Below are positions 1 to 64,000 of a DNA stretch of 64,000 bases, one piece after another. Both the position numbers and the translations under genes were made by a program. Numbering within the stretch: the stretch's first letter is position 1; the number at the start of each line of letters is the position of its first letter. The notes beneath the pieces are model-generated. The model worked only from the letters and a program-made list of their open reading frames with translations. It did no database searches and was not told the origin of the DNA. The DNA comes from Asterias rubens (taxonomy: Eukaryota): contig NC_047064.1 in the NCBI RefSeq assembly GCF_902459465.1, positions 2,914,001-2,978,000 on the forward strand, written 5' to 3'.

Positions 1-193
1 TCAAATTCTAAACTTGAGGTCTCGAAATCAAATTCGTGGAAAATTACTTCTTAACTCGAAACTACGTCACTTCAGAGGGAGCTGTTTCTCACATTGTTTT
101 ATACTATCAACCTCTCCCCAGTACTCGTTACCAAGTGAGGTTTTATGCTGATAATTATTTTGACTAATTACCAATAGTGTCCACTGCCTTTAA
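1..193. mobile_element. MITE family A (TTAA|AGGCAGTGGACACTATTGGTAATT...), partial, reverse orientation
   Basis: Ends taattaccaatagtgtccactgcct|ttaa; matches the reverse complement of 57001-57190. Confidence 0.85.
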
Positions 194-799
194 ATCACAA
201 TTTTGGTGTCAAACTGACCAACAATAATTGGACCTTACATTGACCATACTGTCATGTGACACTGGCTGTAAACCCACGGAGTGAAGGGGTCATGGACAAA
301 GAGAGATTGGCGGTGTAATATTATAGAGAAGTTAGAGATAAACTTGGTGCTCTTTTTATTTCGAGTGGTGACAGCTGGTGTTAAATCACCTCGTTTGTTT
401 CACGTCATACTGTCTGCTATAGTCGGTTTCCTTAATAAGGGTATACTAACCTCAGCCCACTTATCTGACACCAAGTGCTAAAATGCTTTTTAGAGAAATG
501 AAAGCTTTACTTATGTCTGCATACTTTTAAATAGCAAGTTACATTATCACATATGGCATACTTTCATTGGATTACAGATCCGTAAAAGTAATAAAAGTTT
601 GTTAATTTGATATGGAGTCATGGTTTTAAGCTGGTTTCTGGGCACTATTGGGAAGGTTTGCTCACTTGGAGGTGTTTATATTCGAGCTAGTAATTACTGT
701 ACCACGTTTGATTCATTAACATACATAAAACAGTGAAGCTGTTTTCTTAATCATGGTGTGGAACAAAAAATGTGATTAACGAAGCCTGTTGCTTTGGTT

Positions 800-1154
800 A
801 ATCACATTTTTAGCATAAAACCTTTCTTGGTGACCAGAAATGGGGTGAGGTTGATGGTATAAAACATTGTGAGAATCGGCTCCCTCTGAAGTGCCATAGT
901 TTTGAGAAAGAAGTAATTTTCCACGAATTTGATTTCGAGACCTCAGATTTAGAACTTGAGGTCTCGAAATCAACCATCTAAACGCACACAGCTTCGTGTG
1001 ACAAAGGGTGTTTTTTTCTTTCACTATTATCTCGCAAGTTCGATGACCGATTGAGCTCAAATTTTCACAGGCTTGTTATTTTATGCATATGTTGAGATAC
1101 ACCAACTGTGAAGGCTATTCTTTGACAATTACCAATAGTGTCCACAGCCTTTAA
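800..1154. mobile_element. MITE family A, left end truncated
   Basis: Nearly identical to 57035-57387; ends gtgtccacagcct|ttaa. Confidence 0.85.
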
Positions 1155-2263
1155 ACAATCTGCTATCGAAAACGAGCCTGTGGTTTGGAACTTCACATTC
1201 CTGTCATGGTGAAGACATTCAGCGGCATTTAATGAAGCCTCATCAGGGCCTTATTGATGAAGGTTTAGGTGTTGGTGGACGCCTCCTGGCTCCCTATTTT
1301 ATCTCCCGGTTTATTCATACAATCACTCCCATTCACTTGGCTTGATTAAACACCGCCGCCCCGTGGAATAGACTAATCAACCATATCGAAGCTCTCTCAT
1401 CAACGCCGTAAGAACGTGCGATATGTCCCGTAGATAATACACACATCAAAAGGCAAAAACCCACTGTTCCCGGGGAGGTCTTCACCGATGTCCAGATAAA
1501 AAGAACTATTTCCCTCGGCTCGCCTGGGTATATTTGAGCATCCCTTATCTCATGCAAACAAATTCAAACCAAGTATAATCTATTTGTTAAACTCTCTTTT
1601 TCATTCTTGGATAGTCATATACAAATCAGAATGCTTTTAGGTACGGTTTTTATCAGTCGTTTATATTTGTTTTAACTCACCATTAATAGCAAGTTGCTCT
1701 AACGTAAGCCCCTACACTAATGGTCCCCGTCAATCCTCTTTGATTATTTTCTCTCGTCAAAGTTGACTGCTAATTTTCTCTCCATTCTAATCACGGACAT
1801 AGTGACCCCAAGCCGATTGGTTATCTATCATCATGAACCGGTTTTTGCGAACGTTAACAATAACATTGGTTTGTATATCTGATGAAATTAATGCGAAACA
1901 TACGTGACTCCAAACGAGCAATAAATCGGAACTCTTCAACGATGGGCGATAAATCCAATACCACTTTTCTTTCCAGAGTTATTAATTCCCGGAGGTTTTT
2001 GTAAATTAACTACGGGCGAAGAGCGATTTATTTTCGTTCGCCTTCTCGTAGACGCCCTTTCCGTGGTACGTCAGTCTAAACATGGTGCTACGAAGTAAAT
2101 TGAACTGGTCCCCTGTCGTTGGTTTTATACGTTTACACTTGTACGTCAGATTTAAATGCGGATCTCCACTAGAACCATGAAAGCTATGCGAAATGATGGG
2201 AGGTCAGAGGTGATTATGTACATGAGCTCAACGGCAGATATCTGGCGTAATTCACGAGCTTCG

Positions 2264-2443
2264 AATAGACCTTATAATGCATTGACGTCATCCAGCTGCC
2301 ATCTTAGAGAAAACACGGTGACGAAACAATCGAGACGCACGGATTTGTACGCGCGGCGCACATTATTGGTCAATTAACAACCTCCTTTTGACCTCTAGGT
2401 GAGGGCGCCCTACTGAAATGACGTCATGTGCATAAGGTCTATT
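2264..2443. mobile_element. MITE with AATAGACCTTAT / ATAAGGTCTATT termini and subterminal TGACGTCA
   Basis: 12-bp perfect TIR plus mirrored tgacgtca. Confidence 0.7.
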
Positions 2444-3217
2444 GTGACTTCGGATGATCAGGCTATGAGGTAAATTAACTCGCCCATTTATTTTTCTTAA
2501 ATGAAAGTCATGGTTTGATCAGTTGTCGTCTTCACTCTCACCTCTCCTCCAGTAAAGGAAACTCACTGGCAGTAACCATAGTAACGGAACTCAGTTGATT
2601 TTCTAAAGCCGTTTCTACCGACCAGCGTCAACCCAAAAAAAAACGTGCGACTTCGAGCTGTCTCTTTTATTTTCCTGTTTGCACAGCTTCAACACTGTCA
2701 TTAAAAACTAGATGCGAGTTTGTAGTGAGGAAGGGTTTAAACAAATGGCCCCGCGCAGGTGTTAAAATGCGCGGGAAACTCGTTCACACTCCACGCGTTT
2801 TGCTGAACGATTTGTGACGTTGACAAATGAGAGTTGCGAGAAAAGTTGGCTGCCGACTTATTGTGAGAGTGTAACCTTGGATACTGGCGGGTTTTTTTTT
2901 TTCACTGAGATTGATGAGATCTCGCAAATGGAAGGTGTAGGCCTACTCTCTTTAAACTCTCCCGGGTCAGAAGTGACCCGGATTTATACGGGGTCACAGG
3001 GGACTTGACCCGTTTCTTTGTCAGTTTCTTATTATTGGTCTTATTTGGGTCTATTGTTTTTTATGTTCATACTTGTTTGTTTGCACAGCGAGTTAACGTT
3101 CATTCACAGTTTCTTCTCAATGCAAATTCAATGAATGCGTGTCATTTCGTCACCACATTTTGAGAAACGAATCCTTACATGTTGTGTTTTGTAAAAGCAA
3201 TCTACATACCGAAAGCT

Positions 3218-3325
3218 GCAAGAATGCCTTCTTGTCGCAAGAATGCCGTCGTATGGCAAATGCCGTCTTGTTGCAAATGCCGTCATATTGCGAGAGCCAT
3301 CTTGTCGCAAGAATGTGCCGTCTTC
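3218..3325. repeat. Degenerate minisatellite (about 18-19 bp, gcaagaatgccgtcttgtc)
   Basis: About six imperfect tandem units. Confidence 0.7.
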
Positions 3326-3821
3326 AGACGAAAAAAAAACACAACAAAAACGAGCACACAAAACAGTATTATGGCAATAGTTTTTCGGCTGTTGACGAAC
3401 ACTTAAAATCCGTCTTAGGAATGTTCGCCTCATCCTCCTCCTCCGATGATGTTTCCTGATGCATCACTCGATTGATGTACACAGAAACAAAATTGAGCTT
3501 TGCAAGTTGCCAATTTCCGAACCCTAATCAATCAAAGCGTTGCGGGTGTTGAGATAGGCCTAACTGGGCATAGTACAAAGTCGACATCTTCAAATGAAGT
3601 GAGTGGATTATTGAATGGTATTGTCATTGCCATCTATTTACCATCCAGGGAAGGTCTACGTTTCAACCAGGGCTCAATTTCAAAGAGCTGGTTAAGCACA
3701 CAAAAACATTTGTTTTGGTATCTTAGGTTATGTTGTAAACTGTTGGTTGAATAAACCAATGAACCCCGCTGCAATCTGAGCACGATGGGGTCACAGACAC
3801 AAGTCAATGCCGAATGATGGT

Positions 3822-4208
3822 TTGAAGGGTCTATGTAACTTTTGTAGGACAAAAAACACAATGTCCACAGATTTACACTAAACTTACGCAGTTTGAAGAT
3901 AATGATAGAAGAAAGCTTCACAGGAAATATTACTTGCTGAGGTGCTGTGGTTTTTGGGAAATGAGTAAAACAATGTCATGAAAATAATTTTCGTCTAATG
4001 AGATGAAAATAATTTTCGTCTAATGAGACGAAAATTATTTTAATCATTTACAAACATATTTTCATGACACTGTTTTACTCATTTCTCAAAAACAACAGCA
4101 CCTCACTAAGTAATACTTGAAGGGAAGCTTTCCACTATCATTATCTTCAAACCCTGTAAGTTTAATGTTAATCTATGGACATTCTGAAAAAGTACCCAAA
4201 TCCTTTAA
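3822..4208. mobile_element. MITE family D (near-palindromic, about 385 bp)
   Basis: Arms aatgtccacagattt...aaatctgtggacatt-like; ends atcct|ttaa; relatives at 22305-22670 and 32850-33235. Confidence 0.8.
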
Positions 4209-5428
4209 AGATACATTGACTAGAGCAGGATTTAGAACTGCAACCACCGAAAACGTACCGGCGCTCTACTTCTAGCATTATTAATGATAGCAGTATCCCG
4301 GTTTTGTCAATATCTTTGTTTGGGGTGCAGGTCAGACTGCCTGGTACTCCAGGGATCATATCCAAGTTTGTACAACATGCAGTGGGAAGTGGCAGCAGAG
4401 GGATTATTACCTCAAGGACGTGTGACGTGCTGTATAGTTCAATCATCAAGTAACAAACACAATGGGAACAGACTAGGTAAATAGTAAACTCCACATCATG
4501 CAAAGCTTCAAACACTATTTAGACTGGGTAAATGTTCTAAATTGAACAAGTATAGTTTTCCTTGTGGTTTAATATTGCTTAAGTTCTATTTTGGTATTTG
4601 CTAAAGGTAAACTGAACTTGAGGATAAAAACAAGGTCGGCTCTTGGTTTTATTTTGAATAGAACGGATGTGATGCAGTACATAGGTAGTCGCAGGGAACT
4701 TGACCTAGTCCGTACATCTGCGTTTTCCTCTGAACAGAGTATGAACACGAACAGGAAGTATAAGAAGTTTGTAATGAAGATTCAATGGCATAAACAAAGC
4801 AAACATGGCATTGTATGGAAATATACATAAGACAAAATGTGACATGAGTTTAAGCTTTCAAATATCCAAATTAGCAAGCACTCCATCCATATCACAATTG
4901 ACGGGTTGGTTGTAATTAATGTTCATTCCATCTGTTGCAGATATGCATACACTTGTTCCATTTTTACCGTACACTTGGCGCTGTAAGGCTTAAAAGATAG
5001 TACAACGGCATTTCCCTGCTGTTGTGACGGTTAAAACGACTAAAAAAAGTGTATTCAAACTATAGCATACATACACGAGTTATTATAGATGGCTCAAATG
5101 AATGGGGCGTGTCTAATCCTAAGTGCATGAAATTTGCGAAATGTGGCTCGAAATTAGTTCGAGTTGAAAGCTAATTATTATGATGACCGACTTTACCGCG
5201 TACGAAGGGATTACAGTCAAATTTGCAGGAATGGTAACAGAGCTGAGTAGGCCTTAGGCAGCCTAAGCCCCAAGGTCGTTTGTTAAGCCAGGCCTTACTG
5301 ACAGCTTAGATCAAGCTCTACGCTTCTATGCTTAACTGCACCATTTCCCCTTGTGTTGTTAATTTTTTATCAGAGCGCATGTTGTCAAGCCAATCATACA
5401 ACTTTCCAGTCATCTTCATTTTGTCCAC

Positions 5429-5732
5429 TTTCTCAAAAATTAACTTACTTCAGAGACTTTTCCAACAATGTTGTATTATTAACAGCTCTCATTACCAAGT
5501 AAGTTATGATGATAACAACTATTTTGAGTAATTACCAATATGGTCCAGCCGTCGATTTCACCAAACTCTTCCTATTAAACTTAAGATCAATCTTAGGACT
5601 TTAGGACGAGTCCCAACCCTGCACTGTAGCATTCAGACCTTTAGACGAATCCTAAGTTAGGACGAGTTACTCGTCACAACTCGAGATATGATTAATCCTA
5701 GCGTTTCGTGAAATCGGCTGCAGTGCCTTTAA
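5429..5732. mobile_element. MITE family A fragment (reverse orientation), with its terminal TIR interrupted by another MITE
   Basis: ttttgagtaattaccaatatggtc[insert]cagtgcct|ttaa. Confidence 0.7.
5548..5721. mobile_element. Small MITE with 14-bp imperfect TIRs (GCCGTCGATTTCAC / GTGAAATCGGCTGC)
   Basis: TIRs visible; internal repeated taggac/gtccta motifs; removing it restores the family A terminus. Confidence 0.7.
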
Positions 5733-6098
5733 AGATGCTATGTCAGATTTTTGGCCGATTTGTCCCACAAATTTTGATTTAAAATTAAATGGGTATTTTG
5801 ATGGGGGTCTAGAAAGTTAGAAGTTTCATTTGAGCCATTGCTCGAAAAAGTCCGCCAATTATTAGTAGCAGTGAAATAAAGTGCTCAAAATTTGTTTTTG
5901 TCGGGATCCCGACAATATATCACGTGACAAATTCTTATGTGTTTATAAGAAACGTTTTGTTTTTTTGTCATGGTTCCTAACCATTAAAAGTAAAAGTTTT
6001 TTTTCTGTTAGAGCGGGTAATACTCTTTGAAATACCATTCACTCAAACAAAATCTATTTTTTAATGTTTGGGCAAAAAATCCGACATAGCATCTTTAA
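5729..6098. mobile_element. MITE family E (TTAA|AGATGCTATGTCAGATTTTT...AAAAATCCGACATAGCATCT|TTAA)
   Basis: About 20-bp TIR with one mismatch; TTAA on both sides. Confidence 0.85.
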
Positions 6099-7440
6099 AT
6101 GAGATTGCACATTATTAAACCCAGGTTATAAACACAAGCGTTCAATGAATGTCATGTCAACGGGTGCTTGTTTACCACGTGCTGCGGGGATGACACGAAA
6201 CCAAGCGGCAGCGATCAACTTTGAACACGTCGACGGTAATCGTGTGCATTTCTAATGGTTCCTGCCTTTCCCGCAGGTTCCATGCACTCTAGGCCTTGGC
6301 CAAACGCTCCATCGAAAGGCTGACTCTTTCCAAATGCAATTAGTTTGTTGTTGGTATAGACAGAGAGACTTGAACTACTCTATTACTTAAAGTGGCGTGA
6401 CATGGCATAAGACCCTGTGTTTACATTAGTGACGTGGTTTTCCCAATTAACAAGAAAACCCTCGAAACAATATTTGTTACGCCCGTGTGGATCCTATTGA
6501 ACACATCCATCAAGTTGGTCATGCTTAACACTCCTTGGTGTGTTGAGTTTTCACACTAGAGCAATTTAGCAAGCGTTCCTTGCTAAAATTGTAGCGCGGT
6601 TGTAAAATTTTACAAAATGTACCCTGTGTGAAAGGACAACAATATTTTTCTTCTGTTCAACTTCACTTGCAAAATCTGTTCAAACATTGCTTAGGTGAAT
6701 GACTTGGTTATAAGACTACATGTATATCGTTTATTCCCTTGGCTTTCCTCCTTTGATGTGCTTTTCACTCAAAGGTCATTTTATGACTTCTCTTTACTTC
6801 GATGAAATTCTGCTCATTCGGTGTTAAACTCATGAGACACATTGCGTCTTGACTTTGCGTATTTAAGAACCAGCTGTTGAAGTACAGTTGATGCGGTGGC
6901 AGAAGCATCAAGTGCCGACTTGACAAAAAGTCGATCAGTTGGTCACAAGTCTAGTCCATCATACTTCATACCCGACCGTATTAATAGTCTCTGGTTGAAG
7001 GAAGAACTTTGGCTCCTTGATTTGCTTCTTTTTTCATTTTGAAAAAGAAAGTGACCTCAAGAAAGTGAGCTGCACATTCGTCTAGGAAGTTGTCTCAAAA
7101 CCTGTCACCGTTCGGGTCAAAATAGTGTGGCTCGATATCGACAACCCTTCGCAGGTAATGTTTAACATGTTGAATAATTGGCTTCAACTTGTCAAATCTC
7201 TTGTTAGTTGATGTTGATGGTAGGCTAAATTGAGACTATCACGATGATAGGTGAGGTTTTCTCAAACTGATGCATAATATGGGCTAAAATCCCCTCTTTT
7301 GTTACCAGTTGCTGGCTCAGACTGACCAATGGGTGACCTGGAACCCGGGACAATAATGACCCGGCCTGGTTGTGTATTTTAAGAAAAAAAAAACGTTTAT
7401 CAAATTTCTATATCTGATTATGGTATACATATTTCAATCA

Positions 7441-7809
7441 TTAAAGCCATTATACACTTTCGGTACAGAAAAGAAAAAGTTCACAGATTTACAAATAATT
7501 TACAAGGTTTACAAAAGGTGATGGTTAAAGACTTCTCTTGAAATATTTTCCATGAAATGCGTTACTTTTTGAGAAAACATCAAAACAATATCAATTCTCG
7601 ATAGCGAGAATTACGGATTTATTTTAAACACATGTCATGACACAGCAAAACGCGCGGAAACAAGAGTGGGTTTTCCCGTTATTTTCTCCTGACTCCGATG
7701 ACCGATTGAGCCTTAATTTTCACAGGTTTGTTATTTTATATATAAGTTGTGATACACTAAGTGTGGGACTTGGACAATACTGTTTACCGAAAGTGTATAA
7801 TGGCTTTAA
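7441..7809. mobile_element. MITE family B (TTAA|AGCCATTATACACTTTCGGTA ... TACCGAAAGTGTATAATGGCT|TTAA)
   Basis: 21-bp perfect TIR; TTAA flanks; second copy at 47567-47940. Confidence 0.9.
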
Positions 7810-8281
7810 AAGCACATTATTTCGCTTGTCAAGTCCTGACGTGAAAAGTTGGCATGACCTTTCTTGTTATCGCAAGTATTCCCTCTAGACAGTCTGATGG
7901 GTTTTAATTTTTTTCAGGAATAGTGAAATTATCTCCAGGGAATAAAATTACAACGCAGCAACAAGCGAGGGATAGTTGTGAGCATCATGGGTTTGGGAGG
8001 AACGCGTTCGTTCGTATCCTCTGTTTTTTTTTTCAATTAATATCAATTACTAACATATTAACATTTGTAATCAAATAAAGTGGTCATGTTTTCAAGACGG
8101 GAAAACCAGGTGTCAGTGGTTTAGATTCTGTCAGAGACGTCATAAACGTTCATTTGCATGTTTGTGATTCTACCAAATCAAATCAAAACTAATTATTTTT
8201 TGAGAAGATTGTTCAGACAAATTTATACAAAAAAATAAATTTTCAGAGTAAGAAGTTGTGTATAATATGTTTGATCGTTAA

Positions 8282-8448
8282 CAGGCCTGTAAGCTTCGTT
8301 GGGGCAAGGGCGCCAAGACATTTTCTGCTTGGTAAAGGGCACCCTATGAGGAAATTGTAAATTTCTTGAGGAGCATTTCAAAGGCACCAAGACAAAGACC
8401 AGGCACAGGGGCAGTCGCGATCTTTGCCTCTGTGAAGTATCAGGCCGG
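8282..8448. repeat. Interspersed repeat family G (about 165 bp, CAGGCCTG-type ends)
   Basis: aagggcaccctatgaggaaattgtaaatt...gagcatttcaa.ggcaccaag core; relatives at about 9410-9564 (same orientation) and about 45010-45138 (inverted). Confidence 0.65.
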
Positions 8449-11160
8449 CACTATCTTGTCATGTCCCTTATACCTTTAAACAAAAGTGCACAGTGACCCC
8501 AGCTCAATTCGTGGGTGTAGTACGACTGAATACCGGCTTAAGACTTCGAATGTGACCAATAGCAACAAAATGTAAACCCTTTCCCACGAGACCCATCTAC
8601 TGGCGGATTGTTAAGTGTGGGTTCTGTCTTGGTGCAATTTTGTAATATTCATTTGTATGTTGTAGAAAGAGAGATGGGAAGGGAGAAAGAAGAAATCCCC
8701 CACAGTCCCCTCAGGACCCCCCAAAACGGGACTAGATGAGATGGTTTTAGGAAATGGTCCGTAGTCGTTCCCTAAAGGTCGGACTGCTTTTGACTAACGG
8801 AATACTTCTTTAACAAAGCCATTTCCACAAATGTTGCGAATAAGTAAATGAGCTACTTAATAAAGTGTAAAATATATTCGGTATAATTTTACGAATTCAT
8901 TGCGATTTGAAAATTTATAAACCCTCATGGGTTTAAAAAAAGTAAAAATGATTATCAATATTTTCACCTTCGAAAAATTGCATGATGTTATTTTTCTTTG
9001 AATGCAAACAGTTGCTTGTCTCTGAAAGGTCGTTTATGTCCCGTTATTGATCCCTTAAAACGAAGCAGTTCACACTAATAAGGCATCCACTAATAACAGC
9101 AAGTTATTAAAAAGAATTACTGTCAAATTGTAATGTAATACTCAACGTATAACTGTAATATTCACCTGTTTACACGTCAAATTATTAGCTCTTATTACGT
9201 CTGACGGCATTGACTATAAATTTCCCTGTAGGCCTGCATAAAGAATGGATCTATTGAATAACTTCTCCATTTTATTATCGTTATTTGAATCCCTCAAGGA
9301 CATCTTACAGCCTGTTCAAGTTATTTTTCTTTGATAAATCAGCTTTTTGTGCTGGCACAAAGTTTCTCAAATAGATTCAGTAGACGTCAATGCAGCTTGC
9401 CTGGATGCATATTTTAGAAATGGCAAGGCCGTTCTCATTTTGGAAAGGGCACTTTCATTGGAAGAGCTAATAAAGTCAATTTGGGCGTTTTGAAGGGACA
9501 CCAAGGCCATGACCAGGACAACAAAGGCCACGACCTCAGTGGTCTCTGTTATGTTCCAGGCCTGATGCAGTCTTTCAATAATTGTTTAGATTTTTTTTAT
9601 GAAATAATAATTAGGGACAGTTTGAAGTCGAGACGAGTTCCAAAGTATTAAACCTTCCCACCCGATGCACAAAAGGAAGACAAAAAGGTACAATCAAGGG
9701 TCAAAAAGCGCAACGTGTTTCTCAAAGATAGACCATAAGTACTAAAGGGTCATCGCATGCACGATACCACAGTACCAGAGTACCAGAATGTTTAGAGAAT
9801 GTTATCTTTATAGCAGAGGTGATCTTTGACCTAAGTTTGGTACCGATTATTTTGAGACAGTTTTAAAATGAAGTTAATGCGGTAACTCCAAATCGGTTCT
9901 CCACTCGTTGGTTAGAGATACATGGCTAACCGGTGACACTTTGACGTTTCCCTTTCGGAGCAATTTCACGTGTACTGCGTGTACTCTTTGAACCACTGGA
10001 TGCAAATAAATGAGTCGAAGTTCTCGTTCGTTTTCTCCCCTACAAGAAACTCGGTCAAGCGAGTTCGTCTCAGTGCTTCATTTTTAAGAACAGTCTTTGA
10101 ACTGAACCACTGTGTGAATGAATGATGTCTTCCTACTTTATTAATTCGTGGTGTAACTATTCCAGGCTCAATCAAGCACCTTGTACAGCCGTCAACCAGG
10201 ATGACAATTACCGATCTAGTGGAACGTTCAAGGGAAATTATAAAGTGTTTTACGCTGCCACTTCGGCAGTTGTTACCATTTTTGCTTAATGATGGAGTAG
10301 TCCACATAAAGATAATGGGGTTCGAAATTGATGGGACCGCCCTGCAAATTGCCCGTCTACATTTCCCAATAATGAACCAATGAGTTATTAATTGTGCCCA
10401 TGCTGTGTGATAATGCTTTGCTCTCAGCATTGAGGCAGCGTTGGTGATCTGGTGGCATGTGAACAAAGGAGTTAATTGAATTCTTCGTGTCGGAAACTTT
10501 ACTATCGATGTATTTGGCCACGAATACAACTAGGTTTTTCGGTTTGCTTGATTGAACCATTGAACACCGACTCGTGTGAACGATTTAGCAGCGCGTTCGT
10601 ACCTGCCCCAATAAATTACAGCCTTTCACAGCTGTACCGTTATTGTGCAGCACATCTCTTCATTGACCAAATCGCTGACCATTCACACTAACCATTATTT
10701 CTCACTGTGCGCCCGAAGGTTAATGTCAGACCTATCAAAGACGTGAAGCTAAACAGTATCTCGTCAAAATGACCGCTCTCTTTTGTGAACATCTCTCGGA
10801 TTAAGGACCCCTGTAGCCACTATACACGCCGCTTGAAATAATTTAGCGAAACATAGCTAAGGTTTAATCGATAAACGTCTTGTTCTTCTTGTTCTCTCGT
10901 TGAGCGAAGTTCACGGAGTTATAACTTGAAACGTCAGGAAGTTCGTCTCTGTGTATACCCAGGGGCAGGGAAGCTGTACTTGTTCTAACCACACAACATT
11001 TCCCTTCACCCCCTTCCTAAACTATCTTCACTTATGATTACACAGCTGCTCATTCTTAAAGGGGTATGCAATCTGGAATGAATCTTCTGATCAGCAAACT
11101 CAATGTTTTTTAGAATGCATGAGTTGGGTTAAAATACCATGATACAAATCTGTTTTGGAT

Positions 11161-11240
11161 GAGTGTTGGCTCTGAAAAGAGCTGGTGTGGTGTGGTGTGG
11201 TGACGTTTCAATCAGTAAACAGTGCTTGTCTTCAAGAGAG
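11161..11240 (-). repeat. Degenerate copy of the hammerhead-bearing repeat family seen at 47.1 kb
   Basis: Reverse complement reads ctctc TTGAAGA C aagcactgtttactgatt GAAA CGTC ... ttttcagagccaacact. Confidence 0.45.
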
Positions 11241-11452
11241 TTTACTTACTTTCTATTTTTTTAATTCTCTGTTATTTTCACGCAAAGCTTCAATCACTGC
11301 ACAATTCATAATTATTTTGTCAGAGGTGCTGGTTAGTAATGTGTTTCGGCAGAAAACAGAGTCAGTGTTTAGGATAGTGTCTGCAAAAAAACATTAACTC
11401 GCGTGGAGAACCACTGTTGATAATCACACACAGATAAGGTTTTACCCGTCCT

Positions 11453-11520
11453 CTTCTGAATACATTCGGAGGAAACAGGTTGAAACGTCAAAGTTCTTAA
11501 ACCACATTCATTTCAGAACC
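11453..11520 (+). repeat. Degenerate copy of the hammerhead-bearing repeat family
   Basis: CTT CTGAATA C attcggaggaaacaggtt GAAA CGTC aaag ... tttcagaacc. Confidence 0.45.
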
Positions 11521-12497
11521 GCCACAACTTATTGAGCATTTACATCAAGCTTAAGTTTTCTTCTTTCTTTTTTTACACCATCCTACCAGTTAGGTTTCAC
11601 TTCATACTTACAAACACATATATGCAATTCACTAATTTCTAAATCACGCAAGGCATTAGCCAATAAAACAAGAATTTGTACTGAACATATTTTTCCAATG
11701 ATTCTGCCGTGTTTGCTTACAGTTTTTGCTGAAAGTGTGTCATTTATTTTAACGAACTTATCATGCCAGATGTCCTTTTAACATTCCTTCCGGTTGTTTG
11801 AGCAATCAGGCCCCACACTAACTGTTCCTAATCGGATCCAATGACTTCATATTTTGTTTGATAGAGCTCTAGAGTGTCCTAAACATTCCAGCTGCCAGTT
11901 ATGACTACCCCTGATCTAGAACATGCCTTGATCTAGAACATGTTATTAACATGGTTTCTATTCACTGTCAATTTCGAGTAATTACCAATAATGTCCACTG
12001 CCTTTAAACCAACCTAAGTCATGTTCAACAGTACAACTAAACGGTTAAAAAAAAACTGTATCCAAATGTAGCTAAGTTTCCAAAAAATAATTTCTGATCA
12101 TGACTTCAATTCTAGGCTTTTCCCGTAAAACGGTGTGTGTCGACTGTCGTGTGCGTGACGAAAGTAGTTAATTCCTTCATTGTATTCTTTTCACCAGTGT
12201 CCCATTGTTTGACAGACTTTACCTCGTCTTCGTTTTGGCAGACAGTTTTGGCAGACAGTTTATGGTATAATTTACGATAACCTTCATAAAACAATGCCAC
12301 TCATGGTTTTAACTATTCATATCCCACCAAAATGTAAGCACATAAAATATATTTAGAAACCGTGGATTAGTTTAAAAGCGTCGTTAAATTTCTCTACCGA
12401 GAGAAAATATCTTGGTGCCCTTGCCCTTTCGAAAACGAAACAAACAGTCATGGCCTACACTTATTAATAATACACTTCCCCTTCTCCATCTCTCTAG

Positions 12498-12633
12498 GTC
12501 AACACATTTGTAGGTGCTTTCCACGATGCCGTGATTCTGTACGCCATGGCACTGAACGAGACCCTGGAAGCCAATGAGGACCCTCGAGACGGTAAAGCCT
12601 TGACTCATCGGATGTGGAACAGAACTTTTGAAG
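12498..12633 (+). CDS. NPR1: NPR-like GC exon (extracellular domain: [45 protein letters not shown])
   Basis: Acceptor ctctctag, donor G|gtaact, 136 nt; FHDAVxLYA and MWNRTF motifs. Confidence 0.95.
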
Positions 12634-15600
12634 GTAACTTTGGAACATTCTCACATAAAAACGCAAACTAGACTTCAGGTTGGGTTTAACCTTGGTTCCT
12701 TCCGCCATGTGACCTATGACCCCTAGTTTATACTAGATTCAGAAAAGGGATCAAACCCGGATTTGGCCCGGCAGTGTGGATTAGCAGCTGCTAGTGTCAC
12801 GCAAAAAAGCAGGATGAGAACCCGGTTCAATATCCAGTACACTCAGTTTAAAGGGTTAGCCCGTTGGTAATTACTGCAAAAACAAAGCCCATACAAATTT
12901 ATTTGGTGCTTGTAGCTGTTGATAATATTCTTTTTGTTAACGTCTTTGCCAAAGTCGCAACACGAATTACTAGAGAAGATATATTTGTTGAACACAAACA
13001 TCTTTGTCGAAACGAACCTGTTTCGACCCAGATTTTTAGGCAAGCCCAGTCCTCCAAAAACAGGCCCTGTAGCGCCCTCTACCGATAACTAATACAAAGC
13101 ACAGGGTCGCCAATTACCTCTTTTACGTTCCCTTTCCATGCACGGCGCTCTGGAAAAAAATAACGGGTGTTCTTATTCAGAAATTCTCTAATCAAAGATA
13201 GGGCGCCAATTTCAATTAAACATTTCGGCGTTAAGATGGACGGCGATATCACAAGACGGAGTTACCACACACTGTTGCGTATTTCTTAGTCGTGTTTAAT
13301 GAAGGTTAATAATTAAGGTCTACCTCCGGACATGGTGCAGACTCCACAGTTTTAAGTGGTAAAACATGAACTCATCAGCCTAATGTTACACAATTACAAC
13401 CCATAGCATGCGTAGGTGAACATTGATCGATGATAACGGTTGTTTTGCATTGGTTGGCAGAATCTACAAGTACATGTACCTAATTTGCTTATTTTAAAAC
13501 GATCGCTATCCGTGTAGTTAATTTAACAGGTTTAAACGGTGCGAGTGACTGACCTTTCGTCGTAAGGGGAAGTTCTGCCATTGAAAACAACTTTAATCCG
13601 GACGTCGGGTCTATCTGTGTTTTACTTTTAAAATAACACATAATTATAGTTGTTTCGAACAAATGCAACAAATAATGTTTCACTTCTTGACATTGGTATA
13701 ATGTACGTAACCTATTGCGTGGATTTAACAGAGATAGGCTTGTTATGATGTGAAAAACGGTCGAAATTCACCGGGTTATCATCCCTAAAGACTCGTGTCA
13801 AACACAAAGATTAACAAAACCCTGACAAGCGGACCGCTGTCCGCACATACTAACATATTGTTGTAACATTTCCTTTGTCTAAAATCAACAACTCAAAGTA
13901 TTTTATGTATTATTGTATCTCCACGTTACTTTCATGTAAACGCTTCCCCCGTTGTACTAACTGTTGGTTGGTACGTACAAAACGGTTGTACTCCCCCAAC
14001 CCCCGTGTTATTGGCGTGTTCCTGAATTTGGAATAAAACAACCAGTCAATTTCACAACATATTCTTTGATCTATAAAATACAATTATTAGAGGTTGCGTT
14101 GAATATTTTATAACTTAAATTGTCTGTATATTTGTCCAGGTATAATGGGAAACGTGACAATCGACGCTAATGGTGACCGAGAGGCCGATTATTCGCTACT
14201 CGAAATGACCGATATCGAAAACGGTGTATTTACGGTAAGTATCGATTACTAAGTTATTTACTGTGCAGAGCCCCCTGATCTCCATTTGTATCAGTATCCT
14301 AGAGATCAGTCAATGCTTGTGTAGAGTGATTTGCGCCATCAGCAGAGGTGCAAACATATTTTACCAATCCCCGGTGCCACTATTAGGCATTTTGAGCATA
14401 CTACACCGAAGAGTAGAAGTGCTTATATCACGCCTTGAAAGTGGTTGTAGATCTCACAACGCATGCAAGGCGCTGTGGAAGAGTGATGACCAACGCCACC
14501 AAGCGGTAATGGTTGTCCATTTACAAGTATTATCCGGTGACTGTACACTAAACGGACCGTGTAGTTGGTGTTGCGTGTGAATGCATTGGCGTTTGATTCC
14601 GATTGACCAACACACTGAATTAACTCACGTAATGCCCGTCACTGTTGCGATGAATGTACACCAATCAGCTACATAAACATTCAATATTTGATAAACATCG
14701 ACAGCATTTGTAGTAGTTCTTATTGTTTCGTGTGTGGAAAAGCATGCATGCACAGGGGGTCTTAAAGCGAGCCAATTCTTGCAAGTTTTTGAAGCTGCTT
14801 CAAATGTGCTGACTTAGTGTGCAAAATTTTTTACGTAACTTATTGTGGAGCATTAGTCACCGTTTCAGAATAGCAACCTTCCCCAACGTAAGAACTTCAG
14901 TCTAACTGTCTCCTTGCAAATGTGGACACTCATTTAAAAACACAACTCCCTTGGAAGTACCCACATTCGGTCTCGAGACCTTGGGCCAATTTTATAGAGC
15001 TGCTTAAGCAAAACAAATTGCTTAAGCACGAAAATAGCTTGCTTATTTTACACATGTTACTGGCCAAAATTTCATGACATATACATTGCTTGTGACTGAT
15101 ATTAAGCTATTGTTCATTTAGCATAATAATTGAGTGGAGTCTTGGCCGGTAATCTGATTTTACTATAAAGCAGCTCTATGAAATTGGGCCGTGGTTACAG
15201 GAGTTATTTCTTTTCAAGATTATTATAACGCTTGGTTCATAAACAAATTCTCCCTCTCTGTCAACGAACTTGTCAGTCAGCCGTGAAATCGTTCTACACC
15301 CTGGTTATATCTGATTACATCACTGCGTCTGGTGAACATGTCGTTAACAATTAAATTCCTTTATCATTTTTCCATCAGTTTCAACCAAACCTTTCTTCCT
15401 TTTTTTGACAATTTTGTTGAATTGACACCGGATTAATAAAGGCTTTATTCGGGCGCCGACCTCTATTATTTCATCAATTTGAAGCATCTACGACCGTGAA
15501 TGTAAAAGGTTTAAAGTGGAAATATCTTTTTAAAATTGGAAACTTAATTACCTTGGAAAAAAAACAATACTTTTGAATTAATTAAAATTTGCACGATTGT

Positions 15601-18600
15601 TATTTAATTAACCAAAATATGAACGGGTAGTTTAATGAAGAGGGGTTGGTTTTTTGGTGGTATATTAATTATGTTAACCCTGAAACTGGTGTGGTAAACT
15701 GAACCATTTTTGAAACTGAAACAAAATTCTCCTCAAAATACGAATATGACTTTTCTCGTTCAGTGTGCTATTCACACAAACTAAATGTTTGCATTATATA
15801 AGCGTGTTGTGTTGAATATCCCTCATGACTCGGTTTTTGTTAGACAAGTTTTCTAGAGAAGCAACCACTTCTTGGATTGTATCATCCAAGGGAACCATGC
15901 ACGTGTTTTTTCCACCGTATTCTCCGCGTTTCAAAAACGGCTTAAAGCAAATACATGGTTACCCTTGTGGGTTCTGGTGCTTCCGACGTGACTGCATTTA
16001 TCTTTTTTTCGGTCGTCCTTTGTGTATAAAATGAACATGGGGCCAGACTCATCCCAAGCTCGTCACGCGTTCGGTCACGGTTTCTCGAGCTCTGCCGAAG
16101 ACGTTGTGTCATGACTTCGAGTTTGACTGGCGCTGTTAAGTAAACACTAAATTGCTTTGATGTATCCACGCGGGAAAACCCCCACGTACATCTTGTTTCC
16201 TGCCCGATTTCCTGCCGCATCGGCAAGATGTTTCCAGGGGCTTATGTTTCTCTATACCTTCCTCCCTCCATCTTGCTAGGAATGAGATCGAGTATAAAGG
16301 GCATGTGGTGTCCTATGTCGCAGCCGATCTAGTCGAATGCAAACAATCTTAGCTATTTGGTTCCTTTTTAGATACACGTAGCTAAAAAGTAAGGAAATGA
16401 ACGATCCCCTCGCAATCACACCGGCACTATTTGTTTGTAGCAGTTTGTCCAAATGTAAACAAAGTCTACACCCAAACAAGTTGTGTCAATCTGTCTGCTT
16501 TCTTAAAGGTGGTCACGGATTGGGTTTTGTCATTGTAACGTGATTTATAAGCAAAACTATATTGAAAGTTAATGAAAGGTTCTTCTGAAAGTCTCAGTTG
16601 AATACAGTTTCTACTTGCTGGACAAAAATTCAGCAACAAAAAATGTCACGGTAATTACACACGAACATCCATCCATGTTTAGTGAGGTTACGGCGAGTAC
16701 CAACCGTATTTCTTGACACAGCATTCTTAAAAGGGTACCAACCATTTAGAAATATGAGAAGTGATTCATGCATGAAATCGTTTCTAAGCTTCAAATGTTT
16801 GAGTGAAAAATAATCAACTTGTTGGGGAATCCTTTATCAAAATAGTTTTGATCAAAATAGCTGTAGTGCTTGTCATAACGTATGATAATTAATAAGTGGG
16901 AATAAATTAAACCATGGGCCATGCTTAAACATTGACTTAATGTTTGCGTCGACGCAAAAATGAACATGTCTAAAAAATTAATAGAGATATGCCAAAATAA
17001 AGGTATCGTGTGCATAATTTTACACGACGACCAAAATAGACTATCTGGACTGAAATATAGTGGTCGTTCCCAGGTCACTTTAAGGTGAGAGGCAGCAATT
17101 TGCTTCAGCAACCGACTGGGCTTAATTAAATCGTGTGACGTGATGGTTGGCGCGCTTTTGACGTCGTCTATGATGACAGCTATGCGAGGGTATACGGGTT
17201 TGCTGGTGACAGTTCAAGGCCATTGAAACATCTTAATAAACTCTCTCTCTTAGCTCTACAGCGTCTGAATTACGTGTAATTCAATAACAATATTTTTAAT
17301 AAAGGTCCTAAACAGTTCTGTATTGTAAATGTTCTAACCATTTATTGTTTCTAAAAAATACAAAACCCAAGCGCCGAAACTAAGGTAGCATTGTAGGGGC
17401 ACAATGGGTGCACCATTGTTAAAGGGAGACAGCTGAGTTTGTCTGTATGTAAATGAGAAACAATTGTGAAAACACATTGAAATTATTATCACTTTAATGT
17501 TTAGTCTGAAATAGATAGATGTTTCTCTGGTAATATAACCCACCCTAAACGAACACTCAGTTATTGCGGTGTTCAGATTAGATTTGGGGTTTAACAAAGA
17601 ACAATTGACTAGAGCGGGCATGAACCAACGACCCTGGATTAACGTGCTGGCGCACTACCAACGGAGTTTAAATATCTAGTCCTTAGTTGGCGGTCTCCTT
17701 GATCGGTCATCTTTGGATGTTTAGATTTGCATCAGAGTCGAACATGTGGAAAAACTGTTTTGCCAAGAAGTACTATTAGTGTTCAGTCGTTAGTCCTTGT
17801 TCGTCGTCACATTTTCTCGTAAACTATTTCCATGGAATGAAGCACATGCCTCTGTCGCTATCTCGTGTCTGCTGTAGATGTTTTTGTGGTCTTGATTGTA
17901 CATTGTGTCATCTTGGATTCTGGAGTTTGTCGATACAACCTAATTGATTCATGTTTATCTCATTACAAAAAATATAAGTTCACCCTTTATAGGCCAAAAT
18001 CAACTCTTGGTAAAGGGGCCACACGAAGAAAATATTAAAGATGAGAATAACTCAGGGGAGCTAGAGGTATGATTTTATCTTCCTCTTAAAACAGTCAAGA
18101 TGTAGGATGTATGAAAACTTTCACCAGGCAAGGAGTTCAAACGAGATGCAGTATGTGGAATAAAGCTGTTGGAATGGCTCTTTGTTCTACCTCAGCAAAG
18201 CAAGAGTGTGTGGATGAAAAGAAGCAGAAAGCCTGTTCACGCTCAAACATCCTGATTACAGGAGGAACCAGGTCAGACACACTGTTGACACATTTACCAT
18301 GAAGATATATGTAGAAAAGGCAGAGGATGGCTACAGACCTACGGTGGGAACGAGGTTATAATGAACATGGGAATACGAAACGCAGGAAACTGAACATAGT
18401 GCTCATTGGCACAGAATACTCTCTGAATAAGACTCTTGTCAGTTAATATAATATTTATTGTTATACCATAATTTCACGATTTTGGGGGGTAAATTTTGGG
18501 CTAAGCTGTAGGCCTATGATAAACTAGCCTATATGTCTTCAGTTTGTTGTGGATGTCTTGTACAATCTCCGGCGACAGGGCATCTTATTCCAAAGCGGAT

Positions 18601-21600
18601 TCAAATTATCACATTATTGGTAGAAATGGGACAACCAGCTGTCCACATTTTTCAAAACATGAGCTGTGTACATTAACTACGAATACAGATGACATCTATT
18701 AAACATTCAATGTTCAACACTTTGATGAAAAAAATACAAACATCGGAATCTGGAGAGTTTCCCCTCAAGTATAGCCGAAAAAGGAATTGTTAGTCTTGAC
18801 TCAAGACCCATCCCTACACTCGGTCATCTATTTTAAAGGCATGTTTTGCTGCACAGGTTTTAAATTGATTGATGACAACGTTGTATTAGCCTGAGCCAAA
18901 ATCAAGGTTTTAGTAAATCAATGAAAAGTTGAATATCCTTGCTGTGTTGTTTAAAGGAACACGTTGCCTTGGATCGGACGAGTTGGTCTAAAAAAAAGCG
19001 TTTGTAACCGTTTTTTATAAAATGCATATGGTTTGAGCGACTAACACGGTCGGCCATTTATGGGAGTCGAACATTTGACTCCCATAAATGGCCGAACATT
19101 TGACTCCCATAAATGGCCGACCGTGTTAGTCGACGAGGTAAAAGGAAAACCGTGCAAATTAGAGGCATGTTTGTGTGGATCATTGTATTCTACTTTTACA
19201 TCTTTCTACCCACATGCATTTTATAAAAAACGGTTACAAACGCTTGTCAAAGACCAACTCGACCGATTCAAGGCAACGTGTTCCTTTAACAGTCATGCTT
19301 TGTACAGCAATCTTGTTCACCACCATGGTTTCTATAGTGGGGAACATCGCATGTATCCCTTTTCTCATGCCTAACGAAGCTTCTTTTCAAATATCTGGAT
19401 ATCGTTTTGCAAACTACTTGTTTTTTTAATAGACCCCATTTATTTAGTGATTATCCCGAATGGCATGCTATGTAAGGTTTAGGGTACAAGATAAAAGAAA
19501 CATGTAAACGAGTCTGCTGTGGGGGTCATAACTATAGGTAGTTAAAATGTGTGACATGAAAAGGGTCCTCTTGACTCTATTGCGGTTGTCATCTTGGTTT
19601 CTTTTTTAACAACACCTACGACTGCATGACCACTGCACCCACTCGCCATTTTGCTCTGAATCTCCCCATCCAAGGTGAAATCCCCGTTGTTTACTCAATG
19701 GCCTTAGAAAAAAAAAACTTCCAAATCCATATGCAAGAACGTAGAATCGCTGATAAGAAGGGAAAATACCGTAAAACAATTTTTGCATCGGCGACGGTAA
19801 TGGGTCTTACTTCATAGCGACAAATCGATGACTTCGTGTGGCCTTGCCGGTGAAGTGAATGTGAGACTTGGAATTCGTGCCGTCTGAGAATTTTTTTTCC
19901 CCTTTTTTGTTTAGTTGAATGCAATTTTTTTTTCCGCGTTTGTTGTGAGATCGGCCAATCAGGGAGTCTGCATTTCCTTTCAGGCAAGACAAGGCCACAG
20001 AGCTACAGTCTAATGAAACAAAGAACGACACACCAGAAAACCGGGTGCACAATTATAGAATCGGAACAGAAAATAGAGAAGATGTCTATATTATATTGAT
20101 ATGATTACTTTTTTGTATGTGGTTTAAATGGAAAGGTATTTGTATATTTGTTTCCGTTAATTCAATTAAAGTGATTCACTTTGGTTGAAGGTTTTCAGAA
20201 ATTCCCATAGTTATATCCGGAAGATCGTGATCATGTCATTCAATCAAGAATGACATCGCTATATTATACTCTGCGTCGACTTTTTGTTCTTTCTTTCTAA
20301 AGCATCGTAGTATACATTCCTTAAACCATCTTAGCTCCCTGGGGAGTATAAACAGCCTGTGCGCAATATATACACTACTCGGTTAAAATAATCACAATCA
20401 TCTCTGCCCTCACAGGTACCCATTTACCCCTGGGTGGAGAGAAGCAAGTTTAGTGAAGTGTCTTGCTCAGGGACACAAGTGTCACGACTGGGATTCGAAC
20501 CCACACTCTGCTGAACAGAAGCACCAAAGCTTGAGTTCGGTGCTCTTATCCACTCGGCCACGACACCCCATATATATTTAGACCTCAAGGCATGGCCCGT
20601 GCTTATCCACCATCCATTCAAATACCAACTCAAGTGTCAAGATCATGCTCAGGCAATCAGTCAGTGCCTCTTTACTAAATGCATTCCAGACGGAAATTAA
20701 AGTTTTGTTAAAAAGAAGTGCAAGGGCCCTATACGCCCGCAGCGGCTCTGTGTTCAATATAGTGCGTGCATCACACCTTGTCATAATTGAACGTGATGGT
20801 AGGCGACAAGCTATGGTTGAACTGTCTTATCTGTAACGTTGTTTTAAGGTCAGTCACATGGATAACATCTTTTGAAGAGAACGTTAATTTTTCCCCCGAT
20901 TTGCGGCTACATGCTCTGTTCGTGAAAAGAGCAGAAAATAGCTGTGAACGGAATTAATCGTACACGATTTGGTGTAAATACTATCTGAACCCTTAATCTC
21001 TTTGCTCATGTCTACAGTAAATGTATTTACCTCAGTTAATTCAGTATACACACAAAACATTTCCCGAGAATACAACCTAATGACAGTTACATTTGCAAAC
21101 CAAAACATATCAATTATGTCTTGTTTATTTACGACACAATTTGGGATGCCCCCAAAATGAACCGGAATAAGTCACTGCCAAAATGCGTCTCTTCTATAAC
21201 GTTAGGTGCGTCCATTTCCCTAATATTGACGAAATGTTTGCTGACAAAACCATTGACATAGTGACCACGAGGAAAATTTAAGAGCTGTTCTTTGCTGCAG
21301 TAGAGCGCCCTCTTGTGGATGCACCTGGCATTCCTAGTCGTGATATCAATACAGAGACATTGAATTCGAACCACACATACCTAAATTGGACATTCGTGCG
21401 TGCCTATTAATAAGACCGACAATATCCAGTGACCTTGACAATCAGTTTATATATGGCGCCCTCTCTTGATGATGCTTTTGCGAGGTATGTGCGGTCATGT
21501 AGAAATTATTTTTTTAAACAATTTGTCTCCATTTTTGTGTGTGTTACAGGTTGCAGGACATTACGATGGTGTAGCAAAAGTGTACCATCCTGTACCCGGT

Positions 21601-24600
21601 GTGACAATCGACTGGCCGGGAAAAACACCACCTAAAGATGTCCCTGATTGTGGCTTTAAGGATGAACTGTGCCCTGAAGACGAAGGCAATTGTAAGTTTA
21701 AGTTTAAAGGCATGGACACTATTGGTCATTACTCGAAATAATTGTCAGAATAAAAACTTACTTGGTATAACGAGCAATGGGGAGTTGGTGATAGTATAAA
21801 ACATTGTGAGAAACGGCTCCCTCTGAAGTAACGTAGTTTTTGAGAAAGAGGTAATTTCTCACCCAAAATAATAAAAGACTTCAGCTGCAGCCGTTTTGTT
21901 ATGTATCTGAAAGCATACAAAGTACCATGTACTTTTTCTGTCATTGTTCTTATGCAACTTCAATGACCAATTGAGCCCAAATTTATAGAGTTGTTATTTT
22001 ATGCAAATGTTGGGAAACACCAAGTGGGAATACTGGTCTTTGACAATTACCAAATGTGTCCAATGCCTTTAAGACATACTGACAAAAAGAAATGTCATTA
22101 GAATAATTGTGTACGGAGGATTCTTTTCGAAAGGTAGACTGTTGATGCGATTTTCCTTAGCAGACTGAACATTTGTTTTGTGAAACTACCATCGAGGGAT
22201 TTGGGTCTTATGACGGGTCATGATACTTTGCTTGAGGGGTACAATCGTTCCAGGTTAAATTGCTTTTGGTTCAAACTGTACTCCAATGGATATAAAGATG
22301 ATGATTAAAGGGTCTATGTTTTTTTTGTAGGACAAAAAAACACAACGTCCACAGATTTACATTAAACTTCGTAGTTTGGAAATTATGATAGTAGAAAGCT
22401 TCCCTAAAAATATTACTTGCTGAGGTGCTGTAGTTTTTGAGAAATTAGTAGAACAATGTCATGAAAATAATTTCGTCTCAGTGATCATGAGACGAACATT
22501 ATTTTAGAATGTAAAAACGTATTTTCATGACATTGTTTTAGTTATTTCTAAAAAAACTACAGCACCTCGTCAACTAATATTTCGAGGTACGCTTTCTACG
22601 ACCATTATCTTCAAACGGTATAAGTTTAATGTAAATCTGTGGACATTGTGTTTTGTGTTTGTTACCCTTATTTCAAAGAGAATGGACTGCTTTGAGAAAA
22701 GGGTACCCGGTGCAATGTTTACCTTCAAACCCAATGGTTTTCTTGTTGAGAATCCAATAAGTCTTATCAGATTTCAATAATGGGATCATAAGGTTTTGTG
22801 AAAATTAACTGAGGAGATTTTTTTCTTCTTCTTCAACAGCTACTGTGATGATTATGATGATATCAATGGCCGTCGTGATCGTTATAGCTGCAGTAATAAT
22901 CATCTACATAGTCAGGTACGTATTATCTCTGTCAATCAATTCAATAAGCTCCGCCCCCTTTAAATCCTTTGACCAATTAGAACCACGACAGCTACTCGTT
23001 AAAAAAGTCAGGTGCGTTGCATCTCATAGAGGCAGTTCCCCCCAACCCCCGTTTTGGTCATGTGGTTTCTGGCACCATTTTCAGTCAAAACGAAAAACCA
23101 CCCAACGTGCTGTGTAGTCTTACACCTTGTTTTCCCACATGCGTTTTGGGGGTTATTCCGCAGCGCCCTCTCGTGACAGTATCTTTTTTTACAGCAATAA
23201 TTATACTGACAATTAACCGGATTGGAGCAGCGGACCAAATACTCATAATGACCTAATGATATTTAAATTGAGTTGCCTGTATTATTGTTACTGATATTCC
23301 TTGAAAGTATCCCTTGCAGTTGTTTTGCCAATTCCTCAAGGGATGAAGGTATATCGTTATGCCTATCCTCAAAATATAAACTTAATTCAAAATTTCGAAA
23401 CTTCGTCTTATATTGTTTTTAACTAGCGTCCATACATTTGTTTCACAAAGTTCATTACAACTTAATTAAAGTTGATGATTTTTGATATTTCTTTTAAAAG
23501 TCAAGTAGCTCTGAAAACCACTTGTTTTTCTTCCCAAAATGTTTGTGACTCATGACATACAACGTATTATTTATATAAAAAAAAATGAATTATTTAATAA
23601 TTATTTAAATGGTAGGATAAAACATTCCATCGAAGGGCAATCCATCTTGAAGGTGCCCTCCTTCATCTTGAAAAGCCCCCTCCTCCATCTTGAAAAGCCC
23701 CTCCTCCATCTTGACCAGGCCCCGCCTCCTCATTTCAGACCACCTCATTGTCGATTCCCATTGGGTAGGTCCGACATGGGGGAACCAAATGTGACTTAGT
23801 GGAACGTGACTGAAATCCGAACGGCACTTTTTAACAGACTAAAAACATAATGTACTCCAGCCCGAGCATGAATTCCTCCTACATTTACGATTCGAGTTTT
23901 TAAAAGGTGTTGTTTGAGCTGTATTGACTGAACATACACATTGAATGCATGGGCGAAGCTGTTAATATCATCATTAAAGGCTTGGACACTATTGATAATA
24001 CTTAAAATAATTGTTAGCATAAAAAAACTTACTTGGTAGTGAGCAATGTAGAGCTGTTGGTAGTATAAAACATTGTGAGAAACGGCTCCCTCTGAAGTAA
24101 CGTGGTTTTTGAGAAAGAAGTTATTTCTCACTCAAACGTTAAACAAAATCAGACATGAAGCCTTCTATTAGGCATCTTAAAGCGCACAAACTTGTGCAAC
24201 AAGGGTGTTTTTCTGTATTATTCTGCCAACAATTCGATGACCAATTGAATCAAAATGTTCAAAGATTTTTTATTTTATGCATACATTGGGATACACCAAG
24301 TGAGAATACTGGTCTTTGACAACTACCAAAGGTGTCCAGTGCCTTTAAGACGCCACAGATAAGTGACTTTTTAACCTCAGGACAAACATTGTCAGTGAGC
24401 AGTTAATTTCCTCACGGCGTGTGCATGGCACGCCGGTGTGTTTACATTCAAATAAAACGACCACTTCGCGCCATTGTTGTTCCTCATAAACATATGCTGC
24501 TAAACGTGACTTGCTCCGAGATTCGTTGGGAACACAATTTGTTGTACACCGACCACAAGTTAACGTCACGTTCGTCTCAGACATTTTTTTTGTTATCGTT

Positions 24601-27600
24601 TCGATTTGTGCTAAATGGGAGGTTTTCATTGGATACCTTTTTGTACGTAATTACTAAGTTGAAATACCTGTTTCTAGTTCCTATTAACATTCATTGCGAT
24701 AGTATGAATGAGGCTGCATCATGATACCACTGGTTCTAAAAAGGTTTCTTCCTGACTAGTGTGAAAAAAATACAAATTACGCATAAAAAAAATGTTCTGT
24801 TTGATTTTATCAATGTTGTCATTGAAGACGCATTTATTTTAATTTAATGAAAGCGGACCACAGTGTCTCTGCTCATCACAACTAGAATAGGAAATTCGAA
24901 AAGGGGAATGACCCAATAATCTAAGCCGTTCTCAACCAACACACACATTGAAGTTGAACTTTACACCGCTCGCTAACTGGCTCGCTTAAAAATGATGGCA
25001 GGAAATTGACAGCGAGTGCAACACCATCGCGCTACATGTAGCAAGTTACACTCCCATGGGATCCCCTAGCGCCTCGCGGGAATAAGTGTTGATTGAGTTT
25101 TGTTTCCAGACCATAAGCCGCCCGTCTCCAAACTCATTGAAGCATGACGCTCATCAAACTAGGGACTCTGCTAACCATGACGAAAAGGCCTTCTTCAAGT
25201 TTAGTCCACTTGACTTCTTGGAGGCTTGGGCTTGATGATTGGTACGGGCGTTTCAATGTATACAGTGTCTACTCCCGTGGACCCAATCCGTGCTAAATAG
25301 AGATGATTCGAGCCTCTGCAGACGTTGACTGATAGGAGAACCACATGAAAAGTACACCGGTGTCAACTCTCGCATCTCAACTCAAAATGAGTGCATGCAT
25401 TAGTGATGAACGTCTCTCAATTTTTGAAAAGAAGACAAAAACATAATACGGATTTGCGATCAGTTCTTGAAGATTCATCCGGCTCACACTGGCTCGGGCA
25501 GTAATTGTCTGATCGTATTAAGAAATAAATCCGTTTTCCCAGGCCGCCTAAAAGCACCAAGATTTCATTGAACATTTTACGTTTCCCTTGGGGGCTTTTG
25601 AAGAAAATGTGTCAAGTTAAAGATGGAAACTTGAGCCTGTGCAAAAGTCACTCTAACTGCAAAGGTCCTTTTAAATATAACGAGTCTTCATCTGACGTCA
25701 TCTATCCTTTGTGCTAATTGTGTCGTTTAAATTCTACGCGAGCGGCATTCGTAATGCGATATAGCTATACGGTTGTTGACTGCGCTTTATGACGTGCACT
25801 GTCCACTAGTTTGGGCTGGAAAGGCAGAGCAAACAAAAATGTTGGCTGTGTCACGGCTACAGCTACTGCTACGGCTTTAAGTCCGCGTCGTCATGCGTCG
25901 AAACATATAGGACGCCCTCAGCAACATAGTTCCGTCTAGTTTTGGCGGGAAAGGCAGAGCAAACAAAACCGGTAAAACAAACAAAAACGTCATGAGCAAC
26001 ATAGTTGTCCACAAGTTGTGGTGGGAAAAGTCAGAGCAAAGGAAACCGTCCGGCTGTGTCCGAAAACGGCTACGGCTACGGCTATTCTTCGGCGTCACCA
26101 TGCGTCGAAGCCTTGGGTGTCCTCAGCAACATCCTTAGAAACAGTCGTAGCCATATAGATGGAGACGCCAATTCAGATAGGCCCGTATGCACGCATTACT
26201 CCAAAACGGAAACGACATCACAATATTAACTGATTCAGAAATTAATGCAAGAATGTACTTTACAATTAATGTTTCGCATATGCTTTTAAAGTGAGTTGAT
26301 GTACTTTTCTTGGGGCTCATCAATAATAATCTGCATTCTTTTCTGAACCACACTTGTACTTCAAGTTGAACATTTAACACCTGTTTCTGAGACGACGATA
26401 GATAAATGAGAGATACAGCTGGATATACCACTTGAGCAGACAGTAAATGCACTCTCGATTGTTACTAGTAAGCAATCAAAGGCTCTCGTTGAGCATCTGG
26501 GGAAAAGGTGTCAGCGGATATTCTTCCTGTATACTTCCTGTATTCTTCTTCATTGGTTAAGGGTGTTTACCGTGCTTTACCGCGTGAATCGGATTCGGGC
26601 TGTCGTGTGTACGTCGTAAAAGTCAATAACAGTTGCGTGCTTAATACTAGAAAGATACTGGTGAACTTATGTAATGGCACATTGGATTGGAAGCAATGGA
26701 TCAACTTCAAAGTCTTAATTAAACACCGTATCCAGTTTCTTGCTTCCATTTATTTCTTAATGATAAATTTCGCGCATGGTGCTCTTAAACCATAACAAAC
26801 TTTCTCAAGTCGCAATATTCAAACTCATTTTTTTCTCTCTCAAATATCATAGGTCATAGGCTGTCGTCATTAGCATAGCATGCCTGTGATGTAAGCCCTA
26901 CCCATAATTATGCAAATGAAATTGACGTATGCATACTCGGCAACTGCCGTACAGTAAGCTGTAAACTAGGCAAACGCACAACTTGCTTTTGTGACACGCC
27001 ACCATCGGCCAAAACTGACAGGCGAGACGTTCCCTAAGTTTGCGCAACCAGTATAGGGTTGAATGCCCAAGCACTATGTGCAGTTTATATAATCATTGAG
27101 TGGGTACTCCGTGTACAAACTACGGGGCCGCTTTCTCGTTTGATGTGCTTTGGAACTTGGGTTTGCAAACTAATTTTGAATCTGCACGCACAATGGTATA
27201 TTCAAATCTGTAACAATAAAAACATTTCAAAAGATACTTCTCGTTTCGAGCTGCTATCGCTCAACACACGTTTAGTTCTGGCACCAACATCACGTAAATG
27301 CATTACACAGCTTAACGGGTATTTTCTATCCCGTTAATGAATGTACTGATGAATAACGGCACACGGTGATGTGCTTCTTGGAAGTACATTGCTTCTTGGA
27401 AGCACATTGCCATCATTTTAATCCTCATGAAAAAAAATCCATCATTTGGGGGTAATGGAGTATCGCTTTAAAAACAGGTTAGCATTCCTAAAAGCACATT
27501 CAACCTTCTGGGTTGAGATAACAAATTTGGTGATCACTACTAAAATAAATTATGTATCATTAAGTGAAGTATATTAGTGGTGCGTAAGTCGTACACGTGA

Positions 27601-30600
27601 ATATTTATTTAGCTTTCACAGTCTGTGTTCATTATAGTTGTAATCATTATTAAAGTACACTCTGTCAAACTTGACCCGGATTTCAGGCGGTCTGACCCAG
27701 TTCTGGATCAGTCTGACCCGGAAACTAGATTTTAACCAGGATTCTACGTCAGTTTGACCCATTTCTTGATCATTTTGACACAGGTTTGAGGTCACATGCC
27801 TACGCATGCCTGATGGATTTATGCCAAGTGATGTTGGTTTTGATTACCGGTCTACGAGGAAGATTAGATAAGGCATGGCCAGGGGATGGATTTGCGGAGG
27901 ACTTTGATGTGATTTAGGGTTAAAGTTTATAACACAATAACCTCGAACCCAATAATAACATCACCGTGTGCCGTTATTCATCAGTAACCCCTGGCATTTA
28001 CCGGGAGTTGCGAGCAAAAAGCTTCCTCGTGAAAATAGCTCCTCGCCCTATTCATACACACCCTTATGTTGGTCACGACTTTCCAAATGTCCACAAATAA
28101 CTTCTGAGTCTAATCTAGGCCGATAAATCAAACCATGAAAAATCTGAAGGTCACATGGCCCAATTTAATAGAGCTGCTTAAGCACAACAACTAGCTAAGC
28201 ACAACAAACTAATTATGACTAACATAATAAGGTTACCAGCCAAAATACCATTTCACAAGTACAAATCCTGTCAATTTCTGCCTAGCAGACAATTGATAAG
28301 CATCAATATCTGCTTAGGCAGTTCTATAAAATTTGACCATGGTAGAAACATGTGAATTGATCAGCCGTAGAATTCGAGTTGCTTTGAGCGATGTTTTCTT
28401 AAGATATTGCCCGTCTCCGTTTAAATTTCCACCGTGCATCTGACGCCCCGAGGTTCTCTCTCTCTGGAACACAAGTCGAGTCCTTCTTTAAGCAAAGGGA
28501 TCGGATATTTAATTTGGATGACAGCAGTGATTTATAAAGTGATTTATAGATAACTGCCCGGTTTGGATGTAAATGTTTTGTCTTAATTAATTAATGCTGT
28601 ATCGTCTAGCTAAAATTCACACAACGACTGTTTGCGGGGTGTTCTGTGAGATCGCTGGTGAACAATACATTTTGTTTCTGTCTGTTTTATAATATAGCCT
28701 AACTTATCTCTCGGAGGTTTCATGTTATCCAGTGCAACATTGACAGGAAAAGACAATTTAACATCCCACTTGTTATTCTTCTAATAAAATGAACAAAATT
28801 GATTTTAGTTTTAAAAGAGGGGGGAAATATAAAATATCGTTGCCAATGACACGTAAATCTGTCACGGTAAATCAAAACTGCATGCACCATGGGCGAAACA
28901 GACGATGAGGTGTCTACTGCCCAAAAAGTTCCAAAAATCTCCAAGGTGTATTCTTGATTACTTTTAATCTGTATAATTTGTTGTGAAGCCTTGTAAATAA
29001 CTACGTTTCTTTTCTGTTCTTTTTTTTTCTTTCTTTCTTCAAATCCACACCTGGTTTCTATTGATTACTGGTCTTCCTCGTAGTGACTTGTTCATCTGTA
29101 AAACAACGCCATATTATAAACGCCCTCTGTTGACGTTGAAGAGTTCCAATGTCAACGTGGACGTCACAAATTAACTAATTTGTTTTTCTTTGATAGCCAA
29201 AATGATAAATAATTGTCACTTACCTAGGGGATTCATATCAGACAACGAGACACTGCAATCAAAATCGTACCATCTTAAGGACCTATTTAGCATTTTAATT
29301 TTGTTTAAAACTGACGAGAGCCCGCCGTTTTAATATTCTTAAAATTGCAGTCGCATTCCTTGGGGCATTGGTAAAGGAGAATGATGCAAAGCTGTCTTCT
29401 CGCTCCAAAGACTTAAGTGGTGCTTATAAAAAGGAAATAACTTTTTGTAATTTGTTTTATTTTCATGAAAGCCCCTCCCTACTTGATAAATTCCGTCTCC
29501 TGAACAATTTAGTTTATTACCATACTTCATGGCGACACGGTTCATATTTATAGATTGTCACATAATAATCAGCCAAGGGAAAATAATAACATGTTTCTCC
29601 CTCGCTCTGTTACTTCTTCTTCTTCGAAAGACAAAAAAAAGGTTGATAATAATCGAAGGCAAAAAGCACTCAGATGCTGATTAAATTCGTATCGTGGTCA
29701 TTTTCAGCGCAACGTAATGAGGATTGTTTTTGAAAATGCCACAAATTGTCGCTAGTTTCATGTATTATGCAATTGTTTCTGGGATCAGCTGAATTCGTCT
29801 TTTTATTTTCTCATTAGTGCATTTCAAACTTGAAAAAACACCATTGCAAAAAACATTGCAATTGTTTAATTTCATCCCTTTGGTGAAGTTACGGATGCAT
29901 GCGTTTTGTTGATAGCCAGTAATAAGCCCTCCACGAACACTCAACACACAACCCGAATTTGAAGACATTTTCATACCTAAATAAAGTTTTTTAATAAAAT
30001 AAAAACATTATTACTTGTTTTTGTTTTTTTTTGTGGTAAAAAAAGGAAGATGCGAATCAATTAATTCCATCAATAAATTTAAAAATGTGATACATCGGTC
30101 TGGCATAATATGCCAACAACATTACAGATTTCCTAGTGAGTCCTAACCGTAGATGACAATTCACTAGTAGTTTTAATCTGCATTACTAGTCCTATACTAA
30201 AGGACAATAATGTGTTCTCCAAAGATCAGTATTCAAAAGATTCGCAACACCAATAATTTTTCACAGGACTCGGGAAAGTACTGAGTATACAGTGCTACAC
30301 ACATCGGTGTAAATGGGTAAAAACCAAAAATTAATATTCTTTATCCCCGATGCAAACTTAACATCTATTAAACACCATAATACTCTTTATCTACATGCTG
30401 TAGTCTCTATAACATTGAATTTTTTTTTTTTTTTTTTTTTCGATTTACAGAAAGTACAGACTGGAGATGGAATTGGCCAACATGGTGTGGAAAATCAAAT
30501 GGGAGGACATTACATTCAACAACAAGATGGACAAGCAGCGAAAATTAACGGGCAGTAGGGCGAGTCTTGGATCGGTAGGTTTTAATAAACATCTTATTTT

Positions 30601-33600
30601 CAGCTCTATAAATTGTTGTCGTCGACTACGTGTCTTGGTCGAGCAGTCTATACTGGAACTCAAGTTCTGTACCCGATTTCTTTGCATAAAGCCCATGCAA
30701 AGCCTTTCATTGCATATTGCATATAAAACTAAAGCATGGAAAGTTGACACTTTTCTTTCGAGTTTGCATTTAGAAGAATAGGATTGCTTCAAATTGCGTT
30801 ATAATGTAGGACCGTTCGGGGCCGGAGCGTGATTTTTATCTGCCTGTGAACTCAAGCGATTCCGTTACTCTAACTCTACACCGAGTCTCTATTAAATTGC
30901 GGTTTGTACGAGTCGTCGCTACGGGTGTTTAATGAAACATTTCGCCTCTTGAGGGCGCACTACATCAACCACATCATCTTTGCTGATGATGCAAAAGAGA
31001 ACAAAAATAATACACACTGCTTCATTAGTCACTATTCCCACCGCGTGCACGGGTAATGTCACGTTCGGTTAATATCCTTCGGCAACGCTTAGGTTATAAT
31101 GTGATAAGAAAGTAATTGTTCGTGATCAATTGCTGTTTAAAGGCAGGAAATTAAGCTACAAAAATAAACTTGAAGTTTGTGTGGCACATCTGTCAAGACG
31201 TAATTGTGATCGTCAATCTTATATTGTTCATAGAGGCATACACAATGGTTTTGTTTATTTTGGGGTGTGTGTTTGTTTTTGTTTTTAATCAAAGACACTG
31301 TGATTTAGTTAGAAAAAATACCTACTAAAATAGCTCCTGTTGTGTGTAGATGTTATGTCTTTATGTTGTTCTTTTATATTGTATATAATCTGGGGGATGT
31401 GAAAATCGTATAAGTTCAGTTGTAGCCTGAAGTGTTACCAAAATTCTTATTATGAGAAACTGACGATTGTCTAAAAAGATTAAAATGTGGTTGAGTACTC
31501 AATAGAACTGAGGCGTCCTGCACGTGATAACTTATGTTTACGGGGCTCTTCTAACTCCCCCGTGACGAATCGGAAATTCATTCAACCCAATAATAATTAG
31601 TCTCAATTCTCACACAGGGTTGTTTACTAAGCAAAACAAAATTATGCTCATCGGAATGTGGTTACCAGCCAAAATACCATGTTGCATGTACCACTTGTGA
31701 CTGGTACCATGCTCATTTATGGTTGGCAGAAAAATTGTTAGGCAATATTTTCTGCCGAAGCAGCTTTTTAAATGACGTCACAGTTGGTAAATAACGTCGC
31801 AAACTTGTTTTAGAATGCTACATCAATTTCAAACGAAGAACTTATGTTTTATAGAAAAAGGGAAAGAGTTTTGGTTTAAAGATGCACGAAGGATTACTAT
31901 CCAGATATCTAGTGATGTATATTTTTTTAACATTTGTCTTTTGTATTAAAGTGGGTTGGGTTCAGTTATTTTCCAGGAATATTACTTTATTCATAGTCTG
32001 TGTGGATACATCTATATTCTTTACTCGTGCAAACAGTTGAAGCAAATATTGACAGCGTGCGGCAACGACGGTGAAATACCTCCAGGGTATGGCAGTTGTA
32101 TACGTATTCGCAATAATTTAAGCTAATGCCGGGTACATAGTGACGAATTGTGTCATGACGCAGAAGCAATTTGTAATATTCAAAAGATCAAAATGTGTAC
32201 CATTTCATCGAACGGTCAGCTCACCTGAAACAAAAACACGTTTAGTCGATTGTATAAACCGTAGGCCTATTTTTCAAACGTAGAAATAAATCAACTGTCT
32301 ATAGTTATCTTTTGTTGAACACATCACATTCACTTTGGAAAGACAAAAATAACATGTCAGATTGAATCATTTGTCGGGCTGTTTTGATGATTTCTCCTAT
32401 TTGATATAAATTGCTTAAAAAGGACATTACCTTTCTTTTGTTTCAATAACTACAACCTGCAGTCACTGTAACTATAGACACTCATAACAATGTCATCAAC
32501 CTTTCGAGATACCATTAAACCGGGCACGCACGGTATTCAAACAATGTCCATGTTACTTTCTTAAAGAATGCGAACTATGAATGTCACTTTTACTTAATAC
32601 TTATCCCAAGGAATCTATCCCACTGGGCAAAATTGACACATCTGTTTTAACACCTAAGTAAATTATTAATTTCTTAATTGGACACGCACAGTACGTTCAA
32701 CTGTCACACATGGACGTAACTTGATGGGATGCACATTTTTTCTTGTAATAACAAGTTACATCCCTATCTAAATGATGTTGTCTTGGCTTCCTTTGAATGT
32801 GATATGTTATGGTTGCAAGTGATCCGGAAATAGCATCATAGTTCTCGAGTTAAAGGATTCGGATACTTTTTCAAAATGTCCACAGATTTACATTGAACTT
32901 ACAGGGTTTGAAGATAATGATAATGGAAAGCTTCCCTTCAAATAATTTATTACTAACTAAGGTTGTGTAGTTTTTGAGAAATGAGTAAAACAAGTAACAA
33001 CATTATTTTAGCATGTAAAATCCCCTTAACTAGTTATGATAATACCAAACCATAGCATAACTGGTTAATACGTTTTTACATGCTAAAACTGAGACGATAA
33101 TTATTACTTTTACTCATGTAAGTAAAATATTTCAAGGGAAGCTTTCTACTATCATATTCTTCAAACTGTGTAAGTTTAATGAAAATCTGGGGACATTGTG
33201 TTTTTTTGTTAAGAAGAAGTGCACTGACCCTTTAATGGGGTCTCCTCCTCCGAGCAGTGAAGTCAGAGCCTTTTACAGAAGGAAGAACTAAGGGAATAGC
33301 ACAATGAGGTGAAACTAAAAACACATGCAAACATTACACAGGGATGAATTTCATCAGGGGCTTTGTTGGGGCTACACATGAAAGCTTTGTACATGTTGAG
33401 TATTTGCGGATGGGCTTGTCCGATGGCTGCTGTTGTGAATCGCACGAGTCGCAGAACAAGCGGGTACGACTGAATCCCAAGACACCTTGTATCGCCTGCG
33501 CAAAGACCACATCCTTTTCAATCTTGATAGGATGTCACTATGTTGCAAAATGGAAGCTGACTCCAATTCCATTAAAAGGGATGTTGTATTTTGTTTCTGT

Positions 33601-36600
33601 CCGAGAGATAATTTCAGTTTTAACAACCACCACATTAAAAATAAATACGGTACCCAGATCAAATCCTACAGCGACATTGCAGGATGTTTGTTATTGAAAC
33701 GAGAATACAGAAATATACCGTAGTCCATTTTTACTGCCCTGTCCTCCAAGCCAAAGACAATCCTGAAACCATCTCTTGGGGTTGGCATGTGAACATGGCT
33801 ATGCGTTTTGCGCTCGCCTCTCACCAATGTGACACTGGTTCGATTCACGGCTAAGACCATAGGGCAGTTGTGAGTTGTTCCTATCATATGCCACGTAGAG
33901 TTTTTTTTCCATTTTGGAAAAATCAAACGCATTATCTGGCTGTGCTTCGTGGTCATTGGTTGATGTGGCTATCTGCCAAAGGGCGCCCTCTCGTGCATGC
34001 TTCTCGAACACGTTATAGCCGCGTCCTTCGCATTTCAGCTTTTCAGCTGCAAGTAAGAATGATTAGCCCTCCCAAATTATTATTATTAATGTTATTACTC
34101 CTGAGGAGTATGCAGCCCGGCAGCCAAATTCGCGCCAATAAAAGCTAATCAACCTTAAAGACGAATCGTATATGCATTCACAGGTATCCGTTTACTCAAC
34201 TATAGAGGCACATGGCAAATACTTCTCGCCCAAGATCTTCCAACTAAAAGCTTTTTCACACCAGAGGAAATTTGATTCCCTTTTGATGCAATTGAACACC
34301 CTGAGTACGGTGTATAAATGGGTTGTTTGCACCACTGCATGCTATAACAGGTTAATAGAAAACGGTGTGATATCCTAATGTGTCCTTGTGGGGTCCGCCC
34401 AGACCATCAAACCTTGCAGACCGTGGAATACATTAGGGTTAAGCATGAATGGTTCCGCACTTCAATCAGGTTGGATGAGAATTAATGTTTATCGAGGAGC
34501 ACATTAAAGGTGACATGCTTTTTTCGAAATAACTTGCCTTTTTATGGTGTGTGTACCGAGCTTCTTGGGTTTTAGTAACATTTGCTTATCCTCCACAAAA
34601 AATGGTACAACAGGAAGTACATTTCACACCAAACAAAAACAAAAGCATATCTTGTAAACACAAATCAATACACTCAAGACACTCCCGGGTCACTGCTGAC
34701 CTGACCTGGATTCTGGATCCCAGTGGTCTGACACCTGAAAATGGTCAATGAATTGAATGTTGAGCCCCAATGTTGCGTTATTTTGCGTCAGCCTGCAACA
34801 GTTTGACCCATTTCATTATTACACAAGATTCCGGGTCATACATACCCAGGAATGGGTCAGACCCCACGGGACAAGATCAAGGTCAACTGACCCGGAAGTT
34901 TTTGGAGTGTGGGAATATCAAAAGTTCTACTAATCTAGAACCAAAAAAAAATTGCTTAGTTTCAGGGGCAAATCAAAGGGTTTTGGGCATTCGTAAAATC
35001 ACATAACTTCGACGTCGACGTCACACGTATGGAAACTTGTCTGCATGAGAACAGTATTGTGGTATCACTTTATCAAACGAATTGTGCATAATGTTTTTAC
35101 TTTATAAAAAAAATGACACAAATGTGCCTTAAATCATGCCAAGCACGCGACGGCAATCAACACTTCCAGATAAAAACAAATTTAACATATTTTTTCAACG
35201 CCTATCCGTTTTCAGATTTTAAATTCAGTCTCGGCTGAAATGTTACTGTCTAGACAAATTGATATTTGACACAGTAACTTAAGCAACATGTACCAATCTA
35301 ATCTCCCATTCGTGCGAGGGGAATTTGACGAAATACAAACATGGTAATTAAAAAGAAATCCGTGAAATAATAAATGATGTTTTGGTTTTGTGGTAATTTC
35401 TTTTAGCAACGTCAGTCTTGGCTCGAGAGAATCCGACTCGTGTGGTGCGACTTACGAAACCCAATACTACTGACCCCCGCTGTCGTGTGCGAGTCTTACG
35501 AGTGAATTATCACGCCGTGACGGCGGATTTCTTCACCATTAGTGGGATGTTTTCTTTTGCTTGTTCGAACCCTCGGCCCCAAGCTGTCCGCGGGTTCTTG
35601 AATTCCCCCACCCTTCCCCAAAAAAGAAAAGAAAAAAGGAAATCGCAGGTCAATACTTAAATTGGTACATGGAACAGTCGTCGGGTCTGAGATAAAGCCA
35701 TTTACCCCGTTGGTGCTACACACGGCAGAGAGCGTAGTGCTACTTGCTGGCCGCGACGTGACTCGGAGTTATTGAAAGATGTCGTCAGCCTACGGAGGCC
35801 GTGAAGCTGGAAATGAACACCGACACTCTATAAATTGCAACTCAGCTCAAAAAAAAAAAATGTGCCCGATTTCATAAAACCGCTTGAGCAGAGGAATCAT
35901 TTGCTGAACGGGATTACAAAATGCATGTTACTCTGGTCCCTATACCCTTGGCCTTCACACGAGAAAATCGAATACAAAATAGCGAATAGACGCTCCTTCG
36001 TGTAAAGTCATGAAGGATTTGTTTTGATTTCATTTAATGTCGAGTTTGCGCGTTATTTTTATACCAGGTCCATCGATAACTGCAATCGAATTCTGCAATT
36101 AGGTTTTAACTGTAGGTTCTCTCAAGCTTGTTTTTCGAAACCGAGTTGTGTCAGTTTGCCTTGCGGATATTTTCATCCATTATTTGTTCGTTCGTTCTTT
36201 CTTAACATATTTGGAAGAAACAGAGTTGGGAACATGCCTCTTTATTTAATTCTTGTTTAATCATCTTTTAGCTAAATAGTAACTGTTGAATGATTTCCTG
36301 GTTCGTGGTATCCCCACTTGTATAAACCTGCTGAAGAATAGATGGGATGAACATGAGATTTGAAATGCTTTGTGATATTTATTGTTGCTCAATCATTCTA
36401 AACCAAGTCCTATTATTAGTACGTGGCAAAATATGCCAATAATGATTGCCAATGGATTTACATCATAGAGCTACAATACTATTGGTAGAGACGAATCGTT
36501 CGTAAACAAGAAGAGGTGACTTTTTTATAGGATTGGGTCAGGGGAAATGGTCCAATGGGCATGCGTGTACGTCAGCCCATCCCATGGCGCAGTGCCTTTG

Positions 36601-39600
36601 GTTCAGACGCTGGGGGACAGAGGCATGCCAAATAAGCGAGCTTACTTTACACAGCGCCACCAAGTTTATCCCACTGGATTGTCCTTTGTTAGCACTGTTT
36701 CGTAAAAAGTCGATACCCAACATAACATACATGCAGAGTACTCATTAGCTGAACAAATAACCTGTGTAGGTTTGTCAGATGGAGATCACCTGTGAGTGGG
36801 TGTTTTGTATGGCACTGTGGGTATAGCAAGGATTTTACGCAAGGCGTTGAAATTCGCCCAGCGCAAAATTCAAATTTCCCATGTGCATTGTGAACTCCCT
36901 GTGTTGACGGTCTACTTTGAAAACAACCTCTCCAGTACACACTATTGGTGGCGTTCTTTATCGAGAATTCGCAATCTTTGGCTGCAATAATTTGGGTATC
37001 GTTTTTGCTCTCAAATTTTAGTTTAGATAATGAAATACTAAATACATGCAATCTACGATCGAGCTTTTAAAAGGATCACCGCTGGTCCAAAATAGTACAT
37101 TTCATCCGAAAACGCTCAAAGCTCATACTACAAAACTTACTTTTAGTCCAAATGGACAACCCAAATTGACTTCACGGTTCCACCTCCAAACCGAAGCAAT
37201 GCTAATTTACGCAGTGTAGTGCTTCAAACTTGATTTATCTAGTCAATATTTATTCCTTTATAAAGTGTACGCAACCCCAGTGCACACAGTGCTGTGTTGT
37301 ACCATAGACGGTTCTACACTCTAAGCTTATTTGAACTCTAAAATGATGTTTGTGTGCACTTTATTTACATACACCCCCTCCATCCAGTTTTCGTGAAAGC
37401 AAATTGAAGTAGTTTTGACAAAACGGATAAAAAAGGATGATTTCGTTAAGGCTCCTCTAGAAATGGAATCAAATTACTTTAAAACAAAATGGTTCAACAC
37501 TTTTCGCCCACTGTTTCTTGGGCCAACAACTGGAAAATGCATTAAATGTGTTTTTAGTGCGTAAATTAAGTGTGGAGTGAACAACTTATTTCATACTTAA
37601 CTTTATTTTATCCTCCGATAAAGACTCTGCTATGGTCGAAACGTCAGGCCATTAACTATTTTATGTATTAAATTCACTGACATCGATCACATTGTCATAG
37701 GTCAACAGACATGCGTTTTACTAACCACCTCCATTTTATCTTCTGTTTTTATTCACAGGCTGAATCGGGTCAGAGCGTGTGGGGAGGCAATCAGCAAATC
37801 TTCACCGTTACTGGTTACTATAAGGTGAGGGTTGCAAGATGCATAAACCATTATTAAGAGTATTTGTGTTCGTTGTTACACCCTAAACATTTTAAGGGGT
37901 CATAATTTACTTGAATTCTGAGTCCCTGAGGGTGGGGGTGTCCCATTTATGGGTCAGGATTATTATGAGCACCACACTAAGAAGTGATGTTGTTTTTCTT
38001 ATAGCGCAGTGGGTTTATTCTGCGCCGAGTGGCAGAAAGGTCCGATGCCCTGTATCCCTTATGGAGATAAGTGATGTATTCGTAATGATATCTGACTACC
38101 GACCCGTCAATAGGACCATGTAATGCATCCCCTCTAAGGGGAAGCGCCTCCAACTATATTACCTTGCATATTTTGTTTTATAATGGCAGTGCCAGTAAAG
38201 GTAATATTTGACGGACCGAATTGTGAAAAGTAAAGCAGCATAGTGTTTGCACGACCTACATACAGTATAACGGCATATTCTCCTTTGAAGAGGTCGAAGA
38301 TCTGAGCTGGTTTATAAGAAATAGAGGAAGGGGGTCATCCGCTCGAAGAAACGCCTTAGAAAGGACTCGTGCACTACCGGGGCTATAAACGTAAAATGCC
38401 TTCAAACTGTGCCTTGCAATTAATGGCTTTTGACCCCTTGGGAAAGCCCCAGACAAGCCCGTCTGAAAACAGACAACATTAGCAGTACCACGATTTGTGT
38501 TTGTTTAATCGAATCTTGTCGAAAGTGGGTCATTTCCAAGGCATCTTCAGTTCGCATTTTGGTCGAGATATTTTCATATGTTCAATTTAGTGCATGGAGT
38601 TTAGCGAAAAAGTAGGCTGATATTGACTGTGGTTTATTTAAATTTTCTCAAGAGGACGTTTTTTTTTCACAATTCAAAGCCTTATCATAGCTGTTTTTTG
38701 TTGCTCATAAAATTGTACCCCCTTAAGACAAATTGTGCTTCTTCGAAGGCGTTTACGAGCCTCATAAGATAAACGACTTCTGACTCTTTGGTATTTTTCT
38801 TGGCCAAACAGATCATTAAATTGATTTACACAGGTATTCAATCTTTCCCCCAAACTATTAAGAAATAAATAATCCAAATTTTCACTTCTAAAGGAAACCT
38901 TTAAAATGTTTGAAGACATTCCCACCTGAGCGCTGATTATGTTGATAGCATTTCTGTTTTTATTCGGCATTTTATACCCTAGCGCCATTCTTGATTCATA
39001 ATGTCTCAAAGCGATGATAGTTGATTTACAATAGAATCCCTTCATCGGTGGCTTGGGAGTATTTGCTTAAACTCTGATTTATAATGTGCGGTTTTCATAT
39101 TCACTTAATATCTGAGATGTTTAAGAGGGGAATGCTTGCGGCATGTGCAGTCTGCTTTCAGATTAGAAGGGGAAACTTGATTATTTATGTCTTGACCCAT
39201 TTTCGTGTTTGACCCGCAGGGAAACATCATCGCAATCAAAAAGGTCAATAGAATCCGAGTAGAGCTGACGAGGAACGTCTTGATTGAACTTAAGCATGTA
39301 AGTCTCCCTCTCAAGTCACTCACCCTGGAGTTGTCTCCAGACAAACACACTAAGGATATACCTCTAAACATATTTTTTTAAGTAGTATTTCGAAAGAAAA
39401 CTAACCTTCCGAAAATCAATTCTTAAAAGCATGAAGCAAATACACCGTCTTAATTCAGTCACCATAATATTCATCCACTGACACACGAGAGTGAAGCCGA
39501 ATTTGATACTATTGGGGACACGGGGTGGCAGCAGACTTACCATTGTTCTCAGAATTGTGCGCATGATCAGAACTGTGCCAAGAACAACAATATACCTGGT

Positions 39601-42600
39601 AAGTCTGCTTCCCCCAGCGTTCCAAAGTCTCCTTTTGAAATATTTTGACATGAAGATGAAAGTTTACACATAAAGAAAGTTAACAATCTTGAAACCGAGT
39701 TCAATGACATCATATAATATGTCTTGAATCTGTGGAGCCACTCTTGTTGAACAACTTGGCTACATGTATAAGTAAATATGTCGGGAACACGCTTTGAAAC
39801 AACATTACTCTAAATAATAGAACAGTATATTCTCTTGTAAGATTATGCCCCAAGTTTGCCCCAAGTTAGTAGAGTTAGCTCTTTATTTATTGATATTTAT
39901 TTCACACCTAAATACAAATCTTGTACAGTAAGATAAATGATGCATGTACTGTAGTTTCTTGCTGCAAAACAGTGTGAGCATCGGTAGCTCTGGAGGATCC
40001 AATGTCATTTTCTCCAAATGGTTTTGGAAAATTTACACAAATGCCAAATCAACATCCTTCATGACGTCACCGTCACAAACTATTATGTTACAATCATTTT
40101 AGAAAACCAAGTGATTTTTACTTTGTATCTTTTTACAATTTCCGAAAATTTCCAGACATCCAGGTGTTTTTTGATAATCAATAAATATATTTTATTTGCT
40201 TTCCCTAAAAACAGAACAGCAGGAAACGCAAAAGTCTGTTAATATATAATGTCTATTATAGGGCCTATGTCTTTAACTATTGGTATGGATTTGGGTATTA
40301 CCTCAATTTGACCCTCTTTTGCAGATCAGTACTAAAAGTGTCTGAAACAAACCACGTGACAACCATTCACGTCACCACAAGATCTGTCAGTTCATGATTA
40401 AACCTTAATGGCTGCCAATCTCGTTTCAGATGAGAGACATATCACACGACCACGTGACGAAGTTTATAGGAGCCTGTATAGATGCGCCGAACATCAGTGT
40501 CATGACAGAGTATTGCCCGAAGGGTAGTTTGCAGGTAAGAGTGGAATCTGCCAGAGCTTTGCCCTCCAGGTTAGAAGTGTACAGGCTTGTTGACCGTCAA
40601 GTTTGCAGTATCTTCTTGTTTAGAATCATGTCTCAAGAGTTGTGTGACATGTTTATGGAAAGACCCTGTGGTGTGATCAAGGGGTGATATTTTTTCAGGA
40701 TTGATTGTTAATAACTGGTTTAAGGATTTTCAAAAAAATCTCATTGACCCTTGGAATATTCTTGAAAGAAGTGAAGCAGTCACACACACAAAACAAACAT
40801 TGGGCGATATAGTTCCGTTAGTACAGCGCCGGCAGAGGTTCTTTTATAAACATGTGACGTCACATTTGGTATAAAAACATTTTAAAAACAAACTTGAAAA
40901 CACCTCGGTTTGTTGTCGACATAGGGAACAATTTAAATTGCAGTTGAGGTTTTTTTCAACTATAGGCCTAAAGAAACTCTCACTGATTGAAATACTTCTT
41001 CATTACTTTTCATAGATTACTACAAGTCTCCAGAAAAAAAAACACTAGAGGTAGATTTGCCCTTATAGCTGAAGTGCTTTTAGTTAGACGAAATCCACTC
41101 CACTCCGATGGTGCAAAATATTATTCCATCCATTGAATAGTGAATAGGTAACTACCACACGATTTGTGTACAGTCTTGCCCCAGGGCACTGATGGTCCAT
41201 CAAGATGCAATGATGCAATCTACGCTCATATACAATCGTTTAAATCATGGAAATTCAATCTAAACATAAGTTTGACATTGTGCATGTAAATGTATGCGTT
41301 GCACGTTTTTGGGACCTCGGTTAATCCACAATATGAGAGTATTAGTGGATTGATTCTTTGCATAATGATAACATAATCTAAATCAGTGACAACATTTCGA
41401 GTTATTATTCTGGTGAACAAAATAATCGGATAGTTATTTCGATCTGTCTATATCTGGAACTTTTTCTGTGGCTAAGCACAGTGCACTTATGCTTACAAGA
41501 CTAAGGTTACCAGCCAAACTACCACGTCATGTGTACAATATGTGACTGGTATCCTGCTCATTTCTGCTATAAAGCTGAAGATTGTTTTAAAAGTTGCAAT
41601 CTCATTTAGCAGCTCTATCGCAGACCGTTACCAGAGCAGCTTATTGATAGAGTTACGACTACGTGCAATTGAATGCAACTGAAAGCTATTTTGCACATCA
41701 CATCCTAAAGCTAGGACCCACCAGACTGCACAATGGGTTGTGCTACTCTTGGACTGAAAATGGCGTCCAGCCAAAGAAAACTGGTCACTCTCTGTCTCAA
41801 CTCTCTCGATCAAAATACGCTGCGGCTCATACATGAAAATGTTATCTTTGCCAGGATGCCTCTTTACTTTGTGATAGATTTCTAACAATCAACACCCATG
41901 CACATTCAGCCAGAAATACTAACATTCACCGCAGCTCACAATTTGCATCTGTTTGTATGTTTAATTCTCTGTTGACAAACAGATCATCGCCTGGTGGCAC
42001 AAGTTCTATGCAATTCACGTTTACATTGAAAACACATTATATTAGAAGTAACTTCTCCGGATTCTGAATGATGTTAACAACATCCTCTCCCCCCCCCCTC
42101 TTCGGGTATTGGATTAATCAAATGGTCTAGACAACCTCTTAACATGGCCCAGGTTTGATACCGACTGATGGACTATGTTAATTTCACCATTCGCGTTCAT
42201 GTACCCTTGGCCCTGTAAATAATGAACGGCTTTCTAAAAAGGCCTTGGAATTAATTTTTGTAGACTGAAGATGTCTTATCTCGAAGATCAAAGATTTTTG
42301 TTATCCCAGACCGCGCTTCTTTCATTACTGAAGCGTACTAGACCTTGAAGTAAAGGCCATTGTATCAGCAAAATGACCTTGTTTCTGTAAACAATTTACT
42401 TCGTATCTGATTTGTGTTTTCTTTCTCGTCCCGGCGTCACTAAGTCGTTAGATTTGATTAAATCCTTCCCGAGAATGGATTTTTGTCTTATTAATGATTC
42501 TTTCATGAGGGAGGCAAAGTTATTATGGACTCATTTGGGAACATTGACTTTTTTAAAGCGGTTGTTAAACGATTCTTTAATCGAGTTACCTGAATAATGA

Positions 42601-45600
42601 TTTCGCGACTGGATTCTTGTCACGAGGGAATTTTTCTTCTTATTTCTTTTAAGAAATAGTAGTTGCTTTTGCGAATGACTCCAACTTTTCTTCGACAACA
42701 AGAACCAGCAATGCTTCACTTTAGTTGGGAGTGTGTAAATTAAAGGAATAAATCAGAAACTGCAACGAAGAAACATGAACAAGCAATTTTTACATTTTAA
42801 TTTTTTTTTACATTTTGTTGTGTATATTTTGAAACAACTGTTTCTCATTGGAGATTAACAAATCGGAGTGCGCCCTCTAGAGTGCCGGTTAAGAAAACCA
42901 GCCCGGTGCCAAAACTTAATAGCTGCAAACAAAACACACAACACGTGTTTGTATAATTTCACACACGTTCTGAAATGGTAATTGCAACGTAAATAAAGAT
43001 ATTGACACATCTGTTGTTGATCAAACCAAAGAGTGACACGACGTTTAATTAACAAGAACGTTTTAATTAAGCAATAAGTATAGCCCCTGAAAGTTTTACA
43101 TCGTTAAAAGAAAATTCTGGGTAAGATAAATTAGACACACAAAATCATTTCCTATTGGAAACTTGCGAAGCAGTGTTTTTTTCTAAGAACATGCTGTTTT
43201 AATTATCACAAGTTGAGTTTGTTTTATCTTATCTTCAATCGGCTGATGCGGCAAAACAATATGATTCCAAACGAAAAACGACGCAAGGGTAATGCAAATT
43301 TCCCCTCGTATTTGTTTATATTAGAACCTTCAAAATAATCATATAACTACACGACCTAGGTAATACTAAAAACCTTTTGTTTATTTGTTTGATCTGTTGC
43401 AGGATATTTTGGAAAATGACTCTATCGAATTGGATGACATGTTCAAGTATTCCCTTTTGTACGACATAGTCAAGGTAAGCTAACAATTAAAAACTTGAAA
43501 AGTGCATATGATGCAAATTATTATACACTTCTTATATAAGACAAAGTATAGTTAGTAAACTTGCGGGCACACCCATTTCTAGAACTCTTGTTGAAGAAGT
43601 TGTAAAAGAAAGGCTTCATATTTGACTGACAGGAAATTGGTATTTGTGTATGATCAGAATTAGCTCTCTGCAACCCGATTTTGTATAAACAGTAACCTCC
43701 ATAACCCCCGTTTAGAGGTGCATTCCCCTTTAAGCATAAACAAGGACAACTACAACCTGCTTATTTCCCACATGGTGGTTGTGGTTCAAAGCAAATGCAA
43801 ATTCCATAATTGCATCGCGGGTCCCTTCAGGTTCTCCCCCTGGCTCTAGGGGAAGCAGACCGCCAATAAGAGGCGGACTAAGCCCGCTTGGGGCTTAGGG
43901 CGTCACGGCACGGACAACGGCGGTCCTTGACTTGTATACAAACACAATTTTTTACATGTAGGCTTCCTGTAATTAATTCAAACCGCCGATACACAGTTTG
44001 TGTTCTTTCAACGTGGGAAATAGCTCGGACGTAGGGGCAAAGCAGTTGTGATTTAATGAACGCATAATCAATATAAGCCGTGATTGAATTTTCTCGGTAA
44101 AACGATTAACTCTAATTCAGAAGCTGTATTTTAAATATTATATCATTGCTTCGCTAGTTTGAATGCAGTCACACATGTACTAGATAATTATTTTGAAGGG
44201 TTTTGACAGAATTATTTTGAAAGTACATAGAGTTAATAGTTGAATAGTTAAATGAGTACAATAATGGTTAGTATGAATATTGTATAGACCCATTTGTGAG
44301 TAGTTCAACACTTCAACGAATGCAAATATTTCCATTTCACACGAAACAAAATTTTGTAATCAAAATATCAATATGGCTGGATGATAAAACTATCGAATAA
44401 ACATTTTGTACAACATTGTATTTGTCATCCATTAAAAGTGCCATTTGGTCTGCTGCACAAAGCTTGCAATAGAGGATTGGACAAAATGCATAGTTTATAA
44501 TGCTGGCCACGTGACCTACAATCCTCCAATCAAACGGCAAGGATCTACTTCAATCCTCCAATAAACATGACAATCATCTTCTTTGGTGTTATATAATGCA
44601 GAATACTCTTTAAGTGTTGTCAACGTTACAACATCAAGTTGGTCTTACTTTAATAAAAAATGTATTTTCTTTGCAAAGTTTCTTAGTTTGGTAACAACTT
44701 GATTAACGTTGATCTTCTTTCTCCTTTAGGGCATGCATTATCTCCAGAACAGCGTCATACAGACCCACGGTAACCTCAAATCCTCAAATTGTGTCGTCGA
44801 TAATCGATTTGTGGTGAAGATTACCGATTTTGGACTGCACTCGTTCCGGGAACCAGACCATCCGTTTGAACCTGATGAGGACGATCAATTCCAGTATTAC
44901 CAGAGTAAGTTATATCTTTCTTGACTTGTACACAAGAGGGCGCCCTGTATTATCTTCAGCAATACTCAGGCAATGCTTGTTTAAAGGTAGATTGTATGTT
45001 TAATTTAAACACTTCGAAATCGATTGCCTCCATGCCCTCTGGTCATTTCCTTGATGCCCTTGAAATGCTCCAGTATCAATTTACAGTTTCCTAACAGGGT
45101 GCCAAAGAGAAATGCCTTGGTGCCCTTGCCTTTTCAGATACGAAGCATACATGCCCGACTTGGTTTGAAGTTGTTTTGAGGAGAGTCATGGTGAACGGCA
45201 AAGAATTTAACACCTTTTGAACCTGATGAATGAACTTCACGTTTGTTAACCAGTCGGTTTGACTGTGGTTCTGTCGTGGTTTAGCTTAAAAGCTCAGTGG
45301 CTGCTTTCTACCGTTGTACTTGATGCTGCAAACCCTCCCTCGTGCTAATCATACATGTCCGTGTAGACAAAGTAATCACCGGGGAACGAGGAGCAATTAA
45401 GCAGATAATACGGTTTGATAATTATTCCTGTGCTATTTGTAGGTGATCACAATCACACTAAACACGCTCAAAACAGTTAAATCTTCTGGAATTTCAACAG
45501 CTCCCTGACATATTGCGACCCAATTTCACCTCGGTTTCCCCTTAGGGAGAGTTACATCTCTTCTCTTGGAGAGGGCAATACACGAATTATCGCCAAACTT

Positions 45601-48600
45601 CACACTAAGCTCAGTTGTCAATACAATACCCTAGGGCCTACCTAAAGAGTTTCTAGCATTCAAAGGCAAATAGCAAGAATTATCCTGTAGACGATGGTCA
45701 GCTGTGTCGAACCCGTGAAATAGATGTAGATTTTACTCGTGGGAGGCAGGAAATTGGTTAAGGTACCGGGTTTAGAAGATATCAATTGGGCCTGCGAGAC
45801 TAGTTACTGGATACGTCTGAGGTCGGCCTCAGCTGCCGTCCCAGGAAAGTGACACTTGAGCATGTAAGACCCCTGTTGGCGTGTTTCATGATGAAGTCCA
45901 CAGTCAAGCCTTACTTCTGAATCTGATGACCGCAATAACCTCATCTGTGGAAACGAACACTCCATTGCGGAATTAACCAGTTATACGGCAGTAACTGAGC
46001 AGGGTTGGGCCGCGCAAATTAATTAATCAGCGATTAGAATCAACTATCGCACTCTAGTGAAAATGGTGGAAGGCGCCCGTGAAAGAACGAAATTGGGTGC
46101 CGTGAGCCGTGGTTAATGATCATAATTGTTTCTGAATAATTTGGGCTGAGTGAATTGATCGTAAGATTGACCCTCAAAAGACCAACATTTGGTAACATTT
46201 TTGTTGCACTGATGTATAAGACATGTCTAAAAAATATGGATTTAAGCTACCAAATAAAAGTAGCACTGACAAATTAAATGTAGTGTCATGTGTTGACAAC
46301 AACAAAATACTCAAACAAATGTACGTCCATAAGAACTACAATAATATAGAAGCACTATAGCTTATATAAACTTTTTTTTTTTAAATGATTCCCTTCGAAC
46401 CACCAGAAGACATTTTAATCTGAGAAACGATTCGTGTTTAATACGTGTCTCAGATTTGTGGGGTTTGTGACAAAACTAATCTACGACCCTTAACCTCTCA
46501 ATTAAATGAATCGACAACAGCAACAACAACAACAACTACAACAACAACAACAACAACGCGTAACAGGTGACAAATCTTTAAAATAGTCGCTGAATTAGAT
46601 GCGCGCAATCGAGAAAAGGAATTTAATGTAGTTTTATTTTCTTCGATAACATCTCTGATCGGCGTTGATATTATCATCAACTTGATATACCAACACTATG
46701 AATATTTGATGCTCTGTTTTGGCGTGTGATGTGTAGTTTATCTCCAATGGCACTGTTGTTTCGACCCTTTTTTCACCCCTTCATCCGCGGCTCCCCGCCT
46801 GTCTTTCCCCGCCTATCTTTCCCCCAGTGGAAATTGGTTAAGATAATACCCGTCACTCATGGCGGCCCCGGCCCCAGCGGGTGTTAACAAATCGTGTGCT
46901 GTTCCGTAAAAAAAAACTAACGAAGCGGCTGAAACCAGACCGGGCTGAAAATGCGGATGTGACGGATGTTGGATGCTACTTGATGTGTTGGTATAAGCAA
47001 ACACAGCGTGTACGGGCGTACGGTGGACATTATTTTGTACATGGGGAAGTACATGAAGACGATCGGAGCATACTAATCGAAACGTCGAATCGTTAGCCAC
47101 CAATTCTATTTAGAACCAACACTTCCGTACACCACAGTCCTGAAGACGATCAGAGCATACTTATCGAAACGTTGAGTCTTTAAAAACCGGTCGTTTTCAG
47201 AACCAACACTAAAGAGATATGCACATGGCGTTATGCAAACCTCTCGTAGGAGATGGTTCCAAAGGGAATGCTTTACCTCATTTTCAAATACTTCTTATCA
47301 CTTGTTATGCAAAGGATAAACTGATTGAAGTTAAAACATTTTTTTTTACCCATCATAAGAACCTCGGTGTCCTGATATTTACTTTCTTAGCCAATGTTGT
47401 GTCTTTATTATATTTTCCTCAACATACAAGTTAGGGTACAACAACAATTATGATAGTACCCAAGATTTACCATAAAGTGTTACACAACATTCGTACCAGG
47501 CAGCTTTACAGCGCAACATTTTACACTTAGTTTTCTTTTAGAGTGCATCGTTGTACAACTGGTAGTTTAAAGCCATTGGACCCTTTCGGTAAACAGTATT
47601 GTCCAAGGCCCACACTTCGTGTACCACAACTTCTATATAAAATAACAAACCTGGGAAAATTTAGGCTCAATCGGTCATCGGAGTCGGGAGAAAATAACGG
47701 GAAAACCCACCATTGTTTCCGCGCGTTTCGCCGTGTCATGACATGTGTTTAAAATAAATCCGTAATTCTCGTTAACGCGAATTGATATCGTTTTGCTGTT
47801 TTCTCAAAAAGTAAAGCATTTCATGGAATAATATTTCAAGAGAAGTCTTTCACCACTACCTTCTGTAAACCCTGTAAGTTATTTGTAAATCTGTGAACTT
47901 TTTGGGTTTTTTCTGAACCGAAAGGGTCCAATGGCTTTAACACGTGAAGAAACTCCTTGATTTATTCTTGAGCATGTCTTTCTGATATCTGATGTTTTTG
48001 TTTGTTTGTTTGTTTGTTGCAAATACTTTTACCACTTAAAGTAAATATCAAACTCGGTTAATACAGTTTGTTTCATCTGAGTTAAGGAAATTGGTACATT
48101 TTATATTGCGAAATCAAGAAGTTTGCCTTCCCCCGCATCCTGTAACGTTTGCCCTTCGGCAAAGTTTGCTTGACCATTGTAAGTTATTTTATATTTTAAT
48201 ATTGCAAAGTTCTCCAGTTCCATTTTGAAACTGTGGGCCTTAGTCAAACTGACAACTAAGTATACGATTGAATAACGCATAAGAACACCAAAAGTTATAT
48301 TGTATTACGCCCGATATCGAAGATTTGATTGCGACTTGGTATAGTGTTTACGACGTGACACCGTTGGAGGTACTCGCACTATTATATTTGCCCGTTCGTG
48401 TCAACAGCTGGCTGTGGACAAATTTGTCGAAGACCCTTGTTCAAATAGACACAGAGCTCAAAGTGAATTAAAAATGGAAATCCGCAGCGTTCAACCAATA
48501 TGTACCGCATGATCTAGCTCCAGACTCGTACAGCTGCGTGTCTGCGTGCATAATTTTCCCAGCGACAAGATGCATCAGTTTTGCTAGACTACACTGTTGT

Positions 48601-51600
48601 AAACGGGTCTAAATTGTGTAAAATGTGTTGTAAGGAATTCTCAAGTACGTTTAAGGGGGGAGTTTCGCACTTTTCGAAGTGTTACTCCTGTGAAGTTGCA
48701 TATTTTGAAAATAATATTATTCTGTGATTGATAAAACTCAACACTTTTGCCAGTGTCGTCTAACAGCCGTGACCAAAATCAAACGTCGCTGTATTGATGA
48801 CCAAATACGAACGTCGCTTTATTGATGACCAAAATGCGAACGTTGTAGTGAATGAAAATAACAATATTATAGTCGTAAATTTTCGGGTAGGCCATACATC
48901 CATTTTTAAAGCTGATGTGGGAGAAGTACTTTTACTCAGAATGAATAAAACTATACTGTGTGAGAAGTGTTGGCTCTGAGAAGAACAGATTCTTCTGAGA
49001 ACCATTTTTTCCAAAGAGTTATACGGGGTTGTAGGCCTACCCGCAAGTTTACTTCCATAGTTTCTACTTTGATCCACACCAATGTGAAGATTCAAACACC
49101 ACTCGTTGTGAATAAGCAAAATGCAATACAAACGTCGTTTTACTGGTGAACTAAATGTGAACGTCGTTGCAATGATGATTAAATGTGAACGTCGTTGCAA
49201 TGATGACTAAAATGCGAACGTCGATGTAATGATTACCAGAACATGAGCGTCGTTGTAATGGTACTTAAAATGCGAACGTCGTTGTAATGAAGAAAAGTTA
49301 CAAACGTCGTTATAACCACAAACTTTCATTATAGAAGGCATCGTAGTGCGAGTTACTCCTCCTCATTTACGATTGGAGGAGTTTTTTCATTTCTTACGCC
49401 ACACGTCAACCATACGTCAACTTTCTTGAAGTCATTCCATCACATTTCATCGCGACGTAATCGTGCATCCCTCGATCTCTGACTTTTGAGTCCATCCACG
49501 TCTTCACACTTTGCTGATACCTCCAACTGGTAATCCAAGACCAGTCGTCTGGGTGATGGGTGCTGAAGCGTACAGTAATAAGACCGCTGGCTGTCACATT
49601 AGCTTTGTCACTTAAGTGTCAGTCGGCGGCCATGGAAGAGGGGGAGAAAATATAAAACAAGTGAGAGGATCATCAAATATTGATATTGCGAAAATAGAAG
49701 TGCCCCCATGAGGCCCGGTGCGAGGTTTCACAGTTGCTGTCATGTGTTGGGGTGGGGGATGGAATTCTTCCCCGTGCAGTAAGGATTATGAAGAATGAAT
49801 TAAACATGGACGTCTATTGAAAAAGAAAAGACAGTGTATAATCCCAGGTATGCCTATACTTAGATTACCGGTATGTGCGTTCAAACATAACACCTGGATT
49901 TACTCCTTAAATTAATAAGTGACTGCCCTTCACTATTTGATAAGCCGTTTCTATAATTTTAGTTGAAGCCAGCATCCTTTACAGGCTGTGAAGCAAAGCA
50001 ACGACATAGTATGACCCTTTCTCGCGTGTGAACTTAATAGAGTGGACGAGATTATCCAAAAAGCCACTATAGCTGAAAGATCTCTCCAAAAGCGAAGAGA
50101 CGACGTGTTTAACTCTGTTTTAGTTGCAGTGCTGTGTTTAGTGTAAACACAAAGTATGTTTTCCAATGTTAAATCAAACAGAAGCCAAGGCTTGTGGTGT
50201 ACAGGCCTGGGATATCTCAGGAATTATCAGGATTTGTCAGGATTTTAAATCAGATTATTGACTCTTCACGTTATTTTGACACTGTATTCCGGGTCAGACT
50301 GACTCAGAAATGAGTCAAGCTCTACAGGACCAAGATCCGGGTCAATTCTGACCCCGATTTGTCCAGAGTATAAGCTTATGTGGGTATTTTAAACAAATAA
50401 GAACATTCGACAGAATGCCTCTATAAAAGCACATCACGCAACAGGCTGTGTATAAACACGGACACTTTCTTTTTGCATCAATATCAACAATCAGTAGCAG
50501 AGTTGCGCTATTTGAAGTGCTACTTTCAGTGTTGTGAAGTGCTACTTTCAGTGTTGTGAAGTGCTACTTTCAGTGTTGTGAAGTGCTACTTTCAGTGTTG
50601 TGAAGTGTTCAAAGATGAGCGAGGTGAGTCCATAGTTCACAAAGCTATAGATTCATATTGCAGTAGGCCTTATAGGAGAAGAACCAACTGTTGTTTGCAC
50701 ATGATATTAATAGACATGTCCACGGTAGCTCAGTTGTTGAGTGCATTTCGATACCTTTTTATATCATTTTTTTTGTCAGAGTCCTTTGATAATCTGAGAA
50801 ACGAAAGCGGAACTTACGTCCAAAATATAAGTCTGGATTCCCCTCACGATAAGTGAGTTTCCACTTCAGGCTGTCCATACTCTTAGTGTGATATCGCGGC
50901 TAATCTACGATGATTAAAACATTTTTCACGAGAGGCCAGATGGTCTAAGTGTTTCCGAATTTACCTTTCGATTACTCTTGAATTGTGCGCTGCGACGAGA
51001 ACGACGGTGGGACAAAGTCGAAATAAGAGAGATGAACGTCTCAGGCAACTTTAGCCTTAAATATCAGTCTATTAAAGGCACTGGACACTATTGGTTATTA
51101 CTCATTTTAGAATAACACATTGTGAGACACGGCTCCCTCTGAAGTAACGTAGTTTTTTAGAAAGAGATAATTTCTCACTCAAATATTAAAAGACTTCAGG
51201 CCTGAAGCCCTTCTTTAGCATCTGAAAGCACAACGATTGTGTTTTTTCGTTTATCATTCTTTTGCAACTTCGATGACCAATTGAGTCAAAACTTTCACAG
51301 CTTTGTTATTTTATGCATACATTATGTTGGGATACACCACGTGAGAATACTGATCTTTGAAAGGTGTCCAGTGCCTTTAATGAAGGTAACGAAGATGCCG
51401 CAGTGTTCTCTTGTTTCTCTAACTGTCTGTTTCGCCTTTTGCCAAATTGAAATGGACACCAAACCGAGCGTTCAAAACATTAAAGGGAGGGATACCTCAC
51501 CATTTGATCCTTTGGGCTAGAAAGGGTGTGTTGTCTGCAATTAACACGGTTCGAAAGATGTTTTTTTTAAGTGTTCTACACAATTACAAATCGCAATGTG

Positions 51601-54600
51601 GTTTACCTTAAACTTCGTGAACTAACATACATTTTGTAGAACTATTGTGTGGACTGTGTAAGTTCACAGAATTTTAAGAAAACCTCACATTTGCAAGGGA
51701 TATTTTGTTTGAATATTTATTATCTACTTTCAAAACACCTTTCAAACCGAATTCATTTCACTACAACAAACGCGTTTATAGCCCACAGCGCCCAATGCTT
51801 TAACTTTATTCAGTGTCTCTTTGTAAAACCACAGTCACTTCATTTTAGTGACACTTTTACGGGTTGGTTGAAAGTGTGCATTGTAATTCTAAAAATTGAT
51901 TTAATGCACTCAAGTACAAAAGCAAAAGATGATGTATACAATCTATAGTGTAATAATCAGCTGCGTTCCCGATGGTCTTAAGGTGTACATTCTAGCGACT
52001 TTTTCCGGCTCAATAACGCGCAGTAGGATGTCACTGTATGATCTCACTTCCAGTTTAATCACAAAACCCCGCCACGCTGTTAGATTACTGCACATTCCAA
52101 TGAACCCTCTTGGCGGGAGGTGGTGAGGGAAAATGGCGGGAAAACTGTGATCAACCAACGGGCACCTGTCCATCTTAATTAAAATTTATCATTTCTTATT
52201 TTAGTTGTCAGTCTCTCCTAAAGGTGATACTTTTCGTCGGTTTATTGATCGGTCATTATTTCACCTCATGCCCCAAAGGCTGTCAATTGTTGGACGCACC
52301 AACGTGCTAATAATCGATAACTTTTCAGTTAAACAACTGACTCAATGTTTACCTGAACCAAAATAGTAAAAACTAAATAAATATAATATAACAACTGTCG
52401 TTGGCACTACTGTGTTCTTTGTGAGGGAATTACCATTTCAAATTCGTTCAACGATAAAACTATCTTTCGAAATGGAATAGAAGGATTGTTGGACGCTTGG
52501 TGGAAGCAGATTTAAAATATGCGCAGTTTAAAAGAACACGTTGCCTTGGATTGGTCGAGTTGGTCTTTGAAAAGCGTTTGTAACCGTTTGTTATATAATG
52601 CATATGGTTAGAAAGCTGTTTAAAAGTAGAATACAATGATCCACACACATTTGCCTCGAAATTGAGTGGTTTTCCTTTTACTTTGCGAACTAAGACGGTC
52701 GGCCATTTATGGGAGTCAAAAATTGTACTCCCATAAAAAGCCGACCGTGTTTGTCGACGAGGTAAAATGAAAACCTCGCAATTTTGAGTGATACTTGGGT
52801 GCATCATTATATTCTACGTTAAGATTTATAATGCCAATGATATTGAGAAAGATACATTTAACTATCTCCTCCCACATGACCCCCGTACAGCAAGGTTCTA
52901 CCTTCTACCTAAGATACACAAGCCCAATAACCCGGGGAGACCTATTGTATCTGGGAATGGTAGCCCCACAGAGCGCATTTCTGAGTTTGTTGATAGCTTC
53001 CTCAAACCCTTAGTCTGCCGTATTCCTTCCTTCATCAAGGATACCAAAGACTTTCTCCACAAACTAGATGAGGTCAAGCACCAAATACCTGACTCTGCTA
53101 TTTTGGTTACTTTTGATGTTTCATCACTGTATACTAACATACCCCATCATGAAGGCATGAGTGCATGTGTCTCTGCCCTCAATGCTAGTAATCAGTCCCG
53201 CCCCTCAGTGAGTCATATTAAGGAACTCATGAGCCACATTCTAATGAAGAATAATTTCACATTTTCTGACAGGCATTTTCTACAGGTACAGGGTACTGCC
53301 ATGGGTACCAAAATGGCACCCTCATATGCTAACCTATTCATGTCTCAGTTGGAGGACAGACTCCTGTCCTCCGCCCCCAACCGACCACTAGTTTGGTGGA
53401 GATTTATTGATGATATTTTCTCCATCTGGTGTGGTGACCAAGACAGCTTGGATGAGTTTATTGCCCATATCAACTCATTTCACCCCACCATAAAGTTCAC
53501 TACCGAACAATCTCTCACCAGTGTGAACTTTCTAGATGTGACAATAACCAAGTCTCCTAATGGCCTTGTCACAGATGTTTACAGTAAACCCACCGACACC
53601 CACCAGTACCTTCTCTCCAATAGCTGTCACCCTAGTCACTGTAAGAAGGCAATTGCTTACAGTCAGGCCTTACGTATCAGGCGTATCTGTTCCACAGATA
53701 CCCTGTACAAGAGGCGCTCATCAGAGCTAAGGAAACACCTTGTATCTAGGGGACACAGCGAACGTAGGGTCCAACTTGCTATCAACAGGGCTCTCAACGT
53801 ACCTCGTCATACTCTGTTGACTAACACGGGAGCTAAAAAACCTCCTACCAATAGAGTTGCTTTGGTCACCACCTTCCACCCCAAACTACCCAAACTTCCC
53901 TCAATTCTCAATAATAACATGCCTATACTTCACTCCTCCAGCAGGTTACACTCAGCAATCACTGAGGTTCCCATGGTTGCATTCCGCCGCCCTAAGAACC
54001 TTGGTGACATACTAGTCAGGGCCAAACTTCCCCCAGGTACAGTCCAAACACAACCCCCGACAGATATACTGGGCTGTCACAAATGTACCCGTTCCAAATG
54101 CAAAACGTGTCTGCACATTAAGCCCTCACTTAAGGTGAAGAGTCATACCACTGGCTCTTCATACAACATCAAGACCGACTCTGAATGCAGCACGTCTAAT
54201 GTAGTCTATGTCATATCATGTAAGAGATGTGGGCTACAATATGTGGGAGAGACTAAGACCAAACTTAGTCTTCGCTTTGCGAATCATGTCTCTTCCATAA
54301 AGACTAAGAAACCGTACCCAGTCTCTATCCACTTCAACAGCCCCAATCATAGTGTCATTGATGTTGAACTTCTGGTGATTGAAGCTTGCAATGGTGATGA
54401 CACACACCGCAAGAATAGAGAATCACACTGGATTCACCAACTCAAGACAGTAAAACCCTTTGGACTTAACATAAACACTGGTGTTAAATAACTTCTCATT
54501 ACCCTCCACTTCACTTCTGCCTAAGAACTCATATGTTGTATATATTCTGTACATAAAGTATAAATTAACCTAGTTTAAAGTTGTTTTTATAAATTCATCA

Positions 54601-57600
54601 CTGTAACTATCTGATGTAAGTAACCCCCCCCTTTTTTTTTTCCACAGGTCCCTCATACCTATTTTTAAAATCATCATACCTTTGATCTTGCTATTCTTAT
54701 TAATTGACCATTGTTAGTTGCATCATGATGCAACTTGCTCTCTAATCCTACCCTTTCATGTCTCCCTCCATTGTTGTCGAACAATACATTTACCACTTTT
54801 ATGGTCCAGTAACCCTTCCTTTCATTCTAAACATCCTTTGTCCTCGCCACTTCACTCCTATTGGTTCATAGCCCCCAATACTGTTTCTGAAATAGGAACT
54901 TTGATTGGCTGTTATTTTCCCGCTTCTTTCTGGATCCTTTCCTTAATCCCTTTCCCCCTCTCTTTTTCTATAAATGGATATGTATTTGTTTGTACTTGTC
55001 TTATGCCTCTGAAGAAGGTCCGGATTGGATCGAAAGCTAAGGCCATCTACCCTATTCATTATATTATATTCTACTTTAAATATCTTTCTAATCAAATGCA
55101 TTTTATAACCATCTGTTACAAACGCTTTTCAAAGATCAACTCGACCGATCCAAGGCAACGTGTTCCTTTAAAAAGTGTCACAAATTATTTCTAAGATATA
55201 ACAATTAACATTGGATGGGTATTTTTTTATCATCAAGAATTTTGCATAAAATGAATTTTAAAAGCAGTTTTGATTTCCACTGAAGATATTTCACTGAATT
55301 ATTTTCTCGTATTTGATACGCGAGATCGAGACTTGCACTATAATGTTAACCTACTTTGAAACCTTTTGGTAAACTTTTTCCATGCTGTAAAGAGCACAAT
55401 ATTATATATGCGATCGTATTATGTTTCCAAGAGCGTGATAAGGTATAACACTCTTTCTTCCAAATTTCACACGTATAGAGGGGGCGAAAAAAGGGTCGAG
55501 ATGGATTGCTTTTCGTTCGCCGATCATGCATGATAATACTTATGCACTGAACAGTAGATGCGCTGAATAAGATCACTCAATAAGACCACTCACTTGAACA
55601 TGTCTTGGTTTTTGCGCGTTGGTATCGCAAATACCAACTCGCACGCGCAGACTGTTGAATGAGGTGCATTGTGGGATATATATGGATCAAATTTGGATAC
55701 CAGCAAGACCACAATGCACCTAATTCCTAGCTTTACGCGCGCGCCCCGGTATTTGCGAAAAGTACTATGTAAGCGCCATGCTGTAAACCCTTCGCGGAGG
55801 TTCGTGGTTGCACGCTGTTGGTGCCTTTGTAAGGCCTTTACAAGTCGATTAAGGCTCGCCTCGACAATAAAAAATGTCTCTAAAATAAATATAAAAATTC
55901 TACTCTCTTGCTCCCTGGATAACATGCCACTGTATAAATATAGAAGCATTGTACGGTCACTCTCGTTAATACGAGGTCTGCCGGACATTGTCCTCGTTAT
56001 ATCTGAACGATCGGCTCATCCAGCAGCTTAGCCCCGCGGTTGTTTTGACAATTGTGCATGCTTTGCGAACGTGCTCAGGGCTTTAGACAATTACACGAGT
56101 ACGGAGCCTGAAGCTGAATCCAAAGCCGAAGCCGTGGATTCGAAAAGGGCCATGCATACTTATCACACGTGGGATAGTAATTTTGCCAACATTTTCAAAA
56201 GTTTCAATTGCAAACGCAATAACCATTTGCTGTCTTCTTGAACACTGCGTGGATTTTAAGTCTTTCGAGAGTGTTTCAAATTATTGTTTAATGTTTTAAT
56301 GTATTTGGTTATTGCGCATTTCATCATTCGATTAACGGGTGAACGACCGGAGTAATCCCTGCATCTTAAATTTGGTGGGAAACCTTGGGGAGGCAACTGT
56401 CTTATTGATTCGTCAGCGCAAAACCAGAGGCGCATTTCCTGTGAGAAATCACTTCACATGATCGATATGCATGAATTAGCATATGAGATCATCAGACTTG
56501 TATATGAAGACATATTTCTCATCTGAACTGTAAAAGGTAGAGACGTCTAAAGAGACTGCCCTGGAGTTGACCGCATCAATTCTTATGATGCAAAGGTTGT
56601 AGGAGGACAGACCTTCCCCTTTACCCGTCAAGTTGTGTTTATAAAAGGATCCAAACATCATGATATTTCCTTGTAGGTTATTATATCAATACCCAATCTC
56701 TCGAAAGCATTATTTTCGTTGCGTTTAGGCATGATTTGGATTAATTTGAATACAGCTTGTACAGTAGGGGTGTTGTTTTAATTGTAGGTTTCTTTGATTG
56801 TTAACATTGGCTGTTACTGCTTTTAGATATCACAAATATCAGAAATTTGCATATAGTTGCTATTTTTATTGCAACTACACATCTTTTTAACAAGAAGAGA
56901 ACATGTAGAGATTTTTAATTTGTGTTATTCTTTTCTACAGGCTTAGCTTTTAATTCTGATTTGATTCCGGTATTATAACTTTAAGTATTTAAAGATATAT
57001 TTAAAGGCAGTGGACACTATTGGTAATTACTCAAAATAATTGTTAGCATAAAACCTTTCTTGGTGACAAGTAATGGGGAGAGGTTGATGGTATAAAACAT
57101 TGTGAGAACCGGCACCCTCTGAAGTGCAATAGTTTTTGAGAAAGAAGTAATTTTCCACCAATTTGATTTCGAGACCTCAGATTTAGAACTTGAGGTCTCG
57201 AAATCAACCATCTAAACGCACACAACTTCGTGTGACAAGGGCGTTTTTTTCTTTCATTGTTATCTCGCAAGTTCGATGACCAATTGAGTTCAAATTTTCA
57301 CAGGTTTGTTATTTTATGCATATGTTGAGATACACAAACTGTGAAGGCTAGTCTTTGACAACTACCAATAGTGTCCAATGTCTTTAATAAATCATTTATA
57401 TTTAAATAAATAGGAGGAATTGGATCAGATATTTTAAAAATGACAAATTTACGATTTGATGAAAATCTACACAAAATCCAAGACTGTTTGCACAACATTA
57501 ATGACTTTATTAATTTCAGTGAGGTAATACTGTAGCCTCCACGTGTAACTTGTTATTTCTGCGGTATATAAAGTGTTTAATGTGACAGATCCATCAGCCT

Positions 57601-59493
57601 ATAGACGATGTGACCTTTGTGTACATTCAAACCGCCCTCTGTTGACGAAACACTATATACGTCATGTTTGGCCGGGCACTGAGTTGCGTAGTCCTAGTAA
57701 GATTGCGTACACTTTCTAACTGGCTGCCAAAACACAAAGGTTTTGCCCGGCGGTATGCGCGCGAATCATGTTATGGTTTTCGTGTGACGTCAGAGGTCAC
57801 ATCGTCTTATCAACCAGTTCCACGGCCCAGATGCATACTGGTTGCATAAGTAGCACATTTGAAGCAGGGTGTTATTAAAAGTCATCAAGCATTCAACGCC
57901 TGTAGGCAGTGGCTGACTGATATACTTCACTTACGGCCTAGAAACAAATGTTGAAGTCATTAACATTTAGATGTTCTATTTAAGAAGCATCGAAGCTTTG
58001 TTTCGTTTCACATTCTTAATGACGTTCAAAGGACCTGAAATTTTCATTTGAGGCCTTGGGAGCACAGACACTATTTGGAGGCTATATAATGTATTGACCA
58101 TTCATCACAAAAGCAGGTAATTGCTGTTGAGATAAATTTAAAGAGACAGGGGCAAAAGATGCACAGACAAGGCAAGGGATGAACGAAGAGATTTGAAACA
58201 CAAACATTCTGAAAGTGTTTTTGAGTAGGTTTTGTATGGAACGGCAGATTGTATGTAATTATACCGGTGTGTGAGTGTAGCATGGTTGTATACATTTTTG
58301 CATTCTGGCATCTTGTGTATCATATAGGTAAAGTTTACAATAGAATAGAAATAATATACATTTTGATACATATGCAAATGATGTGAATTCAACCCAAAAG
58401 TAATCCATTTGTGTTGGTTGTTGAACATGCTTATCTGCTGAAAAGCGAACCGAGGTCATTTCGTGTATAGGTCTACGGTGATGATTTGGTCGAAGATAAA
58501 CTTCATATATCTTAATAGCAGAGTCATCTCTGAAGTTGAAATACGCTCGTGGGATTGAACTACCTAAACATGCCTTTGAAAAACATTTCTTTGTGTCCAG
58601 GGAAATCACTAAGATATTGTGTTATTCCAATCATTATTGTGTCCAATTCAACGAAGAAAACATGAAGCTCATGTGCTCTCACATGGGACCGCCAACAGAC
58701 AATGTCTATAGATAGACAACAATGTATTTAAACTAAAGGCAATTGATTTGAGAGTCCACAGCGACTGATCTTTCCAATCGTGACAAGATAAACAACTATA
58801 CTCATTCTCAACTTGATATAAATGAAGAACTCTGTCGTGGTGCGTTCAGATTGGGGTTACAGTAGTCTGGTTCCTTTCCCGGTATGTTGGAGATTTGTGT
58901 TCATCCATTCATTCATTCATTCATTCATTCAATAATGGTTTTATTCTTTAAAGACCCTGGACACTATTGGTAGTTGTCAAAGACTAGTCTTCACAGTTGG
59001 TGTATCTCAACATATGCATAAAATAACAAACCTGTGAAAACTTGAGCGAGGTCTCGACATTAAGCATCTGAAAGCACATAACTTGTGCGACAAGGGAGTT
59101 TTTTCTTGCATTTGATATTCTCTCGCAACTTCGACGGCCAATTGAGTTCAAATGTCCATCTGTTTGTTATGTTATGCATATGTTGATGAGATACACCAAA
59201 TGAATAGACTGGTCTTTGACAATTACCAAAGGTGTCCAGTGCATAAAGATTAAACTAAGTTTGTTTGTGGAATATATCGTCTATCCAATTAATAACAAAC
59301 TCTTCTTCTTTTTCTCTTTCCTTTCCCCCCTTTCCAGAGAGGCTATGGTCGGCACCGGAGCTCCTTCGTCTACCGGAGATGCCCCTAGGTGGAACCCAAA
59401 AGGCTGATGTATATAGCTTTGGTGTCATTGTCCACGAAATCATATATAGAGAGAGTGTCTTCTACGTAGCTAATGTAGACCTGTCGCCTAAAG
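12498..59493 (+). CDS. NPR1: Receptor (transmembrane) guanylyl cyclase, natriuretic peptide receptor 1/2-like; partial, 11 internal exons: 12498-12633, 14140-14234, 21550-21691, 22840-22915, 30451-30574, 37759-37824, 39220-39297, 40430-40534, 43403-43474, 44730-44904, 59338-59493
   Basis: Manual splicing at GT-AG sites gives one open frame (intron phases 1,0,1,2,0,0,0,0,0,1): [23 protein letters not shown]...[29 protein letters not shown]...[38 protein letters not shown]...GNIIAIKK...[18 protein letters not shown]...[16 protein letters not shown]...[24 protein letters not shown]...RLWSAPELL...QKADVYSFG...DLSPK. These are hallmark NPR-family motifs. The symbol is family-level, since NPR1 versus NPR2 is a vertebrate split. 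Confidence 0.95.
14140..14234 (+). CDS. NPR1: NPR-like GC exon ([32 protein letters not shown])
   Basis: Acceptor ttgtccag, donor gtaagt, 95 nt; GxVxIDxNGDR motif. Confidence 0.95.
14983..15190. mobile_element. MITE family F (GGGCCAATTTTATAGAGCTGCT...AGCAGCTCTATGAAATTGGGCC)
   Basis: About 22-bp TIR; relatives at 28156-28338, with partial copies near 31625-31770 and 41475-41617. Confidence 0.8.
17584..17700 (-). mobile_element. Degenerate tRNA-derived SINE-like repeat
   Basis: Minus strand: ctccgttggtagtgcgccagcacgttaatcc (A-box-like) ... gttggttcatgccc (B-box-like), then a T-rich tail. Confidence 0.45.
18951..19289. mobile_element. MITE family C (TTAA|AGGAACACGTTGCCTTGGATCGG...)
   Basis: Long TIRs; central palindrome ggccatttatgggagtc/gactcccataaatggcc carrying a local duplication. 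Confidence 0.9.
20310..20569 (-). mobile_element. tRNA-derived SINE
   Basis: Minus strand: A box GTGGCCGAGTGG (20550-20561), B box GGTTCGAATCC (20491-20501), then a core gtgtccctgagcaagacact...ctccacccaggggtaaatgggtacc that resembles conserved central domains of metazoan SINEs; does not fold as a full tRNA. Confidence 0.8.
21550..21691 (+). CDS. NPR1: NPR-like GC exon (juxtamembrane Cys region: [47 protein letters not shown])
   Basis: Acceptor gtgttacag, donor gtaagt, 142 nt; WPxxxPPxDxPxCGF motif. Confidence 0.95.
21704..22072. mobile_element. MITE family A
   Basis: ttaa|aggcatggacactattgg ... ccaaatgtgtccaatgcct|ttaa. Confidence 0.88.
22305..22670. mobile_element. MITE family D
   Basis: ttaa|agggtctatg...gtaggacaaaaaaacacaacgtccacagattt; collinear with 3822-4208. 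Confidence 0.8.
22840..22915 (+). CDS. NPR1: NPR-like GC exon, transmembrane helix ([26 protein letters not shown])
   Basis: Acceptor cttcttcaacag, donor AG|gtacgt, 76 nt; hydrophobic stretch; phases fit both neighbouring exons. Confidence 0.9.
23641..23714. repeat. Minisatellite (about 21 bp, tccatcttgaaaagcccctcc)
   Basis: 3.5 tandem units. Confidence 0.75.
23974..24348. mobile_element. MITE family A
   Basis: ttaa|aggcttggacactatt ... aaggtgtccagtgcct|ttaa. Confidence 0.88.
25800..26132. repeat. Modular degenerate tandem repeat
   Basis: gaaaggcagagcaaa-type motif x3, ggctac runs x2, catgcgtcgaa x2, agcaacat x3. Confidence 0.6.
27344..27986. mobile_element. 643-bp non-autonomous TIR element, TA-flanked
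   Basis: Perfect 29-bp inverted repeat tactgatgaataacggcacacggtgatgt (27344-27372) / acatcaccgtgtgccgttattcatcagta (27958-27986). Confidence 0.75.
28156..28338. mobile_element. MITE family F
   Basis: tggcccaatttaatagagctgcttaagc ... ggcagttctataaaatttgacc. Confidence 0.7.
30451..30574 (+). CDS. NPR1: NPR-like GC exon ([42 protein letters not shown])
   Basis: Long poly-T tract then cgatttacag acceptor, donor gtaggt, 124 nt; ExELxxMxWxIxW motif. Confidence 0.95.
32850..33235. mobile_element. MITE family D, opposite orientation
   Basis: ttaa|aggattcggatactttttcaaaatgtcc ... tgaccct|ttaa. Confidence 0.8.
34670..34910. repeat. TIR element with multiple GGGTCA/TGACCC subterminal repeats
   Basis: acactc...gagtgt ends; similar TGACCC-rich tracts at about 2950-3012, 27655-27795 and 50278-50370. 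Confidence 0.55.
37612..37648 (+). ncRNA. Degenerate minimal hammerhead motif (probable Penelope/retrozyme 3'-end remnant)
   Basis: CCT CCGATAA A GAC-tctgctatg-GTC GAAA CG TC AGG; stems and the GAAAC/GUC side are intact, but the core has two substitutions relative to CUGAUGA. Confidence 0.6.
37759..37824 (+). CDS. NPR1: NPR-like GC exon ([22 protein letters not shown])
   Basis: Acceptor tttttattcacag, donor gtgagg, 66 nt; QIFxxTGxYK motif; absent from the ORF track because it is short. Confidence 0.9.
39220..39297 (+). CDS. NPR1: NPR-like GC exon ([26 protein letters not shown])
   Basis: Acceptor gacccgcag, donor gtaagt, 78 nt; VAIK-equivalent lysine. Confidence 0.95.
39510..39632. mobile_element. 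Diverged copy of the 59603-59750 palindromic MITE
   Basis: ggggtggcagcagacttacc ... ggtaagtctgcttcccccagcgttccaaagtctcc. Confidence 0.75.
40430..40534 (+). CDS. NPR1: NPR-like GC exon ([35 protein letters not shown])
   Basis: Acceptor ctcgtttcag, donor gtaaga, 105 nt. Confidence 0.97.
43403..43474 (+). CDS. NPR1: NPR-like GC exon ([24 protein letters not shown])
   Basis: Acceptor ctgttgcag, donor gtaagc, 72 nt. Confidence 0.95.
44730..44904 (+). CDS. NPR1: NPR-like GC exon ([58 protein letters not shown])
   Basis: Acceptor ttctcctttag, donor A|gtaagt, 175 nt; HGNLKSSN pseudokinase loop and DFG. Confidence 0.97.
46515..46557. repeat. (CAA)n microsatellite
   Basis: Seen directly. Confidence 0.9.
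47053..47209 (+). ncRNA. Tandem pair of minimal hammerhead-like motifs in 87-bp direct repeats
   Basis: ATGAAGA C GATCGG-AGCATA-CTAATC GAAA CGTC (47053-47086) and CTGAAGA C GATCAG-AGCATA-CTTATC GAAA CGTT (47140-47173); each is followed by agaaccaacact. Confidence 0.6.
47567..47940. mobile_element. MITE family B, opposite orientation
   Basis: ttaa|agccattggaccctttcgg ... ccgaaagggtccaatggct|ttaa; the interior is the reverse complement of 7441-7809. Confidence 0.9.
48771..49313. repeat. About 28-bp minisatellite (aaatgcgaacgtcgttgtaatgatgac) in two blocks separated by about 270 bp
   Basis: About 3 units at 48771-48855 and about 7 units at 49125-49313. Confidence 0.75.
50514..50607. repeat. 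Perfect 22-bp tandem repeat (gaagtgctactttcagtgttgt) x4.3
   Basis: Four identical abutting units with no spacers. Confidence 0.95.
51072..51380. mobile_element. MITE family A, internally deleted
   Basis: ttaa|aggcactggacactattgg ... aaggtgtccagtgcct|ttaa. Confidence 0.85.
52824..54491 (+). CDS. Penelope-like element ORF: reverse transcriptase + Cys-rich linker + GIY-YIG endonuclease (N-terminally truncated, 555 aa without stops)
   Basis: [58 protein letters not shown]; linker [12 protein letters not shown]; [19 protein letters not shown]...RFANH...ESHWI..L...PFGLN. The listed start at 52788 is a GTG inside the flanking MITE, not a real start codon. Confidence 0.95.
   Translation: MYNANDIEKDTFNYLLPHDPRTARFYLLPKIHKPNNPGRPIVSGNGSPTERISEFVDSFLKPLVCRIPSFIKDTKDFLHKLDEVKHQIPDSAILVTFDVSSLYTNIPHHEGMSACVSALNASNQSRPSVSHIKELMSHILMKNNFTFSDRHFLQVQGTAMGTKMAPSYANLFMSQLEDRLLSSAPNRPLVWWRFIDDIFSIWCGDQDSLDEFIAHINSFHPTIKFTTEQSLTSVNFLDVTITKSPNGLVTDVYSKPTDTHQYLLSNSCHPSHCKKAIAYSQALRIRRICSTDTLYKRRSSELRKHLVSRGHSERRVQLAINRALNVPRHTLLTNTGAKKPPTNRVALVTTFHPKLPKLPSILNNNMPILHSSSRLHSAITEVPMVAFRRPKNLGDILVRAKLPPGTVQTQPPTDILGCHKCTRSKCKTCLHIKPSLKVKSHTTGSSYNIKTDSECSTSNVVYVISCKRCGLQYVGETKTKLSLRFANHVSSIKTKKPYPVSIHFNSPNHSVIDVELLVIEACNGDDTHRKNRESHWIHQLKTVKPFGLNINTGVK
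55005..55043 (+). ncRNA. Minimal type I hammerhead ribozyme at the Penelope 3' end
   Basis: GCCT CTGAAGA A GGTCC-GGATT-GGATC GAAA GC TA AGGC: stem I GCCU/AGGC, intact CUGANGA and GAAA cores, 5-bp stem II (one G-U pair), palindromic AGCU stem III, CUA cleavage triplet. Confidence 0.85.
57001..57387. mobile_element. MITE family A, full length (about 380 bp, central palindrome ttcgagacctca...tgaggtctcgaa)
   Basis: ttaa|aggcagtggacactattggta ... taccaatagtgtccaatgtct|ttaa. Confidence 0.9.
58948..59247. mobile_element. MITE family A, rearranged copy with two right arms in inverted orientation
   Basis: 58948-59048 is the reverse complement of the family right arm; the sequence then switches at gaggtctcga to forward orientation and ends with a second right arm. 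Confidence 0.75.
59338..59493 (+). CDS. NPR1: NPR-like GC exon ([52 protein letters not shown])
   Basis: Long pyrimidine tract then tttccag acceptor, donor G|gtaaac, 156 nt; WxAPELL and DVYSFG motifs. Confidence 0.96.
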
Positions 59494-59602
59494 GTAAACC
59501 ACACGATAAACCACCATCAGATAAACCCATGTTCTCTCATTTATCGTTAACCATTCAAATGCACATAATTGCTGCAAACTGAGGTATATCATATACAGCT
59601 CT

Positions 59603-59750
59603 AATGGGAGACTTTGGGACACTAGGTGGCAGCAGACTTACCAGGTAAATATCCATTGTTTACGTAGTTCTGAGCGTGCGCACATGACCGGAAACAATGG
59701 ATTTTACCTGGTAAGTCTGCTGCCACCAAGCGTCCCAAAAGTCTCCCATT
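59603..59750. mobile_element. Near-perfect palindromic MITE (arms about 58 bp)
   Basis: aatgggagactttgggacactaggtggcagcagacttaccaggtaaa ... tttacctggtaagtctgctgccaccaagcgtcccaaaagtctcccatt; relative at 39510-39632. Confidence 0.85.
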
Positions 59751-62129
59751 GCTGCGAACCGCTGGGTATAATATAGCCCTAACTGCTGCAAACTGATGGG
59801 TGTATAGCATATCGTGAAATTGCTACACTCTAAAAACTAATTGTTTAATTCATACTTTGAAAGAGTGCCAGTGAGTTACAACTCTTTTGTAAAATGAAAT
59901 CCACCTGGATAAAGGGGAGTTATACCTCCTTAAAGTGTCAAGTTATAAATATACTTTGTTGGATGTAACTTTCACAATGTCAATTTCACTTGTTCATGTT
60001 GTTATCTGTAATCTAACTTTAGAGCTGTCACTGCCTACACTCTTTAAAGAGTGAATTCAAAAAACTTTAGTTATAAGACTAATGTTACAACTGGTTATTT
60101 TTTAGGCCCAATTACAACAGGTCAGGTTTGTTGTTATTTATTGCTGTTTATATTGTTTGCCGTTTTGAGACAAATTGGTTGTTTTCTAGGCGGTAGGATT
60201 TCTGTCCTCAGTGGATCACACCGCTCTTTGTTGACGGCAGACTGTCGCCATAAGAGAGTTGTCTTTTAGCAGTTTTGTTCCTTGTGTTTTCTCGGGCCCC
60301 ATTTAGGTCTTCATCCCATACATTGCTTCGGAACAACGTGGAGCATGGATGATGCACGGGTTGGTTCGGTCTCCTAATTAGATTTTGACAAGAGAAAATT
60401 GAGTGTTGAGACGACCTTTCAGAAATATATGAAGTTCGTAATTTAATACCTTTATTATGACAGTGACGAATTTACATTCAAATTATTTGTCAAGTCTTCG
60501 GTTTATGGTGAAGAGTTCGTGTTTCCAAATTACTACAACTTCAACAGTTTTGTTATATTAGGAGTTGTATGGGACTCTTGTTTCATTTTGTTCTTGACAG
60601 ATTGTTTTATAAAAGAGACTTTGAAAGCTAGGATTTCCGAGTTGAACTGTTTTCCAACACGGGGTTGGCTGAAGGCGTATTTTGCGCGTCCAGTGAACCG
60701 ACTCGCTTCGTAGTCTCCAAACAAGCGTCAAACTGCCATAATCATGAGTCGATTTGCCAGTGCGCCACACCTGGTACCTGCAGGCTATCCCGGTGCGTGC
60801 ATTGATCGGCTAAGCCGGCGTTGACCAGGTTACCAGGGGAATTTAATTATCGAAAGCGGCCTTTATAACTAAATGTTCCTCCTGAAGGCCGGGACTGAGG
60901 TTTGGGATGGAGGTTGGCATGGAGGATAAAACAATACCGACTGTTTAGCTTGCTGGCCTATGGGCACGCGTGGCCTTGTTGAAATCAACTAGCCATAAAA
61001 TGCATGAGTCAAGTCACATTTTAGAGAGCAAAGCGCATTAGAATCTGCATTGACAGTTCAATCCAATTCAATTCAAAGTTATTTCCAAACTGTCAACAAC
61101 ACAGCATTACCGAATGCACAATGTAACAGCGAACAGAATGTTTATACAGTCAAAGAAAAGGGACAGTATGGCTGCCGATTTGATAAGCCAAGACAGAAAC
61201 AAGATAAACGGACAAACAGAGGGAGGACGTTCAAATATGAACAAAACATAATTATTTCAATTAACAACAACGCTTGATTAACTAAAACGAAAATAAGATG
61301 ACGCATAGTCTAAATGGAAAGAACAAAAAAATGTTGATATACCTGGCAAAGCAGTCAATGGAAACAAAGATATGTTTATACATAATGACTATAAGGAGGC
61401 TATAATAAACCATTCCCTTCAACGTCGCTTTGTATACGACGAGTTTCACAGAACAGTTTCCCATACAAGCAAACTACACGCAATATTATTATTCATGGTT
61501 TATTTATTAAAACACTGCAATACAGCGGCTAAAAGCCGAAATGTACAGTTTACAAAAGTCATTAAAAACATTACCATATTGAAAAAAAAACATGAAATAT
61601 CAAAGGATATAAAGGATATCCTAATGTATTTCAACCCAGGAGCAGTTTCTGCGAACACTTAGAAGTTTTGTTTCCAAACAGCACTTCTACCTTATTGTGT
61701 CAAATTGCAACTTGAGGCAAGCTTTAGGTGTCGCTTTTTTATCTTTTTGAGTATAGTTTCTATCAAGCGCAATACGTTCGTGACTAACTCTACATTTACC
61801 CGTACAGTTGCTAAACACAATGCGAAACGTGGCATGCGAGCGAATTTTCATGTCACATTCGCTTTGGCTCCCAGCTGGAGAATGGTGAACTGCTGCGTTG
61901 AGAAACAGTTAAGCAAGTCCTGATTCTTCTTACAAACCACTCAAATGAAGGCAGTGACTTGCAGCACTTGGGACCCGGGGTGATATTTACTCATTCATCT
62001 GTCTTGCGGTTGTTCAGCAAAAAAAAAAAAAAATCTCTTTTTTTGTGTTATTGCTCCTCTACTTTCCTGCCCCAGTTATATCAGCAGAGCAATGGGGCAG
62101 CATTTTATTGCAGAGCGCGTTCTGTTTAG

Positions 62130-62504
62130 TTAAAGGCACTATGGGAAATATTGGTAACACCCGAAATAATTTTTACCATAAAACTTACGTAGTAACGAGC
62201 AATGGCGAGCTGTTTGTATAGAACATTGTGAGAAACAGCCCCCTCTGAAGTAACGTAGGTTTTGAGAAAGAAGTAATTTAGAACTTAAATAATATTCAAA
62301 TACTTTAGGGCCTGAAGCCTTTTTAGACATGGAGGCACACAATGTGCAACATGTGTGTTTTTCTGTCATTTTACTCTCTTGTTACTTCGATGACCAATTG
62401 GGTCAAAGTTTTCACAGATTTGTTAGTTTACACATTTTGTGGGATACACCAAGTGAGAATACTGGTCTTTTACAATATTAACAAAAGATGTCCAGTGCCT
62501 TTAA
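62130..62504. mobile_element. MITE family A (diverged)
   Basis: ttaa|aggcact... ...gatgtccagtgcct|ttaa; shared internal cctctgaagtaacgtag motif. Confidence 0.8.
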
Positions 62505-62715
62505 GTATAAGTGAGCGAACGTTTTGTCATCTCCTGAAACTTGATCCCTCTTTGGCTCGGTGCTCGTAACTGAACAAGATGGTGTAGTTGGTGAATAGTC
62601 AACAGGCCCAGAATGTCAAGGGAGGGGTATCGGATTCACGAACTCAGTATTACCTTAAAAAACGGACGTCATTCCAAATGCTCGAATTCAGAAAGACAAT
62701 CTGACAATCTGGTCT

Positions 62716-63109
62716 TTAAGGGCTGTGGACACTTTTGGTAATTACTCAAAATAATTACAAGAATAAGACCTTACTTGGTAATGAGTAATGGAGAGAGGTT
62801 GACAGTATAAAACATTACGAGAAACGGCTTCCTCTGAAGTGACGTAGTTTTCGAGAAAGAAGTGATTTTCCAGTAATTTGATTTCGAGACCTCAGATTTA
62901 TAATTTGAGGTCTCGAAATCAAGCATCTGAAAGCACACAACTTCGTGTGACACAGTTTTTTGTGTTTTTTTCCCCCACTATTTTCTCGCAATCTCGACGA
63001 CCGATTGAGCTCAAAACTTCACAGGTTTGTTGTATTATGTCTATTATGAGTTACACCAAGTGAGAAGACTGGTCTTTGACAATTACCAATAGTGTCCACT
63101 GTCTTTCAA
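62716..63109. mobile_element. MITE family A
   Basis: ttaagggctgtggacacttttggtaatt ... aattaccaatagtgtccactgtctttcaa. Confidence 0.85.
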
Positions 63110-64000
63110 GTCACTCGACAGGTAATTGTAAAAAAAAACGGTATTCTCACTTTGTGGCTAAATTTTTCATCGAATTTGCAAAAGAATAATGACAACAACA
63201 AAATCACCCCCGTGATAACGATAATGGCAATAGAACGCTGTTCGAGTAAACCAAGGCTTGTGGGAACATGACTAACGATAAATAAAGTATGAAACATTTT
63301 AAGAGCAACAAAACTGACAAAAGAGATAGCAAATTGTAGGCCTATACCGGTTATAAAGCGTATTATACAATTTTTTTCCAAAGACTCTCTAAAATGGGAG
63401 GGATTTAAACGTTAATCAAAAGGATTATAATTACGGACCAACACATTAAGATTAAAAAAATAAATACTACGCATTTAAAACTTAAATCTAAAAGATTTAA
63501 TTCAAAATGTACAAATAGATTGTTAAATTACATTCCTTTGGATTAACTTTTAAATCTTTCCCATTAGAGTGATGAAAACATTAAAAACCAGCTATGGAGC
63601 AAAACACAAAAAAAGGAAAAAGCTGTTTATAACTCTAACTTTTTATATTTTCTGACACTATTTATGACAGCCCTACTTCAAAAGAAATTCTAATTCAGCC
63701 GTCTTTCCAAGTTAGCGCGGTTCAACGTGAATTGATATATATGTGTCACTTTATATGCATTTCAAATGATTGCTTCAGGCTTGAAATACATTTTTCATCA
63801 GCTACACTATGAAACAAAATCAAAATGACAAAAGAGGTGTTGGAAGTATATTAATGTTCTATTCACTCGCCAAGCTGTCTAAATTATGTTGTACTATTGC
63901 CGCTTATATTTTTCAACGTTCTTGTCAGAGGATGATGTATTTTGTGGCTTTCGCTTCAGAAATTGGGTTAACAGCTTTTAACACATTTTTCTCTGACCGC

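What the first reader, a model, noticed from the sequence alone, without database searches (positions are those of the whole stretch)
55005..55043. Intact hammerhead ribozyme in the sense strand of the host pre-mRNA
All catalytic-core nucleotides and three stems are present: GCCU-CUGAAGA-A-GGUCC(GGAUU)GGAUC-GAAA-GC-UA-AGGC, with predicted cleavage after 55039 (seen). Minimal type I hammerheads at PLE termini are established. The element is co-oriented with the guanylyl cyclase gene, so every host transcript carries this ribozyme in the 14.4-kb intron. Cleavage before splicing could reduce or truncate expression. Activity may need dimerisation through the AGCU palindrome (inference).
Basis: partly seen in the sequence, partly recalled or inferred. 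Interest (0 to 1): 0.7.

Follow-up and report, generated by a model that had tools for sequence, protein, structure and literature searches.

The report
Retrotransposon hammerhead motif in cyclase intron
The 39-base hammerhead ribozyme motif is real, but it is the standard tail motif of a very common, young Penelope-like jumping gene that landed in an intron of a guanylyl cyclase gene; as a lone copy it probably cuts little or not at all, so it is an ordinary case of a known kind.

Summary
Bases 55005-55043 (+) carry every hammerhead core nucleotide, a 4-bp stem I, a 5-6-bp stem II and an AGCU palindrome in place of stem III. The predicted cut is at 55039/55040. The motif lies 25 nt from the 3' end of a 5'-truncated Penelope-like element (PLE, 52818-55064; RT + C-terminal GIY-YIG). 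A 10-bp target duplication flanks the element, which sits inside a MITE-like palindromic repeat. That repeat lies in a 14,433-nt intron (44905-59337) of a +-strand receptor guanylyl cyclase gene, so the sense-strand claim holds.

The motif matches the published "min-HHR" of metazoan PLEs point for point: unpaired base between A9 and G10.1, G10.1-C11.1, palindromic 15.2-16.2, short stem I. The genome holds at least 812 such motifs (7 in a reversed-pattern control). A second family shows compensatory changes in both stems.

Cleavage of the host pre-mRNA is unsupported:
- This copy has no partner motif in about 94 kb of the gene region.
- Published single min-HHRs showed no detectable cleavage.
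- Nearest-neighbour energies give no gain on dimerisation.
- In all 17 forward-strand genomic copies inspected the element runs about 25 nt past the cut site.
- An RNA-library contig reads through the site.

RNA ends could not be mapped, because no raw reads were served. Verdict: new member of a known kind; low interest.

The parts
55005..55043 (+). Minimal type I hammerhead motif (min-HHR). Stem I is 55005-55008 paired with 55040-55043. The core CUGAAGA is 55009-55015, followed by an unpaired A at 55016. Stem II with its loop is 55017-55031. GAAA is 55032-55035. The AGCU palindrome is 55035-55038 and A17 is 55039.
55039..55040 (+). Predicted self-cleavage site (after A17). No RNA-end evidence was obtained.
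   Evidence: Inferred from the hammerhead numbering applied to the sequence. One search shows contigs spanning this site.
52818..55064 (+). 5'-truncated copy of a young, high-copy Penelope-like retroelement. It lacks about 1.3-1.7 kb of the 5' end, including the upstream pLTR and its hammerhead.
   Evidence: RVT_1 + GIY-YIG. (P0001, 908 aa, 100% identical). table 8 (contigs match from 52818 and run a further 1347-1663 nt upstream in full copies). (shared 3' end). (full-length copies).
52818..54491 (+). [quoted passage not shown] The listed ORF starts at 52788, inside the flanking repeat.
54781..55059 (+). 279-nt pLTR unit carrying the hammerhead. Some other copies repeat it head to tail.
   Evidence: L013: hammerheads 279 nt apart, with the junction ...ctattcat|acaatacattt.
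52808..52817 (+). Left copy of the 10-bp target-site duplication TATATTCTAC.
   Evidence: compared with the ruler.
55065..55074 (+). Right copy of the 10-bp target-site duplication TATATTCTAC.
52528..52817 (.). Left part of a roughly 390-nt palindromic MITE-like repeat into which the PLE inserted. The genome holds thousands of copies.
   Evidence: 4139 first-look candidates, 91-93% identity. (intact copies L051, L052, L061). (inverted repeat I2).
55065..55171 (.). Right part of the same MITE-like repeat.
44905..59337 (+). Host intron (14,433 nt) of the receptor guanylyl cyclase gene. The donor is GTAAGT and the acceptor is a polypyrimidine tract followed by CAG.
44730..44904 (+). Upstream kinase-homology exon (...[24 protein letters not shown]...).
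59338..59493 (+). Downstream kinase-homology exon (...LWSAPELLR...[13 protein letters not shown]...).

Best explanation
The motif is the standard minimal hammerhead (min-HHR) carried in the 3' pseudo-LTR of a Penelope-like retroelement. A 5'-truncated copy of a very young, probably still active PLE family inserted by target-primed reverse transcription at a TA-rich site. That site lies in a MITE-like repeat inside a 14.4-kb intron of a receptor guanylyl cyclase gene, in the sense orientation. In its native setting (upstream pLTR, ORF, downstream pLTR) one transcript carries two identical motifs. These can pair through the AGCU palindrome into a double hammerhead, possibly helped by the element's own protein. 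In this copy the motif is solitary. It is transcribed only as a passenger of the host pre-mRNA and is expected to be nearly or fully inactive. It is therefore a by-product of the insertion, not a regulator of the cyclase gene. Shown: the motif, the PLE identity, the insertion anatomy, the intron and strand, the copy number, and covariation between families. Inferred: dimer-dependent activity in the native context, and near-silence of the lone copy.
For: Motif and fold. PLE identity: RVT_1 + GIY-YIG; a 908-aa protein 100% identical over the shared part; at least 12 full-length copies with uninterrupted 916-930-aa frames at 99-100% identity. Shared 3' end: at least 40 scored copies at 96-100% identity; the 17 forward-strand copies whose 3' flank was read all end ...AGGCCATCTACCCTATTCATTATAT + (TA)n. 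Insertion anatomy: the 10-bp duplication and the interrupted MITE. Native layout: two co-oriented motifs 4451 nt apart around a full-length ORF (C2:24070019 and C2:24074470; ORF at C2:24071355), and tandem 279-nt pLTR units (L013). Selection on structure: 812 genomic motifs against 7 in the control; a second family keeps the core, the extra A, G10.1-C11.1 and AGCU while changing 3 stem II pairs and 1-3 stem I pairs compensatorily. Match to the published min-HHR definition, and published lack of cleavage by single motifs: PMC4209133 and PMC6765202. A PLE hammerhead that needs its protein, with no RNA-seq ends at the site: PMC11167929. Lone copy. No thermodynamic gain on dimerisation. Genomic copies run 25 nt past the cut site. 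A 1560-nt contig from an RNA library spans 53495-55054.
Against: No direct activity or RNA-end data exist for this motif or this family. Only assembled contigs were available, and they cannot show RNA ends. The RNA libraries may also contain DNA. Trans-dimerisation with abundant PLE transcripts, or assistance by PLE protein from the many intact copies, cannot be excluded. Nearest-neighbour energies ignore tertiary contacts and proteins. Rfam hammerhead models do not score the motif.
Confidence: 0.8

Rival explanations
1. The solitary motif does cleave the cyclase pre-mRNA at a meaningful rate. It would do so by pairing in trans with PLE transcripts or with help from PLE protein, so that it competes with splicing and lowers or truncates expression.
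For: The core is intact and the sense-strand intronic position is confirmed. Many intact PLE copies could supply RNA and protein. PLE sequences appear in RNA-library contigs. Protein-assisted cleavage is published for a lizard PLE (PMC11167929). An intronic ribozyme that competes with splicing is published for Cpeb3 (PMC10919898, listed). Retrozymes are depleted from Xenopus introns (bioRxiv 10.64898/2026.07.22.740005).
Against: No cis partner lies in about 94 kb of the gene region. Helix III would be only 4 bp, with no energy gain on dimerisation. Published single motifs were inactive and dimers were weak. Genomic copies and an RNA-library contig pass the cut site uncut. The genome holds at least 812 such motifs, split evenly between the two contig strands; their orientation relative to genes was not tested.
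Confidence: 0.07
2. The motif is conserved in these PLEs for a reason other than self-cleavage, for example as a protein-binding or reverse-transcription-initiation structure, and it never cleaves in vivo even in tandem.
For: Published in vitro activity of metazoan min-HHRs is very low, and functions other than cleavage were left open. No RNA-seq ends were found at the lizard PLE site, and catalytic mutants did not affect insertion in vitro. All inspected genomic copies extend past the cut site. PLE clades that lack hammerheads still proliferate (PMC8557442).
Against: All catalytic-core nucleotides are conserved across two families whose stems have diverged. That pattern is what selection for catalysis predicts. 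Dimer cleavage is published for PLE hammerheads (Lunse et al. 2016, as cited in PMC6765202).
Confidence: 0.1
3. Any effect of this insertion on the cyclase gene comes from ordinary transposon features, such as cryptic splice sites, transcription interference or chromatin, and not from the ribozyme.
For: The sense strand of the fragment holds two GTRAGT donor-like sites (53208, 54616) and two polypyrimidine-AG sites (53609, 54624). The intron is 14.4 kb, whereas the matching paralog intron is about 200 nt.
Against: The fragment has no AATAAA or ATTAAA on the sense strand. No transcript evidence of exonisation was obtained. RNA-library contigs show no depth on the unique flanks.
Confidence: 0.05

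Closest known systems
Minimal hammerheads (min-HHR) of metazoan Penelope-like elements (Cervera & de la Pena 2014, PMC4209133; Lunse, Weinberg & Breaker 2016, cited in PMC6765202)
   Same: Type I topology and a 4-bp helix I. One unpaired base between A9 and G10.1. The G10.1-C11.1 pair. A palindromic 15.2-16.2 (AGCU) in place of a stem III hairpin. Location in the pLTR near the 3' end. Hundreds of genomic copies, mostly on truncated elements. Families that differ by compensatory changes.
   Different: Helix II is 5-6 bp here, against 7-8 bp in the Schistosoma families. The host is reported by earlier notes of this scan to be a starfish, and the 2014 paper's main text mentions no echinoderm. The copies are nearly identical, like the reinvading D. 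virilis family and unlike the usual heterogeneous sets.
Neptune/Nematis-type endonuclease-positive PLEs (Arkhipova 2006; Craig et al. 2021, PMC8557442)
   Same: [quoted passage not shown] A Cys-rich CxxC...CxxC linker just before GIY-YIG. (TA)n at insertion sites. pLTRs, tandem units and a short tail beyond the hammerhead.
   Different: Clade placement was not tested by phylogeny. The assignment rests on the linker motif and the target preference only.
Intronic self-cleaving ribozymes (amniote intronic hammerheads HH9/HH10, de la Pena & Garcia-Robles 2010; CPEB3 HDV-like ribozyme, PMC10919898)
   Same: A ribozyme motif on the sense strand of an intron, where co-transcriptional cleavage could compete with splicing.
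   Different: Those ribozymes are complete, active as monomers, and conserved at orthologous positions across species. This one is a recent transposon passenger without stem III, with no tertiary loop contacts, and with no evidence of conservation at this locus.
Animal non-LTR retrozymes and newt or Schistosoma satellite hammerheads
   Same: Type I hammerheads with a 1-2-bp helix III and a palindromic loop that act as dimers in tandem repeats. They are related to PLE pLTRs (bioRxiv 10.64898/2026.07.22.740005).
   Different: Those are short tandem non-autonomous units that give circular RNAs. Here there is a single motif on a truncated autonomous element.

Membership tests
Hammerhead ribozyme (catalytic core) | Conserved core C3 U4 G5 A6 N7 G8 A9 ... 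G12 A13 A14, the A15.1-U16.1 pair, and H17 (not G) at the cleavage site | tested here: met
   All are present at 55009-55015 and 55032-55039, and H17 = A.
Hammerhead ribozyme (three-way junction) | Three helices (I, II, III) around the core | tested here: inconclusive
   Helix I (4 bp) and helix II (5-6 bp) form in the MFE fold. Helix III does not exist in the monomer. It can form only between two copies, as 4 bp of AGCU with AGCU, and this gives no net nearest-neighbour gain.
Hammerhead ribozyme | Self-cleavage at the predicted site | not testable with these tools
   Only assembled contigs were served, so no RNA ends can be read.
Rfam hammerhead families (Hammerhead_1, Hammerhead_3, HH9, HH10, Hammerhead_II) | A score at or above the gathering threshold of a hammerhead covariance model | tested here: not met
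   No hit at gathering thresholds on the window, and no hammerhead hit even at E<=10 on 54500-55500. This is expected for a motif without a stem III hairpin or loop 1.
Metazoan PLE min-HHR (Cervera & de la Pena 2014) | [quoted passage not shown] | tested here: met
   A at 55016. The same A is present in all six sequences compared. The criterion is taken from PMC4209133.
Metazoan PLE min-HHR | A conserved G10.1-C11.1 pair | tested here: met
   G55017-C55031. The pair is invariant in both families.
Metazoan PLE min-HHR | Palindromic positions 15.2-16.2 (and loop 3, where present) | tested here: met
   A-GC-U at 55035-55038, which is its own reverse complement.
Metazoan PLE min-HHR | Location in the pLTR of an element that encodes RT + GIY-YIG | tested here: met
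   The motif is 514 nt after the ORF stop and 25 nt before the element's end. The pLTR unit is tandemly repeated in L013.
Metazoan PLE min-HHR | Families within a genome that differ by compensatory changes | tested here: met
   Family 1 has GCCU/AGGC and GGUCC/GGAUC. Family 2 has GCAU/AUGC or UGUGU/ACACA, and GUAGU/GCUAC.
Penelope-like element, endonuclease-positive (C-terminal EN) | A single ORF with an RT domain followed by a GIY-YIG endonuclease | tested here: met
   RVT_1 E=6e-11 and GIY-YIG E=7e-6 in the window ORF. Both domains are also found in the 908-aa protein P0001.
Neptune/Nematis clade of PLEs | A CX2-5CxxC linker motif upstream of GIY-YIG, and placement in an RT phylogeny | tested here: inconclusive
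   A linker reading [13 protein letters not shown] is present. No phylogeny was built.

The most novel reading that the evidence does not exclude
Lone sense-strand PLE hammerheads in introns become active only when the PLE family is expressed, through trans-dimerisation with PLE RNA or through PLE protein acting as a chaperone. Bursts of transposon activity would then cut many host pre-mRNAs at once, this cyclase among them.
Probability: 0.05. Interest if true: 0.65.

Novelty: new member of a known kind. Interest (0 to 1): 0.2.

Why it matters
The finding adds a well-defined, very young and probably active PLE family with a textbook min-HHR. By this scan's earlier notes the genome is a starfish, a group that the papers read here do not cover. 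The family could serve as experimental material. It offers many intact copies, natural single, tandem (279-nt) and 4.45-kb-spaced arrangements, and a second family with compensatory stems. These allow a test of whether PLE hammerheads act as dimers or need the element's protein. For the cyclase gene itself nothing special is indicated. The same motif occurs at least 812 times in the genome, and no data show cleavage.

Tried and rejected
1. Rfam scans of the whole window at gathering thresholds and of the local 1 kb at E<=10 gave no hammerhead family, only chance snoRNA-like hits.
2. A search for a second copy of the motif in the window with up to 3 mismatches found none. A structural descriptor run over about 94 kb of the gene region found only this site.
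3. I first thought of a Hydra-clade PLE, because the ORF is only 567 aa and the target is TA. I rejected this: the full protein is 908-921 aa and the window copy is 5'-truncated.
4. I first read the inverted repeat I2 as an inverted PLE fragment. I rejected this too: it is a separate 390-nt palindromic MITE-like repeat that the PLE interrupted.
5. tblastn and an HMM built from three distant paralog ORFs found no kinase-homology exons in the window. The exons appeared only with a closer paralog.
6. RNA evidence: all runs served were assembled contigs. They show neither RNA ends nor strand, and the unique intron flanks had no depth in three of four runs.
7. Lunse et al. 2016 (PMC5785218) is not held, so it is cited only through the review.
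8. MAFFT put the two families out of register in stem II. I therefore counted pairs with a script and did not use the count of structure pairs.

Full report
OBSERVATION. In hammerhead numbering:
- GCCU is strand 2.4-2.1 of helix I.
- CUGAAGA is C3-A9.
- One unpaired A follows at 55016.
- GGUCC(GGAUU)GGAUC is helix II, with G10.1-C11.1.
- GAAA is G12 A13 A14 A15.1.
- GC is 15.2/16.2, then U16.1, then A17 at 55039.
- AGGC is strand 1.1-1.4.

The predicted cut is therefore between 55039 and 55040. ViennaRNA folds the 39-mer, and 66- and 116-nt contexts, into helices I and II as drawn. The monomer has no helix III.

The motif is not a chance match. A strict descriptor asks for the core, at least 3 bp in helices I and II, and a palindromic A..U segment. 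It finds only this site on both strands of about 94 kb of the gene region. Genome-wide, the pattern CTGANGA-N14-18-CGAAAGCT has 812 matches against 7 for the reversed pattern. Rfam 15 does not score the motif, either at gathering thresholds or at E<=10 on the local kilobase. This is what one expects for a motif without a stem III hairpin.

WHAT IT BELONGS TO. [quoted passage not shown] A 908-aa protein in the public collection is 100% identical over the shared part. The genome holds at least a dozen copies with uninterrupted 916-930-aa frames at 99-100% identity. The family is therefore very young and probably active.

The window copy is 5'-truncated. RNA-library contigs match from 52818 onward and continue 1347-1663 nt further upstream in full copies (table 8). 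At the 3' end, at least 40 scored copies match at 96-100% identity, out of 2906 first-look candidates. The 17 forward-strand copies whose 3' flank was read all end ...AGGCCATCTACCCTATTCATTATAT, followed by a variable (TA)n and then unique DNA. The hammerhead thus sits 25 nt from the element's end.

The unit 54781-55059 (279 nt) is repeated head to tail in another copy (L013), so it is the pseudo-LTR. The linker before GIY-YIG reads [13 protein letters not shown]. Together with the TA target, this points to the Neptune/Nematis type described in PMC8557442. No phylogeny was built.

INSERTION ANATOMY. The PLE fragment (52818-55064) is flanked by a 10-bp duplication, TATATTCTAC, at 52808-52817 and 55065-55074. 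It interrupts a 390-nt palindromic MITE-like repeat, of which intact copies exist elsewhere. That repeat explains the inverted repeat I2 and the very high contig depth on both flanks.

HOST GENE. Guanylate_cyc exons lie on the + strand 13-16 kb beyond the window's end. ANF_receptor exons lie on the + strand in and before the window. Translated open segments of a closer paralog (C3:5624001-5654000) give a strictly collinear series of +-strand matches:
- window 12501-12635, 14139-14237, 40427-40555, 43397-43477, 44757-44906 and 59337-59462;
- then L034 1443-1616, 5399-5554, 8719-8859 and 9144-9248;
- then L039 3077-3292 and 5692-5802.

The exon 44730-44904 encodes ...[24 protein letters not shown]... 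and ends before GTAAGT. The exon 59338-59493 follows a polypyrimidine-CAG and encodes ...LWSAPELLR...[13 protein letters not shown].... The matching paralog intron is only about 200 nt. The hammerhead is therefore on the sense strand of this intron.

COMPARISON WITH WHAT IS KNOWN. Cervera and de la Pena (PMC4209133) defined the min-HHR of metazoan PLEs. [quoted passage not shown] Every one of these features is met here (see the membership table).

A second family in this genome keeps the core, the extra A, G10.1-C11.1, AGCU and H17. It replaces GCCU/AGGC by GCAU/AUGC or UGUGU/ACACA, and GGUCC/GGAUC by GUAGU/GCUAC. This argues that the structure is under selection in the active elements.

The same paper reports no detectable cleavage by a single motif. 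It reports only low cleavage by dimers or trimers, mostly at non-physiological Mg2+. A review states the same and cites Lunse et al. for dimer cleavage (PMC6765202). For a lizard PLE, cleavage needed the element's protein, catalytic mutants did not affect insertion in vitro, and no RNA-seq reads ended at the site (PMC11167929).

HOW IT MOST LIKELY WORKS. In the native layout a full-length ORF lies between two co-oriented motifs. One example is C2:24070019 and C2:24074470, 4451 nt apart, around the ORF at C2:24071355. Some loci carry 279-nt tandem pLTRs. A transcript with two motifs can form a domain-swapped double hammerhead. In that structure strand 2.x of one copy pairs with strand 1.x of the other, and the two AGCU segments form a 4-bp helix III.

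For the window copy this cannot happen in cis. It is truncated, it carries one motif, and no second one exists in the gene region held here. In trans, the nearest-neighbour energy of the double hammerhead (-20.9 kcal/mol) is no better than that of two hammerhead-shaped monomers (-21.0) or two MFE monomers (-23.6). Spontaneous dimerisation is therefore not favoured.

Two further observations fit weak or absent cleavage at 3' motifs. All inspected genomic copies run 25 nt past the cut site, so the templates that were copied had not been cut there. A 1560-nt contig from a metatranscriptomic RNA library spans 53495-55054, although DNA carry-over cannot be excluded. I conclude that the motif is a passenger of the insertion and is probably near-silent in the host pre-mRNA.

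WHAT REMAINS OPEN. No tool here could show RNA ends. All runs offered were assembled contigs, and the unique intron flanks had no depth in three of the four runs. Trans activation by PLE RNA or protein from the many intact copies is conceivable. It has conceptual precedents: the Cpeb3 intronic ribozyme (PMC10919898) and the depletion of retrozymes from Xenopus introns. I give it about 5-7%.

The sense strand of the fragment has no AATAAA or ATTAAA. It has two donor-like and two acceptor-like sites, so ordinary transposon effects are a minor alternative.

VERDICT. The structural and positional parts of the interpretation are right, and the regulatory inference is unsupported. The object is a new member of a known kind, the PLE min-HHR, and one of at least 812 in this genome. 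Interest is low. Earlier notes of this scan flagged related hammerhead repeats in the same gene and called the genome a starfish. I did not verify the species.

Noticed in passing
window 47050-47223 (+), same intron: Two 87-nt tandem units carry a different hammerhead-like motif, CUGAAGA-CGAUC..AUCG-GAAACGU(C/U), with an ACGU palindrome. The first unit has A in place of C3, and the second pairs only 2 bp plus 1 in helix I, so both look decayed. The AGCU and ACGU palindromes could not pair with each other. The scan already holds a note on this stretch (s1-150861).
   Followed up: partly
window 52528-52817 + 55065-55171; intact copies L051:1501-1890, L052, L061: A 390-nt palindromic (foldback, MITE-like) repeat with at least 4139 first-look candidates at 91-93% identity. 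RNA-library contigs show very high depth on it.
   Followed up: partly
G000:C3 2.63-2.87 Mb, upstream of the window: Six separate N-terminal ANF_receptor exon hits lie on the + strand (2631857, 2643840, 2805052, 2809181, 2833896, 2866537). Only one cyclase catalytic domain is found in the region (2991113-2993802). These could be receptor-only genes, pseudogenes or alternative first exons.
   Followed up: no
window 12351-12656 (+): The ANF_receptor match here contains 4 in-frame stops. The paralog-based match covers only 12501-12635. The extracellular part of this cyclase gene may be split into small exons or partly decayed.
   Followed up: no
G000:C6:5698583, C7:8221360, C18:5134744, C6:19786307, C6:11067331: A second PLE family has intact 931-aa frames and is 45% identical to the N-terminal third of the first family. 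It may be the carrier of the family 2 hammerhead (CUGAUGA-A-GUAGU..GCUAC-GAAAGCU).
   Followed up: no
G000:C2:3838654/3838819 and C2:8012260/8012425: Pairs of identical family 1 hammerheads lie only 165 nt apart on the same strand. This is shorter than the 279-nt pLTR unit, so they may be retrozyme-like short tandem derivatives.
   Followed up: no
window 50491-50622: A 22-nt tandem repeat (TGAAGTGCTACTTTCAGTGTTG, about 5-6 copies) lies in the same intron.
   Followed up: no
G000:C3:5653237-5653510 (paralog locus L038): A fragment of the same PLE 3' region lies on the + strand just downstream of the last cyclase-domain match of the paralogous cyclase gene.
   Followed up: no
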